Of a stretch of DNA of 64,000 bases, positions 1 through 64,000 are shown in pieces. Every line of letters begins with the position of its first letter. Within the stretch, counting starts at the first letter, position 1. The stretch spans positions 64,001 to 128,000 of the forward strand of contig SCQK01000013.1 in NCBI GenBank assembly GCA_004321885.1. The letters run 5' to 3'. The DNA comes from Patescibacteria group bacterium. GTDB lineage: Bacteria > Patescibacteriota > Patescibacteriia > Magasanikbacterales > GWA2-37-8. A program made the translations under genes and the position numbers. A model generated the notes under the pieces. The model saw only the letters and a list, made by a program, of their open reading frames with translations. It was not told the DNA's origin and ran no database searches.

Positions 1-596
1 AAGTACCGCAAGCCGTAAAATTTTCTGCCGGCAACAGCCAGATAGGTAAAATTCAGCAAACTGGGAATGGCGTAGGCGATTATCAGCCACATCAGCGGCC
101 AATGCAGAAGCAGGGCGGCCGTGCCCACAATCAGCGTGATGAACTGCGCGGCCACGATGGCGATTGATTCAAAAATCAAATTCTGGCGCGCGCGGAAAAA
201 ACTGTTGAACACCGACTGTAAACTGTCAAAAAACATCGTCACGCCAGAAATGTAAACCAAAAGCCTGGTCTCGGCCGCATACCCCAAAATATTGATAAAA
301 AAAATCGCCAACAAATAAGCGGCGACGCCGAAAAGCGCCTTGGTCCACAATATCGTATTAACGTAATTTTGCGCGTTGCTCGTGTCGCGCGCGACCTCGC
401 GGGTAAGCACCGGTGAAAGCCCGAAATCCGCCACCACGGTAAAAATAGTGGTAAAAGTGAGCGCGAAAAAATATTGTCCGGTATTGGCCGCCCCTAAAAG
501 GCGGGCAACCAAAATAAAATAAAAAAAAGAAATTATTTTTTGAAGCACCGAAGCCGCCGTCAAAAACGTGGTATTTTGCGCGACCGTATAAGACAT
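1..596 (-). CDS. Polysaccharide biosynthesis / oligosaccharide flippase family membrane protein, N-terminal part; the gene runs off the window start
   Basis: Minus-strand translation from ATG (cat at 594-596) gives MSYTVAQNTTFLTAASVLQKIISFFYFILVARLLGAANTGQYFFALTF..., a multi-TM N-terminus typical of Wzx/MOP-type flippases. No stop before position 1. Not in the ORF track because it is unterminated. Confidence 0.5.
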   Translation of the reverse strand, partial: MSYTVAQNTTFLTAASVLQKIISFFYFILVARLLGAANTGQYFFALTFTTIFTVVADFGLSPVLTREVARDTSNAQNYVNTILWTKALFGVAAYLLAIFFINILGYAAETRLLVYISGVTMFFDSLQSVFNSFFRARQNLIFESIAIVAAQFITLIVGTAALLLHWPLMWLIIAYAIPSLLNFTYLAVAGRKFYGLRY

Positions 597-666
597 AGAA
601 CCACTAATCTATATTCACTAATCACACTAATTGATGGCCACTTGTTACAATTTTACAGGAATTTGG

Positions 667-698
667 ACAAAAAAACAACCCCGACTAAGTCGGGGTTG
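667..698 (-). terminator. Rho-independent terminator downstream of rpsI: hairpin CAACCCCGACTAAGTCGGGGTTG followed by a T-run on the minus strand
   Basis: Perfect GC-rich inverted repeat at 676-698 followed (minus strand) by TTTTTTTGT. Same CCCGACTNAGTCGGG palindrome family seen elsewhere in the window. Confidence 0.6.
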
Positions 699-705
699 TG
701 TCGGA

Positions 706-1152
706 TTATCGTTTCGCCCACTGCGGAGCGCGTCTGGCTTTTTTGAGGCCGAATTTCTTCCGTTCTTTCACGCGCGGGTCGCGCGTCAGATACCCATTGG
801 TTTTTAGGGTTTTGCGCAGCTGTTCATCCCATTTGAGCAGGGCCCGCGCGATTCCGAGCTGAACCGCAACCGCCTGCCCTCTTTTGCCGCCGCCCTTAAC
901 TTTTACCGAAACGTCAAAATTCTTTTCTTTGGCAACGGCGCCAAGCGGCGCGACAACTAATTCGCGCTGTTCATATTCGGGAAAATAAATCTCCAACGGC
1001 TTGCCATTGATTGCAACATCTCCTTTTCCCAAACTCAACCGCACGCGCGCCGCGGCTGATTTGCGGCGCCCCACCGCGACGGCGGTTTCGCTTGCGGCAG
1101 GAGCTTTCACTGAAACCGGCCGCGCGCTTTTTTTCGCGGAAACTTTTGGCAT
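706..1152 (-). CDS. rpsI: 30S ribosomal protein S9
   Basis: GRRKSAAARVRL...VKGGGKRGQAVAVQLGIARALL...YLTRDPRVKERKKFGLKKARRAPQWAKR; classic S9 C-terminus. ATG at 1152 chosen; a GTG at 1173 overlapping the rplM stop is an alternative. Confidence 0.9.
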   Translation of the reverse strand: MPKVSAKKSARPVSVKAPAASETAVAVGRRKSAAARVRLSLGKGDVAINGKPLEIYFPEYEQRELVVAPLGAVAKEKNFDVSVKVKGGGKRGQAVAVQLGIARALLKWDEQLRKTLKTNGYLTRDPRVKERKKFGLKKARRAPQWAKR

Positions 1153-1169
1153 AAAACTTTGTTCAACTT

Positions 1170-1529
1170 TCACTTAAAACTAATCCTTTGCAGTCTTAAT
1201 TCCCTCATTTTGTTTTTCGGCAGCATTTTTGACACGGCCAAAATAATCGCTTTTTCCGGCTCGGCGGCCATAACCTCTTTGGCCGGCTTTTCTTTCAAGC
1301 CGCCCGGGTGCATGCTGTGATGCCGGTAAACCTTCTGCTGAATTTTTTTGCCGGAAAAATAAACCTGCCCGGCGTGGAGCACCCTCACGCGGTTATTTTT
1401 ATCCACATGCGGAGCATAATCCGGTTCATTTTTGCCCATCAAAAAGACACTTATTTCGGTGGCCACCCGGCCCACGGCCTTGCCGGCCGCGTCAACCTGA
1501 AATTTTTTGCCCTTAATTTTATTGCTCAT
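1170..1529 (-). CDS. rplM: 50S ribosomal protein L13
   Basis: MSNKIKGKKFQVDAAGKAVGRVATEISVFLMGKNEPDYAPHVD...; L13 family. ATGA overlap with the rplQ stop. Confidence 0.9.
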   Translation of the reverse strand: MSNKIKGKKFQVDAAGKAVGRVATEISVFLMGKNEPDYAPHVDKNNRVRVLHAGQVYFSGKKIQQKVYRHHSMHPGGLKEKPAKEVMAAEPEKAIILAVSKMLPKNKMRELRLQRISFK

Positions 1530-1876
1530 ACAAGCTCAATAATGGCTGCCTGGGCCGCGTCCCCTTTGCGCTCGCCCAAAGCCGTAACGCGCGTGTATCC
1601 GCCGACGCGCTCTTTGTAGCGACTAGCCAGCTCGCTCATCAATTTGCGCGCCGCCCTTGAACCGTAAAGCGCGCCCTCAATTTCGCGGCGCGCGGCCAAA
1701 TTTTGCTTTTTGGACTCGGTAATCAATTTTTCCACCAGCGGCCGCACTGCCTTGGCTTTGGCTTTGGTAGTTTTCACCTTTTCATACAAAATAACGCTAA
1801 CGGCCAAATTGGCGAGCAGTGAACGTCTGGCGGCGGTCTTTCTGTCTAAGGTAACCTTCTTTTTTTGATGACGCAT
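1526..1876 (-). CDS. rplQ: 50S ribosomal protein L17
   Basis: MRHQKKKVTLDRKTAARRSLLANLAVSVILYEKVKTTKAKAKAVRPLVEKLIT... matches the L17 N-terminus (MRHRKSGR...). ATG at 1874-1876; the track's upstream extension uses a TTG. Confidence 0.9.
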   Translation of the reverse strand: MRHQKKKVTLDRKTAARRSLLANLAVSVILYEKVKTTKAKAKAVRPLVEKLITESKKQNLAARREIEGALYGSRAARKLMSELASRYKERVGGYTRVTALGERKGDAAQAAIIELV

Positions 1877-1877
1877 A

Positions 1878-2711
1878 TCATTTCTTGACTTTCTTCTTCT
1901 CAATTTTTTCCTTTTTCACCTTCGCCTTTTTTTCTTTCTTGGGGGTTTCTTTTTTCTCTTCTTTCGCAAGGGCGTCTTTTTCTGTTTTCACTTCGGGAAC
2001 GGCTTCTTCTTCTATCTTGGCGTCGCCGGCCGCAGCCAAAATTATGGAAAAATGGTCCATCACGATTTGCGCGGCCTGCCTGATGGCCTCGTGGGGCGTC
2101 AACGCGCCGTTTGTTTCTATATTCAAAATCAATCTTTCAAAATTGGTGATGTCGCCCACGCGCGTGTATTCCACGCTGTAGCCCACGTCTTTAACCGGGC
2201 TGTAAATGGAATCAATCACGATGGTGCCCAGGTCGTAATGTTTTTTGTCTTTTTCCTCCACCGGCTTGAAGCCGCGCCCGCGGCCCGCGATAATTTCCAT
2301 TTCAAAAACACGCGGGCTGGTGAGATTGGCAATAACCAGGTCCTTGTTCATTATTTCAACATTGGCGTTGGGCTCGATGTCGCCGGCGAGTAGCGGCCCG
2401 GGGCCTTTTTTGGAAAAGGTCAGCACGACCGGCTCTTCACTAAATACTTTCAGCGCCAGCTGTTTTAAGTTCAAAATAATCTGCACTACGTCTTCTTTTG
2501 CGCCTTCCACGGCGCTAAACTCGTGCGCCACGCCCTTGATTTTGAAGGCCTCCACCGCGGCGCCCGGCAGCGAAGACAGCAAAACGCGGCGCAGGGCGTT
2601 ACCCAAAGTGGTGCCATAGCCGAAATAACAAGGTGAAATCAAAAACGCGCCCTTGGTTTTGGTTTCGCCTTCCATAAATTCCACCTTTGACGGTAAAAGT
2701 AAATTTTCCAT
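1878..2711 (-). CDS. rpoA: DNA-directed RNA polymerase alpha subunit, N-terminal domain only; the C-terminal domain is replaced by a Lys/Glu-rich tail
   Basis: MENLLLPSKVEFMEGETKTKGAFLISPCYFGYGTTLGNALRRVLLSSLPGAAV... is the alphaNTD. After about residue 235 the sequence becomes KIEEEAVPEVKTEKDALAKEEKKETPKKEKKAKVKKEKIEKKKVKK with no alphaCTD. ATG at 2709-2711; the track's longer ORF is a spurious 5' extension. Confidence 0.85.
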   Translation of the reverse strand: MENLLLPSKVEFMEGETKTKGAFLISPCYFGYGTTLGNALRRVLLSSLPGAAVEAFKIKGVAHEFSAVEGAKEDVVQIILNLKQLALKVFSEEPVVLTFSKKGPGPLLAGDIEPNANVEIMNKDLVIANLTSPRVFEMEIIAGRGRGFKPVEEKDKKHYDLGTIVIDSIYSPVKDVGYSVEYTRVGDITNFERLILNIETNGALTPHEAIRQAAQIVMDHFSIILAAAGDAKIEEEAVPEVKTEKDALAKEEKKETPKKEKKAKVKKEKIEKKKVKK

Positions 2712-2734
2712 ACTGTTCAAAATTTTACCCCTCC

Positions 2735-2767
2735 TCAATCCTCCCCTTAAATAAGGGGGGGATAAGC
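2735..2767. repeat. Palindromic element, family D (CCCCTCCTCAATCCTCCCCTTAAATAAGGGGGGG), intergenic between rpoA and rpsD
   Basis: Near-identical copy at 34084-34117; nested inverted repeat CCCCTTAA/TTAAGGGG. Confidence 0.6.
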
Positions 2768-2772
2768 AGAGT

Positions 2773-3399
2773 TTATCGCGAATAAAACTCAATGATAGTT
2801 TTGGCGTCAAAACCCGGCTCGGCAATCGTCGGCGCATTCAAAATTTTCGCGCGCAACTGGGACGGTTCCAGCCCCAGCCATCCGGGCGCCTCCAGCTTGG
2901 CCAGTTTTTCTTCCATTTTATCGTAAAGCAGGCTTTTCTTTTTGGATTCTTTAAGCGCGACCATGTCGCCGACCTTCACGCGGTAAGACGGAATATTGAC
3001 CGGACGGCCGTTTACGGACAGATGGCTGTGGCTCACGATTTGCCTGGCCGCGGCCCGGGATTTGCCCAAACCCATTCTAAACGCCACATTATCCAGGCGC
3101 GACTCCAGATAGGAAATCAAAAACTTGCCGGTGTTGCCGGTTTTCTTTGCGGCTTCGGCCACATAATTGGCAAACTGCCTTTCGCGCAGGCCGTACAATC
3201 GCTTGGCTTTTTGCTTCTCAAACAATTGTTTGCCGTAAACCGAGCGCTTGGAGTGCTTTTTGCTCGGCCCGTGCGCGCCCGGCGGATAATTGCGCTTTAC
3301 CATGGTGCATTTCGGCCCAAAACATTTTTCGCCTTTCAGCATCAGTTTAACGCCGGCTCCGCGGCACTGGGCGCATTTTGAATCTAACATTAAAACCAT
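2773..3399 (-). CDS. rpsD: 30S ribosomal protein S4
   Basis: N-terminal zinc-ribbon-like DSKCAQCRGAGVKLMLKGEKCFGPKCTMVKRNYPPGAHG aligns with Thermus-type S4 ([26 protein letters not shown]...). S4 body follows. Start Met approximate. Confidence 0.85.
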   Translation of the reverse strand: MVLMLDSKCAQCRGAGVKLMLKGEKCFGPKCTMVKRNYPPGAHGPSKKHSKRSVYGKQLFEKQKAKRLYGLRERQFANYVAEAAKKTGNTGKFLISYLESRLDNVAFRMGLGKSRAAARQIVSHSHLSVNGRPVNIPSYRVKVGDMVALKESKKKSLLYDKMEEKLAKLEAPGWLGLEPSQLRAKILNAPTIAEPGFDAKTIIEFYSR

Positions 3400-3406
3400 A
3401 AATCGT

Positions 3407-3436
3407 GTCATTCCCCCGACTAAGTCGGGGGAATCC
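3407..3436. repeat. Palindromic element, family A (GTCATTCCCCCGACTAAGTCGGGGGAATCC), intergenic between rpsK and rpsD
   Basis: Outer arms ATTCC/GGAAT enclosing the inner hairpin CCCCCGAC-TAA-GTCGGGGG. Copies at 6030-6060 and 19311-19341 lie in frame in alaS and mnmA. Confidence 0.7.
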
Positions 3437-3450
3437 AATCATGAATAAGT

Positions 3451-3924
3451 TTAAACTCTCCTTCGACCGGGCGGACGGCAGCCGTTATGCGGCATCGGTG
3501 TCACGTCGTTCACGGAAACCACGTTGAACCCGTTGATATGCAAAGCGCGAATAGCGCCCTCGCGCCCGCCGCCGATGCCCTTGACAAAAACATGCAAATC
3601 TTTCACACCAAAATCAGCCACCTTCCCGGCCACGTCTTTCACCACCATGCCGGCCGCATAGGGGGTGGCTTTCTTGGGACCCTTAAAGCCCACTTTTCCG
3701 GCCGATGACCAGCTCAAAATATCCCCGTTCGGATCGGCAATGGAAACAATGGTATTGTTATAGGAAGCCTGAATATACGCGTTGCCGTGCGCCACCTGTC
3801 TGACTGCTTTTTTCTTCTTGGATTTCACGACTTTTTTTGCGCCCGGTTTTATTTCCGCCGCCGGAACAGCCGCAGGCGCGCTATCGGCCGCTTCAATTAT
3901 TTTTGTCGCTTGTTCATCGGTCAT
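3451..3924 (-). CDS. rpsK: 30S ribosomal protein S11
   Basis: ...AHGNAYIQASYNNTIVSIADPNGDILSWSSAGKVGFKGPKKATPYAAGMVVKDVAGKVADFGVKDLHVFVKGIGGGREGAIRAL...; S11 family. Confidence 0.9.
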   Translation of the reverse strand: MTDEQATKIIEAADSAPAAVPAAEIKPGAKKVVKSKKKKAVRQVAHGNAYIQASYNNTIVSIADPNGDILSWSSAGKVGFKGPKKATPYAAGMVVKDVAGKVADFGVKDLHVFVKGIGGGREGAIRALHINGFNVVSVNDVTPMPHNGCRPPGRRRV

Positions 3925-3935
3925 ATCTCAATATA

Positions 3936-4322
3936 TCAAGTCTTTAACCCGGCCGGCTTGCGGCCGCTGCCCATGGTTTTGCGCACGTTGCCGCGCACGG
4001 TGCGGCTGTTGGTTTTGGTGCGCTGTCCGCGAACCGGCAAATGCTTCATGTGCCTGATGCCGCGATAGGCCTTAATGTCTTTCATGCGCTTGATATTGGA
4101 CATCACTTCGCGGCGCAAATCGCCTTCGGTCTTGTATTCTTTTTCCACAATCAAACGAATCTTATCTTCCTGTTCGTTGGTCAAATCCTTGACGCGGATG
4201 TCTTCGCTGATTTTGGCCTTGGCCAAGATTTTTTTCGCGGCCACGGCGCCCACGCCGTAAATATAGGGCAAAGACGCCACGATTCGTTTTTCTTTAGGTA
4301 TATTTATACCGGCGATACGCAT
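3936..4322 (-). CDS. rpsM: 30S ribosomal protein S13
   Basis: [33 protein letters not shown]...[27 protein letters not shown]; ATG at 4320-4322. The track ORF carries an N-terminal extension made of a (TAATTGG)x3 repeat. Confidence 0.9.
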
Positions 4323-4340
4323 AAAATCGTCATTCGTTAT

Positions 4341-4362
4341 TGGTAATTGGTAATTGGTAATT
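4341..4362. repeat. Tandem repeat (TAATTGG)x3 in the rpmJ-rpsM spacer
   Basis: ttggtaattggtaattggtaattgg read directly in the sequence. Confidence 0.6.
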
Positions 4363-4375
4363 GGCCATTTCAACG

Positions 4376-4489
4376 CTATCCCTGTCTTTGTTTATGTTTG
4401 GGATTAAAACAAATAACGCGGATTCTGCCTTTTCGGCGCACTATTTTGCACTTAGCGCAAATTTTCTTTACCGACGTTCGCACTTTCAT
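4376..4489 (-). CDS. rpmJ: 50S ribosomal protein L36
   Basis: [37 protein letters not shown] (37 aa) is canonical L36. The track ORF has a spurious upstream extension. Confidence 0.9.
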
Positions 4490-4612
4490 ACGGAAAACCA
4501 GTGTAAGAAAAACTCCAACCACTGCCGCGATATCCACGCCCGACGGCCCGTGCGCCGGACATTTGGCCGGAAAGCGCACGTCGGTCAAGCTACACCGCAA
4601 TGATTGGAATGT

Positions 4613-4831
4613 TTAAAATCTGTAAGTTATCCTTCCTTTGGTCAAATCGTATGGGGTCATTTCCAGCTTTATCTTATCTCCTATTCCCAGACGAATTTTA
4701 TTGAGCCGCATCTTGCCCGACAGATGAGCTATAATCACCTGGCCGCTTTCCAGTCTGACCTTAAAAGTGGCCGCAGGCAAAAGCTCCTCTACCGTCCCTT
4801 TTACCTCAATTACGTTTTTTTCGTTCGCCAT
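4613..4831 (-). CDS. infA: Translation initiation factor IF-1
   Basis: [72 protein letters not shown]; S1-like IF-1. Confidence 0.9.
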
Positions 4832-4881
4832 TTCCTAAGTTAGTTTTAACGAGATTATCTTACCCCAAAAGACAAAATCCG

Positions 4882-5349
4882 TCAAGGGGCGGCTGGCAAA
4901 TTATCCCCATGATTTCCGCTGTCATTCCCGCCCGCGAGTGGAAATCCATTTGCGTACACCCAGTATTTATACAATAAAAAATTCCAGGCCACGGCCACGG
5001 CAATATTTGCCACGCGCGCCAGGCGATAATCCAGGCCGAATTTTTCGTTAAAAAACCACATCCAGCCAATGGCGATGATGTAATTCAAAAACATTACCAC
5101 CAAAAAACGGGCCGCCTGCGTGGCGGCGCATCCGCGGGCTCCAAAAGACCAGTATTTATTCAGCAAAAAAACATAAGCCACCATAAACACCTGGTTTATG
5201 GCCACGGCCGCAACCGGACGCAGACGGGCATATTCTTTGAGCAAATAAAGCGAGCCGACGTCCAAAAACAAGGCGCTAAGCCCCACCAAAAAATATTTGG
5301 CAAACTGCGCTCGGCTGGCCCACAGTTTTTTTATAATATCTTTTATCAT
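4882..5349 (-). CDS. GtrA-like family membrane protein (putative polysaccharide-synthesis flippase component)
   Basis: MIKDIIKKLWASRAQFAKYFLVGLSALFLDVGSLYLL...YKYWVY fits the GtrA/DPM pattern. ATG at 5347-5349 overlaps the alaS stop (ATGA). Confidence 0.55.
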   Translation of the reverse strand: MIKDIIKKLWASRAQFAKYFLVGLSALFLDVGSLYLLKEYARLRPVAAVAINQVFMVAYVFLLNKYWSFGARGCAATQAARFLVVMFLNYIIAIGWMWFFNEKFGLDYRLARVANIAVAVAWNFLLYKYWVYANGFPLAGGNDSGNHGDNLPAAP

Positions 5350-7202
5350 TCTAATATCGCCTTTATCCTCCGCACGCCGGCGCTCACTGCCTCTTCTTTG
5401 ATAATGCGGAATTTTCCCAGCACACCCGTGTGCTCCACGTGCGGTCCGCCGCATATTTCGCGGCTAAAACATTGCGAGTTCTCGTGGGCTTCAACTTTGG
5501 CTTGCGAGTCGCCCACGGAATAGACCTTGACTTTTTGCCCGTAACGTGCTTCAAACAATCCAATGGCCCCCAATTTTTTGGCCTGTTCCACGCTCATTTC
5601 TTCAAAAACCACCGTATAATCGCGCTTTATGGCATAGTTGACAAGTTCTTCAATTTGTGCTTTCTGATTTTCAGTCAGCTTCTCGGGATGGCTAAAATCA
5701 AAGCGCAAACGCTCGGCCGTAATATTGCTGCCGCGCTGTGTCACATGCTCGCCCAACACCTTGCGCAGGGCGGCGTGGAGCAAATGCGTGGCCGTGTGGT
5801 ATTTTATGGACATCTCGCCGGTATCAGCCAGCCCGCCCTTGAATTTTTGCTCGGCGCCGGCCCGAGAAAGCTCCTGATGCTTTTTCATTTCCTCGTTAAA
5901 TCCTTTGATATCAACACTTAATCCTTTTTCCTCCGCCAATTCTATCGTCAGTTCAATCGGGAAGCCATAACTTTGATACAGGTCAAAAGCATCTTTCGCG
6001 GAAATTATTTTTCCGCCGTCAGTCACATTGTCATTCCCCCGACTAAGTACGGGGGAATCCAGTAACTCCTCAAATTTCGCCATTCCTCGTTCAATCGTAT
6101 TCCTAAATTTACTCTCCTCTTTTGCCATTTCGTTTATCACAAACTCGCGGTTGCGTTCCACTTCCGGATAAACATCGCTAAAAATTTTGATTGTTTCCTC
6201 GGCCATGGCCGAGGAAAAATTTTCTTTTATTCCCAGCAGTCGTCCGTGGCGCACGGCGCGGCGAATCAAACGTCTCACCACATACCCCTGGTCCACGTTG
6301 CTTGGCGCTATCCCCTTGTCATCGCCCATGATCATGGTGGCGGTACGCAAATGGTCGGCGATAACGCGCATTGATTTGGTGACTTCCGCGTTTTCCACGT
6401 ATTCGCGCCCGGAAATCTCTTCAATTTTTTGTATCAAAGGCCAAAAAGTGTCCACCTGAAAAACATCGGCAAAGCCGTTTAAGGCGACCAGCGTGCGCTC
6501 CAGACCCATGCCAGTGTCCACGTTCTTTTGTTTGAGGGGCGCGTAACTACCATCAACCAGTTTATTGTACTCCATGAAAACGTCGTTCCAAATTTCCAGC
6601 CAATTGTCTTCGTCGTTTTCCGGGTTGCTCTTTTTGGGTGGAAGCTCAGACTCCCCCATCCAATAAAACATCTCCGTGTCCGGACCGCACGGCCCGGTGG
6701 CTCCGGCCGGCCCCCACCAATTATTTTCTTTCGGTAAAAAACAAATTTTGTGCTCTGGCACGCCCGCTTCTTTCCAAATTTCGGCCGATTCTTCGTCGCG
6801 CTCGGCTGTTTTGCCTCCCTTAAACACGGACACGGCCAATTTCTTCGGGTCCAGCCCCAGCCATTTTTGGTCCGTTAAAAATTCCCAACTCCACTGTATC
6901 GCTTCCTTTTTAAAATAGTCACCCAGCGACCAGTTGCCGAGCATTTCAAAAAAAGTATCGTGGCGGTTGTCCCCCACTTCGTCAATATCCTGCAAGCGCG
7001 CGCATTTTTGCGCGCTGGCCAAACGCTTGCCCTCGGGATGTTTTTCGCCCAGTAAATACGGCACCAGCGGGTGCATGCCGGCGGTGGTAAACAAAACCGT
7101 CGGATCGTTTTCCGGAACGAGCGAGGCCGACAAAATCACCTTGTGTCCTTTACTGACAAAAAAATCCAAATATTTCTGCCGCAGTTGTTTTGATATGAGC
7201 AT
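5346..7202 (-). CDS. alaS: Alanyl-tRNA synthetase, short form lacking the C-terminal C-Ala domain; contains one in-frame palindromic insert
   Basis: Class II catalytic core (FTTAGMHPLVPYLLG, FFEMLGNWSLGDYFK), editing-domain motifs HTATHLLHAALRKVLGEHVTQRGS and CGGPHVEHTG. 618 aa against about 870 typical. Insert LDSPVLSRGND is encoded by the family A element at 6030-6060. Confidence 0.85.
   Translation of the reverse strand: MLISKQLRQKYLDFFVSKGHKVILSASLVPENDPTVLFTTAGMHPLVPYLLGEKHPEGKRLASAQKCARLQDIDEVGDNRHDTFFEMLGNWSLGDYFKKEAIQWSWEFLTDQKWLGLDPKKLAVSVFKGGKTAERDEESAEIWKEAGVPEHKICFLPKENNWWGPAGATGPCGPDTEMFYWMGESELPPKKSNPENDEDNWLEIWNDVFMEYNKLVDGSYAPLKQKNVDTGMGLERTLVALNGFADVFQVDTFWPLIQKIEEISGREYVENAEVTKSMRVIADHLRTATMIMGDDKGIAPSNVDQGYVVRRLIRRAVRHGRLLGIKENFSSAMAEETIKIFSDVYPEVERNREFVINEMAKEESKFRNTIERGMAKFEELLDSPVLSRGNDNVTDGGKIISAKDAFDLYQSYGFPIELTIELAEEKGLSVDIKGFNEEMKKHQELSRAGAEQKFKGGLADTGEMSIKYHTATHLLHAALRKVLGEHVTQRGSNITAERLRFDFSHPEKLTENQKAQIEELVNYAIKRDYTVVFEEMSVEQAKKLGAIGLFEARYGQKVKVYSVGDSQAKVEAHENSQCFSREICGGPHVEHTGVLGKFRIIKEEAVSAGVRRIKAILE
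6030..6060. repeat. Palindromic element, family A, in frame within alaS
   Basis: gtcattcccccgactaagtacgggggaatcc; the reading frame continues through it. Confidence 0.7.
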
Positions 7203-7219
7203 AGCGATAAAAAAATCGC

Positions 7220-7582
7220 CTACTTTACCAAGCGATTTTTGCCCAACAAATTTAAAATTTTAACAATCTCTTTCTTTAATTTTGGTATATCGTTCTCAAC
7301 GATTTTCCAAACCAGATTAATATCAACTCCAAAATATTCGTGAATGAGGACGTCCCGCGTACCGGCAATTTTTTTCCATTCTACCTGAGGATGCTTCTTT
7401 TTAAAACCAGCTGGCAAGCTTTTGCATGCTTCACCGATTATTTCCAAGCGGCGAATGATCGCGTCTTGAATTGTGGTTGAATCAAAAAAAAATTTTGGCG
7501 TTAATTTCGCCGCATTTTTTTCTATTTCTTCAATACTGGTTAAAATATATTCAAGAAAAAATTCAGGCTGTCTTTTTGCCAT
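7220..7582 (-). CDS. hepT: HepT-like (DUF86) nucleotidyltransferase substrate-binding toxin
   Basis: Rx4HxY motif in RDVLIHEY; size and 20-nt overlap with the upstream MntA-like gene are typical of HepT/MntA pairs. Confidence 0.7.
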   Translation of the reverse strand: MAKRQPEFFLEYILTSIEEIEKNAAKLTPKFFFDSTTIQDAIIRRLEIIGEACKSLPAGFKKKHPQVEWKKIAGTRDVLIHEYFGVDINLVWKIVENDIPKLKKEIVKILNLLGKNRLVK

Positions 7583-7859
7583 AAATTACCTTTTGCCCGC
7601 TCAAAATCGTCTTTCGCAATAACGGGTTGATGCCGCCGTATGAAAGCACGTCTACTCGCAAACCGAGTTTGTCTTCCAGCTCTAATTTTAAACCAACCAA
7701 ATCTAATAATGATTTATTTTTTTGTAATTTTACAAGGAGATCCAAGTCGCTTTTTTTGGTCTGTTCGCCTCGGGCGAAAGACCCAAAAATCGCGGCCTTT
7801 GTCACCCCGTTTTTTTTAAGAATCGGAAAAATTTTTTTGTTTAACGTTTTTAAGGTCAT
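7563..7859 (-). CDS. mntA: MntA-like minimal nucleotidyltransferase antitoxin
   Basis: GSFARGEQTKKSDLDLLV = GSx9-13DxD nucleotidyltransferase motif; ATG at 7857-7859. Confidence 0.7.
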   Translation of the reverse strand: MTLKTLNKKIFPILKKNGVTKAAIFGSFARGEQTKKSDLDLLVKLQKNKSLLDLVGLKLELEDKLGLRVDVLSYGGINPLLRKTILSGQKVIYGKKTA

Positions 7860-7941
7860 AGTTGAAATTATTACCAATTAGACACCAACCCATTAGGAAA
7901 GCTAAATCCATTATTATTCTAACCCTTTTTTGCTTTTTTGT

Positions 7942-9000
7942 CTATTTTTTCTTCAACGTCGTTATCGGCCTACTTTGAGTAATGTATACTGTACCGCTTT
8001 CCATGGCCCATTCAATATCACAAGGGAAACCATAGTGTTGCTCAATTTTCTTGCACACCTTGGCCACTTCAATAATTTCTTTGCCGGTCAGCTTCTGCTT
8101 ACCCCCCTCTTTCTCACTCAACTCAATCCATTTGTTGGAGTCTCTCCCCTTTATAAGGGGAGAGTTAGTGAGGGGTAATTTCGCTTTCACCAACTTCTTC
8201 GTCTGTACTCCAACATTTATATCTACAATACTCATTTCGCTTTTGGAAACAATATAACTGTCGGGTGTAATCTGGCCGCTCACAATCGCTTCGCCCAATC
8301 CAAACCCGGCCTCAATAATCATCTGGTCGGGGTCTTCAGTAACCGGGTGCACAGTAAAGGCGATGCCCGAAATTTCCGACTGCACCATTTTCTGCACCAC
8401 TACCGCGACCGAAACATAATGGTCAATCAGTTTTTTTTCGTGACGATAAAAAATCGCGCGGGGGGTGAAAAGCGAAGACCAGCATTGCTTAACTTTTTCA
8501 ACAACGTTAACGCGCGTGGTGTTCAAATAGGTTTCCAGCTCCCCGGCCCAACTGGCCACGTCGCTGTCCTCGGCCGTAGCGCTGCTTCTCACCGCCACCA
8601 GGTTGTCATCCTGAACTTGTTTCAGGATCCCCGTTCGCCGTCTGTCATTCAGACCCCGCTTAGCGGGGGAGGAATCCCTCCCGCCCAACTCATCAAACGC
8701 CCCCAATATCTCATTCTCCAAATCTTTCGGCATGGGCGTGTCGTGTATCACATCGCGCAAAACATTACTCGCCTTGTCCACGCTGTTGGTGTCTTCGGGA
8801 TCCACGTCAGCCAATCGCGCCTCAATCTCTTCTTTCAATTTCGTTTCCTCAATAAATCTGTCAAACGCGCTCGCCAATACCACAAAACCCGGCGGCACAC
8901 GCAGTTTCGCTTTAGTCATCTCGCCAAGCGAAGCGCCCTTCCCGCCCGCGCTGGCCACATCTTTCTTGGAAATATCCTTAAAAAATTTTATGTGAGGCAT
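7942..9000 (-). CDS. Stand-alone PEP synthase / pyruvate phosphate dikinase N-terminal nucleotide-binding (PPDK_N, ATP-grasp) domain protein; carries three in-frame palindromic inserts
   Basis: VASAGGKGASLGEM, RSSATAEDSDVASWAGELETYLN, AVVVQKMVQSEISGIAFTVHPVT are PPDK_N hallmarks. No phosphohistidine or PEP-binding domain follows. Inserts [32 protein letters not shown] (elements at 8605-8630 and 8644-8680) and NSPLIKGRDSN (8143-8175). Confidence 0.8.
   Translation of the reverse strand: MPHIKFFKDISKKDVASAGGKGASLGEMTKAKLRVPPGFVVLASAFDRFIEETKLKEEIEARLADVDPEDTNSVDKASNVLRDVIHDTPMPKDLENEILGAFDELGGRDSSPAKRGLNDRRRTGILKQVQDDNLVAVRSSATAEDSDVASWAGELETYLNTTRVNVVEKVKQCWSSLFTPRAIFYRHEKKLIDHYVSVAVVVQKMVQSEISGIAFTVHPVTEDPDQMIIEAGFGLGEAIVSGQITPDSYIVSKSEMSIVDINVGVQTKKLVKAKLPLTNSPLIKGRDSNKWIELSEKEGGKQKLTGKEIIEVAKVCKKIEQHYGFPCDIEWAMESGTVYITQSRPITTLKKK
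8143..8175. repeat. Palindromic element, family D (CTCTCCCCTTTATAAGGGGAGAGTTAGTGAGGGG), in frame in the PPDK_N gene
   Basis: Reverse-complement copy at 22373-22405 in the PEP-synthase-like gene, where it encodes SPLYKGRVSEG. Confidence 0.7.
8605..8630. repeat. Palindromic element, family B (GTCATCCTGAACTTGTTTCAGGATCC), in frame in the PPDK_N gene
   Basis: Hairpin ATCCTGAA-CTTGT-TTCAGGAT; further copies at 30589, 31039, 44822, 54761 and inverted variants at 54820 and 55176. Confidence 0.7.
8644..8680. repeat. Palindromic element, family A variant (GTCATTCAGACCCCGCTTAGCGGGGGAGGAATCCCTC), in frame in the PPDK_N gene
   Basis: Similar copy at 43602-43640 in dnaX. Confidence 0.65.
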
Positions 9001-9036
9001 ATTTCAAAAGCAGTCGCTTTGGGCGACTGCCACGAA

Positions 9037-9453
9037 CTATTTAATATATTCACCGATGATCTTCATAAACTTTTTTATATCTCCACTTTCCGCTTTTAGC
9101 TCGGTCAAAAATCGTTTCATGTCAATGTCTTCGTACTTGTGCACTATCCTGTTGCGCAAACCGACTATCGGAGCCAGTTTTAGAGCAAACGCCATGGGCA
9201 AAATTTTATTCTGGCCAAGCGTGATAAATGTGCTTTGATAATCTTCGGGCGCCTGCAAATTTTTCTCGGCGATAATATGCGTGTTGATATCTACCATACA
9301 GTCCACAATGAGCTGAAACAAGCGCTCAATCGCGTGCAATTTCGTCTCATCCTGAATTAAATCAAAAACATCGTCTTCTAAAAGCGCGTCCAACTCTTTC
9401 TGATACCCGCCGATGTCGGTGAGTTTGTTGTAAATAAGCGTTTTGTTGGTCAT
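9037..9453 (-). CDS. hepT: HepT-like (DUF86) toxin, second pair
   Basis: Rx4HxY motif in RNRIVHKY; immediately downstream of a MntA-like gene. ATG at 9451-9453. Confidence 0.65.
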   Translation of the reverse strand: MTNKTLIYNKLTDIGGYQKELDALLEDDVFDLIQDETKLHAIERLFQLIVDCMVDINTHIIAEKNLQAPEDYQSTFITLGQNKILPMAFALKLAPIVGLRNRIVHKYEDIDMKRFLTELKAESGDIKKFMKIIGEYIK

Positions 9454-9462
9454 ACACACAAT

Positions 9463-9864
9463 TTAAGCCAAAAATTTTTGAAGTTGTTTATGCCTTAATT
9501 CATAAAGCGGTTTCGCCTCAACATATCTCTTAAACGCGTACATGCGAAATTTGGCAAACTCGCCGACTTTATCCTCGTATAGAGGAACTCCGTCTCGCCC
9601 TATTTGCAGCATAAGTAACGGCGACGCTCCGCGCGCGTTCACCACTTCCACGTCGCCGCGGCCAAATATATGGCAAAAATTTTCCCGCAACCCGGCTTCT
9701 TCATAATAAGAAATTGGCCCTTTTGTTTTGACGGCAATATCAATGTCGCTGTATTTATGCGTTTTTCCGCGCGCGGCCGAACCAAATAATACGACGAAAT
9801 CAAGACCAGCTTGTTTAGCCGCCTTTTTTATCGCTGTCTTTGTTGTTGAATTTATGACTTTCAT
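9463..9864 (-). CDS. mntA: MntA-like nucleotidyltransferase antitoxin, second pair
   Basis: GSAARGKTHKYSDIDIAV nucleotidyltransferase motif. Confidence 0.7.
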   Translation of the reverse strand: MKVINSTTKTAIKKAAKQAGLDFVVLFGSAARGKTHKYSDIDIAVKTKGPISYYEEAGLRENFCHIFGRGDVEVVNARGASPLLMLQIGRDGVPLYEDKVGEFAKFRMYAFKRYVEAKPLYELRHKQLQKFLA

Positions 9865-9908
9865 GATAAAAGTATAGCATTTTTGCAGTATTTTGCAAAT
9901 TTTTGTCT

Positions 9909-10229
9909 TTAATCAATTTTTCTCACAATTCCCTTCTCCGCGTCCACCTCCACCATATCGCCATTTTTAATCTTCCACAAAATTTCTTCCGAAAGACCGA
10001 CAATCGCCGGTTTGTTATTTTCGCGCGCCACAATAGCCGCGTGAGAAGTTACCCCGCCATGCACTGCCAAAATCGCCTTCACTTTTTTAGCCAGCGCCGC
10101 GTTTGGTTTGACTTGATTCAATAACACAATATTCTCTTCCGTGCAATGAGCAAATTGGTCAGTATGATTAATAATACAAACCAGCCCGCTCGCCTTGCCG
10201 GGACAAGCAGAAATTCCTTTGAATTGCAT
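9909..10229 (-). CDS. Stand-alone PEP-utilizing enzyme mobile (phosphohistidine swivel) domain protein
   Basis: HGGVTSHAAIVARENNKPAIVGL ... GDMVEVDAEKGIVRKI; 106 aa, only the PF00391-type swivel domain. Confidence 0.8.
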   Translation of the reverse strand: MQFKGISACPGKASGLVCIINHTDQFAHCTEENIVLLNQVKPNAALAKKVKAILAVHGGVTSHAAIVARENNKPAIVGLSEEILWKIKNGDMVEVDAEKGIVRKID

Positions 10230-10275
10230 AAATTATAAATAATGGCTTTGTTCTGCCATTATTTTACTCTTACTC

Positions 10276-10304
10276 TTGACAAAAGTCAAAAAATGTGCTA
10301 TATT
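10276..10304 (+). promoter_or_regulatory. Sigma70-type promoter TTGACA-N17-TATATT upstream of the high-GC histidine-phosphatase gene
   Basis: ttgaca (10276-10281), 17-nt spacer, tatatt (10299-10304). About 190-nt AT-rich leader, then RBS AGGAGAG and ATG at 10493. Confidence 0.55.
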
Positions 10305-10492
10305 GTTTTGTTGTGGTTTATTGGAAAATTGCGCTTTATTGCGCTATTTTCCGGCTATAACGTGAGTGTGTTGTTTTTTGAAAATTTGAGGTTTCTTTGG
10401 CCAGAAGTTGAATGCGTAATGCGAATATCTTTTGTTCGTAATGCGCAGTCAACTTCCACGCCCCACCGATGGGGCACACCAAGGAGAGGAAG

Positions 10493-11140
10493 ATGAAGAC
10501 CACGGTGCTGTTCACGAGGCACGAGGACCACAAAGACCAGGTCCTCCTGCCGGACGCGGTCGAGAGAGCGCGCATGCGCGGTCTGCGCCTGCGTGAGAAG
10601 GACTACAAGATCGACCGGGTCAAGGGCTCGCCCCTGCCCCGCGCCGATGCCACCGCCACCGAGATGATGACCGGCTACGGCCAGACCACGGACATCGAGC
10701 GCGAGGCGCGCCTCGGCGACTTCAAATCCGATCCAAGGACGCCGAAGGAGGCGGTGAAGGAGCTCAAGGCGAACGCGGTGGCCAAGCACGGGGATGACTC
10801 CGACTCCAACTTGGCCAAGGAGCTCATCAACACCCCCGCCCTGCACGACCTCCTCTTCGCCCGCGCGAAGGAAGGCGCCGAGGCCCTGCTGGAGATGGCC
10901 GCCGCCAACCCGGGCAAGACCATCCTGGCCGTGAGCCACGGCGTGGCCCGCATGGAGATCGTCCTGCGCTACCTGCGGGGCGTCCGCGACACCGCGCTCC
11001 TGGACATCGTCCCGGAGCTCATCGACCGCGGCGAGGTCATCAAGCTGACCTTCGAGGTCTCGGAAGAGTGGGACGACCTCGCCGAGACGCACCCGGCGCG
11101 GGCCGAGTTCGTCTCGGCCGAGCCCCTCCCGCTCCTCTAA
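10493..11140 (+). CDS. Histidine phosphatase superfamily (phosphoglycerate-mutase-like) protein encoded in a high-GC islet
   Basis: LFTRHEDH (RHG-type motif) near the N-terminus and ILAVSHGVARMEIVL (second catalytic His). RBS ccAAGGAGAGgaagATG. Local GC about 65% against about 40% background; the minus-strand 290-aa ORF is an antisense artefact. Confidence 0.65.
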   Translation: MKTTVLFTRHEDHKDQVLLPDAVERARMRGLRLREKDYKIDRVKGSPLPRADATATEMMTGYGQTTDIEREARLGDFKSDPRTPKEAVKELKANAVAKHGDDSDSNLAKELINTPALHDLLFARAKEGAEALLEMAAANPGKTILAVSHGVARMEIVLRYLRGVRDTALLDIVPELIDRGEVIKLTFEVSEEWDDLAETHPARAEFVSAEPLPLL

Positions 11141-11262
11141 CCCCCCATCTCGCCCGCGTTCCGCGGGCAACTCCAAACACAACTCACTGACACGGCGGTA
11201 CGCATCGCGCGACCGCCCAACTCTCAATGCTTTTCAACGAAAAACATTGAGCGTTACAAAAA

Positions 11263-11293
11263 ATCCTTCGCGTTTACGAAGGATTTTTTGTTT
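11263..11293 (+). terminator. Rho-independent terminator after the high-GC gene: ATCCTTCGCGTTTACGAAGGAT plus T-run
   Basis: Perfect stem TCCTTCG/CGAAGGA followed by TTTTTTGTTTCT. Confidence 0.7.
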
Positions 11294-11319
11294 CTCAATT
11301 TTAATACCAGCGCGCTATT

Positions 11320-12828
11320 TCAAATTCTCCTCACCACCCCTTTATACCCATCCACCTCCAACCAATCCCCATCTTTCACCACCTCGCGCACAAACCTGGT
11401 TTGTATTACTCCCGGAATTTTGGCTTCCCGCGCAAGCGTGGCCGGGTGCGTCGTAATACCATGCCCGCCATCGCAAACCAAACCTGCCGCTTTCATAATA
11501 GCTGTGGAGAAACTGGGTACCACTTGAATACTGACGATAATATCTCCCTTCTGCACTTTATCGCATTCATCGGGATGCAAAATTACACGCGCTGGCCCCT
11601 TGGCGACTCCGGGCGAAACCGGCATACCGGTAAACTCTTTAGCGTTCTTATCTACTTTACAGAAAAGATTAAACAATCTTTCGGCCTGACTTCTCTCAAC
11701 TATCTTCATTGGCTGTCCGCGCCGACAATACCACAACATCAGTTCTATCCTTTCGTTAATATCAAAAGATAATTCTTTTCCTTTGATCAAAGCCGTTCTT
11801 ATCTCTTCTATTTTTAAGTGCCTGACCTGATTCAGACTCAAATAGAATCTGCGGCCAATCTCTTTCAAAACGCTATCAAAATAATACAAAGATTCGGAAA
11901 CGTAGCGCTTGCGCAATTCTTTCAAGTAAGCCACATGGCGCATGGAATTGAAAGAATCTTGTTCTTGCTTGCTGAAGTTCAATCTGGCCAAATATCTCTT
12001 TCTTTCGCTTTCATTTTTAGCCAAGTTACCGACCAATTTCTCATATTCCTTCCTCACATTGAGTATGAGATAGCCGGTCAAACGTTGAACTATCGATCTA
12101 AAATCCAAAACGGAGTCTTCGTAATCACGCGTTACCCAAAAATAATTTCTTTCATGCTTCCTTATAAGATTACTAAGTTTAGAATCTTTTTTAATGGCGT
12201 CTATATCTTTGGTTGTGACCAGAGAAACCCAATGTTTATCGGCTAAAATCCTTAACGCCAATTCAAACAACGCCTTCAATTCAACAGTCGCCACCATGGC
12301 GCTGGGTTCGCGCGTTAAAATGTCCAAAACTACCGCGGCCTTCCTTTTGTCCGCCACTTTGCCTTCCACCATACGTAGCAGGTCGGCGATATAATGGTCT
12401 TCCGTAATCCAAATCCATCCGTACCGAGCGTACACCTCTTTGTATTTTTTTTCATAATCAGCGAAAAATTCGTACAATGTCTGATTGCTTATTCTTTCTA
12501 AATTAGAATTGCCTGCTTTCTTGGCAAAAGCCACTAAACGCGCACCGTAGATATGCTGTTCTTTAATGAACTTGCCGACCAATTTTGAATCATAATGAAT
12601 TTTATCGGACATGTCGCGAGCAACCTCTTCGTAACCCTTCCTACCAATAAACATGTAGTGTACGTTATGCGTGCAAAAATAAAGTACCTCTCCGAGGGCA
12701 AAGCCGACGGCACTTTTCATCTCATTGCAGACAGCCTCCATTGAAAAATAATTAGGAAACGGACTGACGCGTTGGCGTTGAGACTTAAATACCCAGTGGT
12801 CGATATCCGTTGAAAATTTAACTGGCAT
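11320..12828 (-). CDS. Paralog 1: unknown N-terminal domain (about 390 aa) fused to a C-terminal PEP-utilizing swivel domain (variant His loop)
   Basis: C-terminus MPVSPGVAKGPARVILHPDECDKVQKGDIIVSIQVVPSFSTAIMKAAGLVCDGGHGITTHPATLAREAKIPGVIQT...GDWLEVDGYKGVVRRI aligns with the other paralogs. N-terminus has no PPDK_N motifs. Confidence 0.7.
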   Translation of the reverse strand: MPVKFSTDIDHWVFKSQRQRVSPFPNYFSMEAVCNEMKSAVGFALGEVLYFCTHNVHYMFIGRKGYEEVARDMSDKIHYDSKLVGKFIKEQHIYGARLVAFAKKAGNSNLERISNQTLYEFFADYEKKYKEVYARYGWIWITEDHYIADLLRMVEGKVADKRKAAVVLDILTREPSAMVATVELKALFELALRILADKHWVSLVTTKDIDAIKKDSKLSNLIRKHERNYFWVTRDYEDSVLDFRSIVQRLTGYLILNVRKEYEKLVGNLAKNESERKRYLARLNFSKQEQDSFNSMRHVAYLKELRKRYVSESLYYFDSVLKEIGRRFYLSLNQVRHLKIEEIRTALIKGKELSFDINERIELMLWYCRRGQPMKIVERSQAERLFNLFCKVDKNAKEFTGMPVSPGVAKGPARVILHPDECDKVQKGDIIVSIQVVPSFSTAIMKAAGLVCDGGHGITTHPATLAREAKIPGVIQTRFVREVVKDGDWLEVDGYKGVVRRI

Positions 12829-12858
12829 AATTAACTGATAAAAATTTATTCAATTCTT

Positions 12859-14082
12859 TTAAATTTTTCTCACAATCCCTTTCTCCGCGTCCACCTCCAC
12901 CATATCGCCGTCTTTTAAAACCTTAGTCGCGATTTTCGTGCCGATAATACAAGGTATACCTAACTCACGGCTGACGATGGCAGCATGCGCGGTTAACCCT
13001 CCCTCGTCGGTCACGATAGCGGCCGCCTTTTTGACCGCCGTTATCAACGACGGCGTGGTCATGGATGAAACTAAAATATCACCCTTCTGCATCTTGACCT
13101 GATCTTCCCGCGTGATAACAATTTTGACCTTGCCGCGCACCTTTCCCTTGGATGCCACGAAGCCAATAATTTTATCCACCACCGCTGTTTTGTCTTCTTC
13201 AAAATAAAGCTTAAAATAATTCTGCGCCTTTTCGCCGCTTAAAATTTTTAATTTTCTCCGGCTGATCAGCAATATATAAAATTGTTGGCGGCGTTTCATT
13301 TCGCTTTCGGGCATTTTCTTGCCACCCAAATAATCGCGCAAGCTGACCGGATCGTACCAATCCAATTCAGCCAATTCTTTTTCGTTGTTGATGACCTTTC
13401 GCAAATGATCTAATAGCTGATCGTAAAGATAAGACGACACTCTTTCCCCCATTTCGTAAAAGTAAGTGAACCATGATAAAATTTCCGCAAGCTCTTTTTC
13501 TTTGGCGGTTAATTTTAGCCGTCGTGCAAGATCCTCTCTTTTTCTAATCAATCGCGGACTAGAACAATGCAATTGGTTTAATAGCCCGACAACCGCTTTC
13601 GGCACTGATAAAGTTGATAAGACATCGTCCAGCTCGCGCGCCGATACTTTCGCCGCCAGTAATTTTTTCAGCCGCTGTGCAACAGACTGCTCACCCCAGT
13701 AGCTATAGACAATAGCGCCACGCCCATAAGCGTGATATTTCATGAACAAACTGATGTAACTCCTCAAATCTTTGCGGGTCAAATTTTTATTCTCGTACTT
13801 TCTGCCCCAGTTATAACCTTGGATTAGCAACTTAACTATAATGTCACCCAAACGAGAAATATTTTTCCCTTTAAATTCTCGCAGAATAATTTTCTGCTGT
13901 CTTTTTTTGTCCGCGGGGTCAAAGTATAACGAGGTAACTCTGCCGCGGCCGACAATCGGACTTCTGGCTATTTTCGCCCGCCCAAATTTACCAATGCTCT
14001 GCGCATAAGCAATGGTGCGAAATCCGCGATCAAGCAAAGTATTTTCACGTGTTAATTGTTTGACGTATTTGACTTTGGACAT
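12859..14082 (-). CDS. Paralog 2: unknown N-terminal domain (about 300 aa) plus C-terminal PEP-utilizing swivel domain
   Basis: ...GKVKIVITREDQVKMQKGDILVSSMTTPSLITAVKKAAAIVTDEGGLTAHAAIVSRELGIPCIIGTKIATKVLKDGDMVEVDAEKGIVRKI. Confidence 0.75.
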   Translation of the reverse strand: MSKVKYVKQLTRENTLLDRGFRTIAYAQSIGKFGRAKIARSPIVGRGRVTSLYFDPADKKRQQKIILREFKGKNISRLGDIIVKLLIQGYNWGRKYENKNLTRKDLRSYISLFMKYHAYGRGAIVYSYWGEQSVAQRLKKLLAAKVSARELDDVLSTLSVPKAVVGLLNQLHCSSPRLIRKREDLARRLKLTAKEKELAEILSWFTYFYEMGERVSSYLYDQLLDHLRKVINNEKELAELDWYDPVSLRDYLGGKKMPESEMKRRQQFYILLISRRKLKILSGEKAQNYFKLYFEEDKTAVVDKIIGFVASKGKVRGKVKIVITREDQVKMQKGDILVSSMTTPSLITAVKKAAAIVTDEGGLTAHAAIVSRELGIPCIIGTKIATKVLKDGDMVEVDAEKGIVRKI

Positions 14083-14239
14083 AAATTAAAGCTTCCCCAT
14101 AACCCCCTTTAATATAGAACCCCGAAATTTGACAAATAACGTGCACATGTTATACTGATTATGGAATTGATACCGCTTCAAATAGTCCCGTTTATCGGGG
14201 CGTCCCGCAAGGGTAAGGAGCGGTATTTTTGTTTTACTC

Positions 14240-14869
14240 CTATTTCGGCCATCTTTGCACCCAAATCTCTTTGTCTGCCACGTATTTATAATAATTCGTC
14301 CAATCCTTTTTATTTTGAACTTTTCTGCTGACAACGCCGGTGATGTAATCAGCTACCTGCAGCAAATTATTTGATTTTGAACGCTGTTGTTTTAATTTTT
14401 TTATAACTTTCTTCCCGTTCGTATTTAACCGAACGCGCAAATATTTGGCAAGACGGCTGCGAAAATCCGGCGAACCTGACTTATCAAGTATTACTGTGGC
14501 GTTATTCAAATGCGGAAGCGCGTTGTTAAAAACCATCTGGCAGGCGTATTTGTAAAACGATTCTTTGGTGATAAAACCTGGCCCCCACAATTTATTTGGG
14601 TCTTTGTCTATCACGACTGCGAAGTATATAAAGCGATACGGCTGGATGGCCGATAAAAATCTTTCTTTTATCTTATCCGAATTAAAAGAAAAATGAAATT
14701 CAAAATCGGACGGCAAATCAAGCTCTTTTCGCAATAAATTAATCCGTTGGTCGCAAGATAGGGCGTCTTCATTGTCATCAAAAATAACCAAAGAAATTAT
14801 AAAATATCTGCTGGAACCGGATTCTGTTTTACGGCCGGTATCGCCGGCTTCATCTATAAAGACGAGCAT
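14240..14869 (-). CDS. DUF3800 family protein
   Basis: MLVFIDEAGDTG... start and LLQVADYITGVV motif are characteristic of DUF3800; it sits inside the paralog array. Confidence 0.6.
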   Translation of the reverse strand: MLVFIDEAGDTGRKTESGSSRYFIISLVIFDDNEDALSCDQRINLLRKELDLPSDFEFHFSFNSDKIKERFLSAIQPYRFIYFAVVIDKDPNKLWGPGFITKESFYKYACQMVFNNALPHLNNATVILDKSGSPDFRSRLAKYLRVRLNTNGKKVIKKLKQQRSKSNNLLQVADYITGVVSRKVQNKKDWTNYYKYVADKEIWVQRWPK

Positions 14870-14879
14870 AACTGTTAAT

Positions 14880-16361
14880 TCAAATTTTCTTCACAATCCC
14901 CTTTGTCGCATCCACTTCCACCATGTCGCCGTCTCTGAAAACCTTAGTGGCGATTTTCGTGCCAATCACGCAGGGAATACCGAGTTCGCGCGAGACGATA
15001 GCCGCATGGCAGACAATGCCGCCCATATCAGTAACTATCGCCGACGCCTTTTTCATGGCCGCCACGATTTCCGGTATGGTCATTTCCGAAACCAACACAT
15101 TTCCACTTACCATTTTTTTCATATCCTCTATGGTATTTACAATCGTTACTTTCCCTTTGGCCGCGCCCGGAACCGCGGTTTGCCCCCGCAGTTCTTGAAC
15201 TGATAAATCCACTTCTTCCTCACGAGCCATATTCATTTTTGACATTACGTATCTCGCTTCTTCGCCAACAATAAACTTGGATCCATTGGCGTCCACATAT
15301 AGTAAACTATATTTCCAACGTTCATTTAATTCATCCGCGTCGCACTGCCCGCTTCTAATCGCAGAAGGAACTTCTTGTGGCAAAAAATATCGCGCTTGAC
15401 GAATTGAAATAAGCAATCTTTTTGCTACTTCCCGCAGTATTTTATCAAGCGCATAAAATCCTAAAAATTGGTGCTCTTTGCTCCATGCCTTTTGATAAAC
15501 AAGGTCTTTGGTAACGCGAAATAAATGCTTGTGTTTTTCATCAATTTTTAAATTATCAAACCAGGCGTTTTGTTTTTTTTCAGCTTCAAAAAACTGATTT
15601 TTCTGACGCAAAATTTCTTGCTCAATATCGGTCCCAGCTTCTATAATCTCCTGAATATGCTTTACCACATCCTTCTCTGTCCAAGTCGGCCCTTCACAGG
15701 CAAAGGGCAAAAAACAATACTTCCGCGCATGCGCCGCAATTTTTTCCTCCCCAACGGATAATTGAATTTTGCCTTCCACAACTTCCTTCGCCAGCTCATA
15801 AAGTTCCAAATGTTCCTGTGTACCCAAAGCCGGCTTTGTCAGCGTGAGTAAATCAGCCAAAACAAGAACGGCATCTATATCAGGATTAAACTTTTTTAAA
15901 TAGTTCAATAAATATATTCCTAATTGTTCAAACGGAATTTCCAAAAGCCAACTCGGAACACGATATAAGTGTAATTCCGTCTGTAACGGCAACAGTTGTT
16001 CGTAAATTCGCGCGAGTTCTTCGTTGGATAACTTTGATAAATCACTCTCAATAATTTTCCAGGCATAATTTCTAAGCTGCGGTAAAATTTTATCTGATTT
16101 TACATGCATATCATCAATGAGCCGGGGATTTTCCACAATTGCTTCTAAAGTTTTTTTACCGGCCACTATCCATTCATTGCGAATATAGAATAACTTTGTC
16201 GCGCCGTTTTCATACAAAGGAAGGCTGTGTGCCACATCGGCAAGCCCCAGCTTGCTCAATTCGCTTGTCATGGCGCGAAAAGGCGGCTCCAATGTAATGG
16301 GAGGATACTGATACAACTTCTCAATCATTATCCATTCTTTTCTTAACAATTCTTCATTCAT
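14880..16361 (-). CDS. Paralog 3: unknown N-terminal domain (about 390 aa) plus C-terminal PEP-utilizing swivel domain
   Basis: ...GAAKGKVTIVNTIEDMKKMVSGNVLVSEMTIPEIVAAMKKASAIVTDMGGIVCHAAIVSRELGIPCVIGTKIATKVFRDGDMVEVDATKGIVKKI; 4-nt overlap with paralog 4. Confidence 0.75.
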   Translation of the reverse strand: MNEELLRKEWIMIEKLYQYPPITLEPPFRAMTSELSKLGLADVAHSLPLYENGATKLFYIRNEWIVAGKKTLEAIVENPRLIDDMHVKSDKILPQLRNYAWKIIESDLSKLSNEELARIYEQLLPLQTELHLYRVPSWLLEIPFEQLGIYLLNYLKKFNPDIDAVLVLADLLTLTKPALGTQEHLELYELAKEVVEGKIQLSVGEEKIAAHARKYCFLPFACEGPTWTEKDVVKHIQEIIEAGTDIEQEILRQKNQFFEAEKKQNAWFDNLKIDEKHKHLFRVTKDLVYQKAWSKEHQFLGFYALDKILREVAKRLLISIRQARYFLPQEVPSAIRSGQCDADELNERWKYSLLYVDANGSKFIVGEEARYVMSKMNMAREEEVDLSVQELRGQTAVPGAAKGKVTIVNTIEDMKKMVSGNVLVSEMTIPEIVAAMKKASAIVTDMGGIVCHAAIVSRELGIPCVIGTKIATKVFRDGDMVEVDATKGIVKKI

Positions 16362-17836
16362 ATTTTTCTCACAACCCCACTTGTCGCGTCAACCTTCACC
16401 ATATCGCCGTCTTTGAGTACGGAAGTGATTTTTTTCACGCCCACCACGCAGGGAATTTTAAATTCGCGCGCCACAATGGCCGCATGGCAAGTGATGCCGC
16501 CGTCCTCCGTCACGATAGCCGAGGCGCGTTTCATAGCCGGCAACATCGCCGGATAAGTCGTGAGCGCCAACATAATATCTCCTTTTTCCACCTTATCCGC
16601 GTCTGTTAACGATAGAACAACTTTTACTTTGCCTGAAACAAAACCCGGATACGCGGTGGCGCCCTTAAATCCGTCTTCAACATTTAATTTTATTTCTTCA
16701 ATATCCAAGCCGGCTATAATCGCGTCGGCCTCTTTGCCGTAATAATACTTTGTTCCGCTTTCAGTCGCTTCAATCACGCAATGCTTAATTCTCTCATTTA
16801 TTAAATCAATGTCCAATTTGTCACGCAATAGAGCGTTTTCCATTTCGTCCGTCAAAAAATGATTCGCTTGTTTATGCGATATATTCAATCGCTTGGCAAT
16901 TTCTTTGGTGAGCATGTCCAAAACATAGTGCCCATGCCAAATACAATATTTTCTGAGATCCTTAAGCCAAATAATCTCGCGGGCGATGGCGAACAATCGC
17001 GCGAGCTGCGGGGGCAAGTTGATTTCGGAAATTACTTTATTTTGTTCCGCGATGAGTTTCTCGTAGCGTTCTTTTTCTTCTTTGAGCATTTGGTCCGGGT
17101 CAGTTACGCGAGGCAGGGCTTCCTTAACCTGCTCTTCATAATATTTCAAATCATAAGCCGGCCCGATATAGCCGTATGGCGTCCAGCGCCATTTTTGCCA
17201 ATGCTTTGTTATTAATTCTTTGTACTGGATTCCCGCTTTCGCGGGAATGACAACGGCCTTAAGCAACTCCAAAAAATCCAATTGCTCCAACTGGACAAAA
17301 TTCTGTTTAGCCGGAGTGGTAAGCAGAACAAAATATTCTATTGTTTTTACCGGATCATCTATGCCTAAACTTTTTAAATGTTCTCCTAATTTTTGCTTTA
17401 AATACTCCGAAAAAATCATGCCGTCGCTGTCCACAAACCAAGTGGTGGCGATTGATGGAAGATGACCTTGCTCGGTAAGCCATAAAAGCGTTTTGTAGTA
17501 ATCAAAAAGCTCGGCATTGTTTAGCGCGCCAAAATCTTTTCCCACCAAACTTTGAGCGTAATTAAAATAATCCCAATTTAATTTTTCGGTTCGCGCATGC
17601 AATTCCTCTGCCCACTGCGGCTCGGTAATAATTTTTTCCGCAATCCATTTCACCGTCGTTTCTATTACTTCAACCGGCACATACGCCGTATCCCTGTCGT
17701 TTCTATAATCTTGATACCAAACAGTAAATAATTGTTTGCCATTCTTTTTTGGAATATGCGCAAAAATCCCTTGGGGGTAATAGCCCAGCATGTTAAAATT
17801 CACGTCGCGGATATCAAAATTTATTCGCCATTTCAT
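16358..17836 (-). CDS. Paralog 4: unknown N-terminal domain (about 390 aa) plus C-terminal PEP-utilizing swivel domain
   Basis: ...ATAYPGFVSGKVKVVLSLTDADKVEKGDIMLALTTYPAMLPAMKRASAIVTEDGGITCHAAIVAREFKIPCVVGVKKITSVLKDGDMVKVDATSGVVRKI. Confidence 0.75.
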   Translation of the reverse strand: MKWRINFDIRDVNFNMLGYYPQGIFAHIPKKNGKQLFTVWYQDYRNDRDTAYVPVEVIETTVKWIAEKIITEPQWAEELHARTEKLNWDYFNYAQSLVGKDFGALNNAELFDYYKTLLWLTEQGHLPSIATTWFVDSDGMIFSEYLKQKLGEHLKSLGIDDPVKTIEYFVLLTTPAKQNFVQLEQLDFLELLKAVVIPAKAGIQYKELITKHWQKWRWTPYGYIGPAYDLKYYEEQVKEALPRVTDPDQMLKEEKERYEKLIAEQNKVISEINLPPQLARLFAIAREIIWLKDLRKYCIWHGHYVLDMLTKEIAKRLNISHKQANHFLTDEMENALLRDKLDIDLINERIKHCVIEATESGTKYYYGKEADAIIAGLDIEEIKLNVEDGFKGATAYPGFVSGKVKVVLSLTDADKVEKGDIMLALTTYPAMLPAMKRASAIVTEDGGITCHAAIVAREFKIPCVVGVKKITSVLKDGDMVKVDATSGVVRKI

Positions 17837-17838
17837 AT

Positions 17839-18882
17839 TTATCCGAAGTAGTTTTTCACCGCGAATTCAAATTGCTGGACAAATAATTCCTTAAAGTAGC
17901 GCAAACTATTTTGTTCGTAAAATAAAAGCAACGCCTTCTTGTATTCGGCGCTATCAACGCTTCTAAACGACAAAGGACACCAGTCATGCGCCAAGAGAAT
18001 CGCATTGCCCAAAATTCTGCCTGTTCTTTTATTTCCATCCACGAACGGCTGAATATATGAAATCATCGCCGCCGCGATTATGGCCTTGATTATCGGTTGC
18101 TCCTCTGTATTTACCGCGGAAATCATTTTTTCCATCGCTTCTTTTATTTGGAATTGGTTGTCTATCGGCTTATAATTTGTGCCGACAATACCCACTACAA
18201 TCTTCCTGTAATCATCCGTCACGCCCAAATCTTTTATCAACAAAGAATGCAGGGCGCGTATCAGCGCGGCGGTCGGTTTCTTGAATTTATTTTTATTTTT
18301 CAAAACAAAATCAAGCGCGTATTTATGATTCAATATCATCGTCGCCTCCGCTTTAGTGTGCCCTTTCGCCTCTTTCATTTCCTTTAACAATACTTCCGTA
18401 TCCAATAACGAATAAGTATTACCTTCAAGTTCAGATGATTTCCAGCTCAATTCAATCAAAAGTCGCTCTAATTCTTTTTGAGCGACATCGACCGCCATTT
18501 TGTCTGTTTTTTGTTGATACGCCTTGTTGCGCTTTTCTAAATCTTTTAATTCTTCCTTGTTAAACAAGCCGGATAAATGGTCAAAAATTTCCCAGTCAAA
18601 TCTGTATTTTATTTTTCTTTCATCCACCGGAACCGCAAAATAATCCGCGGCATTAACATAACGCAGAAGCGGAGTTTTAATTTTTGACGAATATGTGACA
18701 CTGCGAGCCTTGCCTCTCTTTTCTATCTGTCCGATCGAGAGTAAAATTTCCAATTCACGCAGGATTGTCGGTTTTGACAATCTGTCAAATTTACCCGCTA
18801 ATCCTTTAATAAGTTCGGCCGCTGTTACCTGTTCATTAGCCTGTACAAATTCCAAAATCGCTTTTTGACGTTTTGTAAGCAT
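17839..18882 (-). CDS. Fic/DOC family protein with N-terminal winged-HTH; the core motif is degenerate (QPFVDGNKRTGR instead of HPFxDGNGRxxR)
   Basis: MLTKRQKAILEFVQANEQVTAAELIKGL... (wHTH); ...AAAMISYIQPFVDGNKRTGRILGNAILLAH carries Gln where the catalytic His belongs and Lys in place of the second Gly. Confidence 0.7.
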   Translation of the reverse strand: MLTKRQKAILEFVQANEQVTAAELIKGLAGKFDRLSKPTILRELEILLSIGQIEKRGKARSVTYSSKIKTPLLRYVNAADYFAVPVDERKIKYRFDWEIFDHLSGLFNKEELKDLEKRNKAYQQKTDKMAVDVAQKELERLLIELSWKSSELEGNTYSLLDTEVLLKEMKEAKGHTKAEATMILNHKYALDFVLKNKNKFKKPTAALIRALHSLLIKDLGVTDDYRKIVVGIVGTNYKPIDNQFQIKEAMEKMISAVNTEEQPIIKAIIAAAMISYIQPFVDGNKRTGRILGNAILLAHDWCPLSFRSVDSAEYKKALLLFYEQNSLRYFKELFVQQFEFAVKNYFG

Positions 18883-18984
18883 ATATTATAGGCAGAGCAT
18901 ATAATTTTATCGGCCTCGCAAACCCGAATAGAATCGGGTTTGTCTCGGCCTTAATAAAATTATTGTCTCATTTTTATAGTTTAA

Positions 18985-19003
18985 TTGTATCATAATGATA
19001 CAA
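18985..19003. promoter_or_regulatory. Perfect 19-bp palindrome TTGTATCATAATGATACAA upstream of the Fic gene (candidate operator)
   Basis: Read directly. It lies in the Fic promoter region about 100 nt upstream of its ATG and just downstream of mnmA. Confidence 0.35.
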
Positions 19004-19004
19004 T

Positions 19005-20186
19005 TCAAGCAATCACTCCCCCGCCCAAACATTCACCTTTAAGATAAAATACCGCGAACTGACCCGGGGTGACGGCGCGTTGGGGGTGAGTGAAAGTAAC
19101 TAAAGGGAGGGAAACAGTGCATCTCTGCAAAGGTTGACGGTGACGCAGGCGCACCTGGCATTTTAGCGGGAAATTGGGTGTGTTTCCACTTATCCAATTT
19201 ACGTCTTTGACCCTTGCTTCCATACTGTACAGCATATCGCTTTTCTCGTCGCCGACAATCAGTTCGTTCTTTTTTATATTCTTACCGACAACAAAGAGAG
19301 GCAACGCGCTGGATTCCCCCGTACTTAGTCGGGGGAATGACAAACTGATACGTTGGCCGATGGTGTAAAACGCCAGGCCATCGTGCTGGCCCACGACTTT
19401 ACCCCTCTCTCGCCACCGCCGCGAGGCGGGGCCCCGCCGTGGCGGTGGCTCTCCCCTTGTAAAGGGGAGAGAGAGCACTATGTTCCCGGGTTTGAATTTT
19501 ATCTTTTTCATCAAAAATTCTTTCATCGGCACTTCGCCGATGAAACAAATGCCCATGCTTTCTTCTTTTTCCGCCGTGGGCAAGCCGAATTTTTTTGCCA
19601 GGGCGCGCACCTGTGGTTTGGCATACTCACCGATGGGAAACAAAACGTGGCGCAGTTGTGCTTGAGATAATTGATTCAAAAAATATGTTTGGTCTTTATT
19701 GAGATCTTTTGACTGCAAGAGGTGCAGAACCCCACCCCCCTTTCGTTCCCCCTTTATTAAGGGAGGAAGAAACGCGTAGTGTCCAGTCGCTAATTTATCA
19801 AACCCTAACGCACGGGCTTTATCCAGCCAGGCGCCAAACTTGATGAATTTATTGCACAAAACATCCGGATTGGGCGTGCGGCCGGCCTTGTACTCGCTAT
19901 ACATGTAATCCAAAACATCGCGCTTGTATTTGCGCGTAAAATCCAGCTTCAAAAGTTTAATGCCCAGTTTGGCGGCCACGCGCAAGGCGTCGCGATAATC
20001 GCCGGTCCAACAGCGCGATCCCACCCCCCCTTCGCCCCCCCCTCTGGCATGAGGGGATATTTTCTCATCATAGTTCACCATGAACGCGCCGCTTACGTTA
20101 TATCCTTGCTTAACCAAAAGAGCGGCGGCAACGGACGAATCCACGCCGCCGGACATGGCGACTAAAATTTTTTGCTTTTTTTTCAT
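19005..20186 (-). CDS. mnmA: tRNA-specific 2-thiouridylase MnmA, carrying four in-frame palindromic-element inserts
   Basis: ILVAMSGGVDSSVAAALLVKQGYNV (PP-loop), GRTPNPDVLCN, NKDQTYFL, GLPTAEKEESMGICFIG. Non-homologous inserts ISPHARGGGEGGVGSR, PPLIKGERKGGGV, LPFTRGEPPPRRGPASRRWRERGKVVG and SLSFPRLSTGESSA map onto elements at 20022-20057, 19736-19776, 19395-19475 and 19311-19341. Confidence 0.85.
   Translation of the reverse strand: MKKKQKILVAMSGGVDSSVAAALLVKQGYNVSGAFMVNYDEKISPHARGGGEGGVGSRCWTGDYRDALRVAAKLGIKLLKLDFTRKYKRDVLDYMYSEYKAGRTPNPDVLCNKFIKFGAWLDKARALGFDKLATGHYAFLPPLIKGERKGGGVLHLLQSKDLNKDQTYFLNQLSQAQLRHVLFPIGEYAKPQVRALAKKFGLPTAEKEESMGICFIGEVPMKEFLMKKIKFKPGNIVLSLPFTRGEPPPRRGPASRRWRERGKVVGQHDGLAFYTIGQRISLSFPRLSTGESSALPLFVVGKNIKKNELIVGDEKSDMLYSMEARVKDVNWISGNTPNFPLKCQVRLRHRQPLQRCTVSLPLVTFTHPQRAVTPGQFAVFYLKGECLGGGVIA
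19311..19341. repeat. Palindromic element, family A (reverse orientation), in frame in mnmA
   Basis: ggattcccccgtacttagtcgggggaatgac is the reverse complement of the alaS copy. Confidence 0.7.
19395..19475. repeat. Compound palindromic element, family D type (…CTCTCCCCTTGTAAAGGGGAGAGAG), in frame in mnmA
   Basis: cccctctctcgccaccgccgcgaggcggggccccgccgtggcggtggctctccccttgtaaaggggagagagag; nested inverted repeats. Confidence 0.6.
19736..19776. repeat. Palindromic element, family D type (CCCCCTTTATTAAGGGAGG), in frame in mnmA
   Basis: ccacccccctttcgttccccctttattaagggaggaag. Confidence 0.55.
20022..20057. repeat. Poly-C/poly-G palindromic element in frame in mnmA
   Basis: cccaccccccccttcgccccccccctctggcatgagggg. 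Confidence 0.5.
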
Positions 20187-20200
20187 AACAATATAATACC

Positions 20201-20236
20201 ACACAAAACAAAAACTGCCAGCCTTGCGGCCGGCAG
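20201..20236 (-). terminator. Terminator hairpin CTGCCAGCCTTGCGGCCGGCAG with a minus-strand T-run, downstream of the zinc-ribbon gene
   Basis: Inverted repeat 20215-20236; RC of 20201-20214 is TTTTTGTTTTGTGT. Confidence 0.55.
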
Positions 20237-20253
20237 TTTCTTGTTTGCAGTAA

Positions 20254-20565
20254 TTACCTATCGCGCCTGGCCCGCAGACATTCTCTGCAGTAAACCGGCT
20301 TGTCGCCGGTGGGCTGGAAGGGCAACTCGGTGATCTTGCCTCCGCACTGGGCGCAGGTCAAGTCCACCTGGTACATCTGGCGCGGAGCGCCAAACGAGCG
20401 TCCGCCGCCGCTCGGGCGGGTCTGGCGGTACGCGCGATTGCATTCATTGCAATACACGGGTCTGTCGCCGGACGGCTGGAAGGGCAGCTGTGAAATATGG
20501 GTCCCGCATTTGCCGCAGGAAAGGTCCACATCGTACATCTGCCTAGTGCTGTTGTCAAAAGCCAT
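20254..20565 (-). CDS. Small tandem zinc-ribbon protein (two CxxC-x17-CxxC repeats) in a high-GC islet
   Basis: QMYDVDLSCGKCGTHISQLPFQPSGDRPVYCNECNR and QMYQVDLTCAQCGGKITELPFQPTGDKPVYCRECLR form an internal duplication. Local GC far above background. Confidence 0.55.
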   Translation of the reverse strand: MAFDNSTRQMYDVDLSCGKCGTHISQLPFQPSGDRPVYCNECNRAYRQTRPSGGGRSFGAPRQMYQVDLTCAQCGGKITELPFQPTGDKPVYCRECLRARRDR

Positions 20566-20881
20566 AACTTTGCTGTTTTTGTTCCCAAAATGTGTTTTGA
20601 GATTGTTTTAGTCGACCTATTTTGGGAACTTTGGCCGAAAACCGGCCTTTTTTAACGTTTCCAAAATTTGTTAAATTATATCACAAAAGCCTGATTTTGT
20701 CAATATCCCCCTAATTTTATCCACAACTATTCCACCAGGCGGCTATTGACAAAAAAACTTATTTGTGATACATATCTGGTATCTTACAATCAAGCCCGGA
20801 GAATGTTTGGCATAAGGAGAAGCGTCCCCTCCTTCGCTTCTTTCCTTTTGTCAAACATCTTCCGGGTTTTTTGTTTGCAGA

Positions 20882-20910
20882 TTGACATTTGGATAAAAAT
20901 TTTATACAAT
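20882..20910 (+). promoter_or_regulatory. Sigma70-type promoter TTGACA-N17-TACAAT upstream of the tRNA-Asp locus
   Basis: ttgaca (20882-20887), 17-nt spacer, tacaat (20905-20910); first tRNA-like sequence begins at 20930. Confidence 0.6.
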
Positions 20911-20929
20911 GAAGCCAACAATTTAACTT

Positions 20930-20984
20930 GGGTCGGTAGTTCAACTGGTTAGAGCATCCCGACTGAGTCGGGAAAGTTGCGGGT
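20930..20984 (+). pseudogene. tRNA-Asp-like 5' fragment with the anticodon arm replaced by the palindrome TCCCGACTGAGTCGGGA, truncated in the T-stem by the GIY-YIG ORF
   Basis: GGGTCGGTAGTTCAACTGGTTAGAGCA is identical to positions 1-26 of the intact tRNA-Asp at 21251. Then the 17-nt palindrome, AAGTTGCGGGT, and the sequence diverges into ATGGAGG (start of the GIY-YIG ORF). Confidence 0.6.
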
Positions 20985-21245
20985 ATGGAGGTAATTTTAT
21001 ATTATATTTACAGTAAAAAACTGAATAAATACTACTTAGGAAAAACCAATGATTTGGAGCGACGTTTTATAGAGCATAATAACGGTGAAGAAATTTTTAC
21101 CAGAACTGGTATTCCATGGAAATTAGTTGGATTTATTAAAGCCAGCGCGAAGATAATTAGTAAATTAGAGTATAAACTAAAAAAAGCAAAAAATCCAAAA
21201 TACGTTTATTGGTATTTCAATCAACACGGAACTGTATTGGAATAA
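20985..21245 (+). CDS. Small GIY-YIG nuclease (COG2827/YhbQ-Slx1-like) nested in the tRNA-Asp locus
   Basis: MEVILYYIYSKKLNKYYLGKTNDLERRFIEHNNGEE... matches GIY-x10-YLG-x-T-NDLERR-x3-H-N of the GIY-YIG (URI) domain; 86 aa. Confidence 0.7.
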   Translation: MEVILYYIYSKKLNKYYLGKTNDLERRFIEHNNGEEIFTRTGIPWKLVGFIKASAKIISKLEYKLKKAKNPKYVYWYFNQHGTVLE

Positions 21246-21250
21246 TGAGC

Positions 21251-21324
21251 GGGTCGGTAGTTCAACTGGTTAGAGCACTGCCCTGTCACGGCAGAAGTTG
21301 CGGGTTCGAGTCCCGTCCGACCCG
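21251..21324 (+). tRNA. tRNA-Asp (anticodon GTC)
   Basis: GGGTCGG-TA-GTTC-AACTGGTTA-GAGC-A-CTGCC-CTGTCAC-GGCAG-AAGTT-GCGGG-TTCGAGT-CCCGT-CCGACCC-G. Cloverleaf with U33, A37, anticodon GUC. Confidence 0.85.
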
Positions 21325-21345
21325 CTTATTATTCCATCAAAGCAA

Positions 21346-21406
21346 GCTGGTTAGAGCATCCCGACTGAGTCGGGAAAGTTGCGGGTTCGAGTCCCGTCCG
21401 ACCCGC
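21346..21406 (+). pseudogene. tRNA-Asp-like 3' fragment (D-loop to 3' end) with a palindrome replacing the anticodon arm
   Basis: AGCTGGTTAGAGCA-TCCCGACTGAGTCGGGA-AAGTT-GCGGGTTCGAGTCCCGTCCGACCCGC; lacks acceptor and D-stem 5' strands. Together with the 20930 fragment it reconstructs one variant tRNA. Confidence 0.6.
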
Positions 21407-21412
21407 ATAAAA

Positions 21413-24379
21413 CTATTTAACCGAGAACAAAGTAAACCAGCCGAGCATCTCGTCAAAGGTTTTTTTGTCGCCAGAAATTTCTATGATGTTTTTGGATTTT
21501 TTGAAACCTTGGGGATAAAGCTCCATTAATTTTGTGCCGTCGGCGCGAGTATAAATTTTGGCCGGAATATTTTGCCATACAGTTGTGGTAGACGAACCGG
21601 ACAGAGAACCCCCGGTCGCCTCAGGCGACCTCGGGATGACAGCTGAGGCTATTATAAACCGGCTTAACTTATCGGCCGACTGAAAACGCACCACCTTGTC
21701 CCCGTGCTCCACTGTCCAGGCCGCCGGATATTGCAAAGTAAACCGCGCGAAAGAATCCTCGCTGTACAAACTCTTGGGCTGTTCGCTTTCCCGCTTGCGA
21801 ATCTCGGCCGCCAGCTGTTCCAGCTGCGTTTTCAATTTTCCGGTTTCTTCCACGATGGCTTTTTTCACGTTTTCGTTCACAATCTGATTATTGGGCTGGC
21901 AGGCGTAGCCGCCCAGCGTGGAAAGCAAACCCACCACGCCAAAAATCAACAACAATTTCGTAGCCGCCGCTATTTTTATAATGGCGCCTTTTTTGGCCGA
22001 AACTTTTTTCTCCAGCCCGGCCACCCGCTCGCGCGCCTTTAGCACCGTGTCCGGATTAAGCGAAATGCTGTCTATCCCCTCTTGCACCAAAAAATCGGCG
22101 AACTCGGGATAGTCAGAGGGCGCCTGACCGCAGATGCCCACCTTGCGTCCATACTTGTGCGCCGTGGAAATCACCTGTCGTATCAAAGTTTTTACGGCCT
22201 CGTTTCTTTCATCATACACATGGCTCACCAAAGCGCTGTCGCGATCAACACCTAGGGTCAACTGGGTTAAATCGTTGGAGCCGATGCTAAAGCCGTCAAA
22301 AATCTGGCTGTACTCTTTGGCCAAAATCACGTTGGAAGGAATCTCGCACATCACGTAAACTTTCAAGCCAGACCCCTCACTAACTCTCCCCTTATAAAGG
22401 GGGGAGGAGCTTCCTCGCTCCAATCCGAATTCTTTCATCACAGCCAGCACCTTTTTTCCCTCGGCCACGGTGCGGCAAAACGGCACCATCACGATTATAT
22501 TTTTCAGCCCCCACTCTTCACGCGCCATTTTCAATGCCGCGCATTCCAGCCTAAAACCGGGCTTGTAGGCCGGGTCATAATAGCGCGAAGCCCCGCGCCA
22601 GCCCAGCATGGGGTTTTCTTCTTTGGGCTCGTACAAATGCCCGCCGATAAGCGTGGCGTATTCATTGGTTTTGAAATCAGACAAGCGCACAATAACATCG
22701 CGCGGATAATACGCGGCCGCGATAAAAGCGATGCCCTCGGCCAGCTTGTCCACGCAGTACCGGGCCTTGTCTTTGTAGCCGATGGTCAGCTCGTCAATTT
22801 TGGCTTTCAATTCCCGGTCCGCCAATTTTTTGTAATTTACCAAAGCGAGCGGATGGATTTTTATAAAATTGGTGAAAATAAATTCCTCGCGCGCCAGGCC
22901 CACGCCGTCACTGGGGATATGCGACAAAGCAAAAGCGCTGCCCGGGTCGCCCACGTTCATCATTATTTTGGTGCGGGTTTTGGCAATGGCTTTTATTTCC
23001 TGTTTTTCTATTTCAAAAGGCAGGCGCCCTTTGTACACATAACCGGCCTCGCCCTCGGCGCAGGAAACAGTCACTTCCTGCCCGGGCTTCACAATCTGAC
23101 GCGCCCTGGCCGCGCCCACCAGGCACGGCGTGCCCAGCTCGCGGCTGACAATAGCCGCGTGCGAGGTCTTTCCCCCCTGCTCCGTGACAATGGCCGAGGC
23201 AATGCGCATTATCGGCTCCCAATCCGGGTCCGTAATGCGCGTAATCAAAACTTCGCCTGGCCGAAAGCTCTTCATCTGCCTGGGCGAGTTTATTACCCGC
23301 GCTTTGCCCTGACCGATTTTTTGCCCGATGCTGATTCCCTCCACCAAAACTTTGCCTTTTTGTTTCAAATGGTACTGCTCTATTACATTTATATTGTCGC
23401 GCGAACGCACTGTTTCGCTGCGCGCCTGCACGATATAGAGTTTTCCGCTCCGTCCGTCTTTGGCCCACTCTATATCCATGGGCCGCTGGTAATGCTCTTC
23501 TATTTGCATGCCCCACTTGGCCAGTTGCAAGACTTCGTCCGGGGAAACGCAGAACCGGTGCTGGTCCGGCATTTTTACTGTTTCCTGCCTGGTGCCTGTT
23601 TTTCCGTAAACAAGTTTTACTTCTTTGCTCCCCAGCCGCTTGCTGATGATTGATTTCAATCCGCGCCGAACCCCATCTTTGAAAACAAAAAACTGGTCCG
23701 GTATCACCCGGCCCTTGACCACATATTCGCCCAAGCCATAAGCCGCGTTTATAAGCACCACGCCCTTAAAACCCGACTCGGTGTCCAGAGTGAACATCAC
23801 GCCGCTGGCGCCCAAATCCGAACGCACCATTTCCTGCACGCAAACCGAAAGCGCCACAGCCGCGTGGTCAAAGCCCTTGTCCACGCGATAGGAAATGGCG
23901 CGGTCCGTAAAAAGAGAAGCAATACATTTCTGGCAGGCTAAAATAAGTTCATCGGCGCCGACGACATTCAAATAGGTTTCCTGCTGGCCGGCAAAACTGG
24001 CGTCGGGCAAATCCTCGGCCGTGGCCGACGAACGCACGGCCACTGAACTCTTGCCCAATTCTTTATACGCCGCTTTCAATTCATCTGCTATTATTCCTGG
24101 AAACTCGGCGCTTAAAACCATCTGGCGAATCTTGGCGCCGGCCGCGGCCAGCGATTTCACGTTTTTGCCGTCGGTCTTGTTTAGAATTTCTTTTATTTTT
24201 TTATCCAATTTGTCCTCACGCAAAAAAAGCCGGTAGGCGTCGGCAGTAAGAGCGAACCCGTTTGGCACGGCCACTCCATTGGCAGTCAAATTATTATACA
24301 TCTCGCCCAGCGACGCGGTCTTGCCGCCCACGCTGGGAATGTCTTTGATGCCGAGTTCCTTAAACCAGCGGATATACAT
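21413..24379 (-). CDS. PEP synthase / pyruvate-phosphate-dikinase-like enzyme (PPDK_N + swivel His domain + PEP-utilizing TIM-barrel) with an about 200-aa C-terminal extension containing a TM helix; one in-frame palindromic insert
   Basis: VGGKTASLGEM, VRSSATAEDLPDASFAGQQETYLN, GGKTSHAAIVSRELGTPCLVG, MCEIPSNVILAKEYSQIFDGFSIGSNDLTQLTLGVDRDS, RKVGICGQAPSDYPEFADFLVQEGIDSISL. Then IIKIAAATKLLLIFGVVGLLSTLGGYA (TM) and a further 190 aa. Insert SPLYKGRVSEG comes from the element at 22373-22405. Confidence 0.8.
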   Translation of the reverse strand: MYIRWFKELGIKDIPSVGGKTASLGEMYNNLTANGVAVPNGFALTADAYRLFLREDKLDKKIKEILNKTDGKNVKSLAAAGAKIRQMVLSAEFPGIIADELKAAYKELGKSSVAVRSSATAEDLPDASFAGQQETYLNVVGADELILACQKCIASLFTDRAISYRVDKGFDHAAVALSVCVQEMVRSDLGASGVMFTLDTESGFKGVVLINAAYGLGEYVVKGRVIPDQFFVFKDGVRRGLKSIISKRLGSKEVKLVYGKTGTRQETVKMPDQHRFCVSPDEVLQLAKWGMQIEEHYQRPMDIEWAKDGRSGKLYIVQARSETVRSRDNINVIEQYHLKQKGKVLVEGISIGQKIGQGKARVINSPRQMKSFRPGEVLITRITDPDWEPIMRIASAIVTEQGGKTSHAAIVSRELGTPCLVGAARARQIVKPGQEVTVSCAEGEAGYVYKGRLPFEIEKQEIKAIAKTRTKIMMNVGDPGSAFALSHIPSDGVGLAREEFIFTNFIKIHPLALVNYKKLADRELKAKIDELTIGYKDKARYCVDKLAEGIAFIAAAYYPRDVIVRLSDFKTNEYATLIGGHLYEPKEENPMLGWRGASRYYDPAYKPGFRLECAALKMAREEWGLKNIIVMVPFCRTVAEGKKVLAVMKEFGLERGSSSPLYKGRVSEGSGLKVYVMCEIPSNVILAKEYSQIFDGFSIGSNDLTQLTLGVDRDSALVSHVYDERNEAVKTLIRQVISTAHKYGRKVGICGQAPSDYPEFADFLVQEGIDSISLNPDTVLKARERVAGLEKKVSAKKGAIIKIAAATKLLLIFGVVGLLSTLGGYACQPNNQIVNENVKKAIVEETGKLKTQLEQLAAEIRKRESEQPKSLYSEDSFARFTLQYPAAWTVEHGDKVVRFQSADKLSRFIIASAVIPRSPEATGGSLSGSSTTTVWQNIPAKIYTRADGTKLMELYPQGFKKSKNIIEISGDKKTFDEMLGWFTLFSVK
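22373..22405. repeat. Palindromic element, family D (reverse complement of 8143-8175), in frame in the PEP-synthase-like gene
   Basis: cccctcactaactctccccttataaagggggg. Confidence 0.7.
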
Positions 24380-24419
24380 AATTGAAGTTCAAAGCGTGCG
24401 GTATTATACCACACTTTGA

Positions 24420-27279
<2,860 letters not shown>

Positions 27280-27389
27280 AACTGTTATTTTAACATAAAA
27301 CGGCTGACTTATGCAACTGCCGGCTGACAAAAAAGCCCCCCGACAAGCTCGGGAGGCTTTTGACTAATATTATGGGGTACCCAATAATA

Positions 27390-27827
27390 CTAATCAGCAA
27401 TGCCTGACTGCGATAATGTTACTGTGCCGCTCATGCCGTTCATATTGCCTTCCAGAGTGGCAACCACGCTGTAACTGCTTGAGGCCGTGCTGGTGTAAAC
27501 ATAGTTCTGCCCGGCTTTCGGATCTTTTGGCACAACCGCCATGTATGGGTCGGCACAGCCAGTGGCGGCGAATCCGGCGGAAGATAAACAGACATAGCTG
27601 CCTCCGGTAACGCCCAGGTTCTGGCCAGTGGCCGCGGCCGGATAACCGCTGTTATCGGTGTAGTACAACTCCAGCGCGGTTTGAATCTGTTTAAGGTCGG
27701 ACAAGCGCTTGGAATCGCGCGCTTTTGTTCTGGCGTTTCCCAAAGCGACCACTGCCAAAGTGGACAACAAACCGATGATGGCTACCACGACCAATAACTC
27801 AATCAAAGTAAAACCTTTCTTATTCAT
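27390..27827 (-). CDS. Type IV pilin-like protein (class III signal peptide)
   Basis: MNKKGFTLIELLVVVAIIGLLSTLAVVAL: prepilin cleavage motif G/FTLIE. Confidence 0.8.
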   Translation of the reverse strand: MNKKGFTLIELLVVVAIIGLLSTLAVVALGNARTKARDSKRLSDLKQIQTALELYYTDNSGYPAAATGQNLGVTGGSYVCLSSAGFAATGCADPYMAVVPKDPKAGQNYVYTSTASSSYSVVATLEGNMNGMSGTVTLSQSGIAD

Positions 27828-27871
27828 AAATTCACCCCCTCTCTATGCGTAAAGTTTCTTGACATATCGTA

Positions 27872-28306
27872 TTAATCTTGTATGCCCCCGGGAACCAAAG
27901 TTATCCCGCCGCTTAATCCTTCCATGGTCCCTTCCAAATTGGCGGTGACGGAATAAGTGCTCGAGGCCGCGTTGTAAGTATAAACATAAACCCCGGAATT
28001 TTTGGGGTCTGTGGGCACCCGGCCCATCAGCGCGTTGGCGCATCCAACAGCCGCAAAGCCGGAAGCGTTCAAACAGGCGTAATTGGTTCCTCCGAGAGCA
28101 GCGCTCGCGCCGGCCGGATAGCTATTGTTCTCGTCCTGGTAAAGCTCCAGCGCGGTTTGAATCTGTTTAAGGTCAGACAGACGTTTGCCATCGCGCGCTT
28201 TTATGCGCGCGCCGTTTAGGGCCACCACCGCCAAAGTCGCAAGCAGGCCGATAATGGCGACAACGACCAATAACTCAATCAGTGAAAAACCCTTGCTCTG
28301 TTTCAT
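27872..28306 (-). CDS. Type IV pilin-like protein, tandem paralog
   Basis: MKQSKGFSLIELLVVVAIIGLLATLAVVAL; 53% identical in architecture to the upstream pilin. Confidence 0.8.
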   Translation of the reverse strand: MKQSKGFSLIELLVVVAIIGLLATLAVVALNGARIKARDGKRLSDLKQIQTALELYQDENNSYPAGASAALGGTNYACLNASGFAAVGCANALMGRVPTDPKNSGVYVYTYNAASSTYSVTANLEGTMEGLSGGITLVPGGIQD

Positions 28307-28310
28307 ACCA

Positions 28311-28703
28311 TTATTTTTTAAGTTTCAAAACGCTTCTCACTTTATCCACCACCTCGGACGGCTTAAAATGGATTTTAATCAAGTAGTCAGCCGCGCCCTG
28401 CTCTATACCGCGTTCCACGTCGTCTTTTTGGCCTAAATTCGTGAGTAAAATTACCGGAATATTTTTGACTTCCGGGTCTTTTTTTAGAGCCTCCAAAACC
28501 GCGAAGCCGTCCATTTTTGGAAGCAAAATATCCAGCAAAATAATGTCGGGCTTTTTTTTCTTCGCGTCGGCCAGGCCTTTTTCCCCGTTGTTTGAAACAA
28601 AAATCTTAAAACCCTCCATTTCAAATTTTTTCTGGTAAATGCCCGCTAAAAATACGTCATCCTCCACGAGCAGAACCACTGTCTCCTTTGGATTTTTTAG
28701 CAT
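28311..28703 (-). CDS. Stand-alone response-regulator receiver (CheY-like) domain protein
   Basis: VLLVEDDVFLAGIY...PDIILLDILLPKMDGFAVLEALKKD...IPVILLTNLGQ...ADYLIK; Asp phospho-acceptor pocket. Confidence 0.8.
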   Translation of the reverse strand: MLKNPKETVVLLVEDDVFLAGIYQKKFEMEGFKIFVSNNGEKGLADAKKKKPDIILLDILLPKMDGFAVLEALKKDPEVKNIPVILLTNLGQKDDVERGIEQGAADYLIKIHFKPSEVVDKVRSVLKLKK

Positions 28704-28745
28704 ATTTTTAATTATACGATTTGAAATTTGCGACTAACGCGTTCA

Positions 28746-29906
28746 TTATACCATATTTCTCAACGCGAGGCCAATAGCCACGGACATGCGCGGCCCGATG
28801 TCTTGCAAAATCGGCCGCAAGCTGTCTTGGTGCACCACTCGCGCCCACGGGTCCCCCACATAGCATTTTGTCTTGAACTTGTCCGCGATGATTTTAGCCA
28901 GATAGGGCAAACCAGCCATGCCGCCCGTCAGAATAATTTTTTCCGGACGCTTGTTTTCATTGCCGGTCTGGCGCAAATATAATTCAAAGCTCACTTCTAC
29001 TTCTTTTATTATCGGTTCAATGACCGCGCCGAACATTTCCAAAAGTTTGGCTGATAAATTCACGCCGCTGCGCGGCTGGGAAACAAAATCAAACAAGTCG
29101 CGCTTAATCTGCTCGGTACCGCCCTCGTCTATCCCCAGCGCGTTGCGCAAAATTTTGTCTATTTTCACTCCGCCCGCGTCTATGGTCTGGTGCGTTACCG
29201 GATAAGCCGAGTCAACGATAAAAAAATTGGTGCGCTCGGCCCCGATGTCTATCAGCATGCAAACGGCCTGGTCCCGCCAAACCAGCGAACGGGTGAGCGC
29301 GGCCGACTCGGGTTCCAGCGCCGATAGCGCGATGCCCGCCTTTTGAAAAACTCTGGTGTAAAAGCTGATAAGCTGGTGCGGCACCGCGTTGATGAGCACG
29401 CGCTGAATTTTCTGCTCTTCGTCCGCGGAGATTATTTCGTGCTCAATAGCCACTTCTTCCAGCGGAATGGGCACGAATTTTTTTATCTCGGCGCGTAAAA
29501 TGCGGTCCAGCTCTTCTTTTTTCACCAAAGGCAAAGTGACCACCGCGTGAAAGACCGATGAAACCGGCAGGCTGACCACCGCGCTTTTGGAAACCACGCG
29601 GCTGGCCCGGCACACGGCCGCGATTTTGGCCGCGTATTCTTTTATTTTTTCTTCGCTGAAATTTTCGGCCTTGGCCGCCGTGGCTTCGGCGGAAGCCACA
29701 CCCGCCTCGGCTCCGATTTTCTTTTTCAGCAATTCACTCACCGCGTCTTCTTTGGCCGTGCTTATCTGGTGCACGTCTTGCGACTGCGAAGTCAGGCCAT
29801 AGGTAAAAAGCACCGGCCTTTTTTTCTCCTGGCGCAATTCCGCTAACTTAATGCCGCCCGCTCCGATGTCTATGCCTAAAAACGATTTCGGCTTGAAGAA
29901 AAACAT
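28746..29906 (-). CDS. pilM: Type IV pilus assembly ATPase-like protein PilM (actin-like fold)
   Basis: FLGIDIGAGGIKLAELRQ... start and overall length; ATG at 29904-29906 (the track start is GTG). Confidence 0.7.
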   Translation of the reverse strand: MFFFKPKSFLGIDIGAGGIKLAELRQEKKRPVLFTYGLTSQSQDVHQISTAKEDAVSELLKKKIGAEAGVASAEATAAKAENFSEEKIKEYAAKIAAVCRASRVVSKSAVVSLPVSSVFHAVVTLPLVKKEELDRILRAEIKKFVPIPLEEVAIEHEIISADEEQKIQRVLINAVPHQLISFYTRVFQKAGIALSALEPESAALTRSLVWRDQAVCMLIDIGAERTNFFIVDSAYPVTHQTIDAGGVKIDKILRNALGIDEGGTEQIKRDLFDFVSQPRSGVNLSAKLLEMFGAVIEPIIKEVEVSFELYLRQTGNENKRPEKIILTGGMAGLPYLAKIIADKFKTKCYVGDPWARVVHQDSLRPILQDIGPRMSVAIGLALRNMV

Positions 29907-29990
29907 ACGGTAATAGTATAGCACATTTTTCCGCTGTTCGTAAGAAGGCCTGTTGATAAGTGGGCGCGAATAGAGTAAAATAAAAGCACT

Positions 29991-31385
29991 ATGCTACAAC
30001 TTTTCAATACCCTGATCAGAAAAACAGAAGAATTCGTCCCGCTCAAAAAAGGCCGCGCAGGCCTCTACACCTGCGGCCCCACTGTCTACAACTACGCGCA
30101 CATCGGCAATTTGCGCGCTTATGTTTTTGAAGATGTGCTCAAGCGAGTTTTGCTCTACGACAAATACAAGGTGAAGCACGTGATGAATATCACCGACGTT
30201 GGGCATTTGACCGATGACGGCGACGCGGGCGAAGACAAGATGGAAAAAGGGGCGCGACGCGAGGGCAAGACCGCCTGGGAAATCGCGAAATTTTACGAAA
30301 ATGCTTTTAAGAACGACTTGAAAAATTTGAACATTTTGCCGGCCGACAAATATCCGCGCGCCACCGAGCACATCAAAAACCAAATCGCTTTGATAAAAAA
30401 ATTAGAGGCGAAAGGATTTACTTACCGCACGAGCGATGGCGTGTATTTTGACACTTCAAAGTTGTCGGATTACGGCAAGCTGGCGCTTTTGGGCAAACAG
30501 GAATTGATGGCCGGAGCGCGGGTGGAGATGGGAGAAAAAAAACACGCGACTGATTTCGCGCTGTGGAAGTTGAGCGCCTCGCAGGGCGGTCATCCTGAAC
30601 TTGTTTCAGGATCCCCAAAACGCCAAATGGAATGGCCTTCGCCCTGGGGCATCGGTTTTCCTGGCTGGCATATAGAGTGCTCGGCCATGTCAGTAAAATA
30701 TTTGGGCCAGCCGTTTGATATCCACTGCGGCGGAGTTGACCATATTCCGGTGCATCACACCAACGAAATAGCGCAAAGCGAAGCGGCCGGCGGCAAACCC
30801 CTGGCGAATTATTGGTTGCACGGAGAGTTTTTGATAACCGGTACGGAAAAAATGGCCAAATCGGAAAACAACTTTTTGACTTTGGCGAAATTGAAAGAAA
30901 AAGGCATCTCTCCCCTGGCCTATCGTTATTTCCTGTTGCAGACGCATTACCGCAAACAACTGAACTTTTCCTGGGAGGCGCTCTCCGCCGCGCAAAAGGG
31001 CTTGGAGCATTTGTATGACTTAATCCCTGTGTCCAATAGTCATCCTGAACTTGTTTCAGGATCTCCGCTCGCTCAACGATTCCAAGAAGCCATCAACAAC
31101 GACCTGGACACTCCGGCCGCTCTGGCTCTGGTCTGGGATGCCCTGCGCGCCAAAACAATTTCCAAAAAACAACTTTTGGATTTTGACAAGGTTCTCGGTC
31201 TTGGTCTGAACAAAGTGAAAAAAGAAAAAATCAAAATCCCGGCCGAAGTTCAGAAGCTGATCAAGGAGCGCGAAACCGCCCGCACGGCCAAGAACTGGGC
31301 CGAATCCGACCGTTTGCGCCGTGAAATAGAGGCCGCCGGTTTTACGGTTGAAGACACGCCGGATGGGCAGAAGGTGAGGAAATAA
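29991..31385 (+). CDS. cysS: Cysteinyl-tRNA synthetase with two in-frame family B palindromic inserts
   Basis: [21 protein letters not shown] (HIGH), KMAKSENN (KMSKS), anticodon-binding C-terminus; duplicated insert HPELVSGSP at 30589-30614 and 31039-31063. Confidence 0.9.
30589..30614. repeat. Palindromic element, family B, in frame in cysS
   Basis: gtcatcctgaacttgtttcaggatcc. Confidence 0.7.
31039..31063. repeat. Palindromic element, family B, in frame in cysS (second copy)
   Basis: gtcatcctgaacttgtttcaggatc. Confidence 0.7.
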
Positions 31386-31388
31386 AAT

Positions 31389-31631
31389 ATGTCTAAATAT
31401 TTGACTGAATTAGATATTACAAGACCTGAGTATTTAGGTAACACAAATTGGCAATTAAAAGATCTTAACGAAATTACAATACTTTTTGGTAAAAATGGTT
31501 CTGGAAAAAGTAAACTGCTACGTACTCTACGCGATAGCAACAAAACTGTCTTTCATTATACATCACCAGAAAGAGCTGGTGACATAACTCACAATGTTGG
31601 TATCATGCAAGAGGAGCTAAACGGAGAATAG
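31389..31631 (+). pseudogene. N-terminal fragment (80 aa) of a P-loop AAA ATPase (AAA_15/21, OLD/abortive-infection-like); truncated
   Basis: ...ITILFGKNGSGKSKLLRTL... Walker A; stop after 80 aa and no continuation in frame. Confidence 0.5.
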
Positions 31632-31768
31632 CCACTCATAGCACCACCTTACTTTCCGCACTCGGTTATCACGACGAAGATAAAACTAGTATTATTTACA
31701 TCAACAATTCCGTAGCAGAACAACCAGCAAAAAAATTTGATAAAGAACACACTCAAATTAGTTACCTG

Positions 31769-32197
31769 ATGCTGGTTGTTACGCTGGCCGTGCTGGCGCT
31801 TTTCGCCTGTGCTTATATTTCGGCTCGGGCAGAACCCCCCTCGTACTACTCCGGCACAAATTTTGCCGCCACCGCCATGATGACATTAATCGTACTTATT
31901 CTTGCTTCCTTGGTGTCGCTCCAAGTAATTATTGATGAAAAATATTTACGAATTAAATTTGGCTACGGTATTTATAAAAAAAGGTTTTTACTTGATGATA
32001 TTGTGTCCGCTAAAACCGTAAAGAATCATTGGTATTATGGCTGGGGAATCAAGGTGTGGTTTTGGCCCAAGATGTGGATTTACAATGTTTCCGGTTTTGA
32101 CGCGATTGAAATAAAACTGAAAAATGGTAAAACGTACAGAATAGGCACGGATGAACCTGAAAAATTGGAGCAGACAATTTTTAATTCGATTAAATAA
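31769..32197 (+). CDS. Small membrane protein with bacterial PH-like C-terminal domain
   Basis: Two predicted TM helices (LVVTLAVLALFACAYI, MMTLIVLILASLVSLQVII), then ...AIEIKLKNGKTYRIGTDEPEKLEQTI. Confidence 0.45.
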   Translation: MLVVTLAVLALFACAYISARAEPPSYYSGTNFAATAMMTLIVLILASLVSLQVIIDEKYLRIKFGYGIYKKRFLLDDIVSAKTVKNHWYYGWGIKVWFWPKMWIYNVSGFDAIEIKLKNGKTYRIGTDEPEKLEQTIFNSIK

Positions 32198-32285
32198 CGA
32201 GGAACGGCAAAATTCTGAACTCAAGCGCCGCCACGCTCTCACTCCACAATACTTAGTTTCTATCTCTTGACAACATATAAACTAG

Positions 32286-32678
32286 AATGGGGGATAGTTT
32301 ACATCTTCTTATCAACAATAACTCTATGGACGACATCGCCTTCTCTGCAATGACGGAAGAAAATGAGATTGACTTTTTGCGCGATAAATCATCTCACAAA
32401 TACGTATACGACAAAACTACGATTGATTCGCTTAAAAAACGTTTCGCGTTAGAGGATAGTTAGAGAAATTCTTGTTGATCTGAATTTCCAAAAACAAGGT
32501 TTCGGAAAGCAACTGATGAGTATGTGCGTAGAACACGCGAGGGATAAAGGGGCCGTGGGCGTGGTGACTGAAACGGCTTTTGACAATATTCCCATGCAAA
32601 AACTGTGTGAAAAACTGGGTTTTAAAAAATGGGAAAATCCGCAATGGAAAAAAGGCATAACTTACAAATTAGTATTCA
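32286..32678 (+). pseudogene. GNAT acetyltransferase remnant, frameshifted and without a start codon
   Basis: Frame at 32440-32678 encodes ...VDLNFQKQGFGKQLMSMCVEHARDKGAVGVVTETAFDNIPMQKLCEKLGFKK (GNAT motif A/B) but opens after a stop. A separate 59-aa ORF at 32286-32465 may be the N-terminal piece. Confidence 0.45.
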
Positions 32679-32987
32679 ATTAGATATGCGTGAGTATGTT
32701 TTCAGAAAATACATCCCTGAATATCGGGCTTTTTACGCTTCAGAAAAGAAAAAAATAATAAAAGCTCTTGGCCCAACAACAAAAATTGAACACGTAGGTT
32801 CAACGGCTGTTCCCGATCTTGGGGGTAAAGGTATTCTTGATATTGTCGTGGGTATCCCAAAATCAAAAAAGAGGCGGTAAAAAAAGCCCTTGGCGATGGT
32901 GAAAAATACAGAAAATATAAAGAGGAATTTATTCAAAATATTTTGAGGATGAAGCCAATCAACATATTCAACGGGAGTTCGAAATAA
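32629..32987 (+). pseudogene. GrpB (UPF0157) family remnant, frameshifted
   Basis: IEHVGSTAVPDLGGKGILDIVVGIP is the GrpB signature. ORF stops at 83 aa; a C-terminal-like segment continues in another frame. Confidence 0.45.
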
Positions 32988-32990
32988 ATT

Positions 32991-33683
32991 ATGCCCGACC
33001 CATCCCAATTCACCGGCGACAAAAAAGTGGGGCAAAACTCACTGTTTAGCGCTCCGGAAAAAAAGTTCATAAACTGGGCCGCGCCAAAAGTGCCGGCTCG
33101 GATCAAAAGCCATCACCTCACCTACTCCACCATTGTTTGGAGTTTGGGTATAATTTTATTCGGCTATTTGGCGCAAGACGACCTCAACTGGCTGTGGGGA
33201 GCAAGCGCCATGATTTTATTGCAATGGCTCACGGATGTGCTGGACGGGGCGGTTGGCAGACGCAGAAACAAGGGGTTGGTCAAGTGGGGCTATTACATGG
33301 ACCATTTTCTGGACTATATTTTTCTCTGCTCGGTGCTTATCGGCTATTCGTTTTTCCTAAACGACTACTTGGACAATTCGCTGTTCTTTATTTTGGCGGT
33401 TTTCGGCGGCTTCATGGTCAATTCCTACTTGTCGTTCGCGGCCACAGGCGAATTCCGCATTACCTACCTCAAAATCGGCCCCACCGAGATGCGACTGGTG
33501 TTTATTATCGTCAACACCCTGCTTGTGATTTTCGGAAAAACTTACATGGCGCGCGCTCTTCCCTACGTGCTCGCTTTTTCCGCGGCCGGATTGTGGCTGG
33601 TGGTGTACAGAACCCAGAAAATGATTTGGAAAAAGGACATGGAAGCCAAAAATCCTAACGCAATTGAATCGTCTGGGCGGTGA
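32991..33683 (+). CDS. CDP-alcohol phosphatidyltransferase family protein
   Basis: DVLDGAVGRRRNKGLVKWGYYMDHFLDYI = D-x2-DG-x2-AR...G-x3-D-x3-D signature; multi-TM. Confidence 0.75.
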   Translation: MPDPSQFTGDKKVGQNSLFSAPEKKFINWAAPKVPARIKSHHLTYSTIVWSLGIILFGYLAQDDLNWLWGASAMILLQWLTDVLDGAVGRRRNKGLVKWGYYMDHFLDYIFLCSVLIGYSFFLNDYLDNSLFFILAVFGGFMVNSYLSFAATGEFRITYLKIGPTEMRLVFIIVNTLLVIFGKTYMARALPYVLAFSAAGLWLVVYRTQKMIWKKDMEAKNPNAIESSGR

Positions 33684-34071
33684 TACTGCCGTCCGAATTA
33701 GCCGCGCCGCCGGCCACGACATTCTCCCCCACCTTCAAATCATCAGCCGATCCGTCGGCTGATTTTGTTATTTGCGTGGAAGTGGAAAAAAATACTATTT
33801 TTGAACCGCCGTCGCGTAATTTAAGAGTAAGACTTTTGTCGTCTTTGGAGATAACTTCACCGGTCACGAAACCGGCGCCGCCGTCAAAACCCTGCCCTTG
33901 TCCGTTTCTTCTTGCCGCGCCTCCCTGGCCTTGCCCGCCTTGGACAAATCTCTGAAAATTATTTTGCCTGTTGGCGGCGACTTGGCTTTGGTTGAATTTC
34001 ATTCCGCCATAAAACGAACCGCCTCCGACCGCTATTAAAACGATGATAAATACCGGCAACATTTTTTTCAT
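33655..34071 (-). CDS. Membrane-anchored Gly/Gln-rich secreted protein upstream of the ABC permease
   Basis: MKKMLPVFIIVLIAVGGGSFYGG signal/anchor, then low-complexity GGQGQGG region. Confidence 0.45.
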   Translation of the reverse strand: MKKMLPVFIIVLIAVGGGSFYGGMKFNQSQVAANRQNNFQRFVQGGQGQGGAARRNGQGQGFDGGAGFVTGEVISKDDKSLTLKLRDGGSKIVFFSTSTQITKSADGSADDLKVGENVVAGGAANSDGSITAQTIQLR

Positions 34072-34083
34072 ATAAATTAATTA

Positions 34084-34117
34084 CCCCTCCTTAATCCTCC
34101 CCTTAATAAGGGGGGGG
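34084..34117. repeat. Palindromic element, family D (copy of 2735-2767)
   Basis: cccctccttaatcctccccttaataagggggggg. Confidence 0.6.
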
Positions 34118-34123
34118 AAATTG

Positions 34124-35347
34124 TTATTCGTAACGCAAAGCGTCTATCGGGTTAAGGGCCGCCGCACGCCTGGCCGGATAATAGCCAAAGATTATGCCGA
34201 TGGCGGCGGAAACGCCGAAAGCCAACAAGATCGAAAACAGCGAAACTTTAGTCTGCAAAATACCCAGCCGGGTGACGCCGAATGAGATCAGCCAACCCAA
34301 AATTACGCCGATCAGACCGCCCAAAAAAGTAAGCGCCACGGCCTCGGTTAAAAACTGAAAATTTATCTCATTGCGCTTGGCGCCGATGGCTTTGCGCAAA
34401 CCGATTTCCCTGGTTCTTTCCGTTACCGTGGTTAACATCATATTCATAATGCCGATGCCTCCCACCACCAGCGAGATGCCGGCCACGGCGGCCAAAAGGA
34501 TCGTAAACGTCTGGGTAACGCTGGAAGCGGCGGCTACGATGTCGGCCTGGTTTAGGGTGTTGAAATCTGCCAATTGCGGATCGGAAATATTATGTCTGTT
34601 CAGCAACAAGCCGGTAATCTCTTGCTGTATTTCGGCCATTGATTGTGAATCTTTGGCTTGCACGCTGATGGTGGTAACGTAAGAATCACCGGCCAAAAAT
34701 TTTTGCGCCGTGCTGATGGGAATAAAAATCATGTCATCCTGACTGCCAAAACCGCCTCCGCCTTTTGTCCTGGTGATGCCGATAATCTTAAACTCTATGC
34801 CCCTGACGCGTATTACCTGTCCCACGGCCTGCACGCCCTCGCCAAACAAGTCATCGCGCGCCGTGGGCCCGAGCACCGCCACTTTGGACAGCCCGCGCAA
34901 GTGCTGTTCGGATATAAAATCTCCCTGGTCTATCTGTATATTTCGCACAGCCGGATAAGCGGGCACGGTGCCAACTACCGAGGTGTTGGTGTTCTTGCCT
35001 TTGGCCGTTACCTGATAACGGCCGGATATCTCGGGAGCGACCGCCTGGGCCAGGGTGATTTCTTTGATGATGGCGTCGGCATCGGCCTGGGTGAGAGTGC
35101 GGGCCGAGCCGCGCCCGGCGCTAACCTGAAAACCCGGCCCTCTCTGCGCCCCGGGCATTACCAAAATCAAATTGGAGCCGATTGATTGAATACTGTTTTG
35201 AATAGTGCCTTTGGCTCCTTCACCGATGGCGATCATGGCTATCACCGAGCTGATACCGATGACAATGCCCAGAATGGTCAAAAACGACCGCGCTTTGTTG
35301 GCGGAAAGGGCCATATATGTTTCCTGCATCATGTCGCTTGTTTTCAT
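34124..35347 (-). CDS. ABC transporter permease, FtsX/MacB family
   Basis: N-terminal TM, large periplasmic domain, C-terminal FtsX-like 3-TM bundle (...LTFLGGLIGVILGWLISFGV...). Confidence 0.8.
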   Translation of the reverse strand: MKTSDMMQETYMALSANKARSFLTILGIVIGISSVIAMIAIGEGAKGTIQNSIQSIGSNLILVMPGAQRGPGFQVSAGRGSARTLTQADADAIIKEITLAQAVAPEISGRYQVTAKGKNTNTSVVGTVPAYPAVRNIQIDQGDFISEQHLRGLSKVAVLGPTARDDLFGEGVQAVGQVIRVRGIEFKIIGITRTKGGGGFGSQDDMIFIPISTAQKFLAGDSYVTTISVQAKDSQSMAEIQQEITGLLLNRHNISDPQLADFNTLNQADIVAAASSVTQTFTILLAAVAGISLVVGGIGIMNMMLTTVTERTREIGLRKAIGAKRNEINFQFLTEAVALTFLGGLIGVILGWLISFGVTRLGILQTKVSLFSILLAFGVSAAIGIIFGYYPARRAAALNPIDALRYE

Positions 35348-36039
35348 ACTCGTGTTTTAGCGTCGTTCACCAATTCGCCGTCTCTGATGGAAATAACCCT
35401 GCCGGCGTGCTGCGCCACTTCTCGTTCATGGGTGATCAAAACGATAGTCCGACCCTGTTCTTGATTCAATTTTTGAAATGTTTCCAGAACGATTTTTCCG
35501 GTTTTGGTATCCAAATTGCCGGTGGGCTCATCGGCTAAAATCAAAACCGGATTGTTGACCAGGGCCCGGGCAATGGCCACGCGCTGTACCTGCCCGCCCG
35601 ACAATTGATTGGGGCGGTGTTCAAAACGGCTTTCTTCCAAACCGGCCGCTTTCAGAGCCAAAGTGGCGCGCTCCTCCCTTTCCTTCTCTTCCACTTCGGC
35701 GTAGACGAGCGGCAACATTACGTTTCTTATCACCGTGGCCCTGGGCAAAAGATTAAATTGCTGGAAGACAAAACCGATTTTATTTTTGCGCAAATCAGCC
35801 AGTTCATCCTCGGAAAAATCAGCCACGTTTTTGTCGTTAAAAAAATACGCGCCGGAAGTGGGGTTGTCCAAGGCCCCCAAAATATGCATAAGCGTGGACT
35901 TGCCCGAACCGGAAGGGCCCATAATAGCGACAAACTCGCCGTCTTCTATCTTGAAACTAACGCCTTTTAGAGCCTGAAATTGACCGCCATCGCCGCTAAT
36001 GTAGGTTTTTACGACATTCTTAACCTCTAACATAATCAA
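35344..36039 (-). CDS. ABC transporter ATP-binding protein (MacB/LolD-like)
   Basis: [15 protein letters not shown] (Walker A), [15 protein letters not shown] (signature), [11 protein letters not shown] (Walker B). Confidence 0.9.
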
Positions 36040-37856
36040 CGGGTTTGCATCCGGAAAGTGCCGCCGCCCGCCCCTCCCGCGCCCCGATTGCCGCCTCCAC
36101 CAAACAAACTGGGGGCCTGCTGGCTTGGCGCGGCGGCCGTCTGGGTGATGGTTCTTGAAACCACCAAATCACCTTCCTTCAGTCCGCTTATAATTTCAAT
36201 GGAAGTATCGTTGGAAATGCCTGTCTCCACGTTTTGCCGGCGCGGCGGCGCAGCCGATATAACGCCCTGATTGCCGCCCGCCTGCGACACGCCGTCTAAA
36301 ATTTCCACGTAACTGGCATCGCCTTGCGTTTTTACGGCGGCCGAGGGAATTAGCAAAACATCTTGTTTCACGTCGGTGATTATGGAAGCCGAAACGCTCA
36401 TGCCCGGCTTGACTTGTTTGTCCTGCGTATCAAAAACGATTTTCACGTTATAGGTGACCACTCCCTGCGTTACCGTTCCAAGCGCATCAATTTCCGCAAC
36501 CTTGCCCGTCATATTCAAACCCTCTATGGCGTCAAACGTCAAAGTGGTTTTTTGACTCGGCTTGACTTTGGCCGCGTCAACCTCGTTTAAAGAAATCTCG
36601 GCCAGCTTCTGTTTGGTAATCAACGTGGCGGCCGCGACTCCGGCTGAAAGAGAATCGCCTTTTTTTACGGTCACCGAAGCCACCACCCCGTCAAACGGGG
36701 CGCGCACCGCGTAATCGGCCAGCTTTTCCCGGGCATCAGTCAAGGCATTCACGCGCTGGGCCACTGCCAGCTCCTGGGATTTTATATCCAACGGATCCGC
36801 CCCCCCCTTTAAGTCGGCCAGCGACAATGTCTTTTCCGTGATGGCGCGGTCGGCGCTGACAATACTATTTTTGGCGCTGTCTATGGCCTGCTTCGCCGAT
36901 AACAAATTCGCCAGCTGGTTGTTGACCTTGGCGGTGAAAGAATCAAGCGATGTCTGGTGGGTGGACACGGCCGCCGGAATCGTGATTCTAATCTGTGATT
37001 GGGCCTGTATCATGGCGTTTTGCGCCGCGTCCACAAAATCATTCATATTTTTCACCGCGTCGGCTATCAGCTTGGCTGTTTCATAAGTTTCAAAAATAAT
37101 ATTTTCCAAAGTGGAAGTGGAAGAGACGCGCGAAGACAATTTGTAGGCGTCAAAGGTAGTATTAAAATCAATGCGCGCCTTGTCATAAGAATTCACCGCG
37201 TCATTTTTATAGCTAACGTATTTGGGATAATTGGCATAATCGTATTGCGCCGACTGCTCCAGATACCAGTTTATGTTTGACTTGGTCGCGTCAAAAGTTT
37301 TGCCGTAAATCATGTCCTCCAATCCCGTCATTGTGGCGGGCAAATCCAAAAAAGCGGCGGCCACGTCATTGTAGCCGTCATCGTAAGACTTGTCTAAATC
37401 GCTTTGGGCCGTGACTTTCGCTTCCCTGGATTGTTCCAAGTCATTTTCCGCCTGCAAAACAGACAGCGGATCAGCCGCCTTTTTCAATTTATTCAAAGAC
37501 AATTTGGCCGAAGTTAGATTTGACTGGGCGTCACGCACGGCTTTCAAGGCGTCCTTGGCGTTAAGCGAAACCAAAATCGCGCCGGCCTTCACTTCTTGCC
37601 CCTGTTTTACCGCCACGTAAAGAACATCGCCCGATGCTTTTGCTTTGGCATCGGCCTGGTTGGACGCCGCTATCTGCCCGCTGCCGGTAATGGAATTTAT
37701 CAACGTTCCTCTTTCCGCGGCCGCCAAAACATATCTAATTTCCGTTTTACCGCCGGCCGCGGCTTTAATGATATAGTAACCTCCGAACGCGAGCGCGATT
37801 ATTATCAGCCCGAAAATTATTTTATGATTTTTCACGAATTGTAAAATTTTTCGCAT
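36036..37856 (-). CDS. Periplasmic adaptor (HlyD/MacA-like membrane fusion protein) with long coiled-coil and Gly-rich C-terminal tail
   Basis: N-terminal TM, extensive coiled-coil, beta-barrel/lipoyl-like motifs, C-terminus GGGGNRGAGGAGGG; translationally coupled to the ABC ATPase. Confidence 0.7.
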   Translation of the reverse strand: MRKILQFVKNHKIIFGLIIIALAFGGYYIIKAAAGGKTEIRYVLAAAERGTLINSITGSGQIAASNQADAKAKASGDVLYVAVKQGQEVKAGAILVSLNAKDALKAVRDAQSNLTSAKLSLNKLKKAADPLSVLQAENDLEQSREAKVTAQSDLDKSYDDGYNDVAAAFLDLPATMTGLEDMIYGKTFDATKSNINWYLEQSAQYDYANYPKYVSYKNDAVNSYDKARIDFNTTFDAYKLSSRVSSTSTLENIIFETYETAKLIADAVKNMNDFVDAAQNAMIQAQSQIRITIPAAVSTHQTSLDSFTAKVNNQLANLLSAKQAIDSAKNSIVSADRAITEKTLSLADLKGGADPLDIKSQELAVAQRVNALTDAREKLADYAVRAPFDGVVASVTVKKGDSLSAGVAAATLITKQKLAEISLNEVDAAKVKPSQKTTLTFDAIEGLNMTGKVAEIDALGTVTQGVVTYNVKIVFDTQDKQVKPGMSVSASIITDVKQDVLLIPSAAVKTQGDASYVEILDGVSQAGGNQGVISAAPPRRQNVETGISNDTSIEIISGLKEGDLVVSRTITQTAAAPSQQAPSLFGGGGNRGAGGAGGGTFRMQTR

Positions 37857-37857
37857 A

Positions 37858-38328
37858 CTAAGGCATAACCCTGATAAATTTCGCTTCTATCTGGCCAACG
37901 TCATTGGGCGAGCCGATGACCACGATATAACTGTCAACTTTCAAATCCCCGGGCTTGACCAAATCGCGAAAAAAACGGATGGCGGTGTTGTCTTTAAGCA
38001 AAACTATCTTTTCCATGCCTTCGCGACTTTTAATCACCAACTGCTTATCTTCAATTTTAATGATTTGCCCGAAAACGCCGTTGGCATTCATAAAATCTCG
38101 GCTTCCTATGACGTTCATCATGCCCATAAAGCCCGTTCTCGGACCGCCGAAATTGCGATGGTAATTATCGCTCCAGCGGTAAGAAAAGCCGGCTTTTCTG
38201 GCGCCGACAAACACGCCAGCTTGAAAAACAAAAAGCAGTAAAAGCAGGCAGCCGACGGACAAGACGGCGATGATAAACGATTTTGACGCCAAAAAGCTAC
38301 TTTTGATATTGATATTTTTGTTCTCCAT
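37858..38328 (-). CDS. Hypothetical membrane-anchored protein
   Basis: TM segment FIIAVLSVGCLLLLLFVF, then soluble domain; no recognisable motif. Confidence 0.4.
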   Translation of the reverse strand: MENKNINIKSSFLASKSFIIAVLSVGCLLLLLFVFQAGVFVGARKAGFSYRWSDNYHRNFGGPRTGFMGMMNVIGSRDFMNANGVFGQIIKIEDKQLVIKSREGMEKIVLLKDNTAIRFFRDLVKPGDLKVDSYIVVIGSPNDVGQIEAKFIRVMP

Positions 38329-38716
38329 AAATTATGATGCCGCGCACGAACAGCCTTAGCGATATTAAAAGCGCCAAAACCGCGGCGAGCAAAATTATTA
38401 AACCCATCACCGGCAATGATTCAAGCAAAGACCAGGCAAAATCCTGCCAATAGGCGTAGACCGAGCCAAAATCGGAAAATAACAGGGAAAAAAACTTAAA
38501 AAATCCGGATTCGGCAAAACCGCGCCCGGCCAGACGCAGGGCGCCCACCAGCGCGACCGCCGAACACAACGTACTGGCGAAAAAAATTACCAGTTTCCGC
38601 CTTAAAGCCAAAAATACCCGCTCTTTTTGAATGCGGTTCATTACTTTATCCAAAAGTTCCTCAGCCGGCCGGGGCGAACTTATATTGGTAAACAATTTTT
38701 CAAAATCTTGGCGCAT
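38297..38716 (-). CDS. Hypothetical membrane protein downstream of the ECF sigma factor (possible anti-sigma factor)
   Basis: Position immediately 3' of the sigma-70 ECF gene, single central TM; the function call is inference only. Confidence 0.35.
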   Translation of the reverse strand: MRQDFEKLFTNISSPRPAEELLDKVMNRIQKERVFLALRRKLVIFFASTLCSAVALVGALRLAGRGFAESGFFKFFSLLFSDFGSVYAYWQDFAWSLLESLPVMGLIILLAAVLALLISLRLFVRGIIIYGEQKYQYQK

Positions 38717-38778
38717 ATTATTCGCCTTAAAAAAAGACCTCTGCTAACTAATACGCACGGGGTCCTTGTTTTGGTGCG

Positions 38779-39345
38779 CTAATCCGCCCGCAAAAGCTTT
38801 TTTAGGGCTACCAGCGCGCGCAAATGGCGGCTTTTTACGGTGTTAAGCGGTTCGTCCAAAGTTTCGGCGATTTCTTGAAAAGTAAGATGGTCGTTGTAAT
38901 GAAGAAACAGCACATCGCGGTAAGCCGGGGCCAATGAAGCCACGGCCCGGGCCAATTCCTCCGCTAAATTTTTCCGCTCGTACAGCTCCGCGGGCAATGG
39001 CGACGGATCGGCTAATGTCTCTTCAAACCTCTCCGCTTCTTCAGCGCCCGAGTCCAATTGAGAAAAAACCGGCATCTTTTTTTTGCGTAAAAAATCAACG
39101 GCCGTATTATGGGCGATTCTGAAAATCCACGGTTTGAAACTTTTTGTTTGGTCAAATTTCTTCAAATTGCGCCAACATTTGACAAAAGTTTCTTGGGCCG
39201 CGTCTTCGGCATCGGGCGCGTTGCCAAGCCGCCTGTATAAAAAAGCGTAAATCGGCCCCAGCCAGCGGGAAAACAAAAACTCCAGCGCCTTTTGGTCGCC
39301 GCTTAAATATTCGGCCACGAGTTGTGGGTCGGACAATTCTTGCAC
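38779..39345 (-). CDS. RNA polymerase sigma-70 family (ECF-type) sigma factor
   Basis: Region 2 (AAQETFVKCWRNLKKFDQTKSFKPWIFRIAHNTAVDFLRKKK) and region 4 (HLTFQEIAETLDEPLNTVKSRHLRAL). Start placed at GTG 39345 (…LVQELSDPQLVAEY…). The track ORF extends over the divergent promoter and is too long. Confidence 0.7.
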   Translation of the reverse strand: MQELSDPQLVAEYLSGDQKALEFLFSRWLGPIYAFLYRRLGNAPDAEDAAQETFVKCWRNLKKFDQTKSFKPWIFRIAHNTAVDFLRKKKMPVFSQLDSGAEEAERFEETLADPSPLPAELYERKNLAEELARAVASLAPAYRDVLFLHYNDHLTFQEIAETLDEPLNTVKSRHLRALVALKKLLRAD

Positions 39346-39394
39346 AAGATAAAGTATATCATTATTTTTGAAAATGTGGTATAATATTGTCGCT

Positions 39395-39898
39395 ATGCCA
39401 GACATAAGCGAGGAGAAACCGTTAGCGGCAGTTGAAGAGAAACCAGCCACTGAAAACGAAACCGAAACGCCCCAGGCGGACCCGGCCGTTGTTGAAGTTG
39501 AGCAAGCGCCGGAAACGGACGAAAAGAAGCCTGAAGCAGAGCCGGCAAGAACCGAGGCTGTCTCCAAGCCGCGTTTTTCGCCTTTCAAAAAACCCGCTCT
39601 GCATTTGCCTCAAAGCCGAGACGAGGTCACGATGAAGATTGAAAAAATTTTAGAGGACGGCTTGAATGAACCATACCAACGCCTGTCGCCCATCGCGCGC
39701 AAGGAATTCAAACTCAAAGGCGAGCAGACCGCGGCCAAAATCCGCGAGCTGATGAGAAGCGCGCGCGTGAAAGCGAAAAAAATCTTGCGCCTGATTTTGG
39801 AGTGGCTAAAAATGCTGCCCGGCATAAACAAATTTTTTCTGGAACAGGAAGCGAAGATAAAAACGGATAAGATAATGGCGCTCAAGAGGGTTTCTTAA
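39395..39898 (+). CDS. Hypothetical acidic/Pro-rich protein upstream of the VirB4-like ATPase
   Basis: MPDISEEKPLAAVEEKPATENETETPQADP... then helical C-terminal half. Extended -10 (TGgTATAAT) 9 nt upstream gives a near-leaderless transcript. Confidence 0.45.
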   Translation: MPDISEEKPLAAVEEKPATENETETPQADPAVVEVEQAPETDEKKPEAEPARTEAVSKPRFSPFKKPALHLPQSRDEVTMKIEKILEDGLNEPYQRLSPIARKEFKLKGEQTAAKIRELMRSARVKAKKILRLILEWLKMLPGINKFFLEQEAKIKTDKIMALKRVS

Positions 39899-39900
39899 CT

Positions 39901-42447
39901 ATGTTTGAAGAACTCCGCCCCATTCTTGATTTCCTCTCCCAAAATAAAGCATTCATGCTTGTACTCCCCTACCTCGGCGGAGCGTTCGCGCTTTGGATTT
40001 TTTTGAAAATCCTACGTTCGGCATTTCACGCCGGCGGACAAAACAGCCGCGCCTATCACAAAGCCGTCCTTGTCATCAAAGTGCCCAAAGAAAAAAAACA
40101 CGAGGGCCAGCAAAACACCACGGCCGCCGAAGACAACATCACTCAAATCCGCGAGCAAATCGCCATTGCCGAAACACTCTTCTCGGCCATCGCCGGCCTG
40201 CGCCGCGAAAAAAGTTTTTTCCGCTGGCTAATCGGGCGCAACGACCACCTATCGTTTGAAATCGCGGTCATTGACAGCAAAATAAATTTCTACGTGGCCG
40301 TGCCCGAAAAATTAAAAAACTTCGCCGAACAGCAAATCCACGCCCAATACCCACACGCCGAAATATTGGAAGAGCCCGATTACAACATCTTTAAGCCGCA
40401 AAGCCATATTTTGGGCGCCAGCTTGTGGTTCAAATACCGCTCGGCTTTTCCGTTCAAGACCTACAAAAAAATTGACAGCGACCCCCTGCTTGCTTTGCTG
40501 AATCCGCTAAGTAAAATTTTGGACAACGAGGGCGCGCTTATCCAATACATCGTGCGGCCGGCCTCGCCCAAATGGCGACGCCAGGGCGTGCACATGATTC
40601 GCGACATTAAAGAGGGACAGAAATTTGAATACGTGGCCCGGCGCGGAAAAATTTTACGCTCCCTGATGCGTTGGAAAAAAGCGATTTTCCCCAAACGGCC
40701 AGACCCTTCCAAACAAACCAGCGTAGCCGAACCTTATCACTTGACTCAAATGGAAGAAGAGATGGTGAAGTCAATGGAAGAAAAGCTCTCCCACGGCGGG
40801 CTGGAGATTACGATTCGCGTCGTCAGCTCGGCCGACAATAAAGAAAAGGCCCAGCTCAATTTGGAAAATATCTTGAACGCGTACAGCCAATACAATATAT
40901 ATAGGTATGGCAACTCGTTTGGCGCGGCCGTGCCCCGCCGGCCCGGCGCCCTGATACGCGATTCCATTTTCCGCAACTTTGACGACAAGCGCTATATGGT
41001 GGCGGCCACTGATGAAATGGCCAGCTTTTGGCACTTGCCCAACCCGCACACCGAGACCCCGCACATCAACTGGCTGGGGGCGCGCAAGGCTCCGCCGCCG
41101 GTCAACATGCCGAAAGAAGGCGTAATACTGGGCCGGGCTGTTTACCGAACCGAGGAAACCATTGTGCGCAGCCAGCGAACCGACCGCCGCCGTCATCTGT
41201 ACACCATCGGCAAATCCGGCGTAGGCAAATCCAACCTGATACAAAATATGGCCGTTCAAGACGTGCAAAACGGGGAAGGTATCTGCATCATAGACCCGCA
41301 CGGGGATTTCGTGGAATACGTTTTACAACACGTACCCAAAGAACGCGCCGACGACGTGATATATTTTAATCCGGCAGATATTGAGCGTCCGATCGGTTTG
41401 AACATGCTGGAAGTGCGCACCGAAGAGCAAAAGGATTTCGCCACCCAGGAAATGATTTCTATTTTTTACAAATTAGTCACGGACCCGGCCATGATCGGCC
41501 CCATGTTTGAACATAACATGCGCAATGTGATGCTGACCCTGATGTCGGACCTGGAAAACCCGGGCACCATCGCCGAAATTCCGCGCATGTTCACCGACGA
41601 TGAATTCGTGAAGGGCTGGAAGAAAAAATTGACCGACCCCATGGTCTTGGCTTTTTGGGAAAAAGAAATGGCCAAGACCTCGGACTTTCACAAATCCGAA
41701 ATGCTCGGGTATTTAATTTCCAAAGTCGGCCGCTTTGTGGAAAATGCCATGATACGCAATATCATCGGCCAGTCGCATTCGGGTTTTAATTTCCGCGAAG
41801 TGATGGACAGTAAAAAAATTCTGCTGGTGAATTTATCCAAAGGTTTAGTGGGAGAAATAAACTCAAACCTTTTAGGTCTGATTATCGTATCCAAACTGCA
41901 AATGGCCGCTCTGGAGCGCGCCTCCATGCCCGAAGAACAGCGCCATGATTTTTACTTATATATGGACGAGTTTCAAAATTTTATTACCGATTCCATCGCC
42001 ACGATTTTGTCCGAAGCGCGAAAATACCGCCTGTGCCTGGTGATGGCGCACCAATATTTGAAACAGCTGGAAGACAACAAGGGCAAGACCGCGGTGCGCG
42101 ACGCGGTGCTGGGCAACGCCGGCACCATCGCCGCTTTCCGCATGGGCGTGGAAGATGCCGAGGTGCTGGTGAAAGAATTCACGCCGGTCTTTAACGCGTA
42201 CGACTTGGTAAATATAGAACAATACACGGCCTATGTAAAATTGCTTATTGACAACACGGCCGCGAAACCGTTTAATATGATGACCTACCCCCCCACCCCG
42301 GGCAACAAGGAACTGGCCGCGGCCATCAAAGAGCTGTCGCGCCTGAAATACGGCCGGCCGCGCGAAATAGTGGAAGCCGAGATAATTGAACGGGCACAAC
42401 TGTCCGCGATAGGGGGGAAAGCCGAGTTAAGCGAAGCGTCGCTCTAG
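39901..42447 (+). CDS. VirB4/TrbE/TraC-superfamily (DUF87-type) P-loop ATPase with N-terminal TM and membrane-proximal domain
   Basis: N-terminal TM (FMLVLPYLGGAFALWIFLKIL); Walker A TIGKSGVGKSNLIQNM at about residue 430; Walker B-like FYLYMDEFQNFIT about 250 aa later; 848 aa. The N-terminal 400 aa are homologous to the separate ORF at 48700-50118. Confidence 0.6.
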   Translation: MFEELRPILDFLSQNKAFMLVLPYLGGAFALWIFLKILRSAFHAGGQNSRAYHKAVLVIKVPKEKKHEGQQNTTAAEDNITQIREQIAIAETLFSAIAGLRREKSFFRWLIGRNDHLSFEIAVIDSKINFYVAVPEKLKNFAEQQIHAQYPHAEILEEPDYNIFKPQSHILGASLWFKYRSAFPFKTYKKIDSDPLLALLNPLSKILDNEGALIQYIVRPASPKWRRQGVHMIRDIKEGQKFEYVARRGKILRSLMRWKKAIFPKRPDPSKQTSVAEPYHLTQMEEEMVKSMEEKLSHGGLEITIRVVSSADNKEKAQLNLENILNAYSQYNIYRYGNSFGAAVPRRPGALIRDSIFRNFDDKRYMVAATDEMASFWHLPNPHTETPHINWLGARKAPPPVNMPKEGVILGRAVYRTEETIVRSQRTDRRRHLYTIGKSGVGKSNLIQNMAVQDVQNGEGICIIDPHGDFVEYVLQHVPKERADDVIYFNPADIERPIGLNMLEVRTEEQKDFATQEMISIFYKLVTDPAMIGPMFEHNMRNVMLTLMSDLENPGTIAEIPRMFTDDEFVKGWKKKLTDPMVLAFWEKEMAKTSDFHKSEMLGYLISKVGRFVENAMIRNIIGQSHSGFNFREVMDSKKILLVNLSKGLVGEINSNLLGLIIVSKLQMAALERASMPEEQRHDFYLYMDEFQNFITDSIATILSEARKYRLCLVMAHQYLKQLEDNKGKTAVRDAVLGNAGTIAAFRMGVEDAEVLVKEFTPVFNAYDLVNIEQYTAYVKLLIDNTAAKPFNMMTYPPTPGNKELAAAIKELSRLKYGRPREIVEAEIIERAQLSAIGGKAELSEASL

Positions 42448-42448
42448 T

Positions 42449-42475
42449 GTCATTCCGGCCCCCGAGCCGGAATCC
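42449..42475. repeat. Palindromic element, family A variant (GTCATTCCGGCCCCCGAGCCGGAATCC), intergenic before dnaX
   Basis: Read directly; inner hairpin CCGGC-CCCCGA-GCCGG. Confidence 0.6.
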
Positions 42476-42481
42476 AGTAAC

Positions 42482-43987
42482 ATGTCCACCCTCTACCGCC
42501 TCTACCGCCCGCAGAAGTTCGCCGACGTGACGGGCCAAGAGCACATCATCCAAACCATAACCAACGAGATATGCGCCGCTAAAACGGCGCATGCTTATCT
42601 ATTCTCGGGCCCGCGCGGCACCGGCAAGACCACCCTGGCCCGTCTGCTGGCTAAGGCCGTGAACTGCCAAAACCGCAAAGATGGGGAATCTGAACCGTGC
42701 AATGAGTGCCCATCTTGCGCGGAAATTTCCGCCAGCCGCAATATAGACGTAATGGAAATAGACGCGGCCTCGCATACGGGCGTGGAAAATGTGCGCGAAA
42801 ATATCATAGACAGCGCGCAATTTCAGCCCACCAAATCCAAATACAAAATTTTCATCATAGACGAGGTGCACATGCTTTCCACTCCGGCTTTCAACGCCCT
42901 GCTCAAAACCCTGGAAGAGCCGCCGGCGCACGTGATTTTCGTGCTGGCCACCACCGAACTGCAAAAACTGCCGGCTACCATTGTATCGCGCTGTCAACGT
43001 TTTACCTTCAAAAAAATCGGCTTTGACCAGATGATGAGCAAACTTTTGAAAATCTGCAAAGACCAGGACGTAAAGGTGGACAAAAAAGTGCTGGAGCGGG
43101 TGATAAACAAAAGCGACGGCTGTATGCGCGACGCTGAATCCCTGCTTGGTCAAATTTTAACGTTGAATCAAAAAAATATCGGGCCCGAAGACGCGGAAAT
43201 GATTTTGCCCACGTCCAATGCGCGACAGATTTTGAATTTCGTGGATGCAATTTTGAACCGCGACGTTAAAAGCGCCGTGGCTCTGATAAACGAACTGGTT
43301 TCCGACGGCGTGAATCTGGAGCAATTCGCCTATGACGCGCTGGAAATTTTGCGCCTGCTGATGATTTTGCAATACGACCCAACCAAGGAAATTTTGGATT
43401 ACAGCGACGAAGACGCCAAACTGATTAAAAAAATGACCAAACAGGCGCCGGCCGAGCAGATTATAAAATTAACGGACGCGCTGATGGCGCGCCGAGCGCA
43501 AATTAAATCCGCGCCTATTCCCCAGCTGCCCCTGGAGCTCTTCGCCGTGGAATTCTCAAACTGTCATTCCGGACTTGATACGGAATCCATCGCCGCCAAC
43601 TGTCATTCTGAGGCCCCGCTTAGCGGGGACGGAGAATCCCTCTCGCCATCTATCACGCAAAAAATCAAAACCACTCTGGACGAAATTAAAAACAAGTGGC
43701 ACGATATAACTGCCGGCCTCACCGAACAAAATCACTCACTCGGCTTTATCCTGAAAATGGGCGAACCGGCCAGAATGGAAGGAAATGAACTGTATTTGCG
43801 CGTGCCATTTTCCCTGCACAAAGAAAAAATTGAAGAGCAAAAAACCAAAAAATTGATAGAGGGCGCGATGACAGACGCCTTTGGGGAAAAAATTTGCCTG
43901 ATTTGCGAGGTGACGCAGGCGCAAAATGATGATGGCGAAATCACCCAGCTCGCGAGTGAATTTGGGGGTGAAGTTGTCTCACTCTAA
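42482..43987 (+). CDS. dnaX: DNA polymerase III subunit gamma/tau with two in-frame palindromic inserts near the C-terminus
   Basis: GPRGTGKTTLARLLAKAVNC (Walker A), zinc module CNECPSCAEISASRNIDVMEIDAAS, Walker B KIFIIDEVHMLS, sensor SRCQRF; inserts CHSGLDTESIAANCHSEAPLSGDGESLS from elements at 43563-43588 and 43602-43640. Confidence 0.9.
   Translation: MSTLYRLYRPQKFADVTGQEHIIQTITNEICAAKTAHAYLFSGPRGTGKTTLARLLAKAVNCQNRKDGESEPCNECPSCAEISASRNIDVMEIDAASHTGVENVRENIIDSAQFQPTKSKYKIFIIDEVHMLSTPAFNALLKTLEEPPAHVIFVLATTELQKLPATIVSRCQRFTFKKIGFDQMMSKLLKICKDQDVKVDKKVLERVINKSDGCMRDAESLLGQILTLNQKNIGPEDAEMILPTSNARQILNFVDAILNRDVKSAVALINELVSDGVNLEQFAYDALEILRLLMILQYDPTKEILDYSDEDAKLIKKMTKQAPAEQIIKLTDALMARRAQIKSAPIPQLPLELFAVEFSNCHSGLDTESIAANCHSEAPLSGDGESLSPSITQKIKTTLDEIKNKWHDITAGLTEQNHSLGFILKMGEPARMEGNELYLRVPFSLHKEKIEEQKTKKLIEGAMTDAFGEKICLICEVTQAQNDDGEITQLASEFGGEVVSL
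43563..43640. repeat. Two adjacent family A palindromic elements (GTCATTCCGGACTTGATACGGAATCC and GTCATTCTGAGGCCCCGCTTAGCGGGGACGGAGAATCCC) in frame in dnaX
   Basis: Read directly; the ORF remains open through both. Confidence 0.65.
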
Positions 43988-43997
43988 CCATCCCCAC

Positions 43998-44831
43998 ATG
44001 AAAATAATTATAATATCTTTATTACTAATCCTTGCTCCGGTCGCAGTTTCGTCAAAAACTCTAGTCAACCTTAACGTGCCCTTTACTCCGGAAACACCGG
44101 ACAATGTTTGGACAGCGCCCTGGAAAGACGCCTGCGAAGAGGCCAGTATCGTGATGGTCAGCCAATATTATTTAGGCAAACAAAACGCGCTCATACCAAA
44201 AGCGGCCGCCAAGGCGCTGATGCAAAAATATTTTACGATAGAAAACAAAATTTTTGGCTGGAACGCCAACACCGACGCGGCGCATACGGCTAAACTCATA
44301 AACGAGCACTCAAAAATTTTTGCCGCGGAAATAAAAAACAATCCGACGTTGGCAGAAATTAAAGCCGAGGTACAGGCCGGCCGGCCGGTAATTGCCGCCT
44401 TAAACGCTCTTGCGTTGACAAAAATCAACGACCATTTGCGCTTCCGCCGCAACGGCTCGTATTATCACATGCTGGTCATAGTGGGCTATGACGATGAAAC
44501 GAACGAGTTTATCGTGAACGATAACGGCGATTACAGCGGACTTGACCATCGCTACAGTTATGATATTATAATGGACTCTTTGCGCGATTACAGCTACAAA
44601 ACGCACAAGGCGAACGGCCCGGCGCGGGCGTTATTTACTTATCGCAAAATGCTGGCCAAAACCGCGACCAGCAACCGAATTTATTGGATAGAAAAAAATG
44701 TGAAACAATACGTCACCCACCCGGCCGTATTCAAACAACGCGGTTGGAGATGGGCCAACGTGCAGGTGGTGGAAAAAAGTGTGTTGGATGGGTTGACCAG
44801 CGGCACGCCAATCGCGCCATTGTCATCCTGA
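43998..44831 (+). CDS. Secreted peptidase C39-like (papain-fold cysteine peptidase, BtrH-like) protein; the stop codon is supplied by a family B palindromic element
   Basis: Signal peptide MKIIIISLLLILAPVAVSS; CEEASIVMVSQYY (catalytic Cys) and YYHMLVIVGYDDE...VNDNG (His). The ORF ends ...PLSS* where TGA lies inside gtcatccTGA of the element at 44822-44846. Confidence 0.6.
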   Translation: MKIIIISLLLILAPVAVSSKTLVNLNVPFTPETPDNVWTAPWKDACEEASIVMVSQYYLGKQNALIPKAAAKALMQKYFTIENKIFGWNANTDAAHTAKLINEHSKIFAAEIKNNPTLAEIKAEVQAGRPVIAALNALALTKINDHLRFRRNGSYYHMLVIVGYDDETNEFIVNDNGDYSGLDHRYSYDIIMDSLRDYSYKTHKANGPARALFTYRKMLAKTATSNRIYWIEKNVKQYVTHPAVFKQRGWRWANVQVVEKSVLDGLTSGTPIAPLSS

Positions 44832-44846
44832 ATTTATTTCAGGATC
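44822..44846. repeat. Palindromic element, family B variant (GTCATCCTGAATTTATTTCAGGATC)
   Basis: Read directly; provides the peptidase stop codon. Confidence 0.65.
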
Positions 44847-44860
44847 TCCAACCCGTAACC

Positions 44861-44931
44861 TCCGAGGTCGTCTAATGGCAGGACTCGAGACTCTGAATCT
44901 CGATATCTAGGTTCGAATCCTAGCCTCGGAA
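44861..44931 (+). tRNA. tRNA-Gln (anticodon CTG)
   Basis: TCCGAGG-TC-GTC-TAATGGCAG-GAC-T-CGAGA-CTCTGAA-TCTCG-ATAT-CTAGG-TTCGAAT-CCTAG-CCTCGGA-A; anticodon loop CUCUGAA. Confidence 0.75.
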
Positions 44932-44933
44932 CA

Positions 44934-45644
44934 ATGAAGATCGTCATTGTAATTCCCACATACAACGAAAGGAAGAACATCTCCAAACTAACCGAGAAAA
45001 TTTTTGCTTTGCGAATTGACGGGCTGGAAATGATCGTAGTGGACGACGGCTCGCCCGACGGAACCGGCGACAAGGTAAAAAAATTGGGCGAACGATTTCC
45101 GGTGACCCTGCTGGCGCGCGAAAAAAAACGCGGACTCGGTTCGGCTTACCTCGCCGGATTCAAGAAAGCCCTGGAAATGGGGGCTGATTTTATTTTTGAA
45201 ATGGACGCGGATTTGTCGCACGACCCCGACGACGTGCCAAGATTACTGGAGCCGTGCCTGGACGGCGCCGATTTGGCCATCGGCTCGCGCCGGGTGGCCG
45301 GCGGAAAGATTATCGGATGGGGCTGGGCGCGCAAATTCATGAGCGCCGGAGCCATGCGGCTGTCGCGCCTGATACTTCAATTAAAAAACAAAGACGTTAC
45401 CTCCGGCTTCAGATGTTGGCGCCGCGAAGCGCTTTTAAGAATTGACTTGGACAAAATCAAAAGCAACGGCTACGCTTTTCAGGAAGAAATACTCTGGCGC
45501 GCCCAGCAGGCGGGCCTGAAAATTGCCGAGGTACCGGTAATTTTTGTTGACCGCGAAGAAGGCAAATCCAAACTGGGCTGGAGAGAGGTATTGGAATTTT
45601 TTAAAGTAATGCTGTCATTGCGAGCGAAGCGAAGCAATCCCTAA
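44934..45644 (+). CDS. GT2 family glycosyltransferase (polyprenol-phosphate / dolichyl-phosphate mannosyltransferase-like)
   Basis: IVIPTYNERKNI, MIVVDDGSPDGT, FEMDADLSHDP (DxD). The last 9 codons and the stop come from the family C element at 45614-45692. Confidence 0.8.
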   Translation: MKIVIVIPTYNERKNISKLTEKIFALRIDGLEMIVVDDGSPDGTGDKVKKLGERFPVTLLAREKKRGLGSAYLAGFKKALEMGADFIFEMDADLSHDPDDVPRLLEPCLDGADLAIGSRRVAGGKIIGWGWARKFMSAGAMRLSRLILQLKNKDVTSGFRCWRREALLRIDLDKIKSNGYAFQEEILWRAQQAGLKIAEVPVIFVDREEGKSKLGWREVLEFFKVMLSLRAKRSNP

Positions 45645-45692
45645 CACAAATGATTGGGATTGCTTCGGCGCTATGCGCCGCCTCGCAATGAC
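45614..45692. repeat. Palindromic element, family C (GTCATTGCGAGCGAAGCGAAGCAATCCC…GGGATTGCTTCGGCG…CGCCTCGCAATGAC), between and overlapping the 3' ends of the GT2 and dus genes
   Basis: 79-bp nested palindrome with perfect outer arms GTCATTGCGAG/CTCGCAATGAC. Related copies at 45860-45939, 51238-51287 and 53855-53936. Confidence 0.7.
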
Positions 45693-46648
45693 AATAACAA
45701 CTCGTCAAAGGTTTTCACCCTCATTAATTTCATTTTTAATTCCTTCACTCCGGGAACGCCTTTGAAATAATAGGCGAGGTGTTTGCGAAAAGTTACCATA
45801 CTTCCTTCGCCGTAGCGCTCTAAATGCAGTTGCGCATGGCGGAGAATGACGTTTAAAATGTCATCGCGAGGAGACTGCAGGCCGACGAAGCAATCCCCTG
45901 CTTTATCAGATGGGGTTGCTTCGCTACGCTCGCAATGACAACGGAAAATCCACGGGTTGCCAAGCGCCCCGCGGCCTATCATCACGCCGTCCGCGCCAGT
46001 AATTTCCAAACACCGGCGGATGTCTTCGGACGAATTTATATCACCATTGGCCAGCGCCGGAATCTTTAACAACTTTTTCACGCGGCCAATCATTTCCCAG
46101 TTCGCTTTGCCGCTGTAGCCCTGCGTCTTGGTGCGGCCGTGAATCGTGAGTAAATCAGCGCCGGCCGCTTCCAATTTAGGCGCGAACTCCAAAATTTCTT
46201 CCTCTCTCCCCCACCCCAGCCGCGTCTTCACGGAAATCGGCGCGCCCAAATCCGCTTTTTTTAATTCTGCCACGATTTTTACCGCTCGCTCGTGGTCTTT
46301 CATCAAAGCCGCGCCCGAATTGACTTTGCCGGTTAATTTCGGCACCGGACAGCCCATATTAATGTCAATCCCGTCGGGTTTAAATTTTTCAACTAAAATC
46401 TCCGCGGCCTGACGCACTTGTTTGGGCTCGGCGCCGAACAATTGCAAAACAATCGGCCTTTCAATCGCGTCAAACTCGCACATTTTCAAGGTCTTGGCGT
46501 TGCCGCGGCAAATCGCCTCGGCGCTCACCATTTCCCGAAAAATCACGAAATCCGGGCCTGAAACCTCGCGGCAAACGCGACAAAACGGCCCGTCGGTCAT
46601 ATCGGCCATGGGCGCGAGCGCGACAATAGATCGTTCATCCATCCACAT
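45671..46648 (-). CDS. dus: tRNA-dihydrouridine synthase (Dus family) with an in-frame family C insert
   Basis: LAPMADMTDGPFCRV, QLFGAEPKQ, DINMGCP, TIHGRTK, GVMIGRGALGNPWIF; insert RCHCERSEATPSDKAGDCFVGLQSPRDD from the element at 45860-45939. Start at ATG 46646-46648; the upstream track extension is a high-GC antisense artefact. Confidence 0.8.
   Translation of the reverse strand: MWMDERSIVALAPMADMTDGPFCRVCREVSGPDFVIFREMVSAEAICRGNAKTLKMCEFDAIERPIVLQLFGAEPKQVRQAAEILVEKFKPDGIDINMGCPVPKLTGKVNSGAALMKDHERAVKIVAELKKADLGAPISVKTRLGWGREEEILEFAPKLEAAGADLLTIHGRTKTQGYSGKANWEMIGRVKKLLKIPALANGDINSSEDIRRCLEITGADGVMIGRGALGNPWIFRCHCERSEATPSDKAGDCFVGLQSPRDDILNVILRHAQLHLERYGEGSMVTFRKHLAYYFKGVPGVKELKMKLMRVKTFDELLLSLRGGA
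45860..45939. repeat. Palindromic element, family C, in frame in dus
   Basis: gtcatcgcgaggagactgcaggccgacgaagcaatcccctgctttatcagatggggttgcttcgctacgctcgcaatgac. Confidence 0.7.
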
Positions 46649-46650
46649 AG

Positions 46651-46688
46651 TAAAAATTAAGGGCCTCCGCGAAGACGCGAGGAGGCCC
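46651..46688 (-). terminator. Terminator hairpin GGGCCTCCGCGAAGACGCGAGGAGGCCC plus T-run, downstream of the high-GC islet gene and 3 nt from the dus start codon
   Basis: Perfect 8-bp GC stem. The minus-strand continuation is TTAATTTTTAC. Confidence 0.6.
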
Positions 46689-46709
46689 ATCTTGCGTCGA
46701 CGCGCCTCC

Positions 46710-47312
46710 TCATCGCGCCGACGAGAACTGATAAACCAAACCCGGATTCTGATACTTCCCCGACGGGTCGCGGTAGCCGAGCTCGCTCCGGCCAGCCTTG
46801 GCGAGCGTCTCGGCAAAGAGATCGACGACAACCTCCTCGCCGCCCTCACCGGCAACCACCACCCAGGTGTAGCCAAATCCGAGGCCCGGCAGCATCTTGC
46901 CGCACGCCCTGGCCTGCAACCCCGCCTCCATCAGCAAGACAAACAGATAGGCGTGATAGTACCGGCAGCACGCTATGGCATGGCTGAGCGCGAATGACAG
47001 TTTGGCCTGCTCCGGCGAGGGCGAGAACACGAATCTGTGATACGTCTGGCGCGCATCCTCGTCCAGCTTCGTGTCGTTAGCCAGAACCACCGCGTTATGC
47101 GGCAACGCGGCGAGCACGAGGGTCTTTACCGCCGCAAGTCGCGCGCCGATGCCCTGCGGAGAGCTGGCTTGTTCCCGCGCCAGCCGCAGATGACATCCTA
47201 TGAAGCGGTACTCGTCATCCATCTGCACGTCGAAGATGTTCTCTCCCACCCACTGTCGCCTCGCCTCAACGACCTGGGGCTTCCCGTTGTCTGCCTGCCC
47301 GTTGTCTGACAT
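46710..47312 (-). CDS. Hypothetical 200-aa protein encoded in a high-GC islet
   Basis: RBS aacAGGAGAGAGAGaacATG on the minus strand; GC about 65%; no recognisable family (MSDNGQADNGKPQVVEARRQWVGENIFDVQMDDEYRF...). Confidence 0.5.
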   Translation of the reverse strand: MSDNGQADNGKPQVVEARRQWVGENIFDVQMDDEYRFIGCHLRLAREQASSPQGIGARLAAVKTLVLAALPHNAVVLANDTKLDEDARQTYHRFVFSPSPEQAKLSFALSHAIACCRYYHAYLFVLLMEAGLQARACGKMLPGLGFGYTWVVVAGEGGEEVVVDLFAETLAKAGRSELGYRDPSGKYQNPGLVYQFSSAR

Positions 47313-47454
47313 GTTCTCTCTCTCCTGTTTTTGCTAACAAAATAATGCCCAAAAAATCGTTTTCTGTCAACAATTGCGTAATTTCATTTCTCGGGTTATA
47401 ATATCCGAAAGATTTGACATAAGCAAGCTATCCGCCTTGCGCCATTAAACCAAT

Positions 47455-48030
47455 ATGAAAAAAATCATCGCCGTAGCCGCAGTCATCATAGTCGCCGCCG
47501 GCCTCTGGTACGGTTTTACACTTAACAGTAAGAAGCAAACCAACAGTTCCAACGACTATCAAAAATACGAAAACACCGCTTACGGTTTTAGTTTGGAATA
47601 CCCGAAAACCTGGCACGCGACCGGAGCAAGCGCCACTTCCACGGTTATCAGTTTCAACGACACGGCGCCCAGCGAACCTGTGGAGGGCGCAGAGACGACC
47701 TCATCAGCCGTGATAGACATCATGATAATAGAAAACTACGACAACATCAGCTTGGGGGAATGGACTGACTTGTCTTTGGGGCTGGGGCCGGAACTGAACA
47801 TTTTGAGCGAAGAAACAATTGAAGCAAACAATACAAAATTTTTGGTGAAAACTTTTACGCCCCTGAAATTGCCCGAGGCCGCGCCGACCGCGGCGGCTTT
47901 TACCGCCTTGAATGATGAAAAATATTTCGCGCAAATTAACTACATGGGCGAAGAGCCGAATTTTACCGCCGGCATGAAACATTTCAAGCATTTACTGTCC
48001 AGTTTTCAGTTGACTTCGGCCGCGCCGTAG
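47455..48030 (+). CDS. Secreted hypothetical protein (signal/anchor plus about 165-aa domain)
   Basis: MKKIIAVAAVIIVAAGLWYGF signal-anchor; FSLEYPKTW-type beta-rich domain common in small secreted proteins; no specific family assignable. Confidence 0.45.
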   Translation: MKKIIAVAAVIIVAAGLWYGFTLNSKKQTNSSNDYQKYENTAYGFSLEYPKTWHATGASATSTVISFNDTAPSEPVEGAETTSSAVIDIMIIENYDNISLGEWTDLSLGLGPELNILSEETIEANNTKFLVKTFTPLKLPEAAPTAAAFTALNDEKYFAQINYMGEEPNFTAGMKHFKHLLSSFQLTSAAP

Positions 48031-48061
48031 GATATAATGCAATAACTAAAAAATTTCAGAT

Positions 48062-48697
48062 ATGCGAACTTCCCTTCCATTTACCCATCGCCAGCTCTCC
48101 CCTTCGCCGCCTTCGCGGCATGAGAAAGGGGAGAGGGGGACGACTGCAATATTGCCAGCTATATTGCTCATCGCGTTTGGCATTGCGGCGAGATTTTTGC
48201 CCCATCCGGCGAACTTTACTCCCATCGGCGCCATTGCTATTTTTGGCGGACTGTATCTGCCCAAAAAACTTTCTGTTTGGCTGCCTCTCTCGGCCATGCT
48301 TATCAGCGATATTTTTATCGGCTTTTATTCATTGCCGATTATGGCCAGCGTGTACGTCGGCTTTATGTTCGCCAATCTGCTATCCTTGACAGCGCGGGGC
48401 AAACTCGCATATACAAAAACCGCCTTTGGGCGGTTTGGGACTATTGCCGGCGCCACGGCGCTAAGTTCAGCCATTTTTTACCTCTTGACAAACGCGGCGG
48501 TTTGGGCATTCGGCTCTATGTATCCGCACAATTTCACCGGCCTTTTGGAATCATACTACCTGGCTCTCCCCTTCTTCCGAAACAGCCTGGCGGGCGACGT
48601 TTTCTTCACTTTCGTTTTAGTAGGCGGGATGGAGTTGCTAAAACATACGTTAAGGGATTCCTCCGCTCTCCGCCGGCTGGCGAATCGATCGGAATGA
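48062..48697 (+). CDS. Integral membrane protein (possible ECF-transporter S-component-like); the N-terminal region contains an in-frame family D palindromic element
   Basis: Five or six hydrophobic segments (ILPAILLIAFGIAARF, FTPIGAIAIFGGLYL, ...). The element at 48104-48138 encodes LSPSPPSRHEKGERG. The true start may lie downstream. Confidence 0.4.
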   Translation: MRTSLPFTHRQLSPSPPSRHEKGERGTTAILPAILLIAFGIAARFLPHPANFTPIGAIAIFGGLYLPKKLSVWLPLSAMLISDIFIGFYSLPIMASVYVGFMFANLLSLTARGKLAYTKTAFGRFGTIAGATALSSAIFYLLTNAAVWAFGSMYPHNFTGLLESYYLALPFFRNSLAGDVFFTFVLVGGMELLKHTLRDSSALRRLANRSE

Positions 48698-48699
48698 CA

Positions 48700-50118
48700 T
48701 TATCCATACGGTAACTCCTCTGGCTCTGGCGGTTCTTCTTTTCTCTCTTCTTCCACAGCAGGCCCGACAGGCAAATCCAAATCAATGGGCAAGCCAAACG
48801 GCGGCTCCGAGCGCTTGGTGGCGGATTTCTGCAACAACGGGGTCTTCACACTCGGCAACGGGAAGTGCCACAAAGTGGCCAGCTCTTCTATGTTCAAAAT
48901 ATAGGGCGTGCCGTACACTTTAATCTTGCGCTTCTTAAACGCGTTCACGAATTTGCGTTTTTTCCAAACCACTATAAGCTTCTTAAACGCGTAGTAGGCC
49001 TTGGTCACCACGTAGGGCGTGAGCTGGTTGCGGTTGACCATGCTAAATTGCTTTAGCGAGCCGACATAGCCGTCCAAGCACCGCGAGGGATTGAAAACTT
49101 CCTTGCGCGCCACATACAGGGCGCGTATTTTTGTCTTAAAGCCGACCTTGGCGATTTTGTCTTCCACGGCCTGCACCGTATTTTTCAGGCCCGGCGGCAA
49201 TTCGCTCACTTTGCCGGCCACGACCTCTTCCCTTTTGACTTCTTTTTCCTTTGGTTCAAAGTTCCAATTCCACACGTCCATGAGCATCTCAAACAGCTTG
49301 GCCGGCAAACCCAAAATGCCGCCCAGAATGCCGGCCTTGGCCGGGGCTTTTTTTTGCGCGATGATTTCCTTTACCAGACTGATGCCGGCGGCCTGCCAGG
49401 TATCGGCCACTGGCTCAATCACGATTTGCGTGAAAAAATTCTCGCCCGCCCCGAGTCGCGTGAAATTTTCCAGCACCGCGGCCATAGGGTCGTTGAACAT
49501 GGCGTCTTTGGTCACGCTGTGCTCAAACTCGGGATAGGTGCGGATGGGGTAGGCATTGTGGCCGGCTAAAGTGAATTCCACGCCGAAGACGTCTTCCGCG
49601 TCATTGGGAAATTTTGTCGGAATGACGCCGACATAATCCTCTATTTCCGTGATTTCGGCCGTCGGGTATTGGGCGTAAATGGCCGCTTCCACCACGTCGC
49701 GAAATTCTTGCTCGGTATAAATTAAAAATTGAATATAGCCGGCCATGGAAATAATCTCAAAGCTGAACCACTTTTGTTTTTTGCCCAGCCAAAATTTTTC
49801 GCCGACATTGGGCCCGACCAGCGCGCCCGACAGGTGCGAAAAAAGCTGTTCCACGGCCTTGGGGCTTTGAATCACCTCTTGCGGAATCTCAATGGCCAGC
49901 ACGAGCCATTTCCATTTGCTTGTGTAAAGCCCCTGCCGATACCACAGCCACAGCTCCTGCCCCATGTAGAAAAAAATTAAGAGCAAAATAGCCCAGCCGA
50001 TGATGCCAAACAGGGCCAAAATTATTTTTCCGCTGGACCACGTAAGCAATTGGTCCCAAAACGAAAAATTTAGATTGAATGAGACTCCGCCAAAAGGCGA
50101 CTCCATGCCAGTGGGCAT
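48700..50118 (-). CDS. Membrane protein paralogous to the N-terminal (non-ATPase) domain of the VirB4-like ATPase at 39901-42447
   Basis: AIYAQYPTAEITEIEDY vs QIHAQYPHAEILEEPDY; ATLWHFPLPSVKTPLLQKSATKRSEPPFGLP vs ASFWHLPNPHTETPHINWLGARKAPPPVNMP; no Walker motifs; 472 aa. Confidence 0.55.
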   Translation of the reverse strand: MPTGMESPFGGVSFNLNFSFWDQLLTWSSGKIILALFGIIGWAILLLIFFYMGQELWLWYRQGLYTSKWKWLVLAIEIPQEVIQSPKAVEQLFSHLSGALVGPNVGEKFWLGKKQKWFSFEIISMAGYIQFLIYTEQEFRDVVEAAIYAQYPTAEITEIEDYVGVIPTKFPNDAEDVFGVEFTLAGHNAYPIRTYPEFEHSVTKDAMFNDPMAAVLENFTRLGAGENFFTQIVIEPVADTWQAAGISLVKEIIAQKKAPAKAGILGGILGLPAKLFEMLMDVWNWNFEPKEKEVKREEVVAGKVSELPPGLKNTVQAVEDKIAKVGFKTKIRALYVARKEVFNPSRCLDGYVGSLKQFSMVNRNQLTPYVVTKAYYAFKKLIVVWKKRKFVNAFKKRKIKVYGTPYILNIEELATLWHFPLPSVKTPLLQKSATKRSEPPFGLPIDLDLPVGPAVEEERKEEPPEPEELPYG

Positions 50119-50119
50119 A

Positions 50120-50281
50120 TCATTTATTTATAAACCGGTACACGCCGCCATAGATAATCAAAACCCCTAACACTGTCCACCACCAGCCAAACAAACCCGA
50201 AACATAGCCGGCGTAATAGGCAATAACGCAAATGATGGTGGCAATAGCCGCCACCATGTGACGCACGAGATTATCGGTCAT
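50120..50281 (-). CDS. Small two-TM protein (53 aa) immediately upstream of 48700-50118 (VirB3-like position)
   Basis: MTDNLVRHMVAAIATIICVIAYYAGYVSGLFGWWWTVLGVLIIYGGVYRFINK. The stop is 1 nt from the downstream ATG. Below the ORF-track length cut-off. Confidence 0.35.
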   Translation of the reverse strand: MTDNLVRHMVAAIATIICVIAYYAGYVSGLFGWWWTVLGVLIIYGGVYRFINK

Positions 50282-50306
50282 AGATAATAATTACCACGTT
50301 AGTATA

Positions 50307-51221
50307 TCACACAACCGCCCGCCTTTGCCATTTTTCCGCCAGCACCAGCAGAGGGGCGGCGATAAAAATGGAAGAATACGCCCCGCTGGCAAAACCAATA
50401 AGCAGGGCCAGGGCGAAGTAATGGATAGAAGCGCCGCCAAAGAGATAAAGGGCGATAAGGGCGAACAAAGTGGTAACGGTCGTGTTGATAGAGCGCATTA
50501 AAGTCTGGTTCAGACCGTTGTTAACCACCTCGGCAAAGTCTTCGTTGCGCCGGCGCAATAAATTTTCCCTGATGCGGTCGTAGACCACGATGGTGTCGTG
50601 CACGGAAAAACCCAGCACGGTTAAGAGAGCCACCACGAAAGCAATATCCACCTCCACGCCCCAGCCATGCCCCAAAACCGAAAAAATACCCATCACCAAA
50701 AAGACGTCATGCACCACCGCGATTATGGCCAACAGGCCGTATTTCCAGCTGGCCACGGGCCGCGACACCTTGCGAAAGGCATAGGCGATATACAATATAA
50801 TGCCCAGGTTGACGAAGATAATGGCCCACACCGCCCGCGTGCGCAATTGCTTGCTTACGGCCGAGCCGATTGTTTCAAAACTAATTTCCTTCACCGTGTT
50901 TTCTTTGGTCTGAAAATTTTGCGTCAAGCGCTTTAGCGCCTCCTGATGTTTTTCTTCGCTCAAAAATTCGGTGCGGATAATAATGCTGTCTTCGCCGACG
51001 TTTTGAACTTGAACATTTTTCAAATCCACTTCGGCAAAAACTTTTTGCACATCAGCGGCCGGCGGCCGGTTGCGGCTAAACGATATTTCCAACAGAGAAC
51101 CGCCGGTAAAGTCAATGCCCGGCTTTAGCCCCCACATAAATATCAAAACAAAGGCGGCCACAGTTACCAGTCCGCTGAAACTAAGCAGTACCTTGGAATA
51201 CTTTATGAATGGTATGGTCAT
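50307..51221 (-). CDS. secF: Protein translocase subunit SecF
   Basis: MTIPFIKYSKVLLSFSGLVTVAAFVLIFMWGLKPGIDFTGGS...; SecD/F family C-terminal 6-TM bundle. Confidence 0.85.
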   Translation of the reverse strand: MTIPFIKYSKVLLSFSGLVTVAAFVLIFMWGLKPGIDFTGGSLLEISFSRNRPPAADVQKVFAEVDLKNVQVQNVGEDSIIIRTEFLSEEKHQEALKRLTQNFQTKENTVKEISFETIGSAVSKQLRTRAVWAIIFVNLGIILYIAYAFRKVSRPVASWKYGLLAIIAVVHDVFLVMGIFSVLGHGWGVEVDIAFVVALLTVLGFSVHDTIVVYDRIRENLLRRRNEDFAEVVNNGLNQTLMRSINTTVTTLFALIALYLFGGASIHYFALALLIGFASGAYSSIFIAAPLLVLAEKWQRRAVV

Positions 51222-51230
51222 AGTGAAAAA

Positions 51231-53333
51231 TTATGTATGGGATTGCTTCCCGCCAGAGGCGGGCAGGCGCTCTTCGCTCGCAATGACATTTTTTTTATGC
51301 CCCAAAAACATCCAATTGCCATACTCATTGAACCAGCGGAAAACAATGCGGATATTGATGCGGGTAACGGTAATGGCCGTAAACATGGAGACCAACGTGC
51401 CGATGGCCAACGTGACGGCAAAGCCCTGCACAAACCCGGTGCCAAACCATATAAGGAATCCGCAACTGATAAGGGTGGTGATATTGCTGTCGCGAATGGA
51501 CGGCCAGGCGCGCGCGAACGACTCCTCGGCCGCCGACAGCAAACTGCGGCCATTGCGTAATTCTTCTTTCATGCGCTCAAACACCAGCACATTGGCGTCT
51601 ACGGCCATACCGATAGACAAAATAAAGCCGGCAATGCCCGACAAGGTTAAAGTTACTCCGATAATCTTAAAGATGGCCAAACTTAAAAGGGCGTAGACGA
51701 GCAGAGAAACATTGGCCAACAAGCCGGGAAAGCGATAATAGCCAATCATGAAAAGCAAAACTAAAATCAAACCAACAATGCCGGCGAAAAAACTTTTACG
51801 CAGATACTCGGAACCCAAAGTGGCGTCCACTTTCTGCTGGCTGATGAGGTCTACGGCCACGGGCAAAGCGCCGGCGTTGAGGCGCTGGGACAAAAGCCGC
51901 GCTTCGCCGAGCGTGAAACTGCCCGAGATGACGGCCGAGCCGCTGGTGATGGCTTCGTTCACGCGCGGAATGCTAATGGGCTCACCGTCCAAAAATATGG
52001 CCACGTTCTTGCCCACATTGCGCGTGGTGATATCGCCGAACAATTTTGTGCCTTCTTCGTTGAATTGCAGATTGACCTGCACTTGTCCGGACTGATTATC
52101 CTGGGTTACCTCGGCGCGCTTGAGCTGCTTGCCCGACAAGCCCGAGCTTTTCCATTCCTCGGCCGGCGGCACGACATCGGAAGCCTGTTTAGTCTTCACG
52201 TACACGCGGGCCACCTCATATTCCCTGGACGGCTTTTCATCTTTTTTGTAAATAATGTGAAAACCGAATTTTGTTTCCACCGCATTGGACACAGCGCCCT
52301 TGGGCATCGCGCCCGCCGCCTCTTCAAACTCCGGCACCATTTGGCCCTTCTTAAACCAGCCCAGCTCTTCGCCGCGCACTTCCAATTTTTTATCCGGAGA
52401 ATATTGCTGTACCAACTGGGCAAAATTGGCGGGCGACGCCTGGGCTTTTATTTCACCGGCTCTTTGGCGGGCCTGGTCTTTGTTCAATTTGCTTTCACAC
52501 CCTTCGGCGCCGGCATAACAAACCAACAAGTGCGACGCGTTTATCATTTTTTCGCCGTCGCGGCCGGAGAGCCGTTTTACCACGTTCAAGCCGTCAAAAC
52601 TTTTCACCAGGGTTTTGCCCGCCTGGCCGTCTTTGGCTTTCTCGGCCCAAGCAAAAATTTCCGGATAAATTTCTTTGGTAATAAATCCCAGATTGCCGCC
52701 CTTGTCTTTGCTGGCCTGGTCTTCGGAATATTGGGCCGCGATTTTGCCGAAATCGGCCCCGGGTTTTAGGGCCGCGGTTAGAGCTGTTTTGGCTTTTTTA
52801 TCGGCCGCGCTGTTAAAAACGTCCAGGTCTTTTTTTTCTTGGGGTGTCAAATCGCGGGCCGGGTCGTGATTTTCTTCCTTAAATTCCAGTATCGGAGTTT
52901 CGCCAATCATTTTGATGGCCTGATTGACATCGGTAACGCCGGGCAATTCCACAATCACGCGATAATCGCCGCCGACCTTGGTGGTTTGCACCAATGGCTC
53001 GGCCACGCCCAGGCCCCCGCGCACGCGCCGCTCTATCACGTCGCGCACGCCTTCCACGGCGTCGCCGCGGTCGCCTTCGGGAATGGTTTCTGTTTTGGCC
53101 TGATAAACCAAATGCGCGCCGCCCTGCAAATCCAGGCCCAGATTAAAGCCCTTATCCGGCAAGCGGGGCAAACCGATGTTGGCCGCGTTGTTGAGCCAGT
53201 CTATGCCGCGGTTGGCGAACGCCGGCAAAACAATAAGCAGGGTGGCAATGGCCAAAGCGACCACGCCGGCCGCGTGCCATTTTAATTTTTTCGCCGACGA
53301 AACCTTGTTGGAAATTTTTACTGCCATAAACAC
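51231..53333 (-). CDS. secD: Protein translocase subunit SecD with an inserted parvulin-type (PpiC-like) peptidyl-prolyl isomerase domain; C-terminal tail and stop supplied by a family C element
   Basis: SecD N-terminus and DLQGGAHLVYQ, C-terminal TM bundle. Middle segment ...INASHLLVCYAGAEG...GEELGWFKKGQMVPEFEEAAGAMPKGAVSNAVETKFGFHIIYK resembles the parvulin rotamase fold. Last residues …ASEERLPASGGKQSHT* are read from 51238-51287. Confidence 0.8.
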   Translation of the reverse strand: MFMAVKISNKVSSAKKLKWHAAGVVALAIATLLIVLPAFANRGIDWLNNAANIGLPRLPDKGFNLGLDLQGGAHLVYQAKTETIPEGDRGDAVEGVRDVIERRVRGGLGVAEPLVQTTKVGGDYRVIVELPGVTDVNQAIKMIGETPILEFKEENHDPARDLTPQEKKDLDVFNSAADKKAKTALTAALKPGADFGKIAAQYSEDQASKDKGGNLGFITKEIYPEIFAWAEKAKDGQAGKTLVKSFDGLNVVKRLSGRDGEKMINASHLLVCYAGAEGCESKLNKDQARQRAGEIKAQASPANFAQLVQQYSPDKKLEVRGEELGWFKKGQMVPEFEEAAGAMPKGAVSNAVETKFGFHIIYKKDEKPSREYEVARVYVKTKQASDVVPPAEEWKSSGLSGKQLKRAEVTQDNQSGQVQVNLQFNEEGTKLFGDITTRNVGKNVAIFLDGEPISIPRVNEAITSGSAVISGSFTLGEARLLSQRLNAGALPVAVDLISQQKVDATLGSEYLRKSFFAGIVGLILVLLFMIGYYRFPGLLANVSLLVYALLSLAIFKIIGVTLTLSGIAGFILSIGMAVDANVLVFERMKEELRNGRSLLSAAEESFARAWPSIRDSNITTLISCGFLIWFGTGFVQGFAVTLAIGTLVSMFTAITVTRINIRIVFRWFNEYGNWMFLGHKKNVIASEERLPASGGKQSHT
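51238..51287. repeat. Palindromic element, family C (half-copy: GGGATTGCTTCCCGCCAGAGGCGGGCAGGCGCTCTTCGCTCGCAATGAC)
   Basis: Shares GATTGCTTCG and CGCTCGCAATGAC with the 45614 and 53855 copies. Confidence 0.6.
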
Positions 53334-53342
53334 AATTATTAT

Positions 53343-53367
53343 GTCATTCCGGGCTTGACCCGGAATC
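53343..53367. repeat. Palindromic element, family A variant (GTCATTCCGGGCTTGACCCGGAATC), downstream of tRNA-Val
   Basis: Read directly. Confidence 0.6.
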
Positions 53368-53387
53368 TATTTCCGTGTGGACGGTGC

Positions 53388-53460
53388 AGGACTCGGACCT
53401 GCGGCCCTTGCGATGTAAACGCAATGCTCTACCAACTGAGCTAACCGTCCGTCCGCATCT
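53388..53460 (-). tRNA. tRNA-Val (anticodon TAC)
   Basis: RC: GGACGGT-TA-GCTC-AGTTGGTA-GAGC-A-TTGCG-TTTACAT-CGCAA-GGGCC-GCAGG-TCCGAGT-CCTGC-ACCGTCC-A. Confidence 0.8.
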
Positions 53461-53505
53461 CGGCTATGATTTTACCCCTTTTTGCCTTTTTTGGCAAGAA
53501 CCATT

Positions 53506-53530
53506 GTCATTCCTGCGCAAGTAGGAATCC
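53506..53530. repeat. Palindromic element, family A variant (GTCATTCCTGCGCAAGTAGGAATCC), upstream of tRNA-Val
   Basis: Read directly. Confidence 0.6.
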
Positions 53531-53537
53531 ACAATCA

Positions 53538-53840
53538 TTACGATTCGTCCAAAATTATCTTTTCTTTGAATCCTCCCCTGTCTTCGGCCTTGGTGGCGCG
53601 TATTTTTTCCAGCTCAACGGCGTCATAACCCTTGAAATCGCGCATGGAATTGAGAACTTCGTAAAGGTCGCCCAAATCATGTGGCGATTCCGAGGAAAAA
53701 AACTCTCCCAGCTCCTCCAGCAGTTTTTCCTTCAACTTTTTCCAGTATTCCTCACTGCCGGCGATATGGTACACCGCCTGTCCGCCTTTGGCTTTGATGA
53801 TTTCGGGAATCTTGTCCCGCACGAGTTTATTGTATTTCAT
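53538..53840 (-). CDS. MazG-like / HisE-like nucleoside-triphosphate pyrophosphohydrolase domain protein
   Basis: MKYNKLVRDKIPEII...EEYWKKLKEKLLEELGEF...DLGDLYEVL pattern of MazG-like all-alpha NTP-PPases (PF12643-like). Confidence 0.55.
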   Translation of the reverse strand: MKYNKLVRDKIPEIIKAKGGQAVYHIAGSEEYWKKLKEKLLEELGEFFSSESPHDLGDLYEVLNSMRDFKGYDAVELEKIRATKAEDRGGFKEKIILDES

Positions 53841-53854
53841 ATAATCTAATCGCT

Positions 53855-53936
53855 GTCATTGCGAGCGAGCCACAAGCGAGCGCGGCAATCCCTTCCGTGT
53901 TTGGGATTGCTTCGCCCCTTCGGGGCTCGCAATGAC
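53855..53936. repeat. Palindromic element, family C (GTCATTGCGAGCGAGCCACAAGCGAGCGCGGCAATCCC…GGGATTGCTTCGCCCCTTCGGGGCTCGCAATGAC)
   Basis: 82-bp nested palindrome between the MazG-like gene and the NUDIX fragment. Confidence 0.7.
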
Positions 53937-53967
53937 ATTTAAGTTTCAAAATAATTTTTACCTGTTT

Positions 53968-54195
53968 TTATCGCTTCCAACATGAAACGAACTTCAAATT
54001 TCCTATTTCAACGCCCAGTTCCTCCGTCGCTTCTCGTTTCACCGTTTCCATGGGGCTTTCTCCAAACTCCACGTGTCCGCCGATGGAACCATAACAACCG
54101 TCCGCGTGCGCGCCCTTGCGTTTGGCGAGCAAGGTCTTGCCATCTTTTATTATCACCGCCCCGGCGCCCACTTTGATTATTTTATCTTCCGACAT
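53968..54195 (-). pseudogene. NUDIX hydrolase, truncated to 76 aa just after the Nudix box
   Basis: MSEDKIIKVGAGAVIIKDGKTLLAKRKGAHADGCYGSIGGHVEFGESPMETVKREATEELGVEIGNLKF... (Nudix box GGHVEFGESPMETVKREATEELGV). The ORF stops about 55 aa short of a normal NUDIX fold, directly abutting the family C element. Confidence 0.55.
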
Positions 54196-54261
54196 AATTG
54201 AAACTTCGAACTTCTGATTATTTGACTTAAAAATATGATTATGGTAGGGTGTTTTTGCCGT

Positions 54262-54512
54262 CAGAGAGTGCTCGAAGGCCCTACTCCGGAAGACGTCCCG
54301 GAGCCAGGAGGAGAAGCCGTCCCACCATTCCATGCCGCCGGCCACAGTCCGGCCGCGAGGTGCGCGCGCTCCGCTTCCAAAGGGGCATCTCGAAAACTGT
54401 GCCGGGGTGGTTTGGCGTCTTTGCGCCAGATTGCACCCCACATGGACAGCGTCCTCCTACGGGGAGGACTATGGTTGCTTAGCGCCATCAACCCTCTCTG
54501 ACGGCGCTTTTT
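54262..54512 (+). ncRNA. Candidate structured non-coding RNA of unknown class: about 250 nt, about 65% GC, closed by 12-bp inverted repeat GCCGUCAGAGAG…CUCUCUGACGGC, ending in a T9 run
   Basis: GC spike with no coherent ORF (all six frames give short Arg-rich ORFs). Multiple local hairpins (CUCCGGAAGACGUCCCGGAG; GGCGUCUUUGCGCC; CCUCCUACGGGGAGG). GCGCCAUCAACCCUCUCUGACGGCGC plus U9 on the + strand resembles an intrinsic terminator. The CAGUCCGG…GUGCCGGGG segment is reminiscent of SRP-RNA/RNase-P P4-like strands but no family signature is complete. Confidence 0.35.
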
Positions 54513-54514
54513 TT

Positions 54515-54733
54515 TTATTTGTATTTCTTCAACAACTCATCTAATTTTTTCATGATTGGCGCGCGCCAGTCGTCAATCATTTGCGTCCTGATAAATTTTA
54601 CCATTTTTTTGTCTTCCGCCGTCATCTTTTTACTCTCAAGTTCGTAAATTTTTCCCAAAATAAAATAATCTCTATCTTCCTTCAAAACATAACGTTTTTT
54701 GTCAATCGGACGAATTTTTGGTAATTTGTTCAT
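54515..54733 (-). CDS. Small hypothetical protein (72 aa)
   Basis: MNKLPKIRPIDKKRYVLKEDRDYFILGKIYELESKKMTAEDKKMVKFIRTQMIDDWRAPIMKKLDELLKKYK. The track's upstream extension is read through family B elements and is probably not coding. Confidence 0.4.
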   Translation of the reverse strand: MNKLPKIRPIDKKRYVLKEDRDYFILGKIYELESKKMTAEDKKMVKFIRTQMIDDWRAPIMKKLDELLKKYK

Positions 54734-54760
54734 ACTACACAATTCGTTGTGGCAACAATC

Positions 54761-54786
54761 GTCATCCTGAACTTGTTTCAGGATCC
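54761..54786. repeat. Palindromic element, family B (GTCATCCTGAACTTGTTTCAGGATCC)
   Basis: Read directly; 30 nt from the inverted-orientation copy at 54820. Confidence 0.7.
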
Positions 54787-54819
54787 CCACTGTCCAATTC
54801 GCCGACTCGCTCGATCGGA

Positions 54820-54844
54820 GATGCCGAAACAAGTTCGGCATGAC
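54820..54844. repeat. Palindromic element, family B, inverted orientation (GATGCCGAAACAAGTTCGGCATGAC); left flank of the GIY-YIG gene
   Basis: Loop ACAAG is the RC of family B CTTGT; stem ATGCCGAA/TTCGGCAT. Confidence 0.65.
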
Positions 54845-54865
54845 AGTGACGCGGCTGGAAACTTA

Positions 54866-55159
54866 TCACTCCCATTCGTCGCTCAAGTCTTTCAAAGTGG
54901 GATTAAGTCCTTTTACTAAATTTATTTTCCACTGACGATGCCAATTTTTGATTTGTTTCTCTCTGTTAATTGCGTCACGTGGATCCAAAAAAACTTCGTA
55001 ATAAACTAACTTTTTCAGATTATACTGTTTTGTAAATCCCTCATTGATTCCATTTTTATGTTCTTCAAGCCGACGTTCTAGATTGTTCGTTATACCTACA
55101 TATAAAACCGTGTTGATGATGTTTGTTAAAATATACACATAAAATGTTTTCCCCTCCAT
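54866..55159 (-). CDS. Small GIY-YIG nuclease (COG2827/YhbQ-Slx1-like), second copy, flanked by family B elements
   Basis: MEGKTFYVYILTNIINTVLYVGITNNLERRLEEHKNG...; GIY-YIG (URI) core; 97 aa. Confidence 0.7.
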   Translation of the reverse strand: MEGKTFYVYILTNIINTVLYVGITNNLERRLEEHKNGINEGFTKQYNLKKLVYYEVFLDPRDAINREKQIKNWHRQWKINLVKGLNPTLKDLSDEWE

Positions 55160-55175
55160 ACGATTTGCGATTGGA

Positions 55176-55200
55176 GATGCTGAAATAAATTCAGCATGAC
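55176..55200. repeat. Palindromic element, family B, inverted orientation (GATGCTGAAATAAATTCAGCATGAC); right flank of the GIY-YIG gene
   Basis: Same orientation as the 54820 copy, so the two form direct repeats around the nuclease ORF. Confidence 0.65.
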
Positions 55201-55201
55201 A

Positions 55202-58045
55202 TTACTGGCCGTGACAGCGCTTGTATTTCTTCCCGCTGCCGCAAGGGCAAGGGTCGTTGCGGCCCACCACTTTGCCGGCCTCGTCGCGCACTTTTTTCCC
55301 GGCCGGCGCGGCGCCGTTGTCGCTGGTCTTGCTGGCCCCGCTAAACATCAGATTCCCCGCCTGCATCACCGACGGCGCTATCTGTATTCCCAAATTTACT
55401 TTATAAACCAAATACACCACTTCTTTTTGAATGTAATTAAGCAGTTCGTTGAACATCCGGTAGGTTTCTTTTTTGTATTCCACCAGCGGGTCGTGCTGGG
55501 CATAGCCGCGCAGGCCAATGCCGGTGCGCAAATAATCCACGGCCACCAAATGTTCCACCCACAGATTGTCTATGGCGCGCAGCAATACTTGTTTTTCTAT
55601 CTCGGCCATCATCTCGGGCGGGGCTTGTTTGACCAGCAGTTCCTCGTATTTATACTTGGCCGTTTCTATCAAAAATTCTATGAGTTGCGTCCTAATCGTA
55701 ACATCATCAACCCGCCCGCCCACCGGCGGGGCGCCAAATTCTCCGATTTTTTTCTTTTCATCGTCAGACAGCGGGAAAATGGTCGTCATTGTTTCGGCAA
55801 TTTCTTTCACATTCCAGTCACTGCGGTCTTCGGCGTTGGTATGGAACGAAACCACCTCTTCAATTTCCTGTTCTATCATTTCCAAAATCATGACGCGCAA
55901 ATTTTTTACCCCCTCTTTCGTCTCCCCCTTATCAAGGGGGAGAGAAGCGGTGGACGTCTCCGCCATATCACGAGAGAGAGAAGCGGTTGATTCAAAAGCG
56001 CGCAATACCTCGCGCCGTTTGCCGTAAATCACCTCGCGGTGCTTGTTGAGCACGTCATCGTACTCCAGCAAATGTTTGCGCGTGTCAAAATGCAAACCCT
56101 CCACTTTGCGCTGGGCGCTTTCTATAATGCGCGTAATCATCCCCTGCTCTATGGGCATGTCATCTGGCACTTTAAGGGCGTTCATTACCCCGCGTATTCT
56201 GTCGCCGGCAAAAATACGCATCAGGTCGTCTTCGGTGGAAAGGAAAAATTGCGACTGCCCCGGGTCGCCCTGGCGCCCGCTGCGGCCGCGCAACTGGTTG
56301 TCTATACGCCGGCTCTCGTGGCGCTCGGTGCCCAGCACAAACAAACCGCCGGCCGCGCGCACGCGCCCGGCTTCTTCGGGTACAGGCGGATTACCGCCCA
56401 AAATTATATCCACTCCCCTGCCGGCCATGTTGGTGGCCAGGGTCACGCGCCCGGGCTGGCCGGCCTGCGCGATTATCTCGCCCTCGCGCTCATGATTCTT
56501 GGCGTTTAGAATTTCATGCGCTATTCCCTCTCTTTGCAAATGCAAACTCAAGGCCTCGTTTTTCTCCACTGATACCGTGCCTATCAAAACCGGCTGGCCC
56601 TTGGCCTGTAATTCTTTTACCATCTGGGCGATGGCCTTGTGCTTGGCCTCTTCGGTTTTATAAATCCTGTCCGGAAAATTCGTGCGCTGGCTGGGTTTGT
56701 TCGGCGGAATTACCACCACTTCCAGTTTGTAAATTTTGCCGAACTCTTCGGCCTCGGTGACGGCCGTGCCGGTCATGCCCGACAGCTTTTCGTACAAACG
56801 GAAATAATTTTGAAAAGTAACCGTGGCCATGGTCTGACTTTCATGTTGAATGACCACGTTTTCTTTGGCTTCTATGGCCTGATGCAAGCCCTCGCTATAG
56901 CGGCGGCCCGGCATTTTGCGGCCGGTAAATTCGTCCACTATGAGCACCTCGCTGTTTTCCACGATATAGTCGCGGTCGCGCAAGAAAAGCGTCTGCGCCC
57001 GCAAAGCCTGCTCCACGTGGTGCACGGTACGCACCCCGCCCTCGGCGTAAATATTGTCCACGCCCAGCCATTTTTCCATTTTAGCGATGCCGGCTTCGGA
57101 AAGCGTGGCCGAGCGCATTTTTTCGTCTATGTTAAAGTCCTCGTTTTCTTTCAAGCGGCGCACCAGCTCGGCGAATTTGTAATACATGTCGGCCGCTTTT
57201 TCGGCCGGCGCGGAAATAATCAAGGGGGTGCGGGCTTCGTCTATTAAAATGGAGTCAACCTCGTCCACGATGGCGTAAAAAAACGGCCGCTGTACCATCT
57301 CGCTCAAATTTTGCACCATGTTGTCGCGCAAATAATCAAAGCCATATTCGTTGTTGGTGCCATAAGTGACGTCGCAGCCGTAGGCCTCTTGGCGCGAGCA
57401 GGGTTCCAAAAATTCCGTTTCCACTTTGTACATTCCTTTGGCGTCGCGTTCTTTGTCTGCTTCACTGCCCTCCTGTAACCCCACCCCCTGCCACCACACC
57501 AAAGATTTTGGTGTGGTGGCCTGCCCATCCCCTAATAGGGGAGGGGTTTTTGCGTAGCGAAAAGAAACACCAAGCTGTTGAATCACGCCCACGCTCAATC
57601 CCAAAGCATCATATATCTGCCCCATCCACACAGCGTCGCGTTTGGCCAAATAATCATTCACAGTCACCACGTGCACTCCCCTGCCGGCCAAGCCGTTTAG
57701 ATACACAGGCAAGGTAGCCACCAGGGTTTTGCCCTCGCCAGTGCCCATCTCAGCGATAGCGCCGCTATGCAAAGCCATGCCGCCCTTTAGCTGGACGTCA
57801 AAATGGCGCATACCAGTCAAACGTTTTGATGTTTCGCGCACCACGGCAAACGCCTCGGGCAAAATATCGTCCAGGGTGGCGCCGTCGGCCAAACGCTTTT
57901 TGAACTCATCGGTTTTGCCCCGCAACTGTTCCAAACTCAAAGACGCCATCCCGCTTTCCAGGGCATTGATTCTTTCCACGAGCGGCTTGTATCCGGCAAT
58001 CACTTTCGCATTCGGGTCGCCAAAAATTCTGCTAAAAAAAGACAT
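55202..58045 (-). CDS. secA: Preprotein translocase ATPase SecA with in-frame palindromic inserts
   Basis: MSFFSRIFGDPNAKVIAGYKPLVERINALE, GEGKTLVATLPVYLNGLAGRGVHVVTVNDYLAKRD, HQAIEAKE, TNMAGRGVDIILGG, C-terminal zinc motif CPCGSGKKYKRCHG; inserts PPLLGDGQATTPKSLVWWQGVG (57481-57546) and ASLPLDKGETKE (55921-55944). ATG at 58043-58045. Confidence 0.9.
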   Translation of the reverse strand: MSFFSRIFGDPNAKVIAGYKPLVERINALESGMASLSLEQLRGKTDEFKKRLADGATLDDILPEAFAVVRETSKRLTGMRHFDVQLKGGMALHSGAIAEMGTGEGKTLVATLPVYLNGLAGRGVHVVTVNDYLAKRDAVWMGQIYDALGLSVGVIQQLGVSFRYAKTPPLLGDGQATTPKSLVWWQGVGLQEGSEADKERDAKGMYKVETEFLEPCSRQEAYGCDVTYGTNNEYGFDYLRDNMVQNLSEMVQRPFFYAIVDEVDSILIDEARTPLIISAPAEKAADMYYKFAELVRRLKENEDFNIDEKMRSATLSEAGIAKMEKWLGVDNIYAEGGVRTVHHVEQALRAQTLFLRDRDYIVENSEVLIVDEFTGRKMPGRRYSEGLHQAIEAKENVVIQHESQTMATVTFQNYFRLYEKLSGMTGTAVTEAEEFGKIYKLEVVVIPPNKPSQRTNFPDRIYKTEEAKHKAIAQMVKELQAKGQPVLIGTVSVEKNEALSLHLQREGIAHEILNAKNHEREGEIIAQAGQPGRVTLATNMAGRGVDIILGGNPPVPEEAGRVRAAGGLFVLGTERHESRRIDNQLRGRSGRQGDPGQSQFFLSTEDDLMRIFAGDRIRGVMNALKVPDDMPIEQGMITRIIESAQRKVEGLHFDTRKHLLEYDDVLNKHREVIYGKRREVLRAFESTASLSRDMAETSTASLPLDKGETKEGVKNLRVMILEMIEQEIEEVVSFHTNAEDRSDWNVKEIAETMTTIFPLSDDEKKKIGEFGAPPVGGRVDDVTIRTQLIEFLIETAKYKYEELLVKQAPPEMMAEIEKQVLLRAIDNLWVEHLVAVDYLRTGIGLRGYAQHDPLVEYKKETYRMFNELLNYIQKEVVYLVYKVNLGIQIAPSVMQAGNLMFSGASKTSDNGAAPAGKKVRDEAGKVVGRNDPCPCGSGKKYKRCHGQ
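57481..57546. repeat. Two adjacent palindromes in frame in secA: GCCACCACACCAAAGATTTTGGTGTGGTGGC and CCATCCCCTAATAGGGGAGGGG
   Basis: Read directly; 11-bp and 7-bp perfect stems. Confidence 0.6.
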
Positions 58046-58176
58046 AGAACCACTAATCTTTTTCGCTAATCTCACTAATCGCGAACGCCGTAATTCTATC
58101 ATATTTACGCGGAAAAGCAAGGGGTCGCGCGGTACACTGGCTCGCGCGATGAACAAATTTATGCTATAATATCCCC

Positions 58177-59898
58177 ATGGCCGAAAACATCTTTTTGCAA
58201 ATAAGCCTGCTGTTGGCCCTCACGGTGGGCGCGGCTTTCATTCTGCGCCTCCTGCGCCAGCCCCTGATTATCGCTTACCTGGCCGTGGGCGTGCTGGCCG
58301 GCCCCATGTTTTTCAATCTGCTCAAAGGCGGGGCAAATGTTTACGACGCGTTCGCCAAAATCGGCGTGGTGCTTTTGCTGTTTGTCGTGGGCCTCAATCT
58401 CAATCTCGGCTATCTCAAAAAAATCGGCAAAGTGGCCATCATCACCGGCCTGGCCCAGGTTACGCTCACCGCTCTCATCGGCATGGCCATCTTGCAGGCG
58501 CTCAAATTTTCCCTGCTCTCTTCCATCTATCTGGCCGTCGCCATCACCTTTTCTTCCACCATCATCATCACCAAGCTGCTCAATGAAAAAAAACACACTG
58601 AAAGCATGTACGGCCGCTATGTCATCGGCCTGATGCTGATGCAGGATTTTGTCGCCATTATTATAATGATGATTCTGGGCATCACCCGCCAGCAGGCCGA
58701 ATTTTCCGCCGGCGCGCCCCTGGCCCTGAAAATTATTTTTCTGGCTGGCTTTATTCTGGCTCTAACAAAATACATTGCCCCCGCCATCTTAAAACGCGTG
58801 GCCGACTCCGGGGAATTTTTGTTTGTCTTTACCCTGGCCTGGTGCCTGGGCATCGCCAGCATCACCTATTGGCTGGGCTTTCCGGTGGAAGTCGGGGCCA
58901 TCATCGCCGGCCTCACCCTGGGCTCAACGCCCTATCAGCCAGAAATTTCCAGCCGCGTCAAACCATTGCGCGATTTTTTCATTGTTTTGTTTTTCATCAT
59001 TCTGGGCGGCAGTTTGGAGCTAAACAATTTGCGCGCTTCCCTCGCGCCCGGCCTCATTCTTTCGCTTTATATCCTCATTGGCAACCCGCTCATTCTTTAC
59101 ATCCTTTATCGCCTGCACAAATTCAACCGTCGCAACAGCTTTTTATCGGCCCTTACCGCGGCCCAGGTGAGCGAGTTCGGCTTTATATTGCTTTACACCG
59201 GCGCCGGCATCGGCCACCTGGGGAAAAACGAGATTCCTGTTTTTACTCTGGTTGCCTTAATCACAATCTTCATTTCTTCCTACCTTATTACTTACAATGA
59301 AAGAATTTATCATTTTTTGAAGCCGTTTTTTGCCCTGTTCGGCAAAGACAACCGAACGCAAAAAGAAGACGATGCCGCCTCTTATGATGTCTGGGTCTTC
59401 GGCTATCATCGCATCGGCTGGAAGGTTTGCGAAGCATTGATTGAAAAAAAGATTAAATTCGCGGTGGTGGATTACAATCCGGAAATTATTTCCAAATTAA
59501 AAAAACGCGGGGTGCCCAGTTATTTCGGCGATGCCTCGGATATAGAATTTTTAGACGCCTTGCCTCTGGGCGAGGCTAAACTTATTATTTCCACTTTGCC
59601 CACGGTAGAAGACCAGCGCGCCCTGATAGCGCATGTAAAGCACAACGGCAAAATTAGACGCGGGCGGGCGCGCCAGGCCCCGTTTTTCATCGCCAGCTTG
59701 TACGACGACGCCTACCTACAGGAGCTGTATGAAATGGGCGCGGATTATGTGATGATGCCGCATCTGCTGGGCGGCCAGCGCATTTACGATGTTTTGAAAC
59801 GCGGGCATTGGGCCAAAGAAGGCTTGAAAAAATTAAGGCAGTACCAAAAAGACGAGCATAATTCGCGCTTTGAGGCGCTGGGCGCCCGCCATTGTTAA
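58177..59898 (+). CDS. Monovalent cation:proton antiporter-2 (Kef/CPA2-type) with C-terminal RCK/TrkA-N domain
   Basis: 12-13 TM helices (…GVLAGPMFFNLLKGGANVYDAFAKIGVVLLLFVVGL…), then VFGYHRIGWKVCEALIEKKIKFAVVDYNPE (Rossmann GxGxxG-like RCK). Extended -10 TGcTATAAT 6 nt before the ATG. Confidence 0.8.
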   Translation: MAENIFLQISLLLALTVGAAFILRLLRQPLIIAYLAVGVLAGPMFFNLLKGGANVYDAFAKIGVVLLLFVVGLNLNLGYLKKIGKVAIITGLAQVTLTALIGMAILQALKFSLLSSIYLAVAITFSSTIIITKLLNEKKHTESMYGRYVIGLMLMQDFVAIIIMMILGITRQQAEFSAGAPLALKIIFLAGFILALTKYIAPAILKRVADSGEFLFVFTLAWCLGIASITYWLGFPVEVGAIIAGLTLGSTPYQPEISSRVKPLRDFFIVLFFIILGGSLELNNLRASLAPGLILSLYILIGNPLILYILYRLHKFNRRNSFLSALTAAQVSEFGFILLYTGAGIGHLGKNEIPVFTLVALITIFISSYLITYNERIYHFLKPFFALFGKDNRTQKEDDAASYDVWVFGYHRIGWKVCEALIEKKIKFAVVDYNPEIISKLKKRGVPSYFGDASDIEFLDALPLGEAKLIISTLPTVEDQRALIAHVKHNGKIRRGRARQAPFFIASLYDDAYLQELYEMGADYVMMPHLLGGQRIYDVLKRGHWAKEGLKKLRQYQKDEHNSRFEALGARHC

Positions 59899-59958
59899 GT
59901 TTTGAATATTAAAAACTCGCACACGAAAACATAGAAAAAGATATCCACAGCCCCGCGC

Positions 59959-59987
59959 TTGACACTAAGCGGGGTGTAAAGTATCAT
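59959..59987 (+). promoter_or_regulatory. Sigma70-type promoter TTGACA-N17-TATCAT embedded in the palindrome CCCCGCGCTTGACACTAAGCGGGG, upstream of the high-GC islet gene
   Basis: ttgaca 59959-59964; tatcat 59982-59987; about 110-nt GC-rich leader with hairpins; RBS cAAGGAGAGacggATG. Confidence 0.55.
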
Positions 59988-60101
59988 ATACCGGCTTCGG
60001 AAAGTGGTAACGGGCCCATCCGTCGGTTGACGGAGAATTAGGGCTACGTGCCAATCCTCTAAAGCCCTCGCATGAGCGAGGCAACGAACAAGGAGAGACG
60101 G

Positions 60102-60485
60102 ATGGAAACCAAGACGCAGAAGGGGAACCTCGCCGTGCCCGTCATCGCCCCCGACACGGACCAGCTCCAAAAGGCAATCTTCACGCACGAGCCCACCCCG
60201 ATCGTCTACAAGAACGAGAAGGGCGAGCTGGTGCGCTGCTGGGCGGCCTTCAACGCCGTCCACGCCGAGACCGCCGACAAGAGCGTGTTCGTGCTGCGGG
60301 GCAAGATCGTGGCCGGCGACGCGAACTTCCTGCGCGCGCACGAGAACGCGGTGCGCCGGAACTACGAGGCGTCCCTCATCTACAAGCTCGGGCAGGACTA
60401 CGCCCAGCTGGAGATGTGGGACAAGTCCGGCAAGGACGAGATCCCGCCGGGCACGTTCTCGAGCGACGACCACCGCGCGCGATAG
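60102..60485 (+). CDS. Hypothetical 127-aa protein in a high-GC islet
   Basis: METKTQKGNLAVPVIAPDTDQLQKAIFTHEPTPIVYKNEKGELVRCWAAFNAVHAETADKSVFVLRGKIVAGDANFLRAHENAVRRNYEASLIYKLGQDYAQLEMWDK...; strong GC3 bias; AGGAGAG RBS. The minus-strand 265-aa ORF is an antisense artefact. Confidence 0.5.
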   Translation: METKTQKGNLAVPVIAPDTDQLQKAIFTHEPTPIVYKNEKGELVRCWAAFNAVHAETADKSVFVLRGKIVAGDANFLRAHENAVRRNYEASLIYKLGQDYAQLEMWDKSGKDEIPPGTFSSDDHRAR

Positions 60486-60639
60486 CGCCACCGACAGAAC
60501 CACGGCGCTAACCGCAACCGCACATTCCCACCAGTCGTCCCCTCCCCAATTCGGGACGCATCTCACAGTAGACTGTGAACCCCATCGCGACACGCGTCGC
60601 GGTAGCGCGGTTCCCTCTGCGAGACACAACACAAGAGGC

Positions 60640-60669
60640 CCGACCCAGCAACAGCAGGTCGGTCTTTTT
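60640..60669 (+). terminator. Terminator CCGACCCAGCAACAGCAGGTCGG plus TCTTTTT ending the high-GC islet
   Basis: 6-bp GC stem and T-run, read directly. Confidence 0.55.
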
Positions 60670-60675
60670 CGTTTA

Positions 60676-60699
60676 CAAAAAACCCCGCTCATTGCGGGG
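60676..60699 (-). terminator. Terminator hairpin CCCCGCAATGAGCGGGG plus T-run (minus strand) after the 60736-61377 gene
   Basis: RC reads ccccgcaatgagcggggttttttgtaaac. Confidence 0.55.
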
Positions 60700-60735
60700 T
60701 CTATAGCTTTATAACTTGATAACTTTCTACTTCAA

Positions 60736-61377
60736 TCACGGTTCCACCAAAATCTGCGCCGCGCCGCCGCCATCGCACGTGATGAAGAACTTGCCCACAT
60801 ACTTGGCCGTGGCAATGGCGAAACCGTATTTGGGCACATAGTACGACTGCTTGCCGAAAGCAACGGTGTGCGCCTTGGCATCGCGGTTGTCCAGCATAAA
60901 CTGCTTGCCTTTTTTCATGGTCAAAGACCCGGGCGTGCCTTTGCATTTATAAAACTGATAATAATACCCGGATTTGCGATAGATACTTAAAGCCTTAGTG
61001 TAACTTAATGTGGCCGAAGGGCTGACGCCTGTTTTAGCGCCAGTACCCGTAACACCACCTGTGCCTGGCACCGTGGATGCGGCGGTAGTGGCGGTAGTGG
61101 CGGTTTTATCCGTGGACGGCTGTTCCCCTGCCTCGGTAGTGGTCGCGGTCTGCTCTTCGCCCGGCGCCGGACTGACGGCCGGTTTCTTGCCCCATTTATT
61201 CCAGGCCAGCAAAGCCACCACAATCGCCACAATCACGATAATTGTGGGCAGATTGCCTTTTTTGTCCGCCGGCGGCGCTTCGGGCGCCGACTGCCCGCCT
61301 GTTGGCGGGTTTCCCGCTCCGCCAACTGGCGGATTGGTATTTTGGTTGTCCATAAAGTCAAAAATTACATTACTCAC
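60736..61377 (-). CDS. Hypothetical membrane-anchored protein with Pro/Thr/Gly-rich linker
   Basis: TM anchor LPTIIVIVAIVVALLAW, low-complexity TATTATTAASTVPGTGGVTGTGAKTG, C-terminal about 90-aa domain. Confidence 0.4.
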   Translation of the reverse strand: MSNVIFDFMDNQNTNPPVGGAGNPPTGGQSAPEAPPADKKGNLPTIIVIVAIVVALLAWNKWGKKPAVSPAPGEEQTATTTEAGEQPSTDKTATTATTAASTVPGTGGVTGTGAKTGVSPSATLSYTKALSIYRKSGYYYQFYKCKGTPGSLTMKKGKQFMLDNRDAKAHTVAFGKQSYYVPKYGFAIATAKYVGKFFITCDGGGAAQILVEP

Positions 61378-61451
61378 ACTTTCCCTCCGCTATCATCAAT
61401 ATACCCCAACCCGCTCAAAAAGTCAACGATTGCGGGATCCCCGCCGCGTTT

Positions 61452-61489
61452 ACAAAAAATCCCCGACTTAGCCGGGAATTTTTTACTTG
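61452..61489 (-). terminator. Hairpin AAATCCCCGACTTAGCCGGGAATTT with flanking A/T runs, downstream of tRNA-Trp
   Basis: Palindrome family E variant; T-run on the minus strand. Confidence 0.45.
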
Positions 61490-61560
61490 CAGGGGCTGAG
61501 GGAATCGGACCCCCAACTTCTCTTTTGGAGAGAGGTGTTATACCACTTAACTAAGCCCCC
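61490..61560 (-). tRNA. tRNA-Trp (anticodon CCA)
   Basis: RC: GGGGGCT-TA-GTTA-AGTGGTAT-AAC-A-CCTCT-CTCCAAA-AGAGA-AGTT-GGGGG-TCCGATT-CCCTC-AGCCCCT-G; anticodon loop CUCCAAA. Confidence 0.75.
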
Positions 61561-61577
61561 GAGAGGGGCGGCTCTTA

Positions 61578-61733
61578 TTATTTCGTCTCTTTGTGCATGG
61601 TATGTTTTTTGCAATGCCGGCAGAATTTTTTCATCTCCAAGCGGTTTTTGAGAGTTTTTTTGTTGCGGGTGCTGAAATAATTCGCGCGCTTGCATTGCGA
61701 GCATTCCAACTTGGCCAAATTATCTTGAGACAT
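61578..61733 (-). CDS. rpmG: 50S ribosomal protein L33
   Basis: [51 protein letters not shown] (51 aa) fits C-x2-C…NY-x2-T-x-NK…L-x2-KK-x-C-x2-C-x-KHT-x-H-KETK; below the ORF-track cut-off. Confidence 0.8.
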
Positions 61734-61797
61734 AATAAAATATTAGGCTTGGTGGAGTGTAGCACACTTCACGCGAATTGTCAAAATTATTTCCCTC

Positions 61798-61825
61798 TTG
61801 ACAACTCATACACAGGAGGTATGAT
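61798..61825 (+). promoter_or_regulatory. Sigma70-type promoter TTGACA-N16-TATGAT driving a + strand GC-rich non-coding region
   Basis: ttgaca 61798-61803; tatgat 61820-61825. A divergent minus-strand TTGACA-N17-TACACT (61756-61784) sits upstream of rpmG. Confidence 0.5.
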
Positions 61826-62046
61826 AAAAGTAGACGAACCTTTTATTTCATACTGTATGGGGACGCGAAAGTGCGGGCGCGCCTAGGCTAACCGAGGCGC
61901 CTCTTTACAAGGAACCGCTGGCTGAAAAACAACCGGTTCGGGGCAAGAGTCCCGAAACAAGCGCTTGGCGCACGGATTGTTTTTCAACCCCAGGTCGGCT
62001 GGGTCTGCCCGCAGTGTAGAGTTAAAAACAGTCCCGACTTAGTCGG
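61826..62046 (+). ncRNA. Candidate small RNA (about 220 nt, GC-rich) between a consensus promoter and a bidirectional terminator
   Basis: Hairpins GGCGCGCC…GGCGCC, GGAACCG…CGGUUC, GGGG…CCCC; ends at ACAGUCCCGACUUAGUCGGGACUGU plus UUUU (62018-62046). Only a 21-codon ORF is present. Class undetermined; the strand call rests on the promoter. Confidence 0.3.
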
Positions 62047-62051
62047 GACTG

Positions 62052-62323
62052 TTTTGGCGCGAGCCGATGAGCGGATTTGAACCGCTGACCACCTCCTTCG
62101 CTTATACTTTATATTGCTATAAAGACTAGACTGTATCTTTGGCTTATCCTTTACCGGACTTAGCCACCCTTGTCAGTCGTTCGCCCGCGATTAGCGGGAC
62201 GGTCTTGTCCCAATTTATTTAGGGATATTAACCGTTATTCGGGATTCACCACGATGTTTCCATCGTGATGGGCGAGGCTTGCGGCTCACCATGGAGGTGC
62301 TCTACCAACTGAGCTACATCGGC
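62052..62323 (-). tRNA. tRNA-Thr (anticodon GGT) interrupted by a 199-nt group I intron in the anticodon loop
   Basis: 5' exon GCCGATG-TA-GCTC-AGTTGGTA-GAGC-A-CCTCC-ATGGT (62288-62323). 3' exon AA-GGAGG-TGGTC-AGCGG-TTCAAAT-CCGCT-CATCGGC-T (62052-62088). Joined anticodon loop AUGGUAA gives GGU. Position equals E. coli thrT in thrU-tyrU-glyT-thrT. Confidence 0.6.
62089..62287 (-). ncRNA. Group I intron (199 nt) in tRNA-Thr(GGU), inserted after U36
   Basis: 5' exon ends in U that can pair with a G in the intron (P1); the intron ends in G. GNRA-capped hairpins (GAGCC-GCAA-GCCUC; CACGAUGG-AAA-CAUCGUG); core-like elements AAUUGGGACAAG (P-like), UAAUCGCGGGCG (Q-like), ACGACUGACA (R-like), AAGAUACAGUCUAGUC (S-like, compare AAGAUAUAGUCC) in canonical order. 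Confidence 0.5.
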
Positions 62324-62328
62324 ATTTT

Positions 62329-62988
62329 CTAATTTTTTTTATTTTCCAAAATCCTCATTAATTCATCTCTCATTTTTTTATTATGGTAATAAACTGTTAA
62401 AACTCCATGTCTACTTTTTTCGCGATAAGTACCTTTTCTAACAGACATTGTTATCGTGCTTTTGTAAAATTGATTTTTATTTACCTTTATTTGCCCCTTC
62501 CAAAACCTTAGCGCTTCAGTCACTGAAATGTCATTGAATAACTGAAGGCTAAACTTAAGGTCTTTTCTTCTAATGGAAAAAAATTTAACTAAAAAGTCAA
62601 TAAATTTCTTGACCAATCTTGGGTCAGTATTTCCCAACCTAACTGTGCATTTATCCGCTTTTGTTCCCTCCCCCCAGTATAACCCAAGTCCAAAACCATA
62701 TAAAATTCCCTCTTTTAATGTATGTGGATACTTTATGACAAATGGATCACCGTTTGGGTTATTTTTTTTGTAAATAGCTTCACTGATAGATCTACACGTA
62801 ATCGAATATTTTTCCATCCAATAACGTATTTTATTTACTGAACATTCGAAAATATTGGCAATTTCTTGTGCCGACTTTCCCTGATTTTGATATAATTTTT
62901 GCAAAACACCTTTGCTTATCATATCACAAATTATATCATAGCCGACTGAATAGTACAAGTAACCCCAAGTAGATAATATGGTTGTCAA
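62329..62988 (-). CDS. HTH plus LAGLIDADG-like protein (possible free-standing homing endonuclease) lying between the two intron-containing tRNA genes, in the position of glyT
   Basis: N-terminal HTH (QGKSAQEIANIFECSVNKIRYWMEKY); central ILYGFGLGLYWGEGTK resembles a single LAGLIDADG motif (LxGFxDGDG); 219 aa. Confidence 0.4.
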   Translation of the reverse strand: MTTILSTWGYLYYSVGYDIICDMISKGVLQKLYQNQGKSAQEIANIFECSVNKIRYWMEKYSITCRSISEAIYKKNNPNGDPFVIKYPHTLKEGILYGFGLGLYWGEGTKADKCTVRLGNTDPRLVKKFIDFLVKFFSIRRKDLKFSLQLFNDISVTEALRFWKGQIKVNKNQFYKSTITMSVRKGTYREKSRHGVLTVYYHNKKMRDELMRILENKKN

Positions 62989-62997
62989 TGAACCTTG

Positions 62998-63292
62998 TGG
63001 GTGGAGTAGGATTCGAACCTACGAAGGCAGAGCCAGCAGATTTCATTTATCCAAAAGTTTCCTTCTAGCATGGACTATATCTTTATCCTATCCGCCAATC
63101 TGGCCGATAGGATACTCTGGTATCTAGTCTCTACGGCGCCCCCGACTTTGCCGGGGTTCCCACGGTATTAGCATGCCCGCCAGTTGGCGGATTTAGCTTT
63201 CACCGTTATCCCAGAGAGTTCATCCTAAAGTTACCTTTAGGAGCTGCGTTTCAACACAGTCTGCTCCAGTTGACCACTTTGGTATCCACCCA
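62998..63292 (-). tRNA. tRNA-Tyr (anticodon GTA) interrupted by a 213-nt group I intron in the anticodon loop
   Basis: 5' exon GGGTGGA-TA-CCAA-AGTGGTCAA-CTGG-A-GCAGA-CTGT (63257-63292), closely matching E. coli tRNA-Tyr (…CCAAAGGGAGCAGACUGUAAAUCUGC…). 3' exon AAA-TCTGC-TGGCTCTGCCTTC (long variable arm)-GTAGG-TTCGAAT-CCTAC-TCCACCC-A (62998-63043). Joined loop CUGUAAA. Confidence 0.65.
63044..63256 (-). ncRNA. Group I intron (213 nt) in tRNA-Tyr(GUA), inserted between anticodon positions 35 and 36
   Basis: Exon CUGU pairs with intron GCAG (U·G at the splice site). The intron ends …AAAUG. Contains CGUAGAGACUAGAUA (R element, AGAGACUA) and AAAGAUAUAGUCCAUG (exact S element AAGAUAUAGUCC), plus AAAUCCGCCAACUGGCGGGC (P/Q-like). 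Confidence 0.6.
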
Positions 63293-63311
63293 TCTTCTTA
63301 AATTTTCTTGA

Positions 63312-63383
63312 GCCGCCTCAGGGATTCGGACCCTGGACCTACGGTTTACAAAACCGTTGCTCTACCGCTGAGCTAAGGCGGCA
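63312..63383 (-). tRNA. tRNA-Thr (anticodon TGT)
   Basis: RC: GCCGCCT-TA-GCTC-AGCGGTA-GAGC-A-ACGGT-TTTGTAA-ACCGT-AGGTC-CAGGG-TCCGAAT-CCCTG-AGGCGGC-T; equivalent of E. coli thrU. Confidence 0.8.
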
Positions 63384-63443
63384 ATTATACCGCTGCCTGC
63401 CCGCCTTTGGCGGGAGCTAAGGCGGTGTCTGCGCGCGTTTGAC

Positions 63444-64000
63444 TCAAGCGGCTACTGCCCTAGTCACCTCTGGCGACCGCACTTCCATTTTTTTTATTCT
63501 TTCCCTAAAACCATCCAATTTGTTGTTGTCGGGATTGACCATCCGCAAACCATTCATTCCCTTCTCAGCCAGCTCTTTGTCGCCGCATATTATAGCAATT
63601 TCCGTCATTAAGTCAAGGTACTTGGGGTTTTGCGGTTCCAATTCCGCGGCCGCCACTATGGCCTCGCGCGCGGTTTTGGGCTGATTCACTCGCAAGAGCA
63701 GTTCGGCGATGTGGTAATAGCGCGGGGAAAAAGAATCATTAAGCAAAACCGCCTGCTGATAATACCCAATCGCTTCTTCCAAATCACCCTGGCTCTCGGC
63801 GATTTCGGCCAGCTTCACCAAAACGCTGTCATCATCAGGCTCCAGTTGAAGCAAAAAGCGATATGTCTGCCGCGCCTCCTCCAAAGAATTCTTAGCCGCG
63901 TAAGTGTCGCCCAATCCTCGGTAAGCGGAGGCGGCTTTGGGGTCAACTTTAACCGCGGAAATAAACAAATTTTCCGCTTTTTCAAAATCTCCTAATTTTA
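63444..64000 (-). CDS. TPR-repeat protein, probably extending beyond the window end
   Basis: …AASAYRGLGDTYAAKNSLEEARQTYRFLLQLEPDDDSVLVKLAEIAESQGDLEEAIGYYQQAVLLND… shows 34-residue TPR periodicity. The track start at 63968 is a TTG and the frame stays open upstream. Confidence 0.5.
   Translation of the reverse strand, partial: KLGDFEKAENLFISAVKVDPKAASAYRGLGDTYAAKNSLEEARQTYRFLLQLEPDDDSVLVKLAEIAESQGDLEEAIGYYQQAVLLNDSFSPRYYHIAELLLRVNQPKTAREAIVAAAELEPQNPKYLDLMTEIAIICGDKELAEKGMNGLRMVNPDNNKLDGFRERIKKMEVRSPEVTRAVAA

What the first reader, a model, noticed from the sequence alone, without database searches (positions are those of the whole stretch)
17839..18882. Fic-family protein whose catalytic histidine is replaced (QPFVDGNKRTGR)
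The ORF has the Fic core at the expected place but reads IQPFVDGNKRTGRILGNAILL. Established knowledge: the Fic motif is HPFx[DE]GNGRxxR, and the His is the catalytic base for AMPylation and related transfers. Here His is Gln and the second Gly is Lys. The protein also carries an N-terminal winged HTH and sits at the head of the swivel-domain array, just after a 19-bp perfect palindrome. It may be a regulatory or pseudo-enzymatic Fic rather than an active AMPylase.
Basis: partly seen in the sequence, partly recalled or inferred. Interest (0 to 1): 0.5.

Follow-up and report, generated by a model that had tools for sequence, protein, structure and literature searches.

The report
Self-repressing Fic protein lacking catalytic histidine
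This gene encodes a DNA-binding Fic-family protein whose catalytic histidine is a glutamine throughout a large, horizontally spread bacterial clade, and which very probably switches off its own promoter through a conserved palindrome; what its altered active site does is still unknown.

Summary
ORF 17839-18882 (-) encodes a 347-aa protein with an N-terminal winged HTH and a class II Fic domain. Its motif QPFVDGNKRTGR aligns residue for residue with HPFIDGNGRTSR of FICD.

The Gln is not an artefact. All 120 closest homologues, every intact member of 150 representatives at 50% clustering, and 80 of 81 genomic loci carry Gln plus Lys. Gln is encoded by both CAA and CAG. The other phosphate- and metal-binding residues and the inhibitory SxxxEGN helix are invariant.

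The Gly-to-Lys change is the known Doc-type variant. A Gln clade, Qx[F/Y]x[D/E][G/V]NKR, was already flagged in silico in 2015 and never characterised.

It is conserved upstream of orthologues in many phyla, in two types that co-vary with the recognition helix. I therefore read the protein as an autorepressor.

No gene partner is conserved family-wide. In close CPR relatives the gene repeatedly heads swivel/PPDK_N gene arrays, as it does here.

Whether the Gln-Fic domain is a nucleotide sensor or a non-canonical enzyme cannot be decided computationally.

The parts
17839..18882 (-). wHTH-Fic(Gln) gene, 347 aa
   Evidence: ORF. Pfam Fic E=2.8e-16. AF2 model pLDDT 93, pTM 0.88. Foldseek top hits are FICD/HYPE, BT_2513, CdFic and SoFic, probability 1.0. 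An identical protein in NCBI is named 'cell filamentation protein Fic [Patescibacteria group bacterium]'.
18685..18882 (-). N-terminal winged helix-turn-helix (residues 1-66); recognition helix about residues 37-49
   Evidence: AF2 secondary structure is H-H-H-beta-beta. Weak Pfam hits to Penicillinase_R, FUR and HTH_11. Homologues carry precomputed PF03965, PF08220 or PF01726 hits. The helix sequence co-varies with operator type.
18418..18438 (-). Inhibitory-helix motif S149-S-E-L-E153-G-N155, class II [S/T]xxxE[G/N]
   Evidence: Aligns with FICD TVAIEGN, which includes Glu234. SSx[IL]EG is present in 119 of 120 homologues. E153, G154 and N155 are invariant.
18016..18051 (-). Fic active-site motif Q278-P-F-V-D-G-N-K285-R-T-G-R289
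   Evidence: Coordinates; alignment to FICD HPFIDGNGRTSR; invariance.
18983..19005 (.). Operator O1: 23-bp palindrome AATTGTATCAT-T-ATGATACAATT (minus-strand reading)
   Evidence: unique in the window. Conserved upstream of orthologues: TAWCA-N1-7-TGWTA in 29 of 80 loci against 0.017 expected per locus. The strict type-1 site is in 29 of 80 against 0.009 per locus. Aligned in 9 loci.
18984..18992 (-). Putative extended -10 element TGATACAAT, inside the right arm of O1
   Evidence: Read directly from alignment A3. The consensus scan tool did not call this promoter, because the -35 matches only 3 of 6 positions.
19007..19012 (-). Putative -35 element TTGCTT, 17 nt upstream of TACAAT, inside the 3' end of mnmA
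   Evidence: Read. Relatives have TTGCAA, TTGACA or TTGCCT at the same spacing. Inference only.
18962..18974 (-). Second site O2: half-site AAAATGAGACAAT about 10 nt downstream of O1
   Evidence: Conserved column block in alignment A3 of 9 loci; coordinates.
18895..18969 (-). Long stable hairpin in the 5' leader, present only in this window
   Evidence: RNA fold dG -35.6 kcal/mol, z = -7.4, with 0 of 200 shuffles folding as well. Absent from the 8 aligned relatives, whose ATG follows O2 directly. Its core is unique in the window. Function unknown.
11320..17836 (-). Downstream array of four PEP-utilizers (swivel) paralogues plus DUF3800, probably co-transcribed with the Fic gene (2-nt gap)
   Evidence: Pfam PF00391 at E=2.8e-12 to 2.1e-26 in four ORFs. 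The same Fic-then-swivel or PPDK_N order occurs in relatives P0032, P0008, P0014 and P0005, with different upstream genes. The link is lineage-specific, not family-wide.

Best explanation
The gene encodes a one-polypeptide, self-repressing DNA-binding protein. Its N-terminal winged HTH, presumably as a dimer, binds the palindrome O1 (and O2). O1 occupies the spacer and the extended -10 of the gene's own promoter, so expression is held down by negative autoregulation. In this genome and in close CPR relatives, whatever lies downstream in the operon (the swivel-domain array) shares that control. The C-terminal domain is a class II Fic fold. It keeps the metal-binding Asp, the anion hole, both Arg residues and the intramolecular inhibitory Glu. 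It has Gln instead of the general-base His and a Doc-type Lys instead of the second Gly. I therefore take it not to be a canonical protein AMPylase. I read it as a phosphate/nucleotide-binding module that senses a ligand and modulates DNA binding, that is, a Fic-derived sensor domain. Status of each step: shown are the substitution, its clade-wide conservation, the fold, the operator's conservation and its covariation with the recognition helix. Strongly inferred are DNA binding and autorepression. Inferred only are ligand sensing and the absence of transferase activity.
For: Substitution and fold. Clade-wide purifying selection on Gln and on the rest of the site: and 72 (CAA 40, CAG 39). Operator: it is unique in the window. 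Type 1 sites (NNNTNNCA-N3-5-TGNNANNN, 8-nt arms) occur upstream in 29 of 80 loci against 0.009 expected per locus. Type 2 sites (GCTCA-N14-15-TGAGC) occur in 15 of 80 against 0.0007. The recognition-helix motif (A/S)TxKR is found in 15 of 15 type-2 loci and 0 of 29 type-1 loci (Fisher p = 4e-12, not corrected for phylogeny). Within type 1, CCTATCA pairs with S(T/V)PTLNRDL and CGTAACA with (S/T)KMTITRDL. In 9 loci whose proteins are only 54-62% identical, the noncoding block TTG-17 nt-TACAAT with O1 and O2 is conserved. Even plasmid relatives at about 30% identity carry repeats of AATCGTTTCA or AATCTTGTCA upstream. Precedent: the Fic-HTH protein CccR represses its own promoter through palindromes (PMC9755527), and HTH-Fic fusions were predicted to autoregulate (PMC2686095). 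His is the catalytic base in characterised Fic enzymes, for example CccR H192A is inactive (PMC9755527).
Against: No conserved regulated partner gene exists across 80 loci, and only one operator is present in 64 kb. A protein that regulates only itself needs some other function, which favours an effector or enzymatic role for the Fic domain. Retention of the inhibitory Glu, the metal-binding Asp and both Arg residues is what one expects of a still-regulated catalyst. The cited in-silico survey (PMC4454073) notes that a His-to-Ala mutant of IbpA kept some AMPylation activity. One natural family member has His at this position (L076). No binding or activity data exist. The promoter elements were read by eye, and the consensus scan did not call them.
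Confidence: 0.55

Rival explanations
1. The Gln-Fic domain is an active enzyme with non-canonical chemistry. Candidate activities are a Doc-like kinase using inverted ATP, a hydrolase or de-modifying enzyme using the conserved Glu-positioned water, or a transferase to a nucleophile that needs no general base. It would act as a tightly autorepressed, self-inhibited toxin or effector module that spreads horizontally, like a single-gene TA or defence element.
For: Every active-site residue except His is invariant, including the inhibitory or catalytic Glu153. The Doc-type Lys at position 8 forces inverted ATP binding in Doc (PMC4177925). The distribution is patchy across at least 8 phyla at 45-60% identity, including plasmids next to integrase, relaxase and T4SS genes. 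The gene is stand-alone with its own operator and no conserved partner, the architecture of autoregulated toxins such as CccR (PMC9755527). The best PADLOC hits are SoFic and PDC-S04. Some relatives sit next to Doc/MazE, other Fic genes or HsdM. PMC4454073 argues that the clade may not be catalytically dead.
Against: Gln cannot act as a general acid or base, and no Fic or Doc enzyme characterised so far works without the His. Few of the 124 nearest neighbours hit defence models, and most neighbours are housekeeping genes. No close homologue occurs in 50,697 phage records. The family is common in reduced CPR genomes.
Confidence: 0.3
2. In this lineage the protein is the dedicated regulator of the downstream swivel-domain/PPDK_N phosphotransfer genes. 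Its Fic domain would sense their substrate or product, for example ATP, AMP, PPi or a phosphorylated metabolite.
For: The Fic gene directly precedes swivel or PPDK_N genes in the window (2-nt gap), P0032/L001, P0008 (6 nt), P0014 (17 nt) and P0005. The upstream flanks differ in each: mnmA, a swivel gene, AAA_14-DUF4143, AdoHcyase. The linked proteins fall in at least two branches of an NJ tree. O1 and O2 sit at the head of the unit.
Against: Only 2 of 81 species-level loci show the link. It is absent in P0003, P0004, P0023, P0030 and P0034. Inherited synteny among related CPR genomes rich in swivel paralogues could produce it. Family-wide conservation of the protein cannot be explained by a lineage-specific target.
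Confidence: 0.2
3. The Gln is a sequencing or assembly error, or the gene is a decaying pseudogene.
For: None beyond the formal possibility of a single-base error (CAG versus CAC/CAT).
Against: Gln is present in 80 of 81 independent loci and in all 120 closest homologues, with both synonymous codons. The ORF is full length, the model has pLDDT 93, and 66 columns are invariant.
Confidence: 0.01

Closest known systems
Clade D2 of the Fic/Doc survey by Khater & Mohanty 2015 (PMC4454073), motif Qx[F/Y]x[D/E][G/V]NKR
   Same: The His-to-Gln and Gly-to-Lys signature is the same. The G/V alternative at position 6 is seen here too, in plasmid relatives with QAFxDVNKR. It is bacterial only, and no experiment exists.
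   Different: D2 was described from 45 sequences as a Doc sub-clade of 'usually single-domain' proteins. Here the proteins have a full 8-helix class II Fic core with an inhibitory helix, a flap, a final Arg and a fused wHTH. The clade is much larger, with 242 clusters at 50% identity at E<=1e-30. Identity of the two groups is inferred from the motif, not tested on their sequences.
FICD/HYPE and bacterial class II Fic proteins (CdFic, EfFic, BT_2513)
   Same: These are the best sequence and structure matches (E=1.4e-8; Foldseek probability 1.0, TM about 0.6). They share the N-terminal inhibitory helix [S/T]xxxE[G/N] and the motif residues D, G, N, R and R.
   Different: They use His as acid/base for AMPylation and deAMPylation, have Gly at position 8 and have no wHTH. 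Identity to them is only about 18-20%.
Doc toxin (Phd-Doc)
   Same: Lys at motif position 8, which in Doc inverts ATP and makes it a kinase (PMC4177925). Expression logic is also comparable, since the module's own DNA-binding element represses the promoter.
   Different: Doc keeps His, lacks the final Arg, has a 6-helix core without a flap, and needs the separate antitoxin Phd. Here the TIGR01550 DOC_P1 score is 17.2 against a cut-off of 38.65, and no partner gene is conserved.
CccR of Yersinia pseudotuberculosis (Fic + HTH; PMC9755527)
   Same: A Fic protein fused to a DNA-binding domain that represses its own promoter through palindromes near -35/-10. The inhibitory S/E pair contacts the motif Arg.
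   Different: In CccR the HTH is C-terminal, His192 is catalytic, it AMPylates FtsZ and it is a T6SS effector. The domain order is reversed here and the His is absent.
SoFic (Shewanella Fic; single-gene anti-phage system)
   Same: A stand-alone Fic protein with a wHTH. It gives the best PADLOC hit (1.3e-19) and a Foldseek hit to 3eqx/3zcn.
   Different: SoFic is an active AMPylase with His and has a C-terminal wHTH. The NCBIfam SoFic equivalog scores 22.6 against a cut-off of 550, so this protein is not a member.
Enzyme-derived sensor domains in one-component regulators (e.g. NrtR Nudix-like, ROK repressors); analogy from general knowledge
   Same: A DNA-binding domain is fused to an enzyme fold that has lost a catalytic residue but keeps ligand-binding residues.
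   Different: Those regulators control adjacent metabolic operons and are mostly inherited vertically. This one has no conserved target other than itself. The resemblance is a lead, not a test.

Membership tests
Fic/Fido superfamily (Pfam PF02661) | Significant match to the Fic domain profile and the Fic fold | tested here: met
   60.6 bits against a gathering cut-off of 24. Foldseek probability 1.0 to FICD, CdFic and SoFic.
Catalytically canonical Fic AMPylases | Motif HxFx(D/E)GN(G/K)RxxR with the invariant catalytic His | tested here: not met
   Gln278 aligns with FICD His363. All other motif positions are met: F280, D282, G283, N284, K285, R286, R289.
Class II Fic (intramolecular N-terminal inhibition) | [S/T]xxxE[G/N] helix N-terminal to the Fic core, in the same polypeptide | tested here: met
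   S149-S-E-L-E153-G154 aligns with FICD T-V-A-I-E-G and is conserved in 119 of 120 homologues. Whether Glu153 contacts Arg286 in the model could not be inspected, because no coordinates are returned.
Doc toxins | HxFx(D/N)(A/G)NKR without a final Arg; 6-helix core; adjacent Phd antitoxin | tested here: not met
   Only the Lys is shared. His is absent and the final Arg289 is present. A full Fic core with flap strands is predicted. DOC_P1 scores 17.2 against 38.65. No conserved small upstream gene.
Gln-variant clade D2 (PMC4454073) | Consensus Qx[F/Y]x[D/E][G/V]NKR | tested here: met
   QPFVDGNKR matches. Relatives show QAFADVNKR and QPYSDGNKR. Direct comparison with the paper's 45 sequences was not possible.
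SoFic defence system | Equivalog-level similarity to SoFic, catalytic His, C-terminal wHTH | tested here: not met
   NF046030 scores 22.6 bits against a cut-off of 550. Gln replaces His, and the wHTH is N-terminal.
Autoregulatory HTH-Fic proteins (CccR-like behaviour) | Binds palindromic operator(s) in its own promoter and represses it | not testable with these tools
   Indirect support only: a conserved, co-varying palindrome overlapping the putative -10 and spacer. EMSA and reporter assays are needed.
Winged helix-turn-helix DNA-binding domains | Three-helix bundle plus beta-hairpin wing | tested here: met
   AF2 gives H4-15, H21-28, H37-49, E53-56 and E63-66 at pLDDT about 90. Pfam hits are sub-threshold (Penicillinase_R 20.7 against 22.6), and some homologues pass.

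The most novel reading that the evidence does not exclude
The Gln/Lys Fic clade is not a dead enzyme. One possibility is that it is the first Fic-fold ligand sensor, gating a fused repressor. The other is that it is a catalyst with chemistry new to the Fic family, for example Doc-like inverted-nucleotide phosphoryl transfer or Glu-dependent hydrolysis that needs no general-base His. In either case the module is mobile across at least 8 bacterial phyla, and in CPR bacteria it is wired to arrays of swivel-domain phosphotransfer proteins.
Probability: 0.3. Interest if true: 0.7.

Novelty: new variant of a known kind. Interest (0 to 1): 0.5.

Why it matters
Fic enzymes are defined by their catalytic histidine. 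This clade is large and under strong purifying selection: at least 242 clusters at 50% identity, and more than 575 species-level genomes in many phyla. It replaces that His with Gln while keeping every other active-site and inhibitory residue. That poses a clean biochemical question: what does a Fic site do without its base?

The conserved operator that co-evolves with the recognition helix gives a directly testable handle (EMSA, reporter fusions, ligand screens). Members occur in cultured Bacteroides and Ferruginibacter and on Proteobacterial plasmids, so experiments do not depend on uncultured CPR bacteria.

If the domain proves to be a nucleotide sensor, it adds Fic to the list of enzyme folds recruited as regulators. 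If it is active, it extends Fic chemistry. For annotation, 'cell filamentation protein Fic' or 'AMPylase' labels on this clade are probably misleading.

Tried and rejected
1. Frame or sequencing artefact: rejected by clade-wide Gln with both synonymous codons.

2. Conserved partner gene (antitoxin, target, operon mate). All-against-all clustering of 839 neighbouring ORFs in 80 loci found nothing beyond generic response regulators. Pfam on the 124 nearest neighbours gave no family in more than 3 loci. The downstream same-strand genes are heterogeneous.

3. Defence-island context: PADLOC on the same 124 neighbours gave only scattered hits (2 RT, 2 PDC-S01, 1 AbiEii, 1 MTase).

4. Phage origin: only 3 weak partial hits at 26-29% identity among 50,697 phage records.

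5. Regulon in the window: no second O1-like site within 3 mismatches.

6. Automatic promoter and terminator scan of 18800-19100. It found no minus-strand promoter, because the -35 matches only 3 of 6, and no terminator. The promoter assignment therefore rests on the cross-locus alignment.

7. The small hairpin CAAACCCGA...TCGGGTTTG as a repeated element: it is unique in the window.

8. Literature. No experimental paper on a Gln-variant Fic was found. The original Doc kinase paper (PMC3836179) is not held, so the role of the Doc Lys is cited from the review PMC4177925.

9. Inspection of the AF2 active-site geometry (Gln278, Lys285, Glu153 contacts) was not possible, because the tools return no coordinates.

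10. Closest His-bearing relatives with the same architecture could not be listed, because searches show only the top 120-150 hits and all of these are the Gln clade. Only one His member (L076) was seen.
Full report
**1. The observation.**
The ORF at 17839-18882 on the minus strand encodes 347 residues. Pfam's Fic model matches residues 204-296 at E=2.8e-16, 60.6 bits against a cut-off of 24. phmmer against all PDB chains puts human FICD first (E=1.4e-8). It aligns query ...ISYIQPFVDGNKRTGRIL... with FICD ...LVYIHPFIDGNGRTSRLL....

Gln278 (CAG, 18049-18051) therefore occupies the catalytic-His position, and Lys285 (AAA, 18028-18030) the second Gly. The same alignment places S149-S-E-L-E153-G-N on FICD's T-V-A-I-E234-G-N. 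That is the intramolecular inhibitory helix defining class II Fic proteins. No other Fic-like sequence exists in the window.

An AlphaFold2 model built from 41 family members is confident (pLDDT 93.3, pTM 0.88). It shows an N-terminal three-helix-plus-wing domain (residues 1-66) followed by an all-helical Fic core with the flap strands. Foldseek against the PDB returns FICD/HYPE, C. elegans Fic-1, BT_2513, CdFic, SoFic and CbFic2 at probability 1.0 and about 16-23% identity. No solved structure is closer.

**2. The substitution is a clade signature.**
The protein database holds an identical protein, named 'cell filamentation protein Fic [Patescibacteria group bacterium]', and thousands of relatives.
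- Of the 120 best relatives (51-62% identity, 346-372 aa), 119 read Q-x-F-x-D-G-N-K-R-x-x-R and one has Thr in place of the Lys. All but one carry SSx[IL]EG.
- In a search of 1.84 billion representatives at 50% clustering, 242 score E<=1e-30. Of the best 150, 127 have Q...K. The other 23 are mostly truncated fragments; a few are near full length with altered motifs, and none has an intact His motif.
- In species-level genomes, at least 575 loci encode relatives. Of 81 loci examined, 80 have Gln, encoded 40 times by CAA and 39 times by CAG. One (L076, a Bacteroidales MAG) has CAC, which encodes His.
- In a 41-sequence alignment, Q278, P279, F280, D282, G283, N284, K285, R286, T287, R289, E153, G154 and N155 are invariant.

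This is purifying selection on Gln and on the whole site. It is neither decay nor error.

**3. What was already known.**
The Fic motif is usually written HPFx[D/E]GN[G/K]R (PMC2686095, PMC7479194), so Lys at position 8 is a recognised variant. In Doc it forces ATP to bind inverted and turns the enzyme into a kinase (PMC4177925).

Khater and Mohanty (PMC4454073) reported a 'D2' clade of 45 bacterial sequences with consensus Qx[F|Y]x[D|E][G|V]NKR. They noted that the essential His is replaced by Gln and argued that the clade may not be catalytically dead. No experiment followed, as far as the searchable literature shows.

The present protein fits that motif. More distant plasmid-borne relatives (about 30% identity, 430-457 aa) read QAF(A/I)DVNKR, which matches the G|V alternative. 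HTH-Fic fusions were noted in 2009 and predicted to autoregulate (PMC2686095). CccR, a Fic protein with a C-terminal HTH, has been shown to repress its own promoter via palindromes (PMC9755527).

**4. The palindrome is a conserved operator.**
It extends to 23 bp at 18983-19005 and is unique in the window, with 0 expected by chance.

The same kind of site lies upstream of orthologues.
- The pattern TAWCA-N1-7-TGWTA occurs within 250 nt upstream in 29 of 80 loci, against 0.017 expected per locus from the flanking 783 kb.
- With a stricter definition (8-nt arms, at most 1 mismatch), type 1 sites occur in 29 of 80 loci against 0.009 expected.
- A second type, GCTCA-N14-15-TGAGC, occurs in 15 of 80 loci against 0.0007 expected. 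These are mainly Bacteroidota. Further one-mismatch variants bring the total higher.

The operator type tracks the wHTH recognition helix. The motif (A/S)TxKR is present in 15 of 15 type-2 loci and 0 of 29 type-1 loci (Fisher p = 4e-12; shared ancestry is not corrected for). Within type 1, half-site CCTATCA goes with S(T/V)PTLNRDL (3 of 3) and CGTAACA with (S/T)KMTITRDL (3 of 3).

Nine loci whose proteins are only 54-62% identical were aligned. The noncoding DNA keeps a block TTG...(17 nt)...TACAAT. Palindrome O1 fills the spacer, and its right arm forms a TG-extended -10. A second element O2 (AAAATGAKACRAT) lies about 10 nt downstream.

In the window these elements are:
- -35 TTGCTT at 19007-19012
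- O1 at 18983-19005
- the extended -10, TGATACAAT, at 18984-18992
- O2 at 18962-18974

The promoter hexamers are my reading. The generic scan did not call them. An operator that overlaps the -10 and spacer, and that co-evolves with the recognition helix, is the classic arrangement for autorepression. That is inference; binding has not been shown.

**5. Genomic context.**
Family-wide, the gene stands alone. Clustering all ORFs of 80 loci gave no recurrent neighbour. The 124 nearest neighbours share no Pfam family in more than three loci and are mostly housekeeping genes. Few hit defence models.

The taxonomic spread covers Patescibacteria, Bacteroidota, Alpha/Beta/Gammaproteobacteria, Bdellovibrionota, Melainabacteria, Margulisbacteria, Akkermansia and Spirochaetia, at 43-58% identity. 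There are also plasmid copies next to integrase, RepB, relaxase and T4SS genes. Together these indicate horizontal transfer. Phage records hold no close relative.

In the window the next gene starts 2 nt after the Fic stop, and four PEP-utilizers paralogues follow. The same Fic-then-swivel or PPDK_N order is found in these relatives:
- P0032/L001
- P0008 (6-nt gap)
- P0014 (17-nt gap, with a PPDK_N gene at the end of the array)
- P0005 (Fic, acylphosphatase, PPDK_N)

The upstream genes differ in each case. These proteins lie in at least two branches of a rough NJ tree. Other close relatives lack the link: P0003, P0004, P0023, P0030 and P0034. So the array is probably co-transcribed from the autoregulated promoter in this CPR subgroup, but it cannot explain the conservation of the protein elsewhere.

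**6. Mechanism.**
Shown:
- a class II Fic fold fused to a wHTH
- Gln for His and Lys for Gly, with everything else in the site invariant
- a conserved palindrome at the promoter that co-varies with the recognition helix

Strongly inferred: the wHTH binds O1/O2 and represses its own transcription.

For the Fic domain two readings remain.
- **(a) Sensor.** Without the general base it no longer modifies protein hydroxyls. It retains the phosphate and metal-binding apparatus to bind a nucleotide-like ligand that tunes DNA binding.
- **(b) Non-canonical catalyst or effector.** It would be kept at low level by autorepression and by its own inhibitory helix.

Reading (a) is favoured by the chemistry of Gln and by precedent for enzyme-derived sensor domains. 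Reading (b) is favoured by three points: there is no regulated target other than itself, the inhibitory Glu is retained, and the distribution resembles that of mobile elements. I put (a) at about 0.55 and (b) at about 0.3. The autorepression component alone I would put near 0.85.

**7. Verdict.**
What this analysis adds:
- the fused wHTH
- the promoter-embedded operator that co-evolves with the recognition helix
- the size and horizontal spread of the clade
- the lineage-specific coupling to swivel/PPDK_N arrays

The gene is a variant of a known kind (HTH-Fic autoregulators and degenerate-motif Fic proteins). Its biochemistry is an open, testable question.

Noticed in passing
window 11320-17836 (-) and 21413-24379 (-): There are four paralogous 407-502-aa proteins whose only recognisable domain is a C-terminal PEP-utilizers (swivel phospho-His) domain, interrupted by a DUF3800 gene at 14240-14869. 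Nearby is a 988-aa PEP-synthase-like protein with a roughly 190-aa C-terminal extension. Relatives carry similar arrays together with separate PPDK_N (ATP-grasp) genes, which suggests a split phosphotransferase system with variable substrate modules.
   Followed up: partly
window 18895-18969 (-): A long imperfect hairpin (dG -35.6 kcal/mol, z -7.4) sits between operator O2 and the Fic start codon. It is absent from eight orthologous promoters, where the ATG follows O2 directly. It has no U-tract and its core is unique in the window. It may be an inserted palindromic element or a leader structure.
   Followed up: partly
L076:2212-3249 (Bacteroidales MAG JBFWIG010000143.1): This is the only family member seen with His at the catalytic position (HPFIDGNKRTSR, codon CAC). 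It lies within the Bacteroidota sub-group that has type-2 operators. It is either a natural Gln-to-His revertant or a base-call error.
   Followed up: no
L082 (Sulfitobacter plasmid NZ_CP025807.1), L083 (Comamonas plasmid), L084 (Thiothrix plasmid): This is a distant sub-clade (about 30% identity, 429-457 aa) with the same wHTH and Gln-Fic, plus a roughly 90-aa C-terminal extension ending in an LHEGN-like motif. The genes sit next to repB, relaxase, T4SS, integrase or restriction genes. Their upstream regions carry three or four direct and inverted copies of AATCGTTTCA or AATCTTGTCA.
   Followed up: partly
L046-L078, upstream of the Fic genes (Bacteroidota loci): A second operator class, GCTCA-N14-15-TGAGC, has half-sites about two helical turns apart instead of adjacent. 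This implies a different dimer geometry on DNA for proteins with the (A/S)TxKR recognition helix.
   Followed up: partly
L094:2535-3408 and L091:2867-4998: In two close relatives the Gln-Fic gene lies beside other Fic/Doc genes. One has a MazE-like gene plus a 129-aa Doc-like pair. The other has HTH_17, a 142-aa Fic and a 424-aa Fic_N/Fic protein next to the type I methylase HsdM. These look like small toxin or defence clusters.
   Followed up: no
window 19005-20204 (-): The mnmA (tRNA 2-thiouridylase) product carries Gly/Arg/Pro-rich stretches, for example HARGGGEGGVGSRCW and GEPPPRRGPASRRWRERGK. These look like insertions relative to the Pfam domains. The putative -35 of the Fic promoter and part of O1 overlap its last codons.
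   Followed up: no
window 20254-20565 (-) and 20985-21245 (+): A 103-aa protein made of two treble-clef zinc-finger repeats (PF23477, E=8.6e-27) and a stand-alone 86-aa GIY-YIG nuclease domain protein lie between mnmA and the PEP-synthase-like gene.
   Followed up: no

Follow-up and report, generated by a model that had tools for sequence, protein, structure and literature searches.

Putative selfish stem-loop repeats in four loops of a patescibacterial mnmA gene

The mnmA gene at 19005-20186 (minus strand) of the window, by which we mean the whole 64-kb stretch of DNA that was analyzed, is probably the resident and functional mnmA of a Magasanikbacteria-like member of the Patescibacteria, in which four length-tolerant loops have each taken up a GC-rich stem-loop repeat. 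We assign this reading a probability of about 0.8. The four inserts, S1 to S4 in order from the N-terminus, are best understood as selfish repeats tolerated in permissive loops; the identity and dispersal of the elements, their positions in loops, their turnover in relatives, and the intact core are shown by the data, whereas activity of the enzyme, neutrality or near-neutrality of the inserts, and the way in which the repeats move are inferred.

The gene encodes a tRNA 2-thiouridine(34) synthase, expected to thiolate U34 of tRNA Glu/Lys/Gln, of 393 codons plus a stop, and the ORF listing and translation contain no internal stop. All three MnmA Pfam domains are found in the product: PF03054 (2.3e-71, residues 5-217), and PF20259 and PF20258, which represent the central PRC-barrel and the C-terminal beta-barrel tRNA-binding domains. 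The best PDB matches are MnmA/TrmU (E 3e-84). The initial annotation had described the core motifs SGGVDSS, GRTPNPDVLCN, NKDQTYFL, and GICFIG as intact, and this description holds for all four, in addition to the three domains and the uninterrupted reading frame. SGGVDSS occupies residues 12-18 of the N-terminal ATP-pyrophosphatase domain and conforms to the PP-loop pattern SGGxDS. The catalytic residues D108 and C111 (in PNPDVLCN) and C214 (in GICF) do not vary among 120 homologues and line up with the PDB chains, and we take them to be the counterparts of D99, C102, and C199 in E. coli MnmA. An MnmA with D-x-x-C plus a second Cys is of the DxxC-C type (PMC8584467). An identical protein is present in NCBI as a Patescibacteria MnmA, and its source is a MAG.

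Four inserts in four loops

S1 (20016..20060, minus strand, residues 43-57) is ATATCCCCTCATGCCAGAGGGGGGGGCGAAGGGGGGGTGGGATCG encoding ISPHARGGGEGGVGS and belongs to the TGCCAGA-loop subtype of a repeat family that we call family B. Within the catalytic domain it occupies the loop that links strand 30-37 to helix 61-74, and it ends two residues before the invariant C59, at a site that is empty in most of the 120 homologues. S2 (19728..19769, minus strand, residues 140-153) is of the TTAATAA-loop subtype of the same family, with CTTCCTCCCTTAATAAAGGGGGAACGAAAGGGGGGTGGGGTT encoding LPPLIKGERKGGGV, and is found between strands 131-133 and 156-158 of the catalytic domain. The stems of these two inserts are short (5-6 bp, with only 6 bp in S1) and their folding is no better than that of shuffled sequences (z -0.8 for S1 and -0.1 for S2), so their standing as elements comes from sequence family. 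On this basis we class S1 and S2 as elements by family membership and not by palindromy.

S3 (19398..19475, minus strand, residues 238-263) is a 78-nt composite encoding LSLPFTRGEPPPRRGPASRRWRERGK. It consists of a family-B hairpin, CTCTCCCCTT-TAC-AAGGGGAGAG, a nested hairpin, GCCACCGCC...GGCGGTGGC, and the family-B tail GAGAGAGGGGTAAA, and contains the inverted repeats I5, I7, and I13. Its predicted fold is a three-way junction with a dG of -52.2 kcal/mol (z -4.7), and none of 200 shuffles was equally stable. The central domain, which binds the tRNA D and anticodon stems, has this insert at the turn of its first beta-hairpin; the site is empty in 91 of the 120 homologues, and the S3 peptide has 8 basic residues and a net charge of about +6. 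S4 (19310..19342, minus strand, residues 282-292) is a 33-nt CGTC/TGTC-tagged REP that reads (L)SFPRLSTGES, in a central-domain loop ahead of strand 297-303. Its layout is TGTC / ATTCCCCCG / ACTAAGTA / CGGGGGAAT / CCA, where ATTCCCCCG and CGGGGGAAT form a perfect stem of 9 bp (z -2.8 vs shuffles).

The four extra peptides proposed in the initial annotation were thus all found, at four separate loops, while some of the details given there need revision. When the modal length at each site in the 120 nearest homologues is used as the baseline, the net gains at S1 to S4 are +10, +8, +21, and +6/7, or about 46 aa in total relative to the modal CPR homologue. The figure of ~70 extra residues given earlier is the sum of the quoted peptides and overstates the gain because these peptides include residues that replace native loop. 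Each insert had been ascribed to a different element, yet a single family accounts for S1, S2, and the outer part of S3, and only S4 is distinct. The palindromic character claimed for all four is strong in S3 and S4 but weak in S1 and S2. That mnmA is the densest case in the window is roughly true per kb, with 4 sites in 1.18 kb compared with 3 in 1.06 kb for the PPDK_N gene. Perfect stems of at least 8 bp number 3 in mnmA vs 0.23 expected from 300 dinucleotide shuffles (p about 0.003), and stems of at least 9 bp number 21 in the window vs 1-8 in shuffles.

A 10-bp perfect hairpin at 19521-19545 was considered as a fifth element and rejected. It lies inside conserved coding sequence for CFIGEVPMK, is not an insertion, and has a counterpart in just 2 of 30 relatives; codon choice accounts for it.

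Two dispersed families of elements

Family B elements are about 40 nt long and share a plan of C-rich arm, loop, G-rich arm, and G-tract tail. In addition to S1, S2, and the outer part of S3, which also holds a nested GCCACC...GGTGGC hairpin, an alignment (A3) places S1 and S2 with seven other copies that come from further window genes and from different sites within the mnmA of relatives. In this alignment S1 groups with S1 and S3 of the homologue P0009 and with S3 of P0004. The S3 composite has a sister at 57480..57545 (minus strand) inside secA, again with a B hairpin, a GCCACC...GGTGGC hairpin, and a tail, GGGGGTGGGGT. Nine of 10 family-B copies are co-oriented with transcription. In one intergenic copy the tail places a GGAGG 13 nt ahead of the start codon at 34071.

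S4 is identical at 35 of 35 positions to a copy at 6028..6062 (plus strand) inside alaS, a minus-strand gene in which it is read as DSPVLSRGND. This copy shows that the family is dispersed and has been copied recently. The tagged pattern GTCATTCC..GGAATCC occurs 8 times in the window, where 0 are expected, and TGTC starts are found at S4 and at 3407, 6030, 17251, 42449, 43563, and 53506. The exact S4 element was also found on 7 metagenome contigs with unrelated flanks, in some cases inside miaA-like and uvrD-like ORFs. Exact S4 copies are present in samples from the Hainich aquifer. The 5' boundary of S4-type elements is sharp in 10 copies with unrelated flanks, and the loci of relatives, like the metagenome contigs, often contain plus/minus pairs, with S4 itself being a single unit.

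At least 20 further in-frame copies are present in housekeeping genes of the window, including alaS, cysS, dnaX, secA, ligA, ppsA, and dus, and none of the >20 in-frame copies in the window breaks a reading frame. The same elements are read in several frames and in many unrelated proteins. The sequence CCCCTTNNNAAGGGG has 6 copies vs 0.17 expected. No flanking direct repeats of the kind left by target duplication were found at 10 independent copies. A Pfam search of window ORFs of at least 90 aa, covering all but five near the 3' end, found no RAYT/IS200, Y1 or other transposase and no retroelement. Among viral contigs the S4 core had 0 matches and the family-B core 1, which gives no sign of a phage vector. 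In the window, Rfam at gathering thresholds returned tRNAs only, and the elements match none of its known RNA families.

Turnover of the inserts among homologues

Insertions across the 120 homologues cluster at the four loops filled in the query, at a fifth site near residue 361, and at the N-terminus, with minor sites elsewhere. Within one clade at 85% nucleotide identity, some members carry S1 (+33 nt) and S3 (+27 nt) and others have these sites empty. The homologue P0036 is one with empty sites. For the query itself, the nearest relative among the matches listed has 64% amino acid identity and there is no near relative with empty sites, so its insertion boundaries are placed by analogy with these relatives. 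Family B also occupies the S2 site in P0009 and P0087, and sister lineages hold an AT-rich palindrome there.

P0009 carries family B at the same three sites as the query, and inheritance of S1-S3 from a common ancestor was considered and rejected. A neighbor-joining tree of 329 core columns does not group the query with P0009, and the sisters of P0009 are without inserts; this pattern argues in favor of recurrent insertion as the source of the shared occupancy.

A different explanation is that the extra segments, mainly S1 and S2, are ordinary lineage-specific loop expansions that arose by slippage or by drift to G-rich codons. The S1, S2, and S4 loops do vary in length across MnmAs, including those of E. 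coli and S. pneumoniae, and the short stems and non-significant folding of S1 and S2, as well as the many non-palindromic inserts in relatives, would fit such an origin. We nevertheless consider it quite unlikely, since the ~40-nt plan of S1 and S2 recurs in seven other copies that can be aligned with them, their local GC content and G-runs are sharply unlike the rest of the gene, and filled and empty sites in near relatives differ by discrete blocks of 27-33 nt. For S3 and S4 this origin is excluded by the exact repeats.

It has similarly little probability that the inserts were selected for a function, whether as RNA or DNA hairpins or Shine-Dalgarno-like G-tracts acting in translation, mRNA stability, or replication, or as basic loops that bind tRNA. 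Such a role would agree with the very stable junction formed by S3 and its basic peptide in the tRNA-binding domain, with the orientation bias of family B and the GGAGG tail ahead of the start codon at 34071, and with a strong preference of families for sites (8 B and 0 T elements at S3, 1 B and 20 T elements at S4, among homologues). Against it, the inserts are distributed patchily, even among sister lineages, and the occurrence of the same elements in several frames of unrelated proteins argues against a role at the protein level, as has been argued for intragenic REPs (PMC3733652). Preferences of orientation and site can also arise from a selection filter or from microhomology at the target.

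Conservation of the core and predicted structure

The question raised by the initial annotation was whether the elements are tolerated in surface loops or the gene is decaying. If mnmA were a decaying pseudogene, the insertions would mark relaxed selection on a function that has been lost or that a second copy provides. A load of four or five insertions in 1.2 kb is unusually dense, S3 and S4 lie in the tRNA-binding domain, and the search for a second intact mnmA, the sign of decay named in the initial annotation, covered the 64-kb window, where none was found. Decay is nonetheless very improbable. The gene retains 393 codons free of frameshifts and stops despite four insertions, where preservation of the frame by chance would have a probability of (1/3)^4. 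The query keeps 73 of the 73 columns that are invariant in the 120 homologues, catalytic residues included, and matches the consensus at 156 of the 160 columns with a conservation of 90% or more. This score of 97.5% ranks 84 of 120 and is inside the range of the homologues (94.4-100%, median 98.1%). As many as 28 of 119 homologues are even longer than the 393 aa of the query, and the essential genes secA, alaS, cysS, dnaX, and ligA carry the same elements. Synteny is conserved as well, with the order zf_Tbcl_2-mnmA...alaS-gtrA-rpsM-rpsK-rpsD-rpoA-rplQ-rplM-rpsI common to the query and the relative L002.

An AF2 model of the product (pLDDT 88.7, pTM 0.87) keeps the MnmA fold, and a Foldseek search with this model gave TM 0.88-0.89 and an rmsd of 2.5-3.0 A to 2HMA/2DET/2DER. 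The only low-confidence blocks are 41-60, 141-150, 241-260, and 281-290, which correspond to the inserts, and 211-220, the catalytic lid, which is known to be mobile. Values of pLDDT within the inserts are 64-70 for S1, 65 for S2, and 53-54 for S3. All of the inserts fall in coil between conserved secondary-structure elements, and the disruption of core secondary structure that the initial annotation proposed to look for is not seen in the model. The central domain of MnmA recognizes the groove of the tRNA D and anticodon stems (PMC8584467). S3 and S4 lie in this domain and S3 is strongly basic, and they may conceivably have a functional effect, either good or bad.

Reading frame, conservation, and model together support tolerance in loops, the first of the two outcomes named above, and we suggest that mnmA should be annotated as an intact gene and not as a pseudogene. 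An artefact of assembly or binning, with chimeric joins at repeats, is conceivable in a MAG, since assemblers may be misled by short repeats, but it is extremely unlikely here, because colinear mnmA in the same frame continues on either side of each insert and the same families occur at the same loops in independent NCBI, ENA, JGI, and Logan assemblies.

How the loops may have been filled

Under the preferred reading of tolerated selfish repeats, short GC-rich stem-loops from repeat families dispersed in the genome would have entered four loops of mnmA. Since about 90% of the genome is coding, repeats would land mostly in genes. Selection would then remove copies that shift the frame, add a stop, or strike a structured or catalytic part, and the survivors would be in-frame, stop-free additions of Gly/Arg/Pro/Ser-rich loop sequence that are translated. 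The elements could move by trans-mobilization by a separately encoded enzyme, or by microhomology-mediated copying that replaces part of the native loop.

A bolder possibility, which we hold to be rather doubtful, is that ultra-short coding stem-loop repeats are active throughout the Patescibacteria and are directed to particular loop-coding sequences instead of inserting at random. The occurrence of family B at S3 and of TGTC-REPs at S4, the third hairpin nested specifically within family-B units, and the replacement of part of the native loop would point to copying guided by hairpins or microhomology. If true, such copying without a classical transposase would continually remodel surface loops of MnmA, SecA, aminoacyl-tRNA synthetases, DnaX, and LigA in these reduced genomes.

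Comparison with known repeat systems

Coding palindromic repeats have so far been regarded mainly as an oddity of Rickettsia and a small number of REP-rich genomes. In the uncultured CPR/Patescibacteria genome studied here the units are much shorter and locally much denser, and we found no description of such elements in CPR/Patescibacteria in a literature search that included their characteristic peptides. Repeated colonization of the same enzyme loops in >100 related lineages maps, by natural means, the loops at which MnmA and other core enzymes tolerate insertions. It also accounts for part of the odd length variation of CPR proteins and of their low-complexity Gly/Arg/Pro stretches, features that can mislead annotation, alignment, and structure prediction.

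S4 is closest to the CGTC-tagged REP superfamily, described by Di Nocera, De Gregorio & Rocco (2013), which counts Neisseria dRS3 and R. conorii RPE-4/RPE-6 among its members (PMC3733652). Published members have a CGTC tag (variants TGTC, CCTC), a stem of 8-9 bp, a loop of 4-5 nt, and a 3' tail CCA, and were surveyed in 5 phyla that do not include Patescibacteria (PMC3733652). S4 shares with them the unpaired 5' TGTC tag, a G+C-rich stem that opens with A-T and then T-A and is 9 bp long, and the unpaired 3' tail GGAAT/CCA(G), which is present in S4 and in every exact copy. Intragenic in-frame copies are a further likeness among the relatives of S4, and head-to-head pairs in relatives' loci and the absence of a transposase from the 64-kb window may be others. 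The loop differs, being 8 nt in S4 (ACTAAGTA) and 7-8 nt in its subfamily, and in the copy at 3407 the stem is 11 bp and the loop 3 nt, while the copy at 17227-17251, with an 8-bp stem and a GAAA loop, agrees with the published loop length. Intragenic density is also far above that of published CGTC REPs. By sequence features S4 fits the superfamily and extends it to a new phylum, and the lack of an evident transposase partner in the 64-kb window sharpens the question of how CGTC-type elements move.

In Rickettsia, the RPEs are palindromic repeats inserted in-frame in unrelated housekeeping genes and translated (Ogata et al. 2000, 2002, cited in PMC10969869), and are regarded as compatible with fold and function. 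The classic RPE-1 type is about 100-150 bp and encodes a conserved peptide of 30-50 aa, and the 1.27-Mb R. conorii genome has 44 RPE integrations in metabolic genes, nearly half of them in-frame within ORFs. Like RPEs, the window elements are translated in-frame palindromes in unrelated housekeeping genes of a small, host-dependent genome; unlike RPEs, they are units of only 33-45 nt (78 nt for the composite) encoding 11-26 aa, with >20 in 64 kb and four in mnmA. Their relation to RPEs is based on the equation of CGTC-1/-4 with RPE-6/-4 (PMC3733652). With the fold kept in the predicted model, the mnmA inserts can be regarded as the CPR counterpart of the Rickettsia coding palindromes.

GTAG REPs and REPINs, which are associated with RAYT, an IS200/IS605-like Y1 enzyme, are likewise short hairpins with an unpaired conserved tag and often form inverted pairs. 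The GTAG tag is absent from both families described here, the window is without RAYT, and GTAG REPs are mostly extragenic; the RAYT system offers a plausible model for mobilization in trans. Intragenic MITEs such as Coxiella QMITE1/2, ERIC, and BOX (PMC10969869) are also non-autonomous and can fuse in-frame with host ORFs, but they are 70-500 bp long and usually AT-rich, with terminal inverted repeats and target-site duplications, in contrast to the GC-rich elements of 33-45 nt in the window.

At the protein level, the query shares the three-domain fold, PP-loop, D-x-x-C, and second Cys with the solved MnmAs of E. coli and S. pneumoniae (2DER/2DET/2DEU, 2HMA). Relative to solved structures, the gains at S1 to S4 are +10, +6/7, +23, and +2, and the total excess is 18-25 aa, with 393 aa in the query vs 375 aa in the best-matching chains. 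The S1 and S2 loops are longer than their solved counterparts, and S3, which adds 23 aa to the first hairpin of the central domain, is the sole clean insertion relative to all solved MnmAs.

An intact MnmA with four inserts in variable loops

The mnmA gene (19005-20186, minus strand) is an uninterrupted frame of 393 codons whose product contains the three MnmA domains recognized by Pfam, PF03054 (2.3e-71), PF20259, and PF20258, and among solved structures it is closest to the MnmA/TrmU enzymes from S. pneumoniae and E. coli (E values 3e-84 to 6e-73). Every MnmA motif quoted in the initial annotation was found in the translation, and D108, C111, and C214 make it a DxxC-C type enzyme (type according to PMC8584467). 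An identical NCBI entry, from a contig of 175,928 bp, is labeled MnmA of "Patescibacteria group bacterium", and the next-nearest relative in a protein search is only 64% identical. The best 120 matches are all CPR proteins of 337-448 aa, those with named sources belonging to Magasanikbacteria or Patescibacteria, and 28 of 119 homologues are longer than the protein studied here.

In an alignment of the 120 homologues, the four peptides quoted initially as extra segments coincide exactly with four length-variable regions, here S1 to S4, all encoded on the minus strand. In the catalytic domain, S1 (residues 43-57, 20016-20060) lies between strand 30-37 and helix 61-74, and S2 (residues 140-153, 19728-19769) between strands 131-133 and 156-158. 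The central domain holds S3 (residues 238-263, 19398-19475) at the turn of its first hairpin and S4 (residues 282-292, 19310-19342) in the loop preceding strand 297-303, with domain limits taken from PMC5372745. The 70 extra residues claimed earlier are the summed lengths of the quoted peptides; relative to modal site lengths among the 120 homologues the net gain is about 46 residues (S1 +10, S2 +8, S3 +21, S4 +6/7). Only S3 is a clean insertion against the solved structures (+23), the other differences being +10 for S1, +6/7 for S2, and +2 for S4, at sites where E. coli and S. pneumoniae already have longer loops.

The choice posed in the initial annotation, between inserts tolerated in surface loops and a decaying gene, comes down on the side of loops around an intact core, and several observations speak against decay. 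The frame stays open across all four insertions, no invariant column of the 120-sequence alignment is lost, and the consensus residue is present in 156 of 160 columns conserved at ≥90% (97.5%, versus 94.4-100% with a median of 98.1% in homologues). An AF2 model (pLDDT 88.7, pTM 0.87) superposes on 2HMA, 2DET, and 2DER with TM scores of 0.88-0.89, and low confidence is limited to the four inserts and residues 211-220, a known mobile lid (PMC5372745). We found no second mnmA within the 64-kb window. A gene order shared with a relative (zf_Tbcl_2, mnmA, then after an interval alaS, gtrA, rpsM, rpsK, rpsD, rpoA, rplQ, rplM, and rpsI) indicates that this mnmA is the resident orthologue. Since the central domain recognizes the groove of the tRNA D and anticodon stems (PMC8584467) and contains both S4 and the strongly basic S3, an effect on tRNA binding is possible.

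Relative to locus L002 of this relative, alaS and mnmA are separated by roughly 12 kb of accessory genes (7220-18882). These encode a Fic protein, DUF3800, two HepT/MNT toxin-antitoxin pairs, and a stand-alone PPDK_N protein, along with five ORFs that have a PEP-utilizers mobile domain at their end (9909-10226, 11320-12828, 12859-14082, 14880-16361, and 16358-17836).

Two repeat superfamilies and a nested unit

The initial annotation assigned each segment to a different palindromic element. Instead, a single family (family B) accounts for S1, S2, and the outer portion of S3, S4 belongs to another superfamily, and one further unit is nested in S3. Family B units are about 40 nt long with the plan TCCCCCC-TT-loop-AAGGGGAG-(5-6 nt)-GAGGGGT, and their hairpin core CCCCTTNNNAAGGGG occurs 6 times versus 0.17 expected. 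Copies in ppsA, secA, and the PPDK_N gene align with S1 and S2 (alignment A3), as do two intergenic copies and the inserts that homologues P0009 and P0004 carry at S1, S2, and S3. Alone, S1 and S2 are weak palindromes (z -0.8 and -0.1), so they count as elements by family membership and not by symmetry.

S3 joins a B hairpin, whose stem is 10 bp, to a further hairpin GCCACCGCC...GGCGGTGGC and a B tail, and it folds as a three-way junction (-52 kcal/mol, z -4.7). A composite built to this plan is also found in secA (57480-57545), and in both genes a GCCACC...GGTGGC hairpin sits between the hairpin and tail of the B unit (mnmA 19412-19449, secA 57490-57520). In homologue P0005 one and the same extra peptide (RPARNALACEAGG) is nested within the family B inserts at both S2 and S3. 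These nested units suggest a second element that targets family B. The S1-S4 elements match no family in Rfam, and we found no described family corresponding to family B and its nested composite.

Intergenic family B copies at 34078-34122 and 2722-2766 point toward the downstream gene; in the first, the G-rich tail at 34099 is AAGGAGGGGTAA, and an SD-like GGAGG lies 13 nt ahead of the ATG at 34071. The region upstream of rpoA is arranged similarly. A 5'-UTR module may be the origin of family B or a second role for it.

S4 reads TGTC, ATTCCCCCG, ACTAAGTA, CGGGGGAAT, and CCA in that order. With one neighboring base included at either end, it matches a copy within alaS (6028-6062) at 35 of 35 positions; an S4-like copy upstream of rpsD has a loop shorter by one base. 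The window contains 8 occurrences of the tagged pattern GTCATTCC..GGAATCC, versus 0 in 100 shuffles. The exact 33-nt element was also found in seven metagenome contigs (L088 251-282, L089 1419-1450, and L083-L087), six of them from Hainich-labeled samples, and the flanks of these copies bear no relation to the window. Two of these copies lie in-frame, in other reading frames, within miaA-like (DSPVLSRGND) and uvrD-like (VIPPTKYGGIQ) ORFs, and an inverted partner often follows 10-12 nt after the metagenome copies, giving a head-to-head dimer.

CGTC REPs have 8-9 bp stems with A/T pairs first, a CCA tail, and a tag "changed to TGTC" in many repeats; they form head-to-head dimers, include intragenic units, lack a dedicated transposase, and in the case of CGTC-1/-4 have been equated with Neisseria dRS3 and Rickettsia RPE-6/-4 (PMC3733652). 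S4 shares the unpaired TGTC tag, the AT-starting stem, and the CCA tail but has a loop of 8 nt versus the published 4-5 nt, a length that other copies in the window do have (e.g., 17227-17251). S4 is a member or variant of the CGTC REP superfamily. Relatives' loci contain many TGTC-type units in plus/minus pairs. Four tagged units, two plus and two minus, occupy the short spacer directly upstream of mnmA in relatives (L002 9825-9980, L003 9768-9923).

Turnover among homologues

We found no near relative with empty sites, the closest homologue being 64% identical, and the evidence for turnover comes from one clade of four homologues with 85% nucleotide identity (P0009, P0087, P0098, and P0111; alignment A2). 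In this clade two members have an insert at S1 (+33 nt) and two lack it, one of the four has an insert at S3 (+27 nt), and at S2 two have a family B unit and the remaining pair an AT-rich palindrome unrelated to it. About 15 nt adjoining the S1 gap are also replaced, so these events resemble insertions that replace part of the loop. Insert carriers among the 120 homologues are scattered over a neighbor-joining tree, and insertions recur at S1-S4, a fifth near residue 361, and the N-terminus, with minor others. Site preference is marked (S3, 8 B-type and 0 TGTC-type; S4, 1 B-type and 20 TGTC-type), in counts based on peptide motifs and uncorrected for kinship among homologues.

Dispersal and possible origin

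At least 20 further in-frame copies of these families lie inside other genes of the window, including alaS, cysS (2), dnaX (2), secA (2 sites), ligA, ppsA (2), the PPDK_N gene (3), dus, and gtrA. Pfam matches are stretched as a result; the SecA_DEAD match covers 431 residues over 289 profile positions (secA, 55202-58156). In absolute terms secA may therefore contain a greater amount of inserted sequence than mnmA, although only two element sites were identified in it (55905-55945 and 57480-57545). Perfect stems of ≥9 bp number 21 in the window versus 1-8 in shuffles. One perfect 10-bp hairpin (19521-19545, RNA fold z -5.1), in the conserved CFIGEVPMK coding sequence of mnmA, was rejected as an inserted element, being present in only 2 of 30 relatives and a by-product of codon choice; it is useful as a negative control.

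The repeats are dispersed and recently copied, and intragenic copies always keep the frame, occupy length-variable coil regions, and turn over between close relatives. The window is about 91% ORF on a crude map, and with a genome of similar density repeats would mostly land in genes, where selection would spare just those copies that keep the frame, bring no stop, and fall in permissive loops. Reading GGN, AGG, or CGG codons from the G-rich strand would yield flexible Gly/Arg-rich peptides. Candidate copying routes are a HUH-type enzyme mobilizing tagged hairpins in trans, by analogy with REP/RAYT, and microhomology-guided copying. No transposase, RAYT, or retroelement genes were detected by Pfam among the window ORFs.

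The principle of in-frame coding palindromes is already established: Rickettsia RPEs are an example (PMC10969869), and intragenic REPs are known in several phyla (PMC3733652). In a non-exhaustive literature survey we found no published description of such repeats in CPR/Patescibacteria. The local insert density is striking, and the comparative view of recurrently colonized loops is informative.

Intergenic hairpins with a CCCGACT(T/A)AGTCGGG core and A/T-rich flanks (675-699, 61449-61485, and 62025-62055; e.g., AAAACAGTCCCGACTTAGTCGGGACTGTTTT) resemble bidirectional intrinsic terminators, so ordinary terminators may share the REP core. Within 20931-21401, a tRNA-Asp (21251-21325) preceded by a small GIY-YIG ORF (20985-21245) is flanked by 5' (20931-20984) and 3' (~21340-21401) fragments of a near-identical tRNA-like gene, in which a hairpin TCCCGACTGAGTCGGGA replaces the anticodon arm, its core CCCGACT.AGTCGGG as in the S4-type repeat. 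The GIY-YIG/tRNA cassette looks to have inserted into, or duplicated, the tRNA-like gene.

Follow-up and report, generated by a model that had tools for sequence, protein, structure and literature searches.

A conserved two-finger Cys4 protein gene and its dedicated leader in Patescibacteria

The closest described relatives of the protein considered here are the CxxC-x17-CxxC small proteins of Methanosarcina mazei (A00184 and A01980; PMC12704099), which belong to the same TIGR04272/PF23477 family and have the same Cys4 site. The M. mazei members are small and readily detected, ranking among the small proteins found with the highest confidence in that study, and two of them bind zinc by ICP-MS; for members of this family, zinc binding is the sole function demonstrated (PMC12704099). 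They have a single finger with an x17 spacer, whereas the protein encoded in the 64-kb stretch of DNA analysed here (the window) has two fingers with x18 spacers, joined by an Arg/Gly linker, is bacterial (CPR), and is encoded behind a dedicated structured leader. The literature searched on TIGR04272, PF23477, and Patescibacteria zinc-finger small proteins held nothing beyond PMC12704099. Longer relatives from CPR and from DPANN and Thermoplasmatota (P0129, P0162, P0122, and P0247) contain 2–5 copies of the same finger, with a (V/L)PF(K/R/Q)P...KPVYC core in a low-complexity basic context. Unlike the window protein they have x17 spacers, long RGG/RS-rich N-termini, a helical segment, and Lys-rich tails, and they are encoded without the leader motif.

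The C(P)XCG zinc-finger micro-proteins of Haloferax volcanii (e.g., HVO_2753), which have regulatory or stress phenotypes (PMC6562870), share with the window protein a small size, a make-up of nearly nothing besides one or two Cys4 fingers, and the lack of an enzymatic domain. They belong to other sequence families, however, with the NCBIfam HVO models scoring 15–16 bits on the window protein against cut-offs of 70–90. In the S15 and L20 leaders and the cspA 5′UTR, a small, abundant, basic RNA-binding protein is encoded behind a dedicated structured leader with alternative folds. This likeness is functional only, and the window leader matches no Rfam leader (best E about 1.6). Eukaryotic CNBP/ZCCHC chaperones combine tandem mini zinc modules with Arg/Gly-rich flexible joins, but their CCHC knuckles are about 14 residues long and of unrelated fold and lineage, the parallel being one of analogy alone.

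The window gene is an ORF of 103 codons on the reverse strand (20254–20565, ATG start, TAA stop) encoding an 11.6 kDa protein with a pI of 8.9, 12 Arg, and 8 Cys, identical to an NCBI “hypothetical protein” from a Patescibacteria-group MAG. An earlier note on this DNA had described a GC-rich, internally duplicated ORF of this length at 20201–20570; the ORF does lie there (GC 0.61), but that range takes in the terminator as well. The two halves are identical at 27 of 42 residues (64%, BLASTP E=6e-22), and the duplication can be detected in the DNA too, as 101 nt of 73% identity at an offset of 162 nt, or 54 codons (family D7). Each half has two CxxC pairs, as the note had read them (C17/C20/C39/C42 and C71/C74/C93/C96), and no third motif of this kind occurs in any of the frames across the 64 kb.

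Protein homologs number 374, of about 100–110 aa and with 63–77% identity. An alignment of 28 of them has 34 invariant columns, including all eight Cys, with signatures specific to each finger and length-preserving indels limited to the linker. Across 80 CDSs from related loci, the share of comparisons in which a codon position differs is 25% for position 1, 19% for position 2, and 53% for position 3, and 56% of differing codons are synonymous. The ORF is therefore coding and under strong purifying selection. The note had named a non-coding region as what would undo its reading, and an internal repeat of high GC content could in principle fold as a structured RNA with a fortuitous ORF, but the codon-position and synonymous pattern shows that the region is not a non-coding RNA. 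The curated protein-domain matches (E about 1e-27), the 374 protein homologs with indels confined to the linker, and the lack of an Rfam match stand against that reading as well, and its probability is negligible. The locus is, with high confidence, a real, expressed, and conserved zinc-finger gene of the PF23477/TIGR04272 family.

Profile searches, which the note had proposed, give curated matches far above the cut-offs: 93 bits to Pfam PF23477 (zf_Tbcl_2; cut-off 27, E=8.6e-27), in two copies, and 94 bits to NCBIfam TIGR04272 (CxxC-x17-CxxC; cut-off 36, E=3e-27). The core of finger 1, C17-x2-C20-x18-C39-x2-C42, is encoded at 20440–20517 (reverse strand) and has the signature CGxHISQLPFQPSGDRPVYC; that of finger 2, C71-x2-C74-x18-C93-x2-C96, is at 20278–20355 (reverse strand), with the signature ITELPFQPxGDKPVYC. 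In an AF2 model pLDDT is about 80–85 for the first and about 83–90 for the second. Between them, residues 48–61 (20383–20424, reverse strand) form an Arg/Gly-rich linker that is predicted to be disordered (pLDDT about 51, falling below 50 at residues 55–57) and varies in length among homologs, where its columns are gapped and variable. The x18 spacer of both fingers has one residue more than the canonical x17 found in relatives such as P0129, and the family HMM still aligns to these fingers end to end (1–37 of 37).

The note had called the protein a tandem zinc ribbon. A duplicated Cys4 metal-binding module it is, but the predicted fold is a treble clef rather than a classical zinc ribbon: in the AF2 model the second CxxC lies at the N-terminus of a helix, as in treble-clef topology, whereas a zinc ribbon has both knuckles in β-hairpins of a three-stranded sheet and in the model the second knuckle is followed by a helix where a ribbon would have another hairpin. 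In the profile search of the ORF all zinc-ribbon Pfam families fell below their own cut-offs (PF08271, 16.8 vs. 29; PF12773, 15.8 vs. 27.3; PF13240, 14.1 vs. 25). Weak PDB profile matches to C2H2 fingers (PRDM9, ZNF568, CTCF) were also set aside. The His pair is absent, and these matches rest on the likeness of “sGDRPVYCxxC” to the TGEKPYxC linker, with no stretch of the best match passing alone. By homology to the zinc-binding Methanosarcina members, each finger presumably binds one Zn through its four Cys.

The wider family is large. An exhaustive profile search gave 2,760 representatives at E ≤ 1e-3 after 50% clustering, from CPR bacteria, DPANN, Thermoplasmatota, and methanogens; the named examples among the wider relatives are from Thermoplasmatota, Pacearchaeota, and unclassified archaea. 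Ten long representatives were scanned and contain finger copies only, 3–5 each. Longer relatives have Arg/Gly/Ser/Asp-rich low-complexity segments (RGG/RS-rich) and often Lys-rich tails, and this basic make-up, like the pI and 12 Arg of the window protein, is of a kind typical of nucleic-acid binders. The ten long representatives, and about 1.08 Mb of related loci with exactly one two-finger gene per locus, show no fusion to any domain of known function, and no enzymatic partner gives a closer clue to the role. A tblastn search of annotated phages and plasmids gave three unannotated fragments of 34–44% identity, which are uninformative. The window protein is a CPR-specific, two-finger x18 addition to this catalogued family; its leader is the part that has no entry in Rfam.

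The gene is a self-contained, monocistronic, and probably highly expressed unit. Its sigma-70 promoter (20675–20703, reverse strand) has a −35 TTGACA (20703–20698), a 17-nt spacer ending in the TGn of an extended −10, and a −10 TATAAT (20680–20675), and is the sole 12/12 match in the 64 kb. Of 77 related loci scanned, 71 have as their top-scoring site within 260 nt upstream a promoter matching at least 10 of 12 positions, with a median of 126 nt from the end of the −10 to the ATG. On the other side is an intrinsic terminator (20210–20241, reverse strand) with a GC-rich stem, a GCAA loop, and a U-run. The note had described a perfect GC hairpin; the terminator is strong (−25.8 kcal/mol) but near-perfect, its 9-bp GC-rich core including one G-U wobble and being lengthened by an A-U extension. 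A hairpin of −8 kcal/mol or lower with a T-run occurs within 90 nt of the gene in 76 of 78 related loci (median best −18 kcal/mol). The TG-extended 12/12 promoter, the terminators, and a preference for C-ending codons (below) are the grounds for regarding the product as abundant.

Immediately ahead of the ATG is an A-rich, unstructured spacer without a Shine-Dalgarno (SD) sequence (20566–20580, reverse strand); positions −15 to −1 average 50% A and 10% G over 80 loci. The absence of an AGGAG site had also been remarked on in the note. An SD match of at least 4 nt precedes just 14 of 80 family genes and 11 of 57 neighboring mnmA genes, and since SD sequences are scarce in mnmA as well, this is a trait of the lineage. 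It was rejected as an argument against translation, SDs being rare across the loci of the lineage.

The 5′ leader of the window gene is 109 nt long (20566–20674, reverse strand), of which about 100 nt are transcribed, and includes four sequence blocks (b1–b4), an intervening hairpin, and the A-rich spacer. Block b1, UUUUGGAAAC (20657–20666; consensus UUGGGYAAC), is the 5′ arm of a stem-loop, SL1, right at the 5′ terminus of the transcript. SL1 encloses a variable GC hairpin, GGCCGaaaacCGGCC in the minus-strand reading (20633–20647), that differs in sequence and length between loci. Block b2, GUUCCCAAAAU (20619–20629), can be either the 3′ arm of SL1 or the 5′ arm of an alternative helix with b4, and b3, AGGUCGA (20612–20618), is predicted to be single-stranded, with its GUC invariant in alignments. 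A second stem-loop, SL2 (20581–20602), consists of UCUCAAA (20602–20596), a 6-nt loop, and UUUGGGA (20589–20583) followed by AC, b4 being 20589–20581; all are on the reverse strand. In the family as a whole, leaders span about 90–170 nt between the −10 and the ATG and have the four blocks in common, with b1 starting 9–17 nt past the −10, at about +1 to +10. Family block b2 is GUUCCCAAA, and the fourth element is UCUCAAA-CAACAU-UUUGGGAAC, the 3′ part of which is b4, with an A-rich spacer of about 15 nt behind it. Inserted between the blocks are unrelated GC-rich hairpins. UUUGGGAAC occurs once in the window.

The window leader has a folding z-score of −2.9. Whole-leader MAFFT alignments (A2 and A3) misaligned block 2 and gave only 4 pairs in RNAalifold, so instead of a covariance model, pair counts anchored on the conserved core of each arm, which set their register, and a short alignment (A4) were used. 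SL2 is paired at six positions in 58 of 58 leaders, with compensatory changes at one pair (CG in 50, UA in 5, UG in 3) and at another (UG in 43, CG in 12, UA in 3). When 42 leaders are aligned with MAFFT, 98% of the SL2 cells are paired; seven more pair types occur, two of the changes are double-sided, and the observed values were reached by only 5–11 of 500 shuffles. The b1:b2 pairing of SL1, which has a one-base bulge, holds at the core positions in 84–100% of 57 leaders. High sequence conservation of the arms limits the evidence from covariation, positive though it is, and the two double-sided changes may go back to a small number of evolutionary events. At this level both SL2 and SL1 are supported.

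The b2:b4 helix, of 9–11 bp, dominates the thermodynamic predictions, with a mean pairing probability of 0.66. It shows no compensation when b4 mutates and no excess over partner shuffles (431 of 500), and on these two counts was dropped as a conserved helix and kept as an alternative fold. SL1+SL2 and b2:b4 are mutually exclusive, and their pairing probabilities switch together. The predicted energy difference between them has a median of −0.9 kcal/mol (interquartile range −3.3 to +2.8) over 55 leaders, of which 26 prefer one state and 19 the other, and the modeled balance is nearly constant between 37 and 15°C. A two-fold switch is the hypothesis that these models suggest, but since b2:b4 lacks compensation it may be a by-product of the repeated blocks. 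A search of the leader against Rfam 15 found nothing at gathering level (best 13–19 bits vs. thresholds of 39–90, E ≥ 1.6), and the leader has no counterpart in Rfam or in the literature searched.

The leader occurs solely before the two-finger gene. When metagenome contigs were scanned motif-first for GGTCG-N10-28-TCTCAAA-N3-5-ATTTTGGGAA, there were 78 matches, 66 of them leader-like. A two-finger ORF follows within a few tens of bases in 64 of the 66, the other two being cut by contig ends, and 60 of these 64 ORFs are complete, at 97–114 aa. The remaining 12 matches are of chance type, in GC-rich context and without the AU-rich spacer and CAACAU loop. Many of the motif matches are from groundwater metagenomes. 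The longer relatives, whose genes are in unrelated neighborhoods, have no such motif upstream.

Nucleic-acid binding or regulation, suggested in the note, is still the most plausible role. Two independent Cys4 treble-clef fingers on a flexible Arg/Gly linker would make a bivalent nucleic-acid binder or chaperone, most likely for RNA. If the protein binds its own leader, it could limit its own synthesis: the repeated UUGGGAAC-type blocks could fold either as SL1+SL2 or as the b2:b4 helix of nearly equal energy, and binding would shift the equilibrium between them, altering mRNA stability or translation. RNA binding and feedback are suggested by the composition of the protein and by its likeness to ribosomal-protein and cold-shock genes under autogenous control, and this mechanism is proposed tentatively, as one to which we would give somewhat less than an even chance. 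In its general form, an abundant zinc-dependent binder of nucleic acid, probably RNA, with feedback on its own leader, it is the best overall explanation of the locus, although we would sooner bet against its being correct in full than for it. A more specific version is doubtful, if well worth entertaining: an undescribed autoregulatory RNA-protein pair, in which an abundant RNA-binding factor specific to Magasanikbacteria-type CPR bacteria (a chaperone, or one associated with translation or tRNA) recognizes one UUGGGAAC-type element with each finger and so toggles the leader between SL1+SL2 and b2:b4. The conserved primary sequence of the leader could equally serve to stabilize the mRNA, act as an operator at the DNA level, or be recognized by some other trans factor. 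That the longer relatives lack the leader, and that no fusion points to a known function, also counts against the mechanism.

Such a small protein, very conserved and apparently highly expressed in minimal CPR genomes, is likely to belong to core information processing. If it does bind the leader, the ligand class of the family (RNA) and its recognition motif would be defined at once, and if the autoregulatory pair is real it would provide a first function for the PF23477/TIGR04272 domain as well as an RNA motif new to Rfam. The gene-leader pair offers a direct experimental handle on a widespread, uncharacterized domain.

The blocks can also be read as DNA. The protein might be an autorepressor or other transcription factor, its operators being the repeated 9-mers TTGGG(N)AAC, GTTCCCAAA, and TCTCAAA in promoter-proximal DNA. 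Block b1, at about +1 to +10 and 9–17 nt past the −10, would overlap the start of transcription, there are four TTTGRGA-like copies in alternating orientation, and a role in transcription was proposed for the domain family in the Methanosarcina study (PMC12704099). Spacing between copies ranges from 4 to more than 60 nt, however, with unrelated hairpins inserted, which would be unusual for operators; every block is downstream of the −10 and thus within the transcript; and compensation is found within pairs (SL2, and b1:b2 in leader L070) and not across the four copies, as RNA helices predict. DNA-level autorepression is therefore unlikely, though it keeps some weight. Much the same weight goes to a reading without feedback, in which the protein is an accessory subunit that binds protein or associates with the ribosome or RNAP, and the leader is an expression element only, made up of a stabilizing 5′-terminal hairpin and an A-rich enhancer of SD-independent translation. 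Hairpins at the 5′ terminus shield mRNAs against 5′-end-dependent decay, and SL1 starts at the very beginning of the transcript; the protein itself, small, basic, and very highly conserved, with a strong promoter and codon bias, resembles components of the core machinery. A pure stabilizer, on the other hand, needs structure but not four conserved sequence blocks and an invariant single-stranded GUC, and it leaves the near-isoenergetic alternative fold unexplained; nor do gene fusions point to any partner, the conserved neighbors being only mnmA, an HD-domain gene, and alaS.

The two mutually exclusive folds of similar energy would also suit a sensor, with the leader a metal (Zn2+) riboswitch or a cold-responsive element like that of cspA, controlling a protein that buffers or stores zinc. 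Of the 103 residues of the product 8 are Cys, its family binds zinc (PMC12704099), and the frequency of groundwater metagenomes among the matches fits as well. The leader resembles no riboswitch or thermometer in Rfam, however, and shows no evident conserved pocket or multi-helix junction; the modeled energy balance barely differs between 37 and 15°C; and the invariant surface residues other than Cys (HISQLPFQP, RPVYC, NRAFR) argue for a specific macromolecular partner and against metal storage. This reading is the least probable of the three, and distinctly so.

The composition of the gene stands out from its surroundings, at 0.61 GC compared to 0.49 for the window and with a GC3 of 0.77 compared to 0.58–0.59 in the other long ORFs, and the note had implied a compositional islet from a donor lineage. 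This does not hold up. In 80 related loci fetched from species-representative genomes, the gene is GC-richer than its flanks in 79 of 79, by a median of 10 points, over a range of flank GC from 0.29 to 0.57. Amino-acid composition alone, at the average codon usage of the window, predicts 57.8% for this gene, where the coding average is 50.1% and the observed value 61.8%; the residual excess is a preference for C-ending codons (0.70 vs. 0.49 at two-fold NNY codons). Gene order is conserved as well. The gene directly downstream, as the note had it, is mnmA (tRNA 2-thiouridine synthase; 19005–20186, reverse strand), with three tRNA_Me_trans Pfam domains. Its own −10, TATTAT (20198–20193), and its ATG at 20186 indicate a separate and apparently leaderless transcript. 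It is downstream on the same strand in 50 loci, adjacent in 33 and with one gene between in 17; an HD-domain gene takes the first downstream slot in 14, with alaS or a DUF4153 membrane protein in the following position. Neighbors on the upstream side are conserved too, the gene there usually being a PPDK_N-type PEP-utilizing one, as in the window, or a TrwB/VirD4-like ATPase. The GC excess in all 79 loci together with this synteny shows that the gene is vertically inherited in Magasanikbacteria-type Patescibacteria, with its neighbors fixed, and makes horizontal acquisition of a GC-rich islet extremely improbable; as a sign of such transfer the “islet” was a false lead. The lineage names attached to the related loci are mostly Magasanikbacteria, with a few Falkowbacteria, Peribacteria, or Parcubacteria. 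Many of the titles read “uncultured Gammaproteobacteria” and are apparently mislabeled.

Short GC-rich palindromic repeats of several families are scattered across the window (for example, CTCCCCTTATAAAGGGGGGAG and TGTCATTCCCCCGACTAAGTCGGGGG). Copies lie inside mnmA, the tRNA 2-thiouridine synthase gene (19293-19337, 19389-19472, 19719-19772, and 20007-20060), and inside the gene for a 988-aa PEP-utilising enzyme (22361-22411), with further copies near positions 2725, 3406, 6029, 8143, 34081, and 55906. Several of the copies within housekeeping genes are in frame and add Gly/Pro/Arg-rich peptides (PPLIKGERKGGG, SSSPLYKGRVSEGSG, and HARGGGEGGVGS). The repeats are similar to the in-frame palindromic elements of Rickettsia. 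The 368-aa mnmA homolog at one related locus (L057), judged by eye, is without the repeat-derived peptides. Palindromic repeats may also be the source of some of the other GC-rich stretches described as "GC islets" in the earlier note. Another of these islets is presumably the stretch at 10469-11140, where GC content reaches 0.67 (10501-10800), the highest value sampled anywhere in the window; it holds a forward-strand ORF of 223 aa (10469-11140), overlapped by a longer antisense one.

The mnmA gene itself seems to be transcribed without a leader: only 6 nt separate its ATG at 20186 from the end of a TG-extended -10 box, TATTAT (20184-20198, minus strand). The -35 hexamer falls inside the terminator of the gene upstream, in the 3' arm of the hairpin. 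Of 57 related mnmA genes, 17 have a -10-like box 4-10 nt upstream of the ATG.

Repeats of 54-nt and 63-nt families are found in five copies on the minus strand between about 9900 and 16500 (at 9915, 11323, 12862, 14883, and 16361). The copies are 1.4-2.0 kb apart and point to paralogous genes arranged in tandem here. The terminal motif of a 502-aa ORF in this region (11320-12828) is similar to the PEP-utilising-enzyme mobile domain.

A tRNA-like gene appears to be present in two pieces at 20930-21405 on the plus strand. Its 5' (20930-20984) and 3' (21347-21405) parts, which have an identical 40-mer in common, are separated by an ORF for a GIY-YIG endonuclease (20985-21245) and by a complete tRNA-Asp(GTC) gene (21251-21325). 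Over its body, the split copy is nearly identical to this tRNA-Asp, but its anticodon arm (CCCGACTGAGTCGGG) is similar to one of the palindromic repeats of the window; neither ARAGORN nor Rfam calls a tRNA for the split copy.

The title "uncultured Gammaproteobacteria bacterium" is given to many species-representative MAG records that have this CPR-type two-zinc-finger gene (103 aa in the window) in the same gene neighbourhood (loci L004, L008, L013, and about 35 others). Their gene content and synteny suggest that these assemblies have been mislabelled. The 12 chance-type matches to the motif pattern of the two-finger gene's 5' leader include four pairs of loci (L093/L154, L102/L110, L109/L133, and L115/L158) with near-identical GC-rich sequence around the match within each pair; these are apparently conserved sequences of some other sort, with no relation to the two-finger gene.
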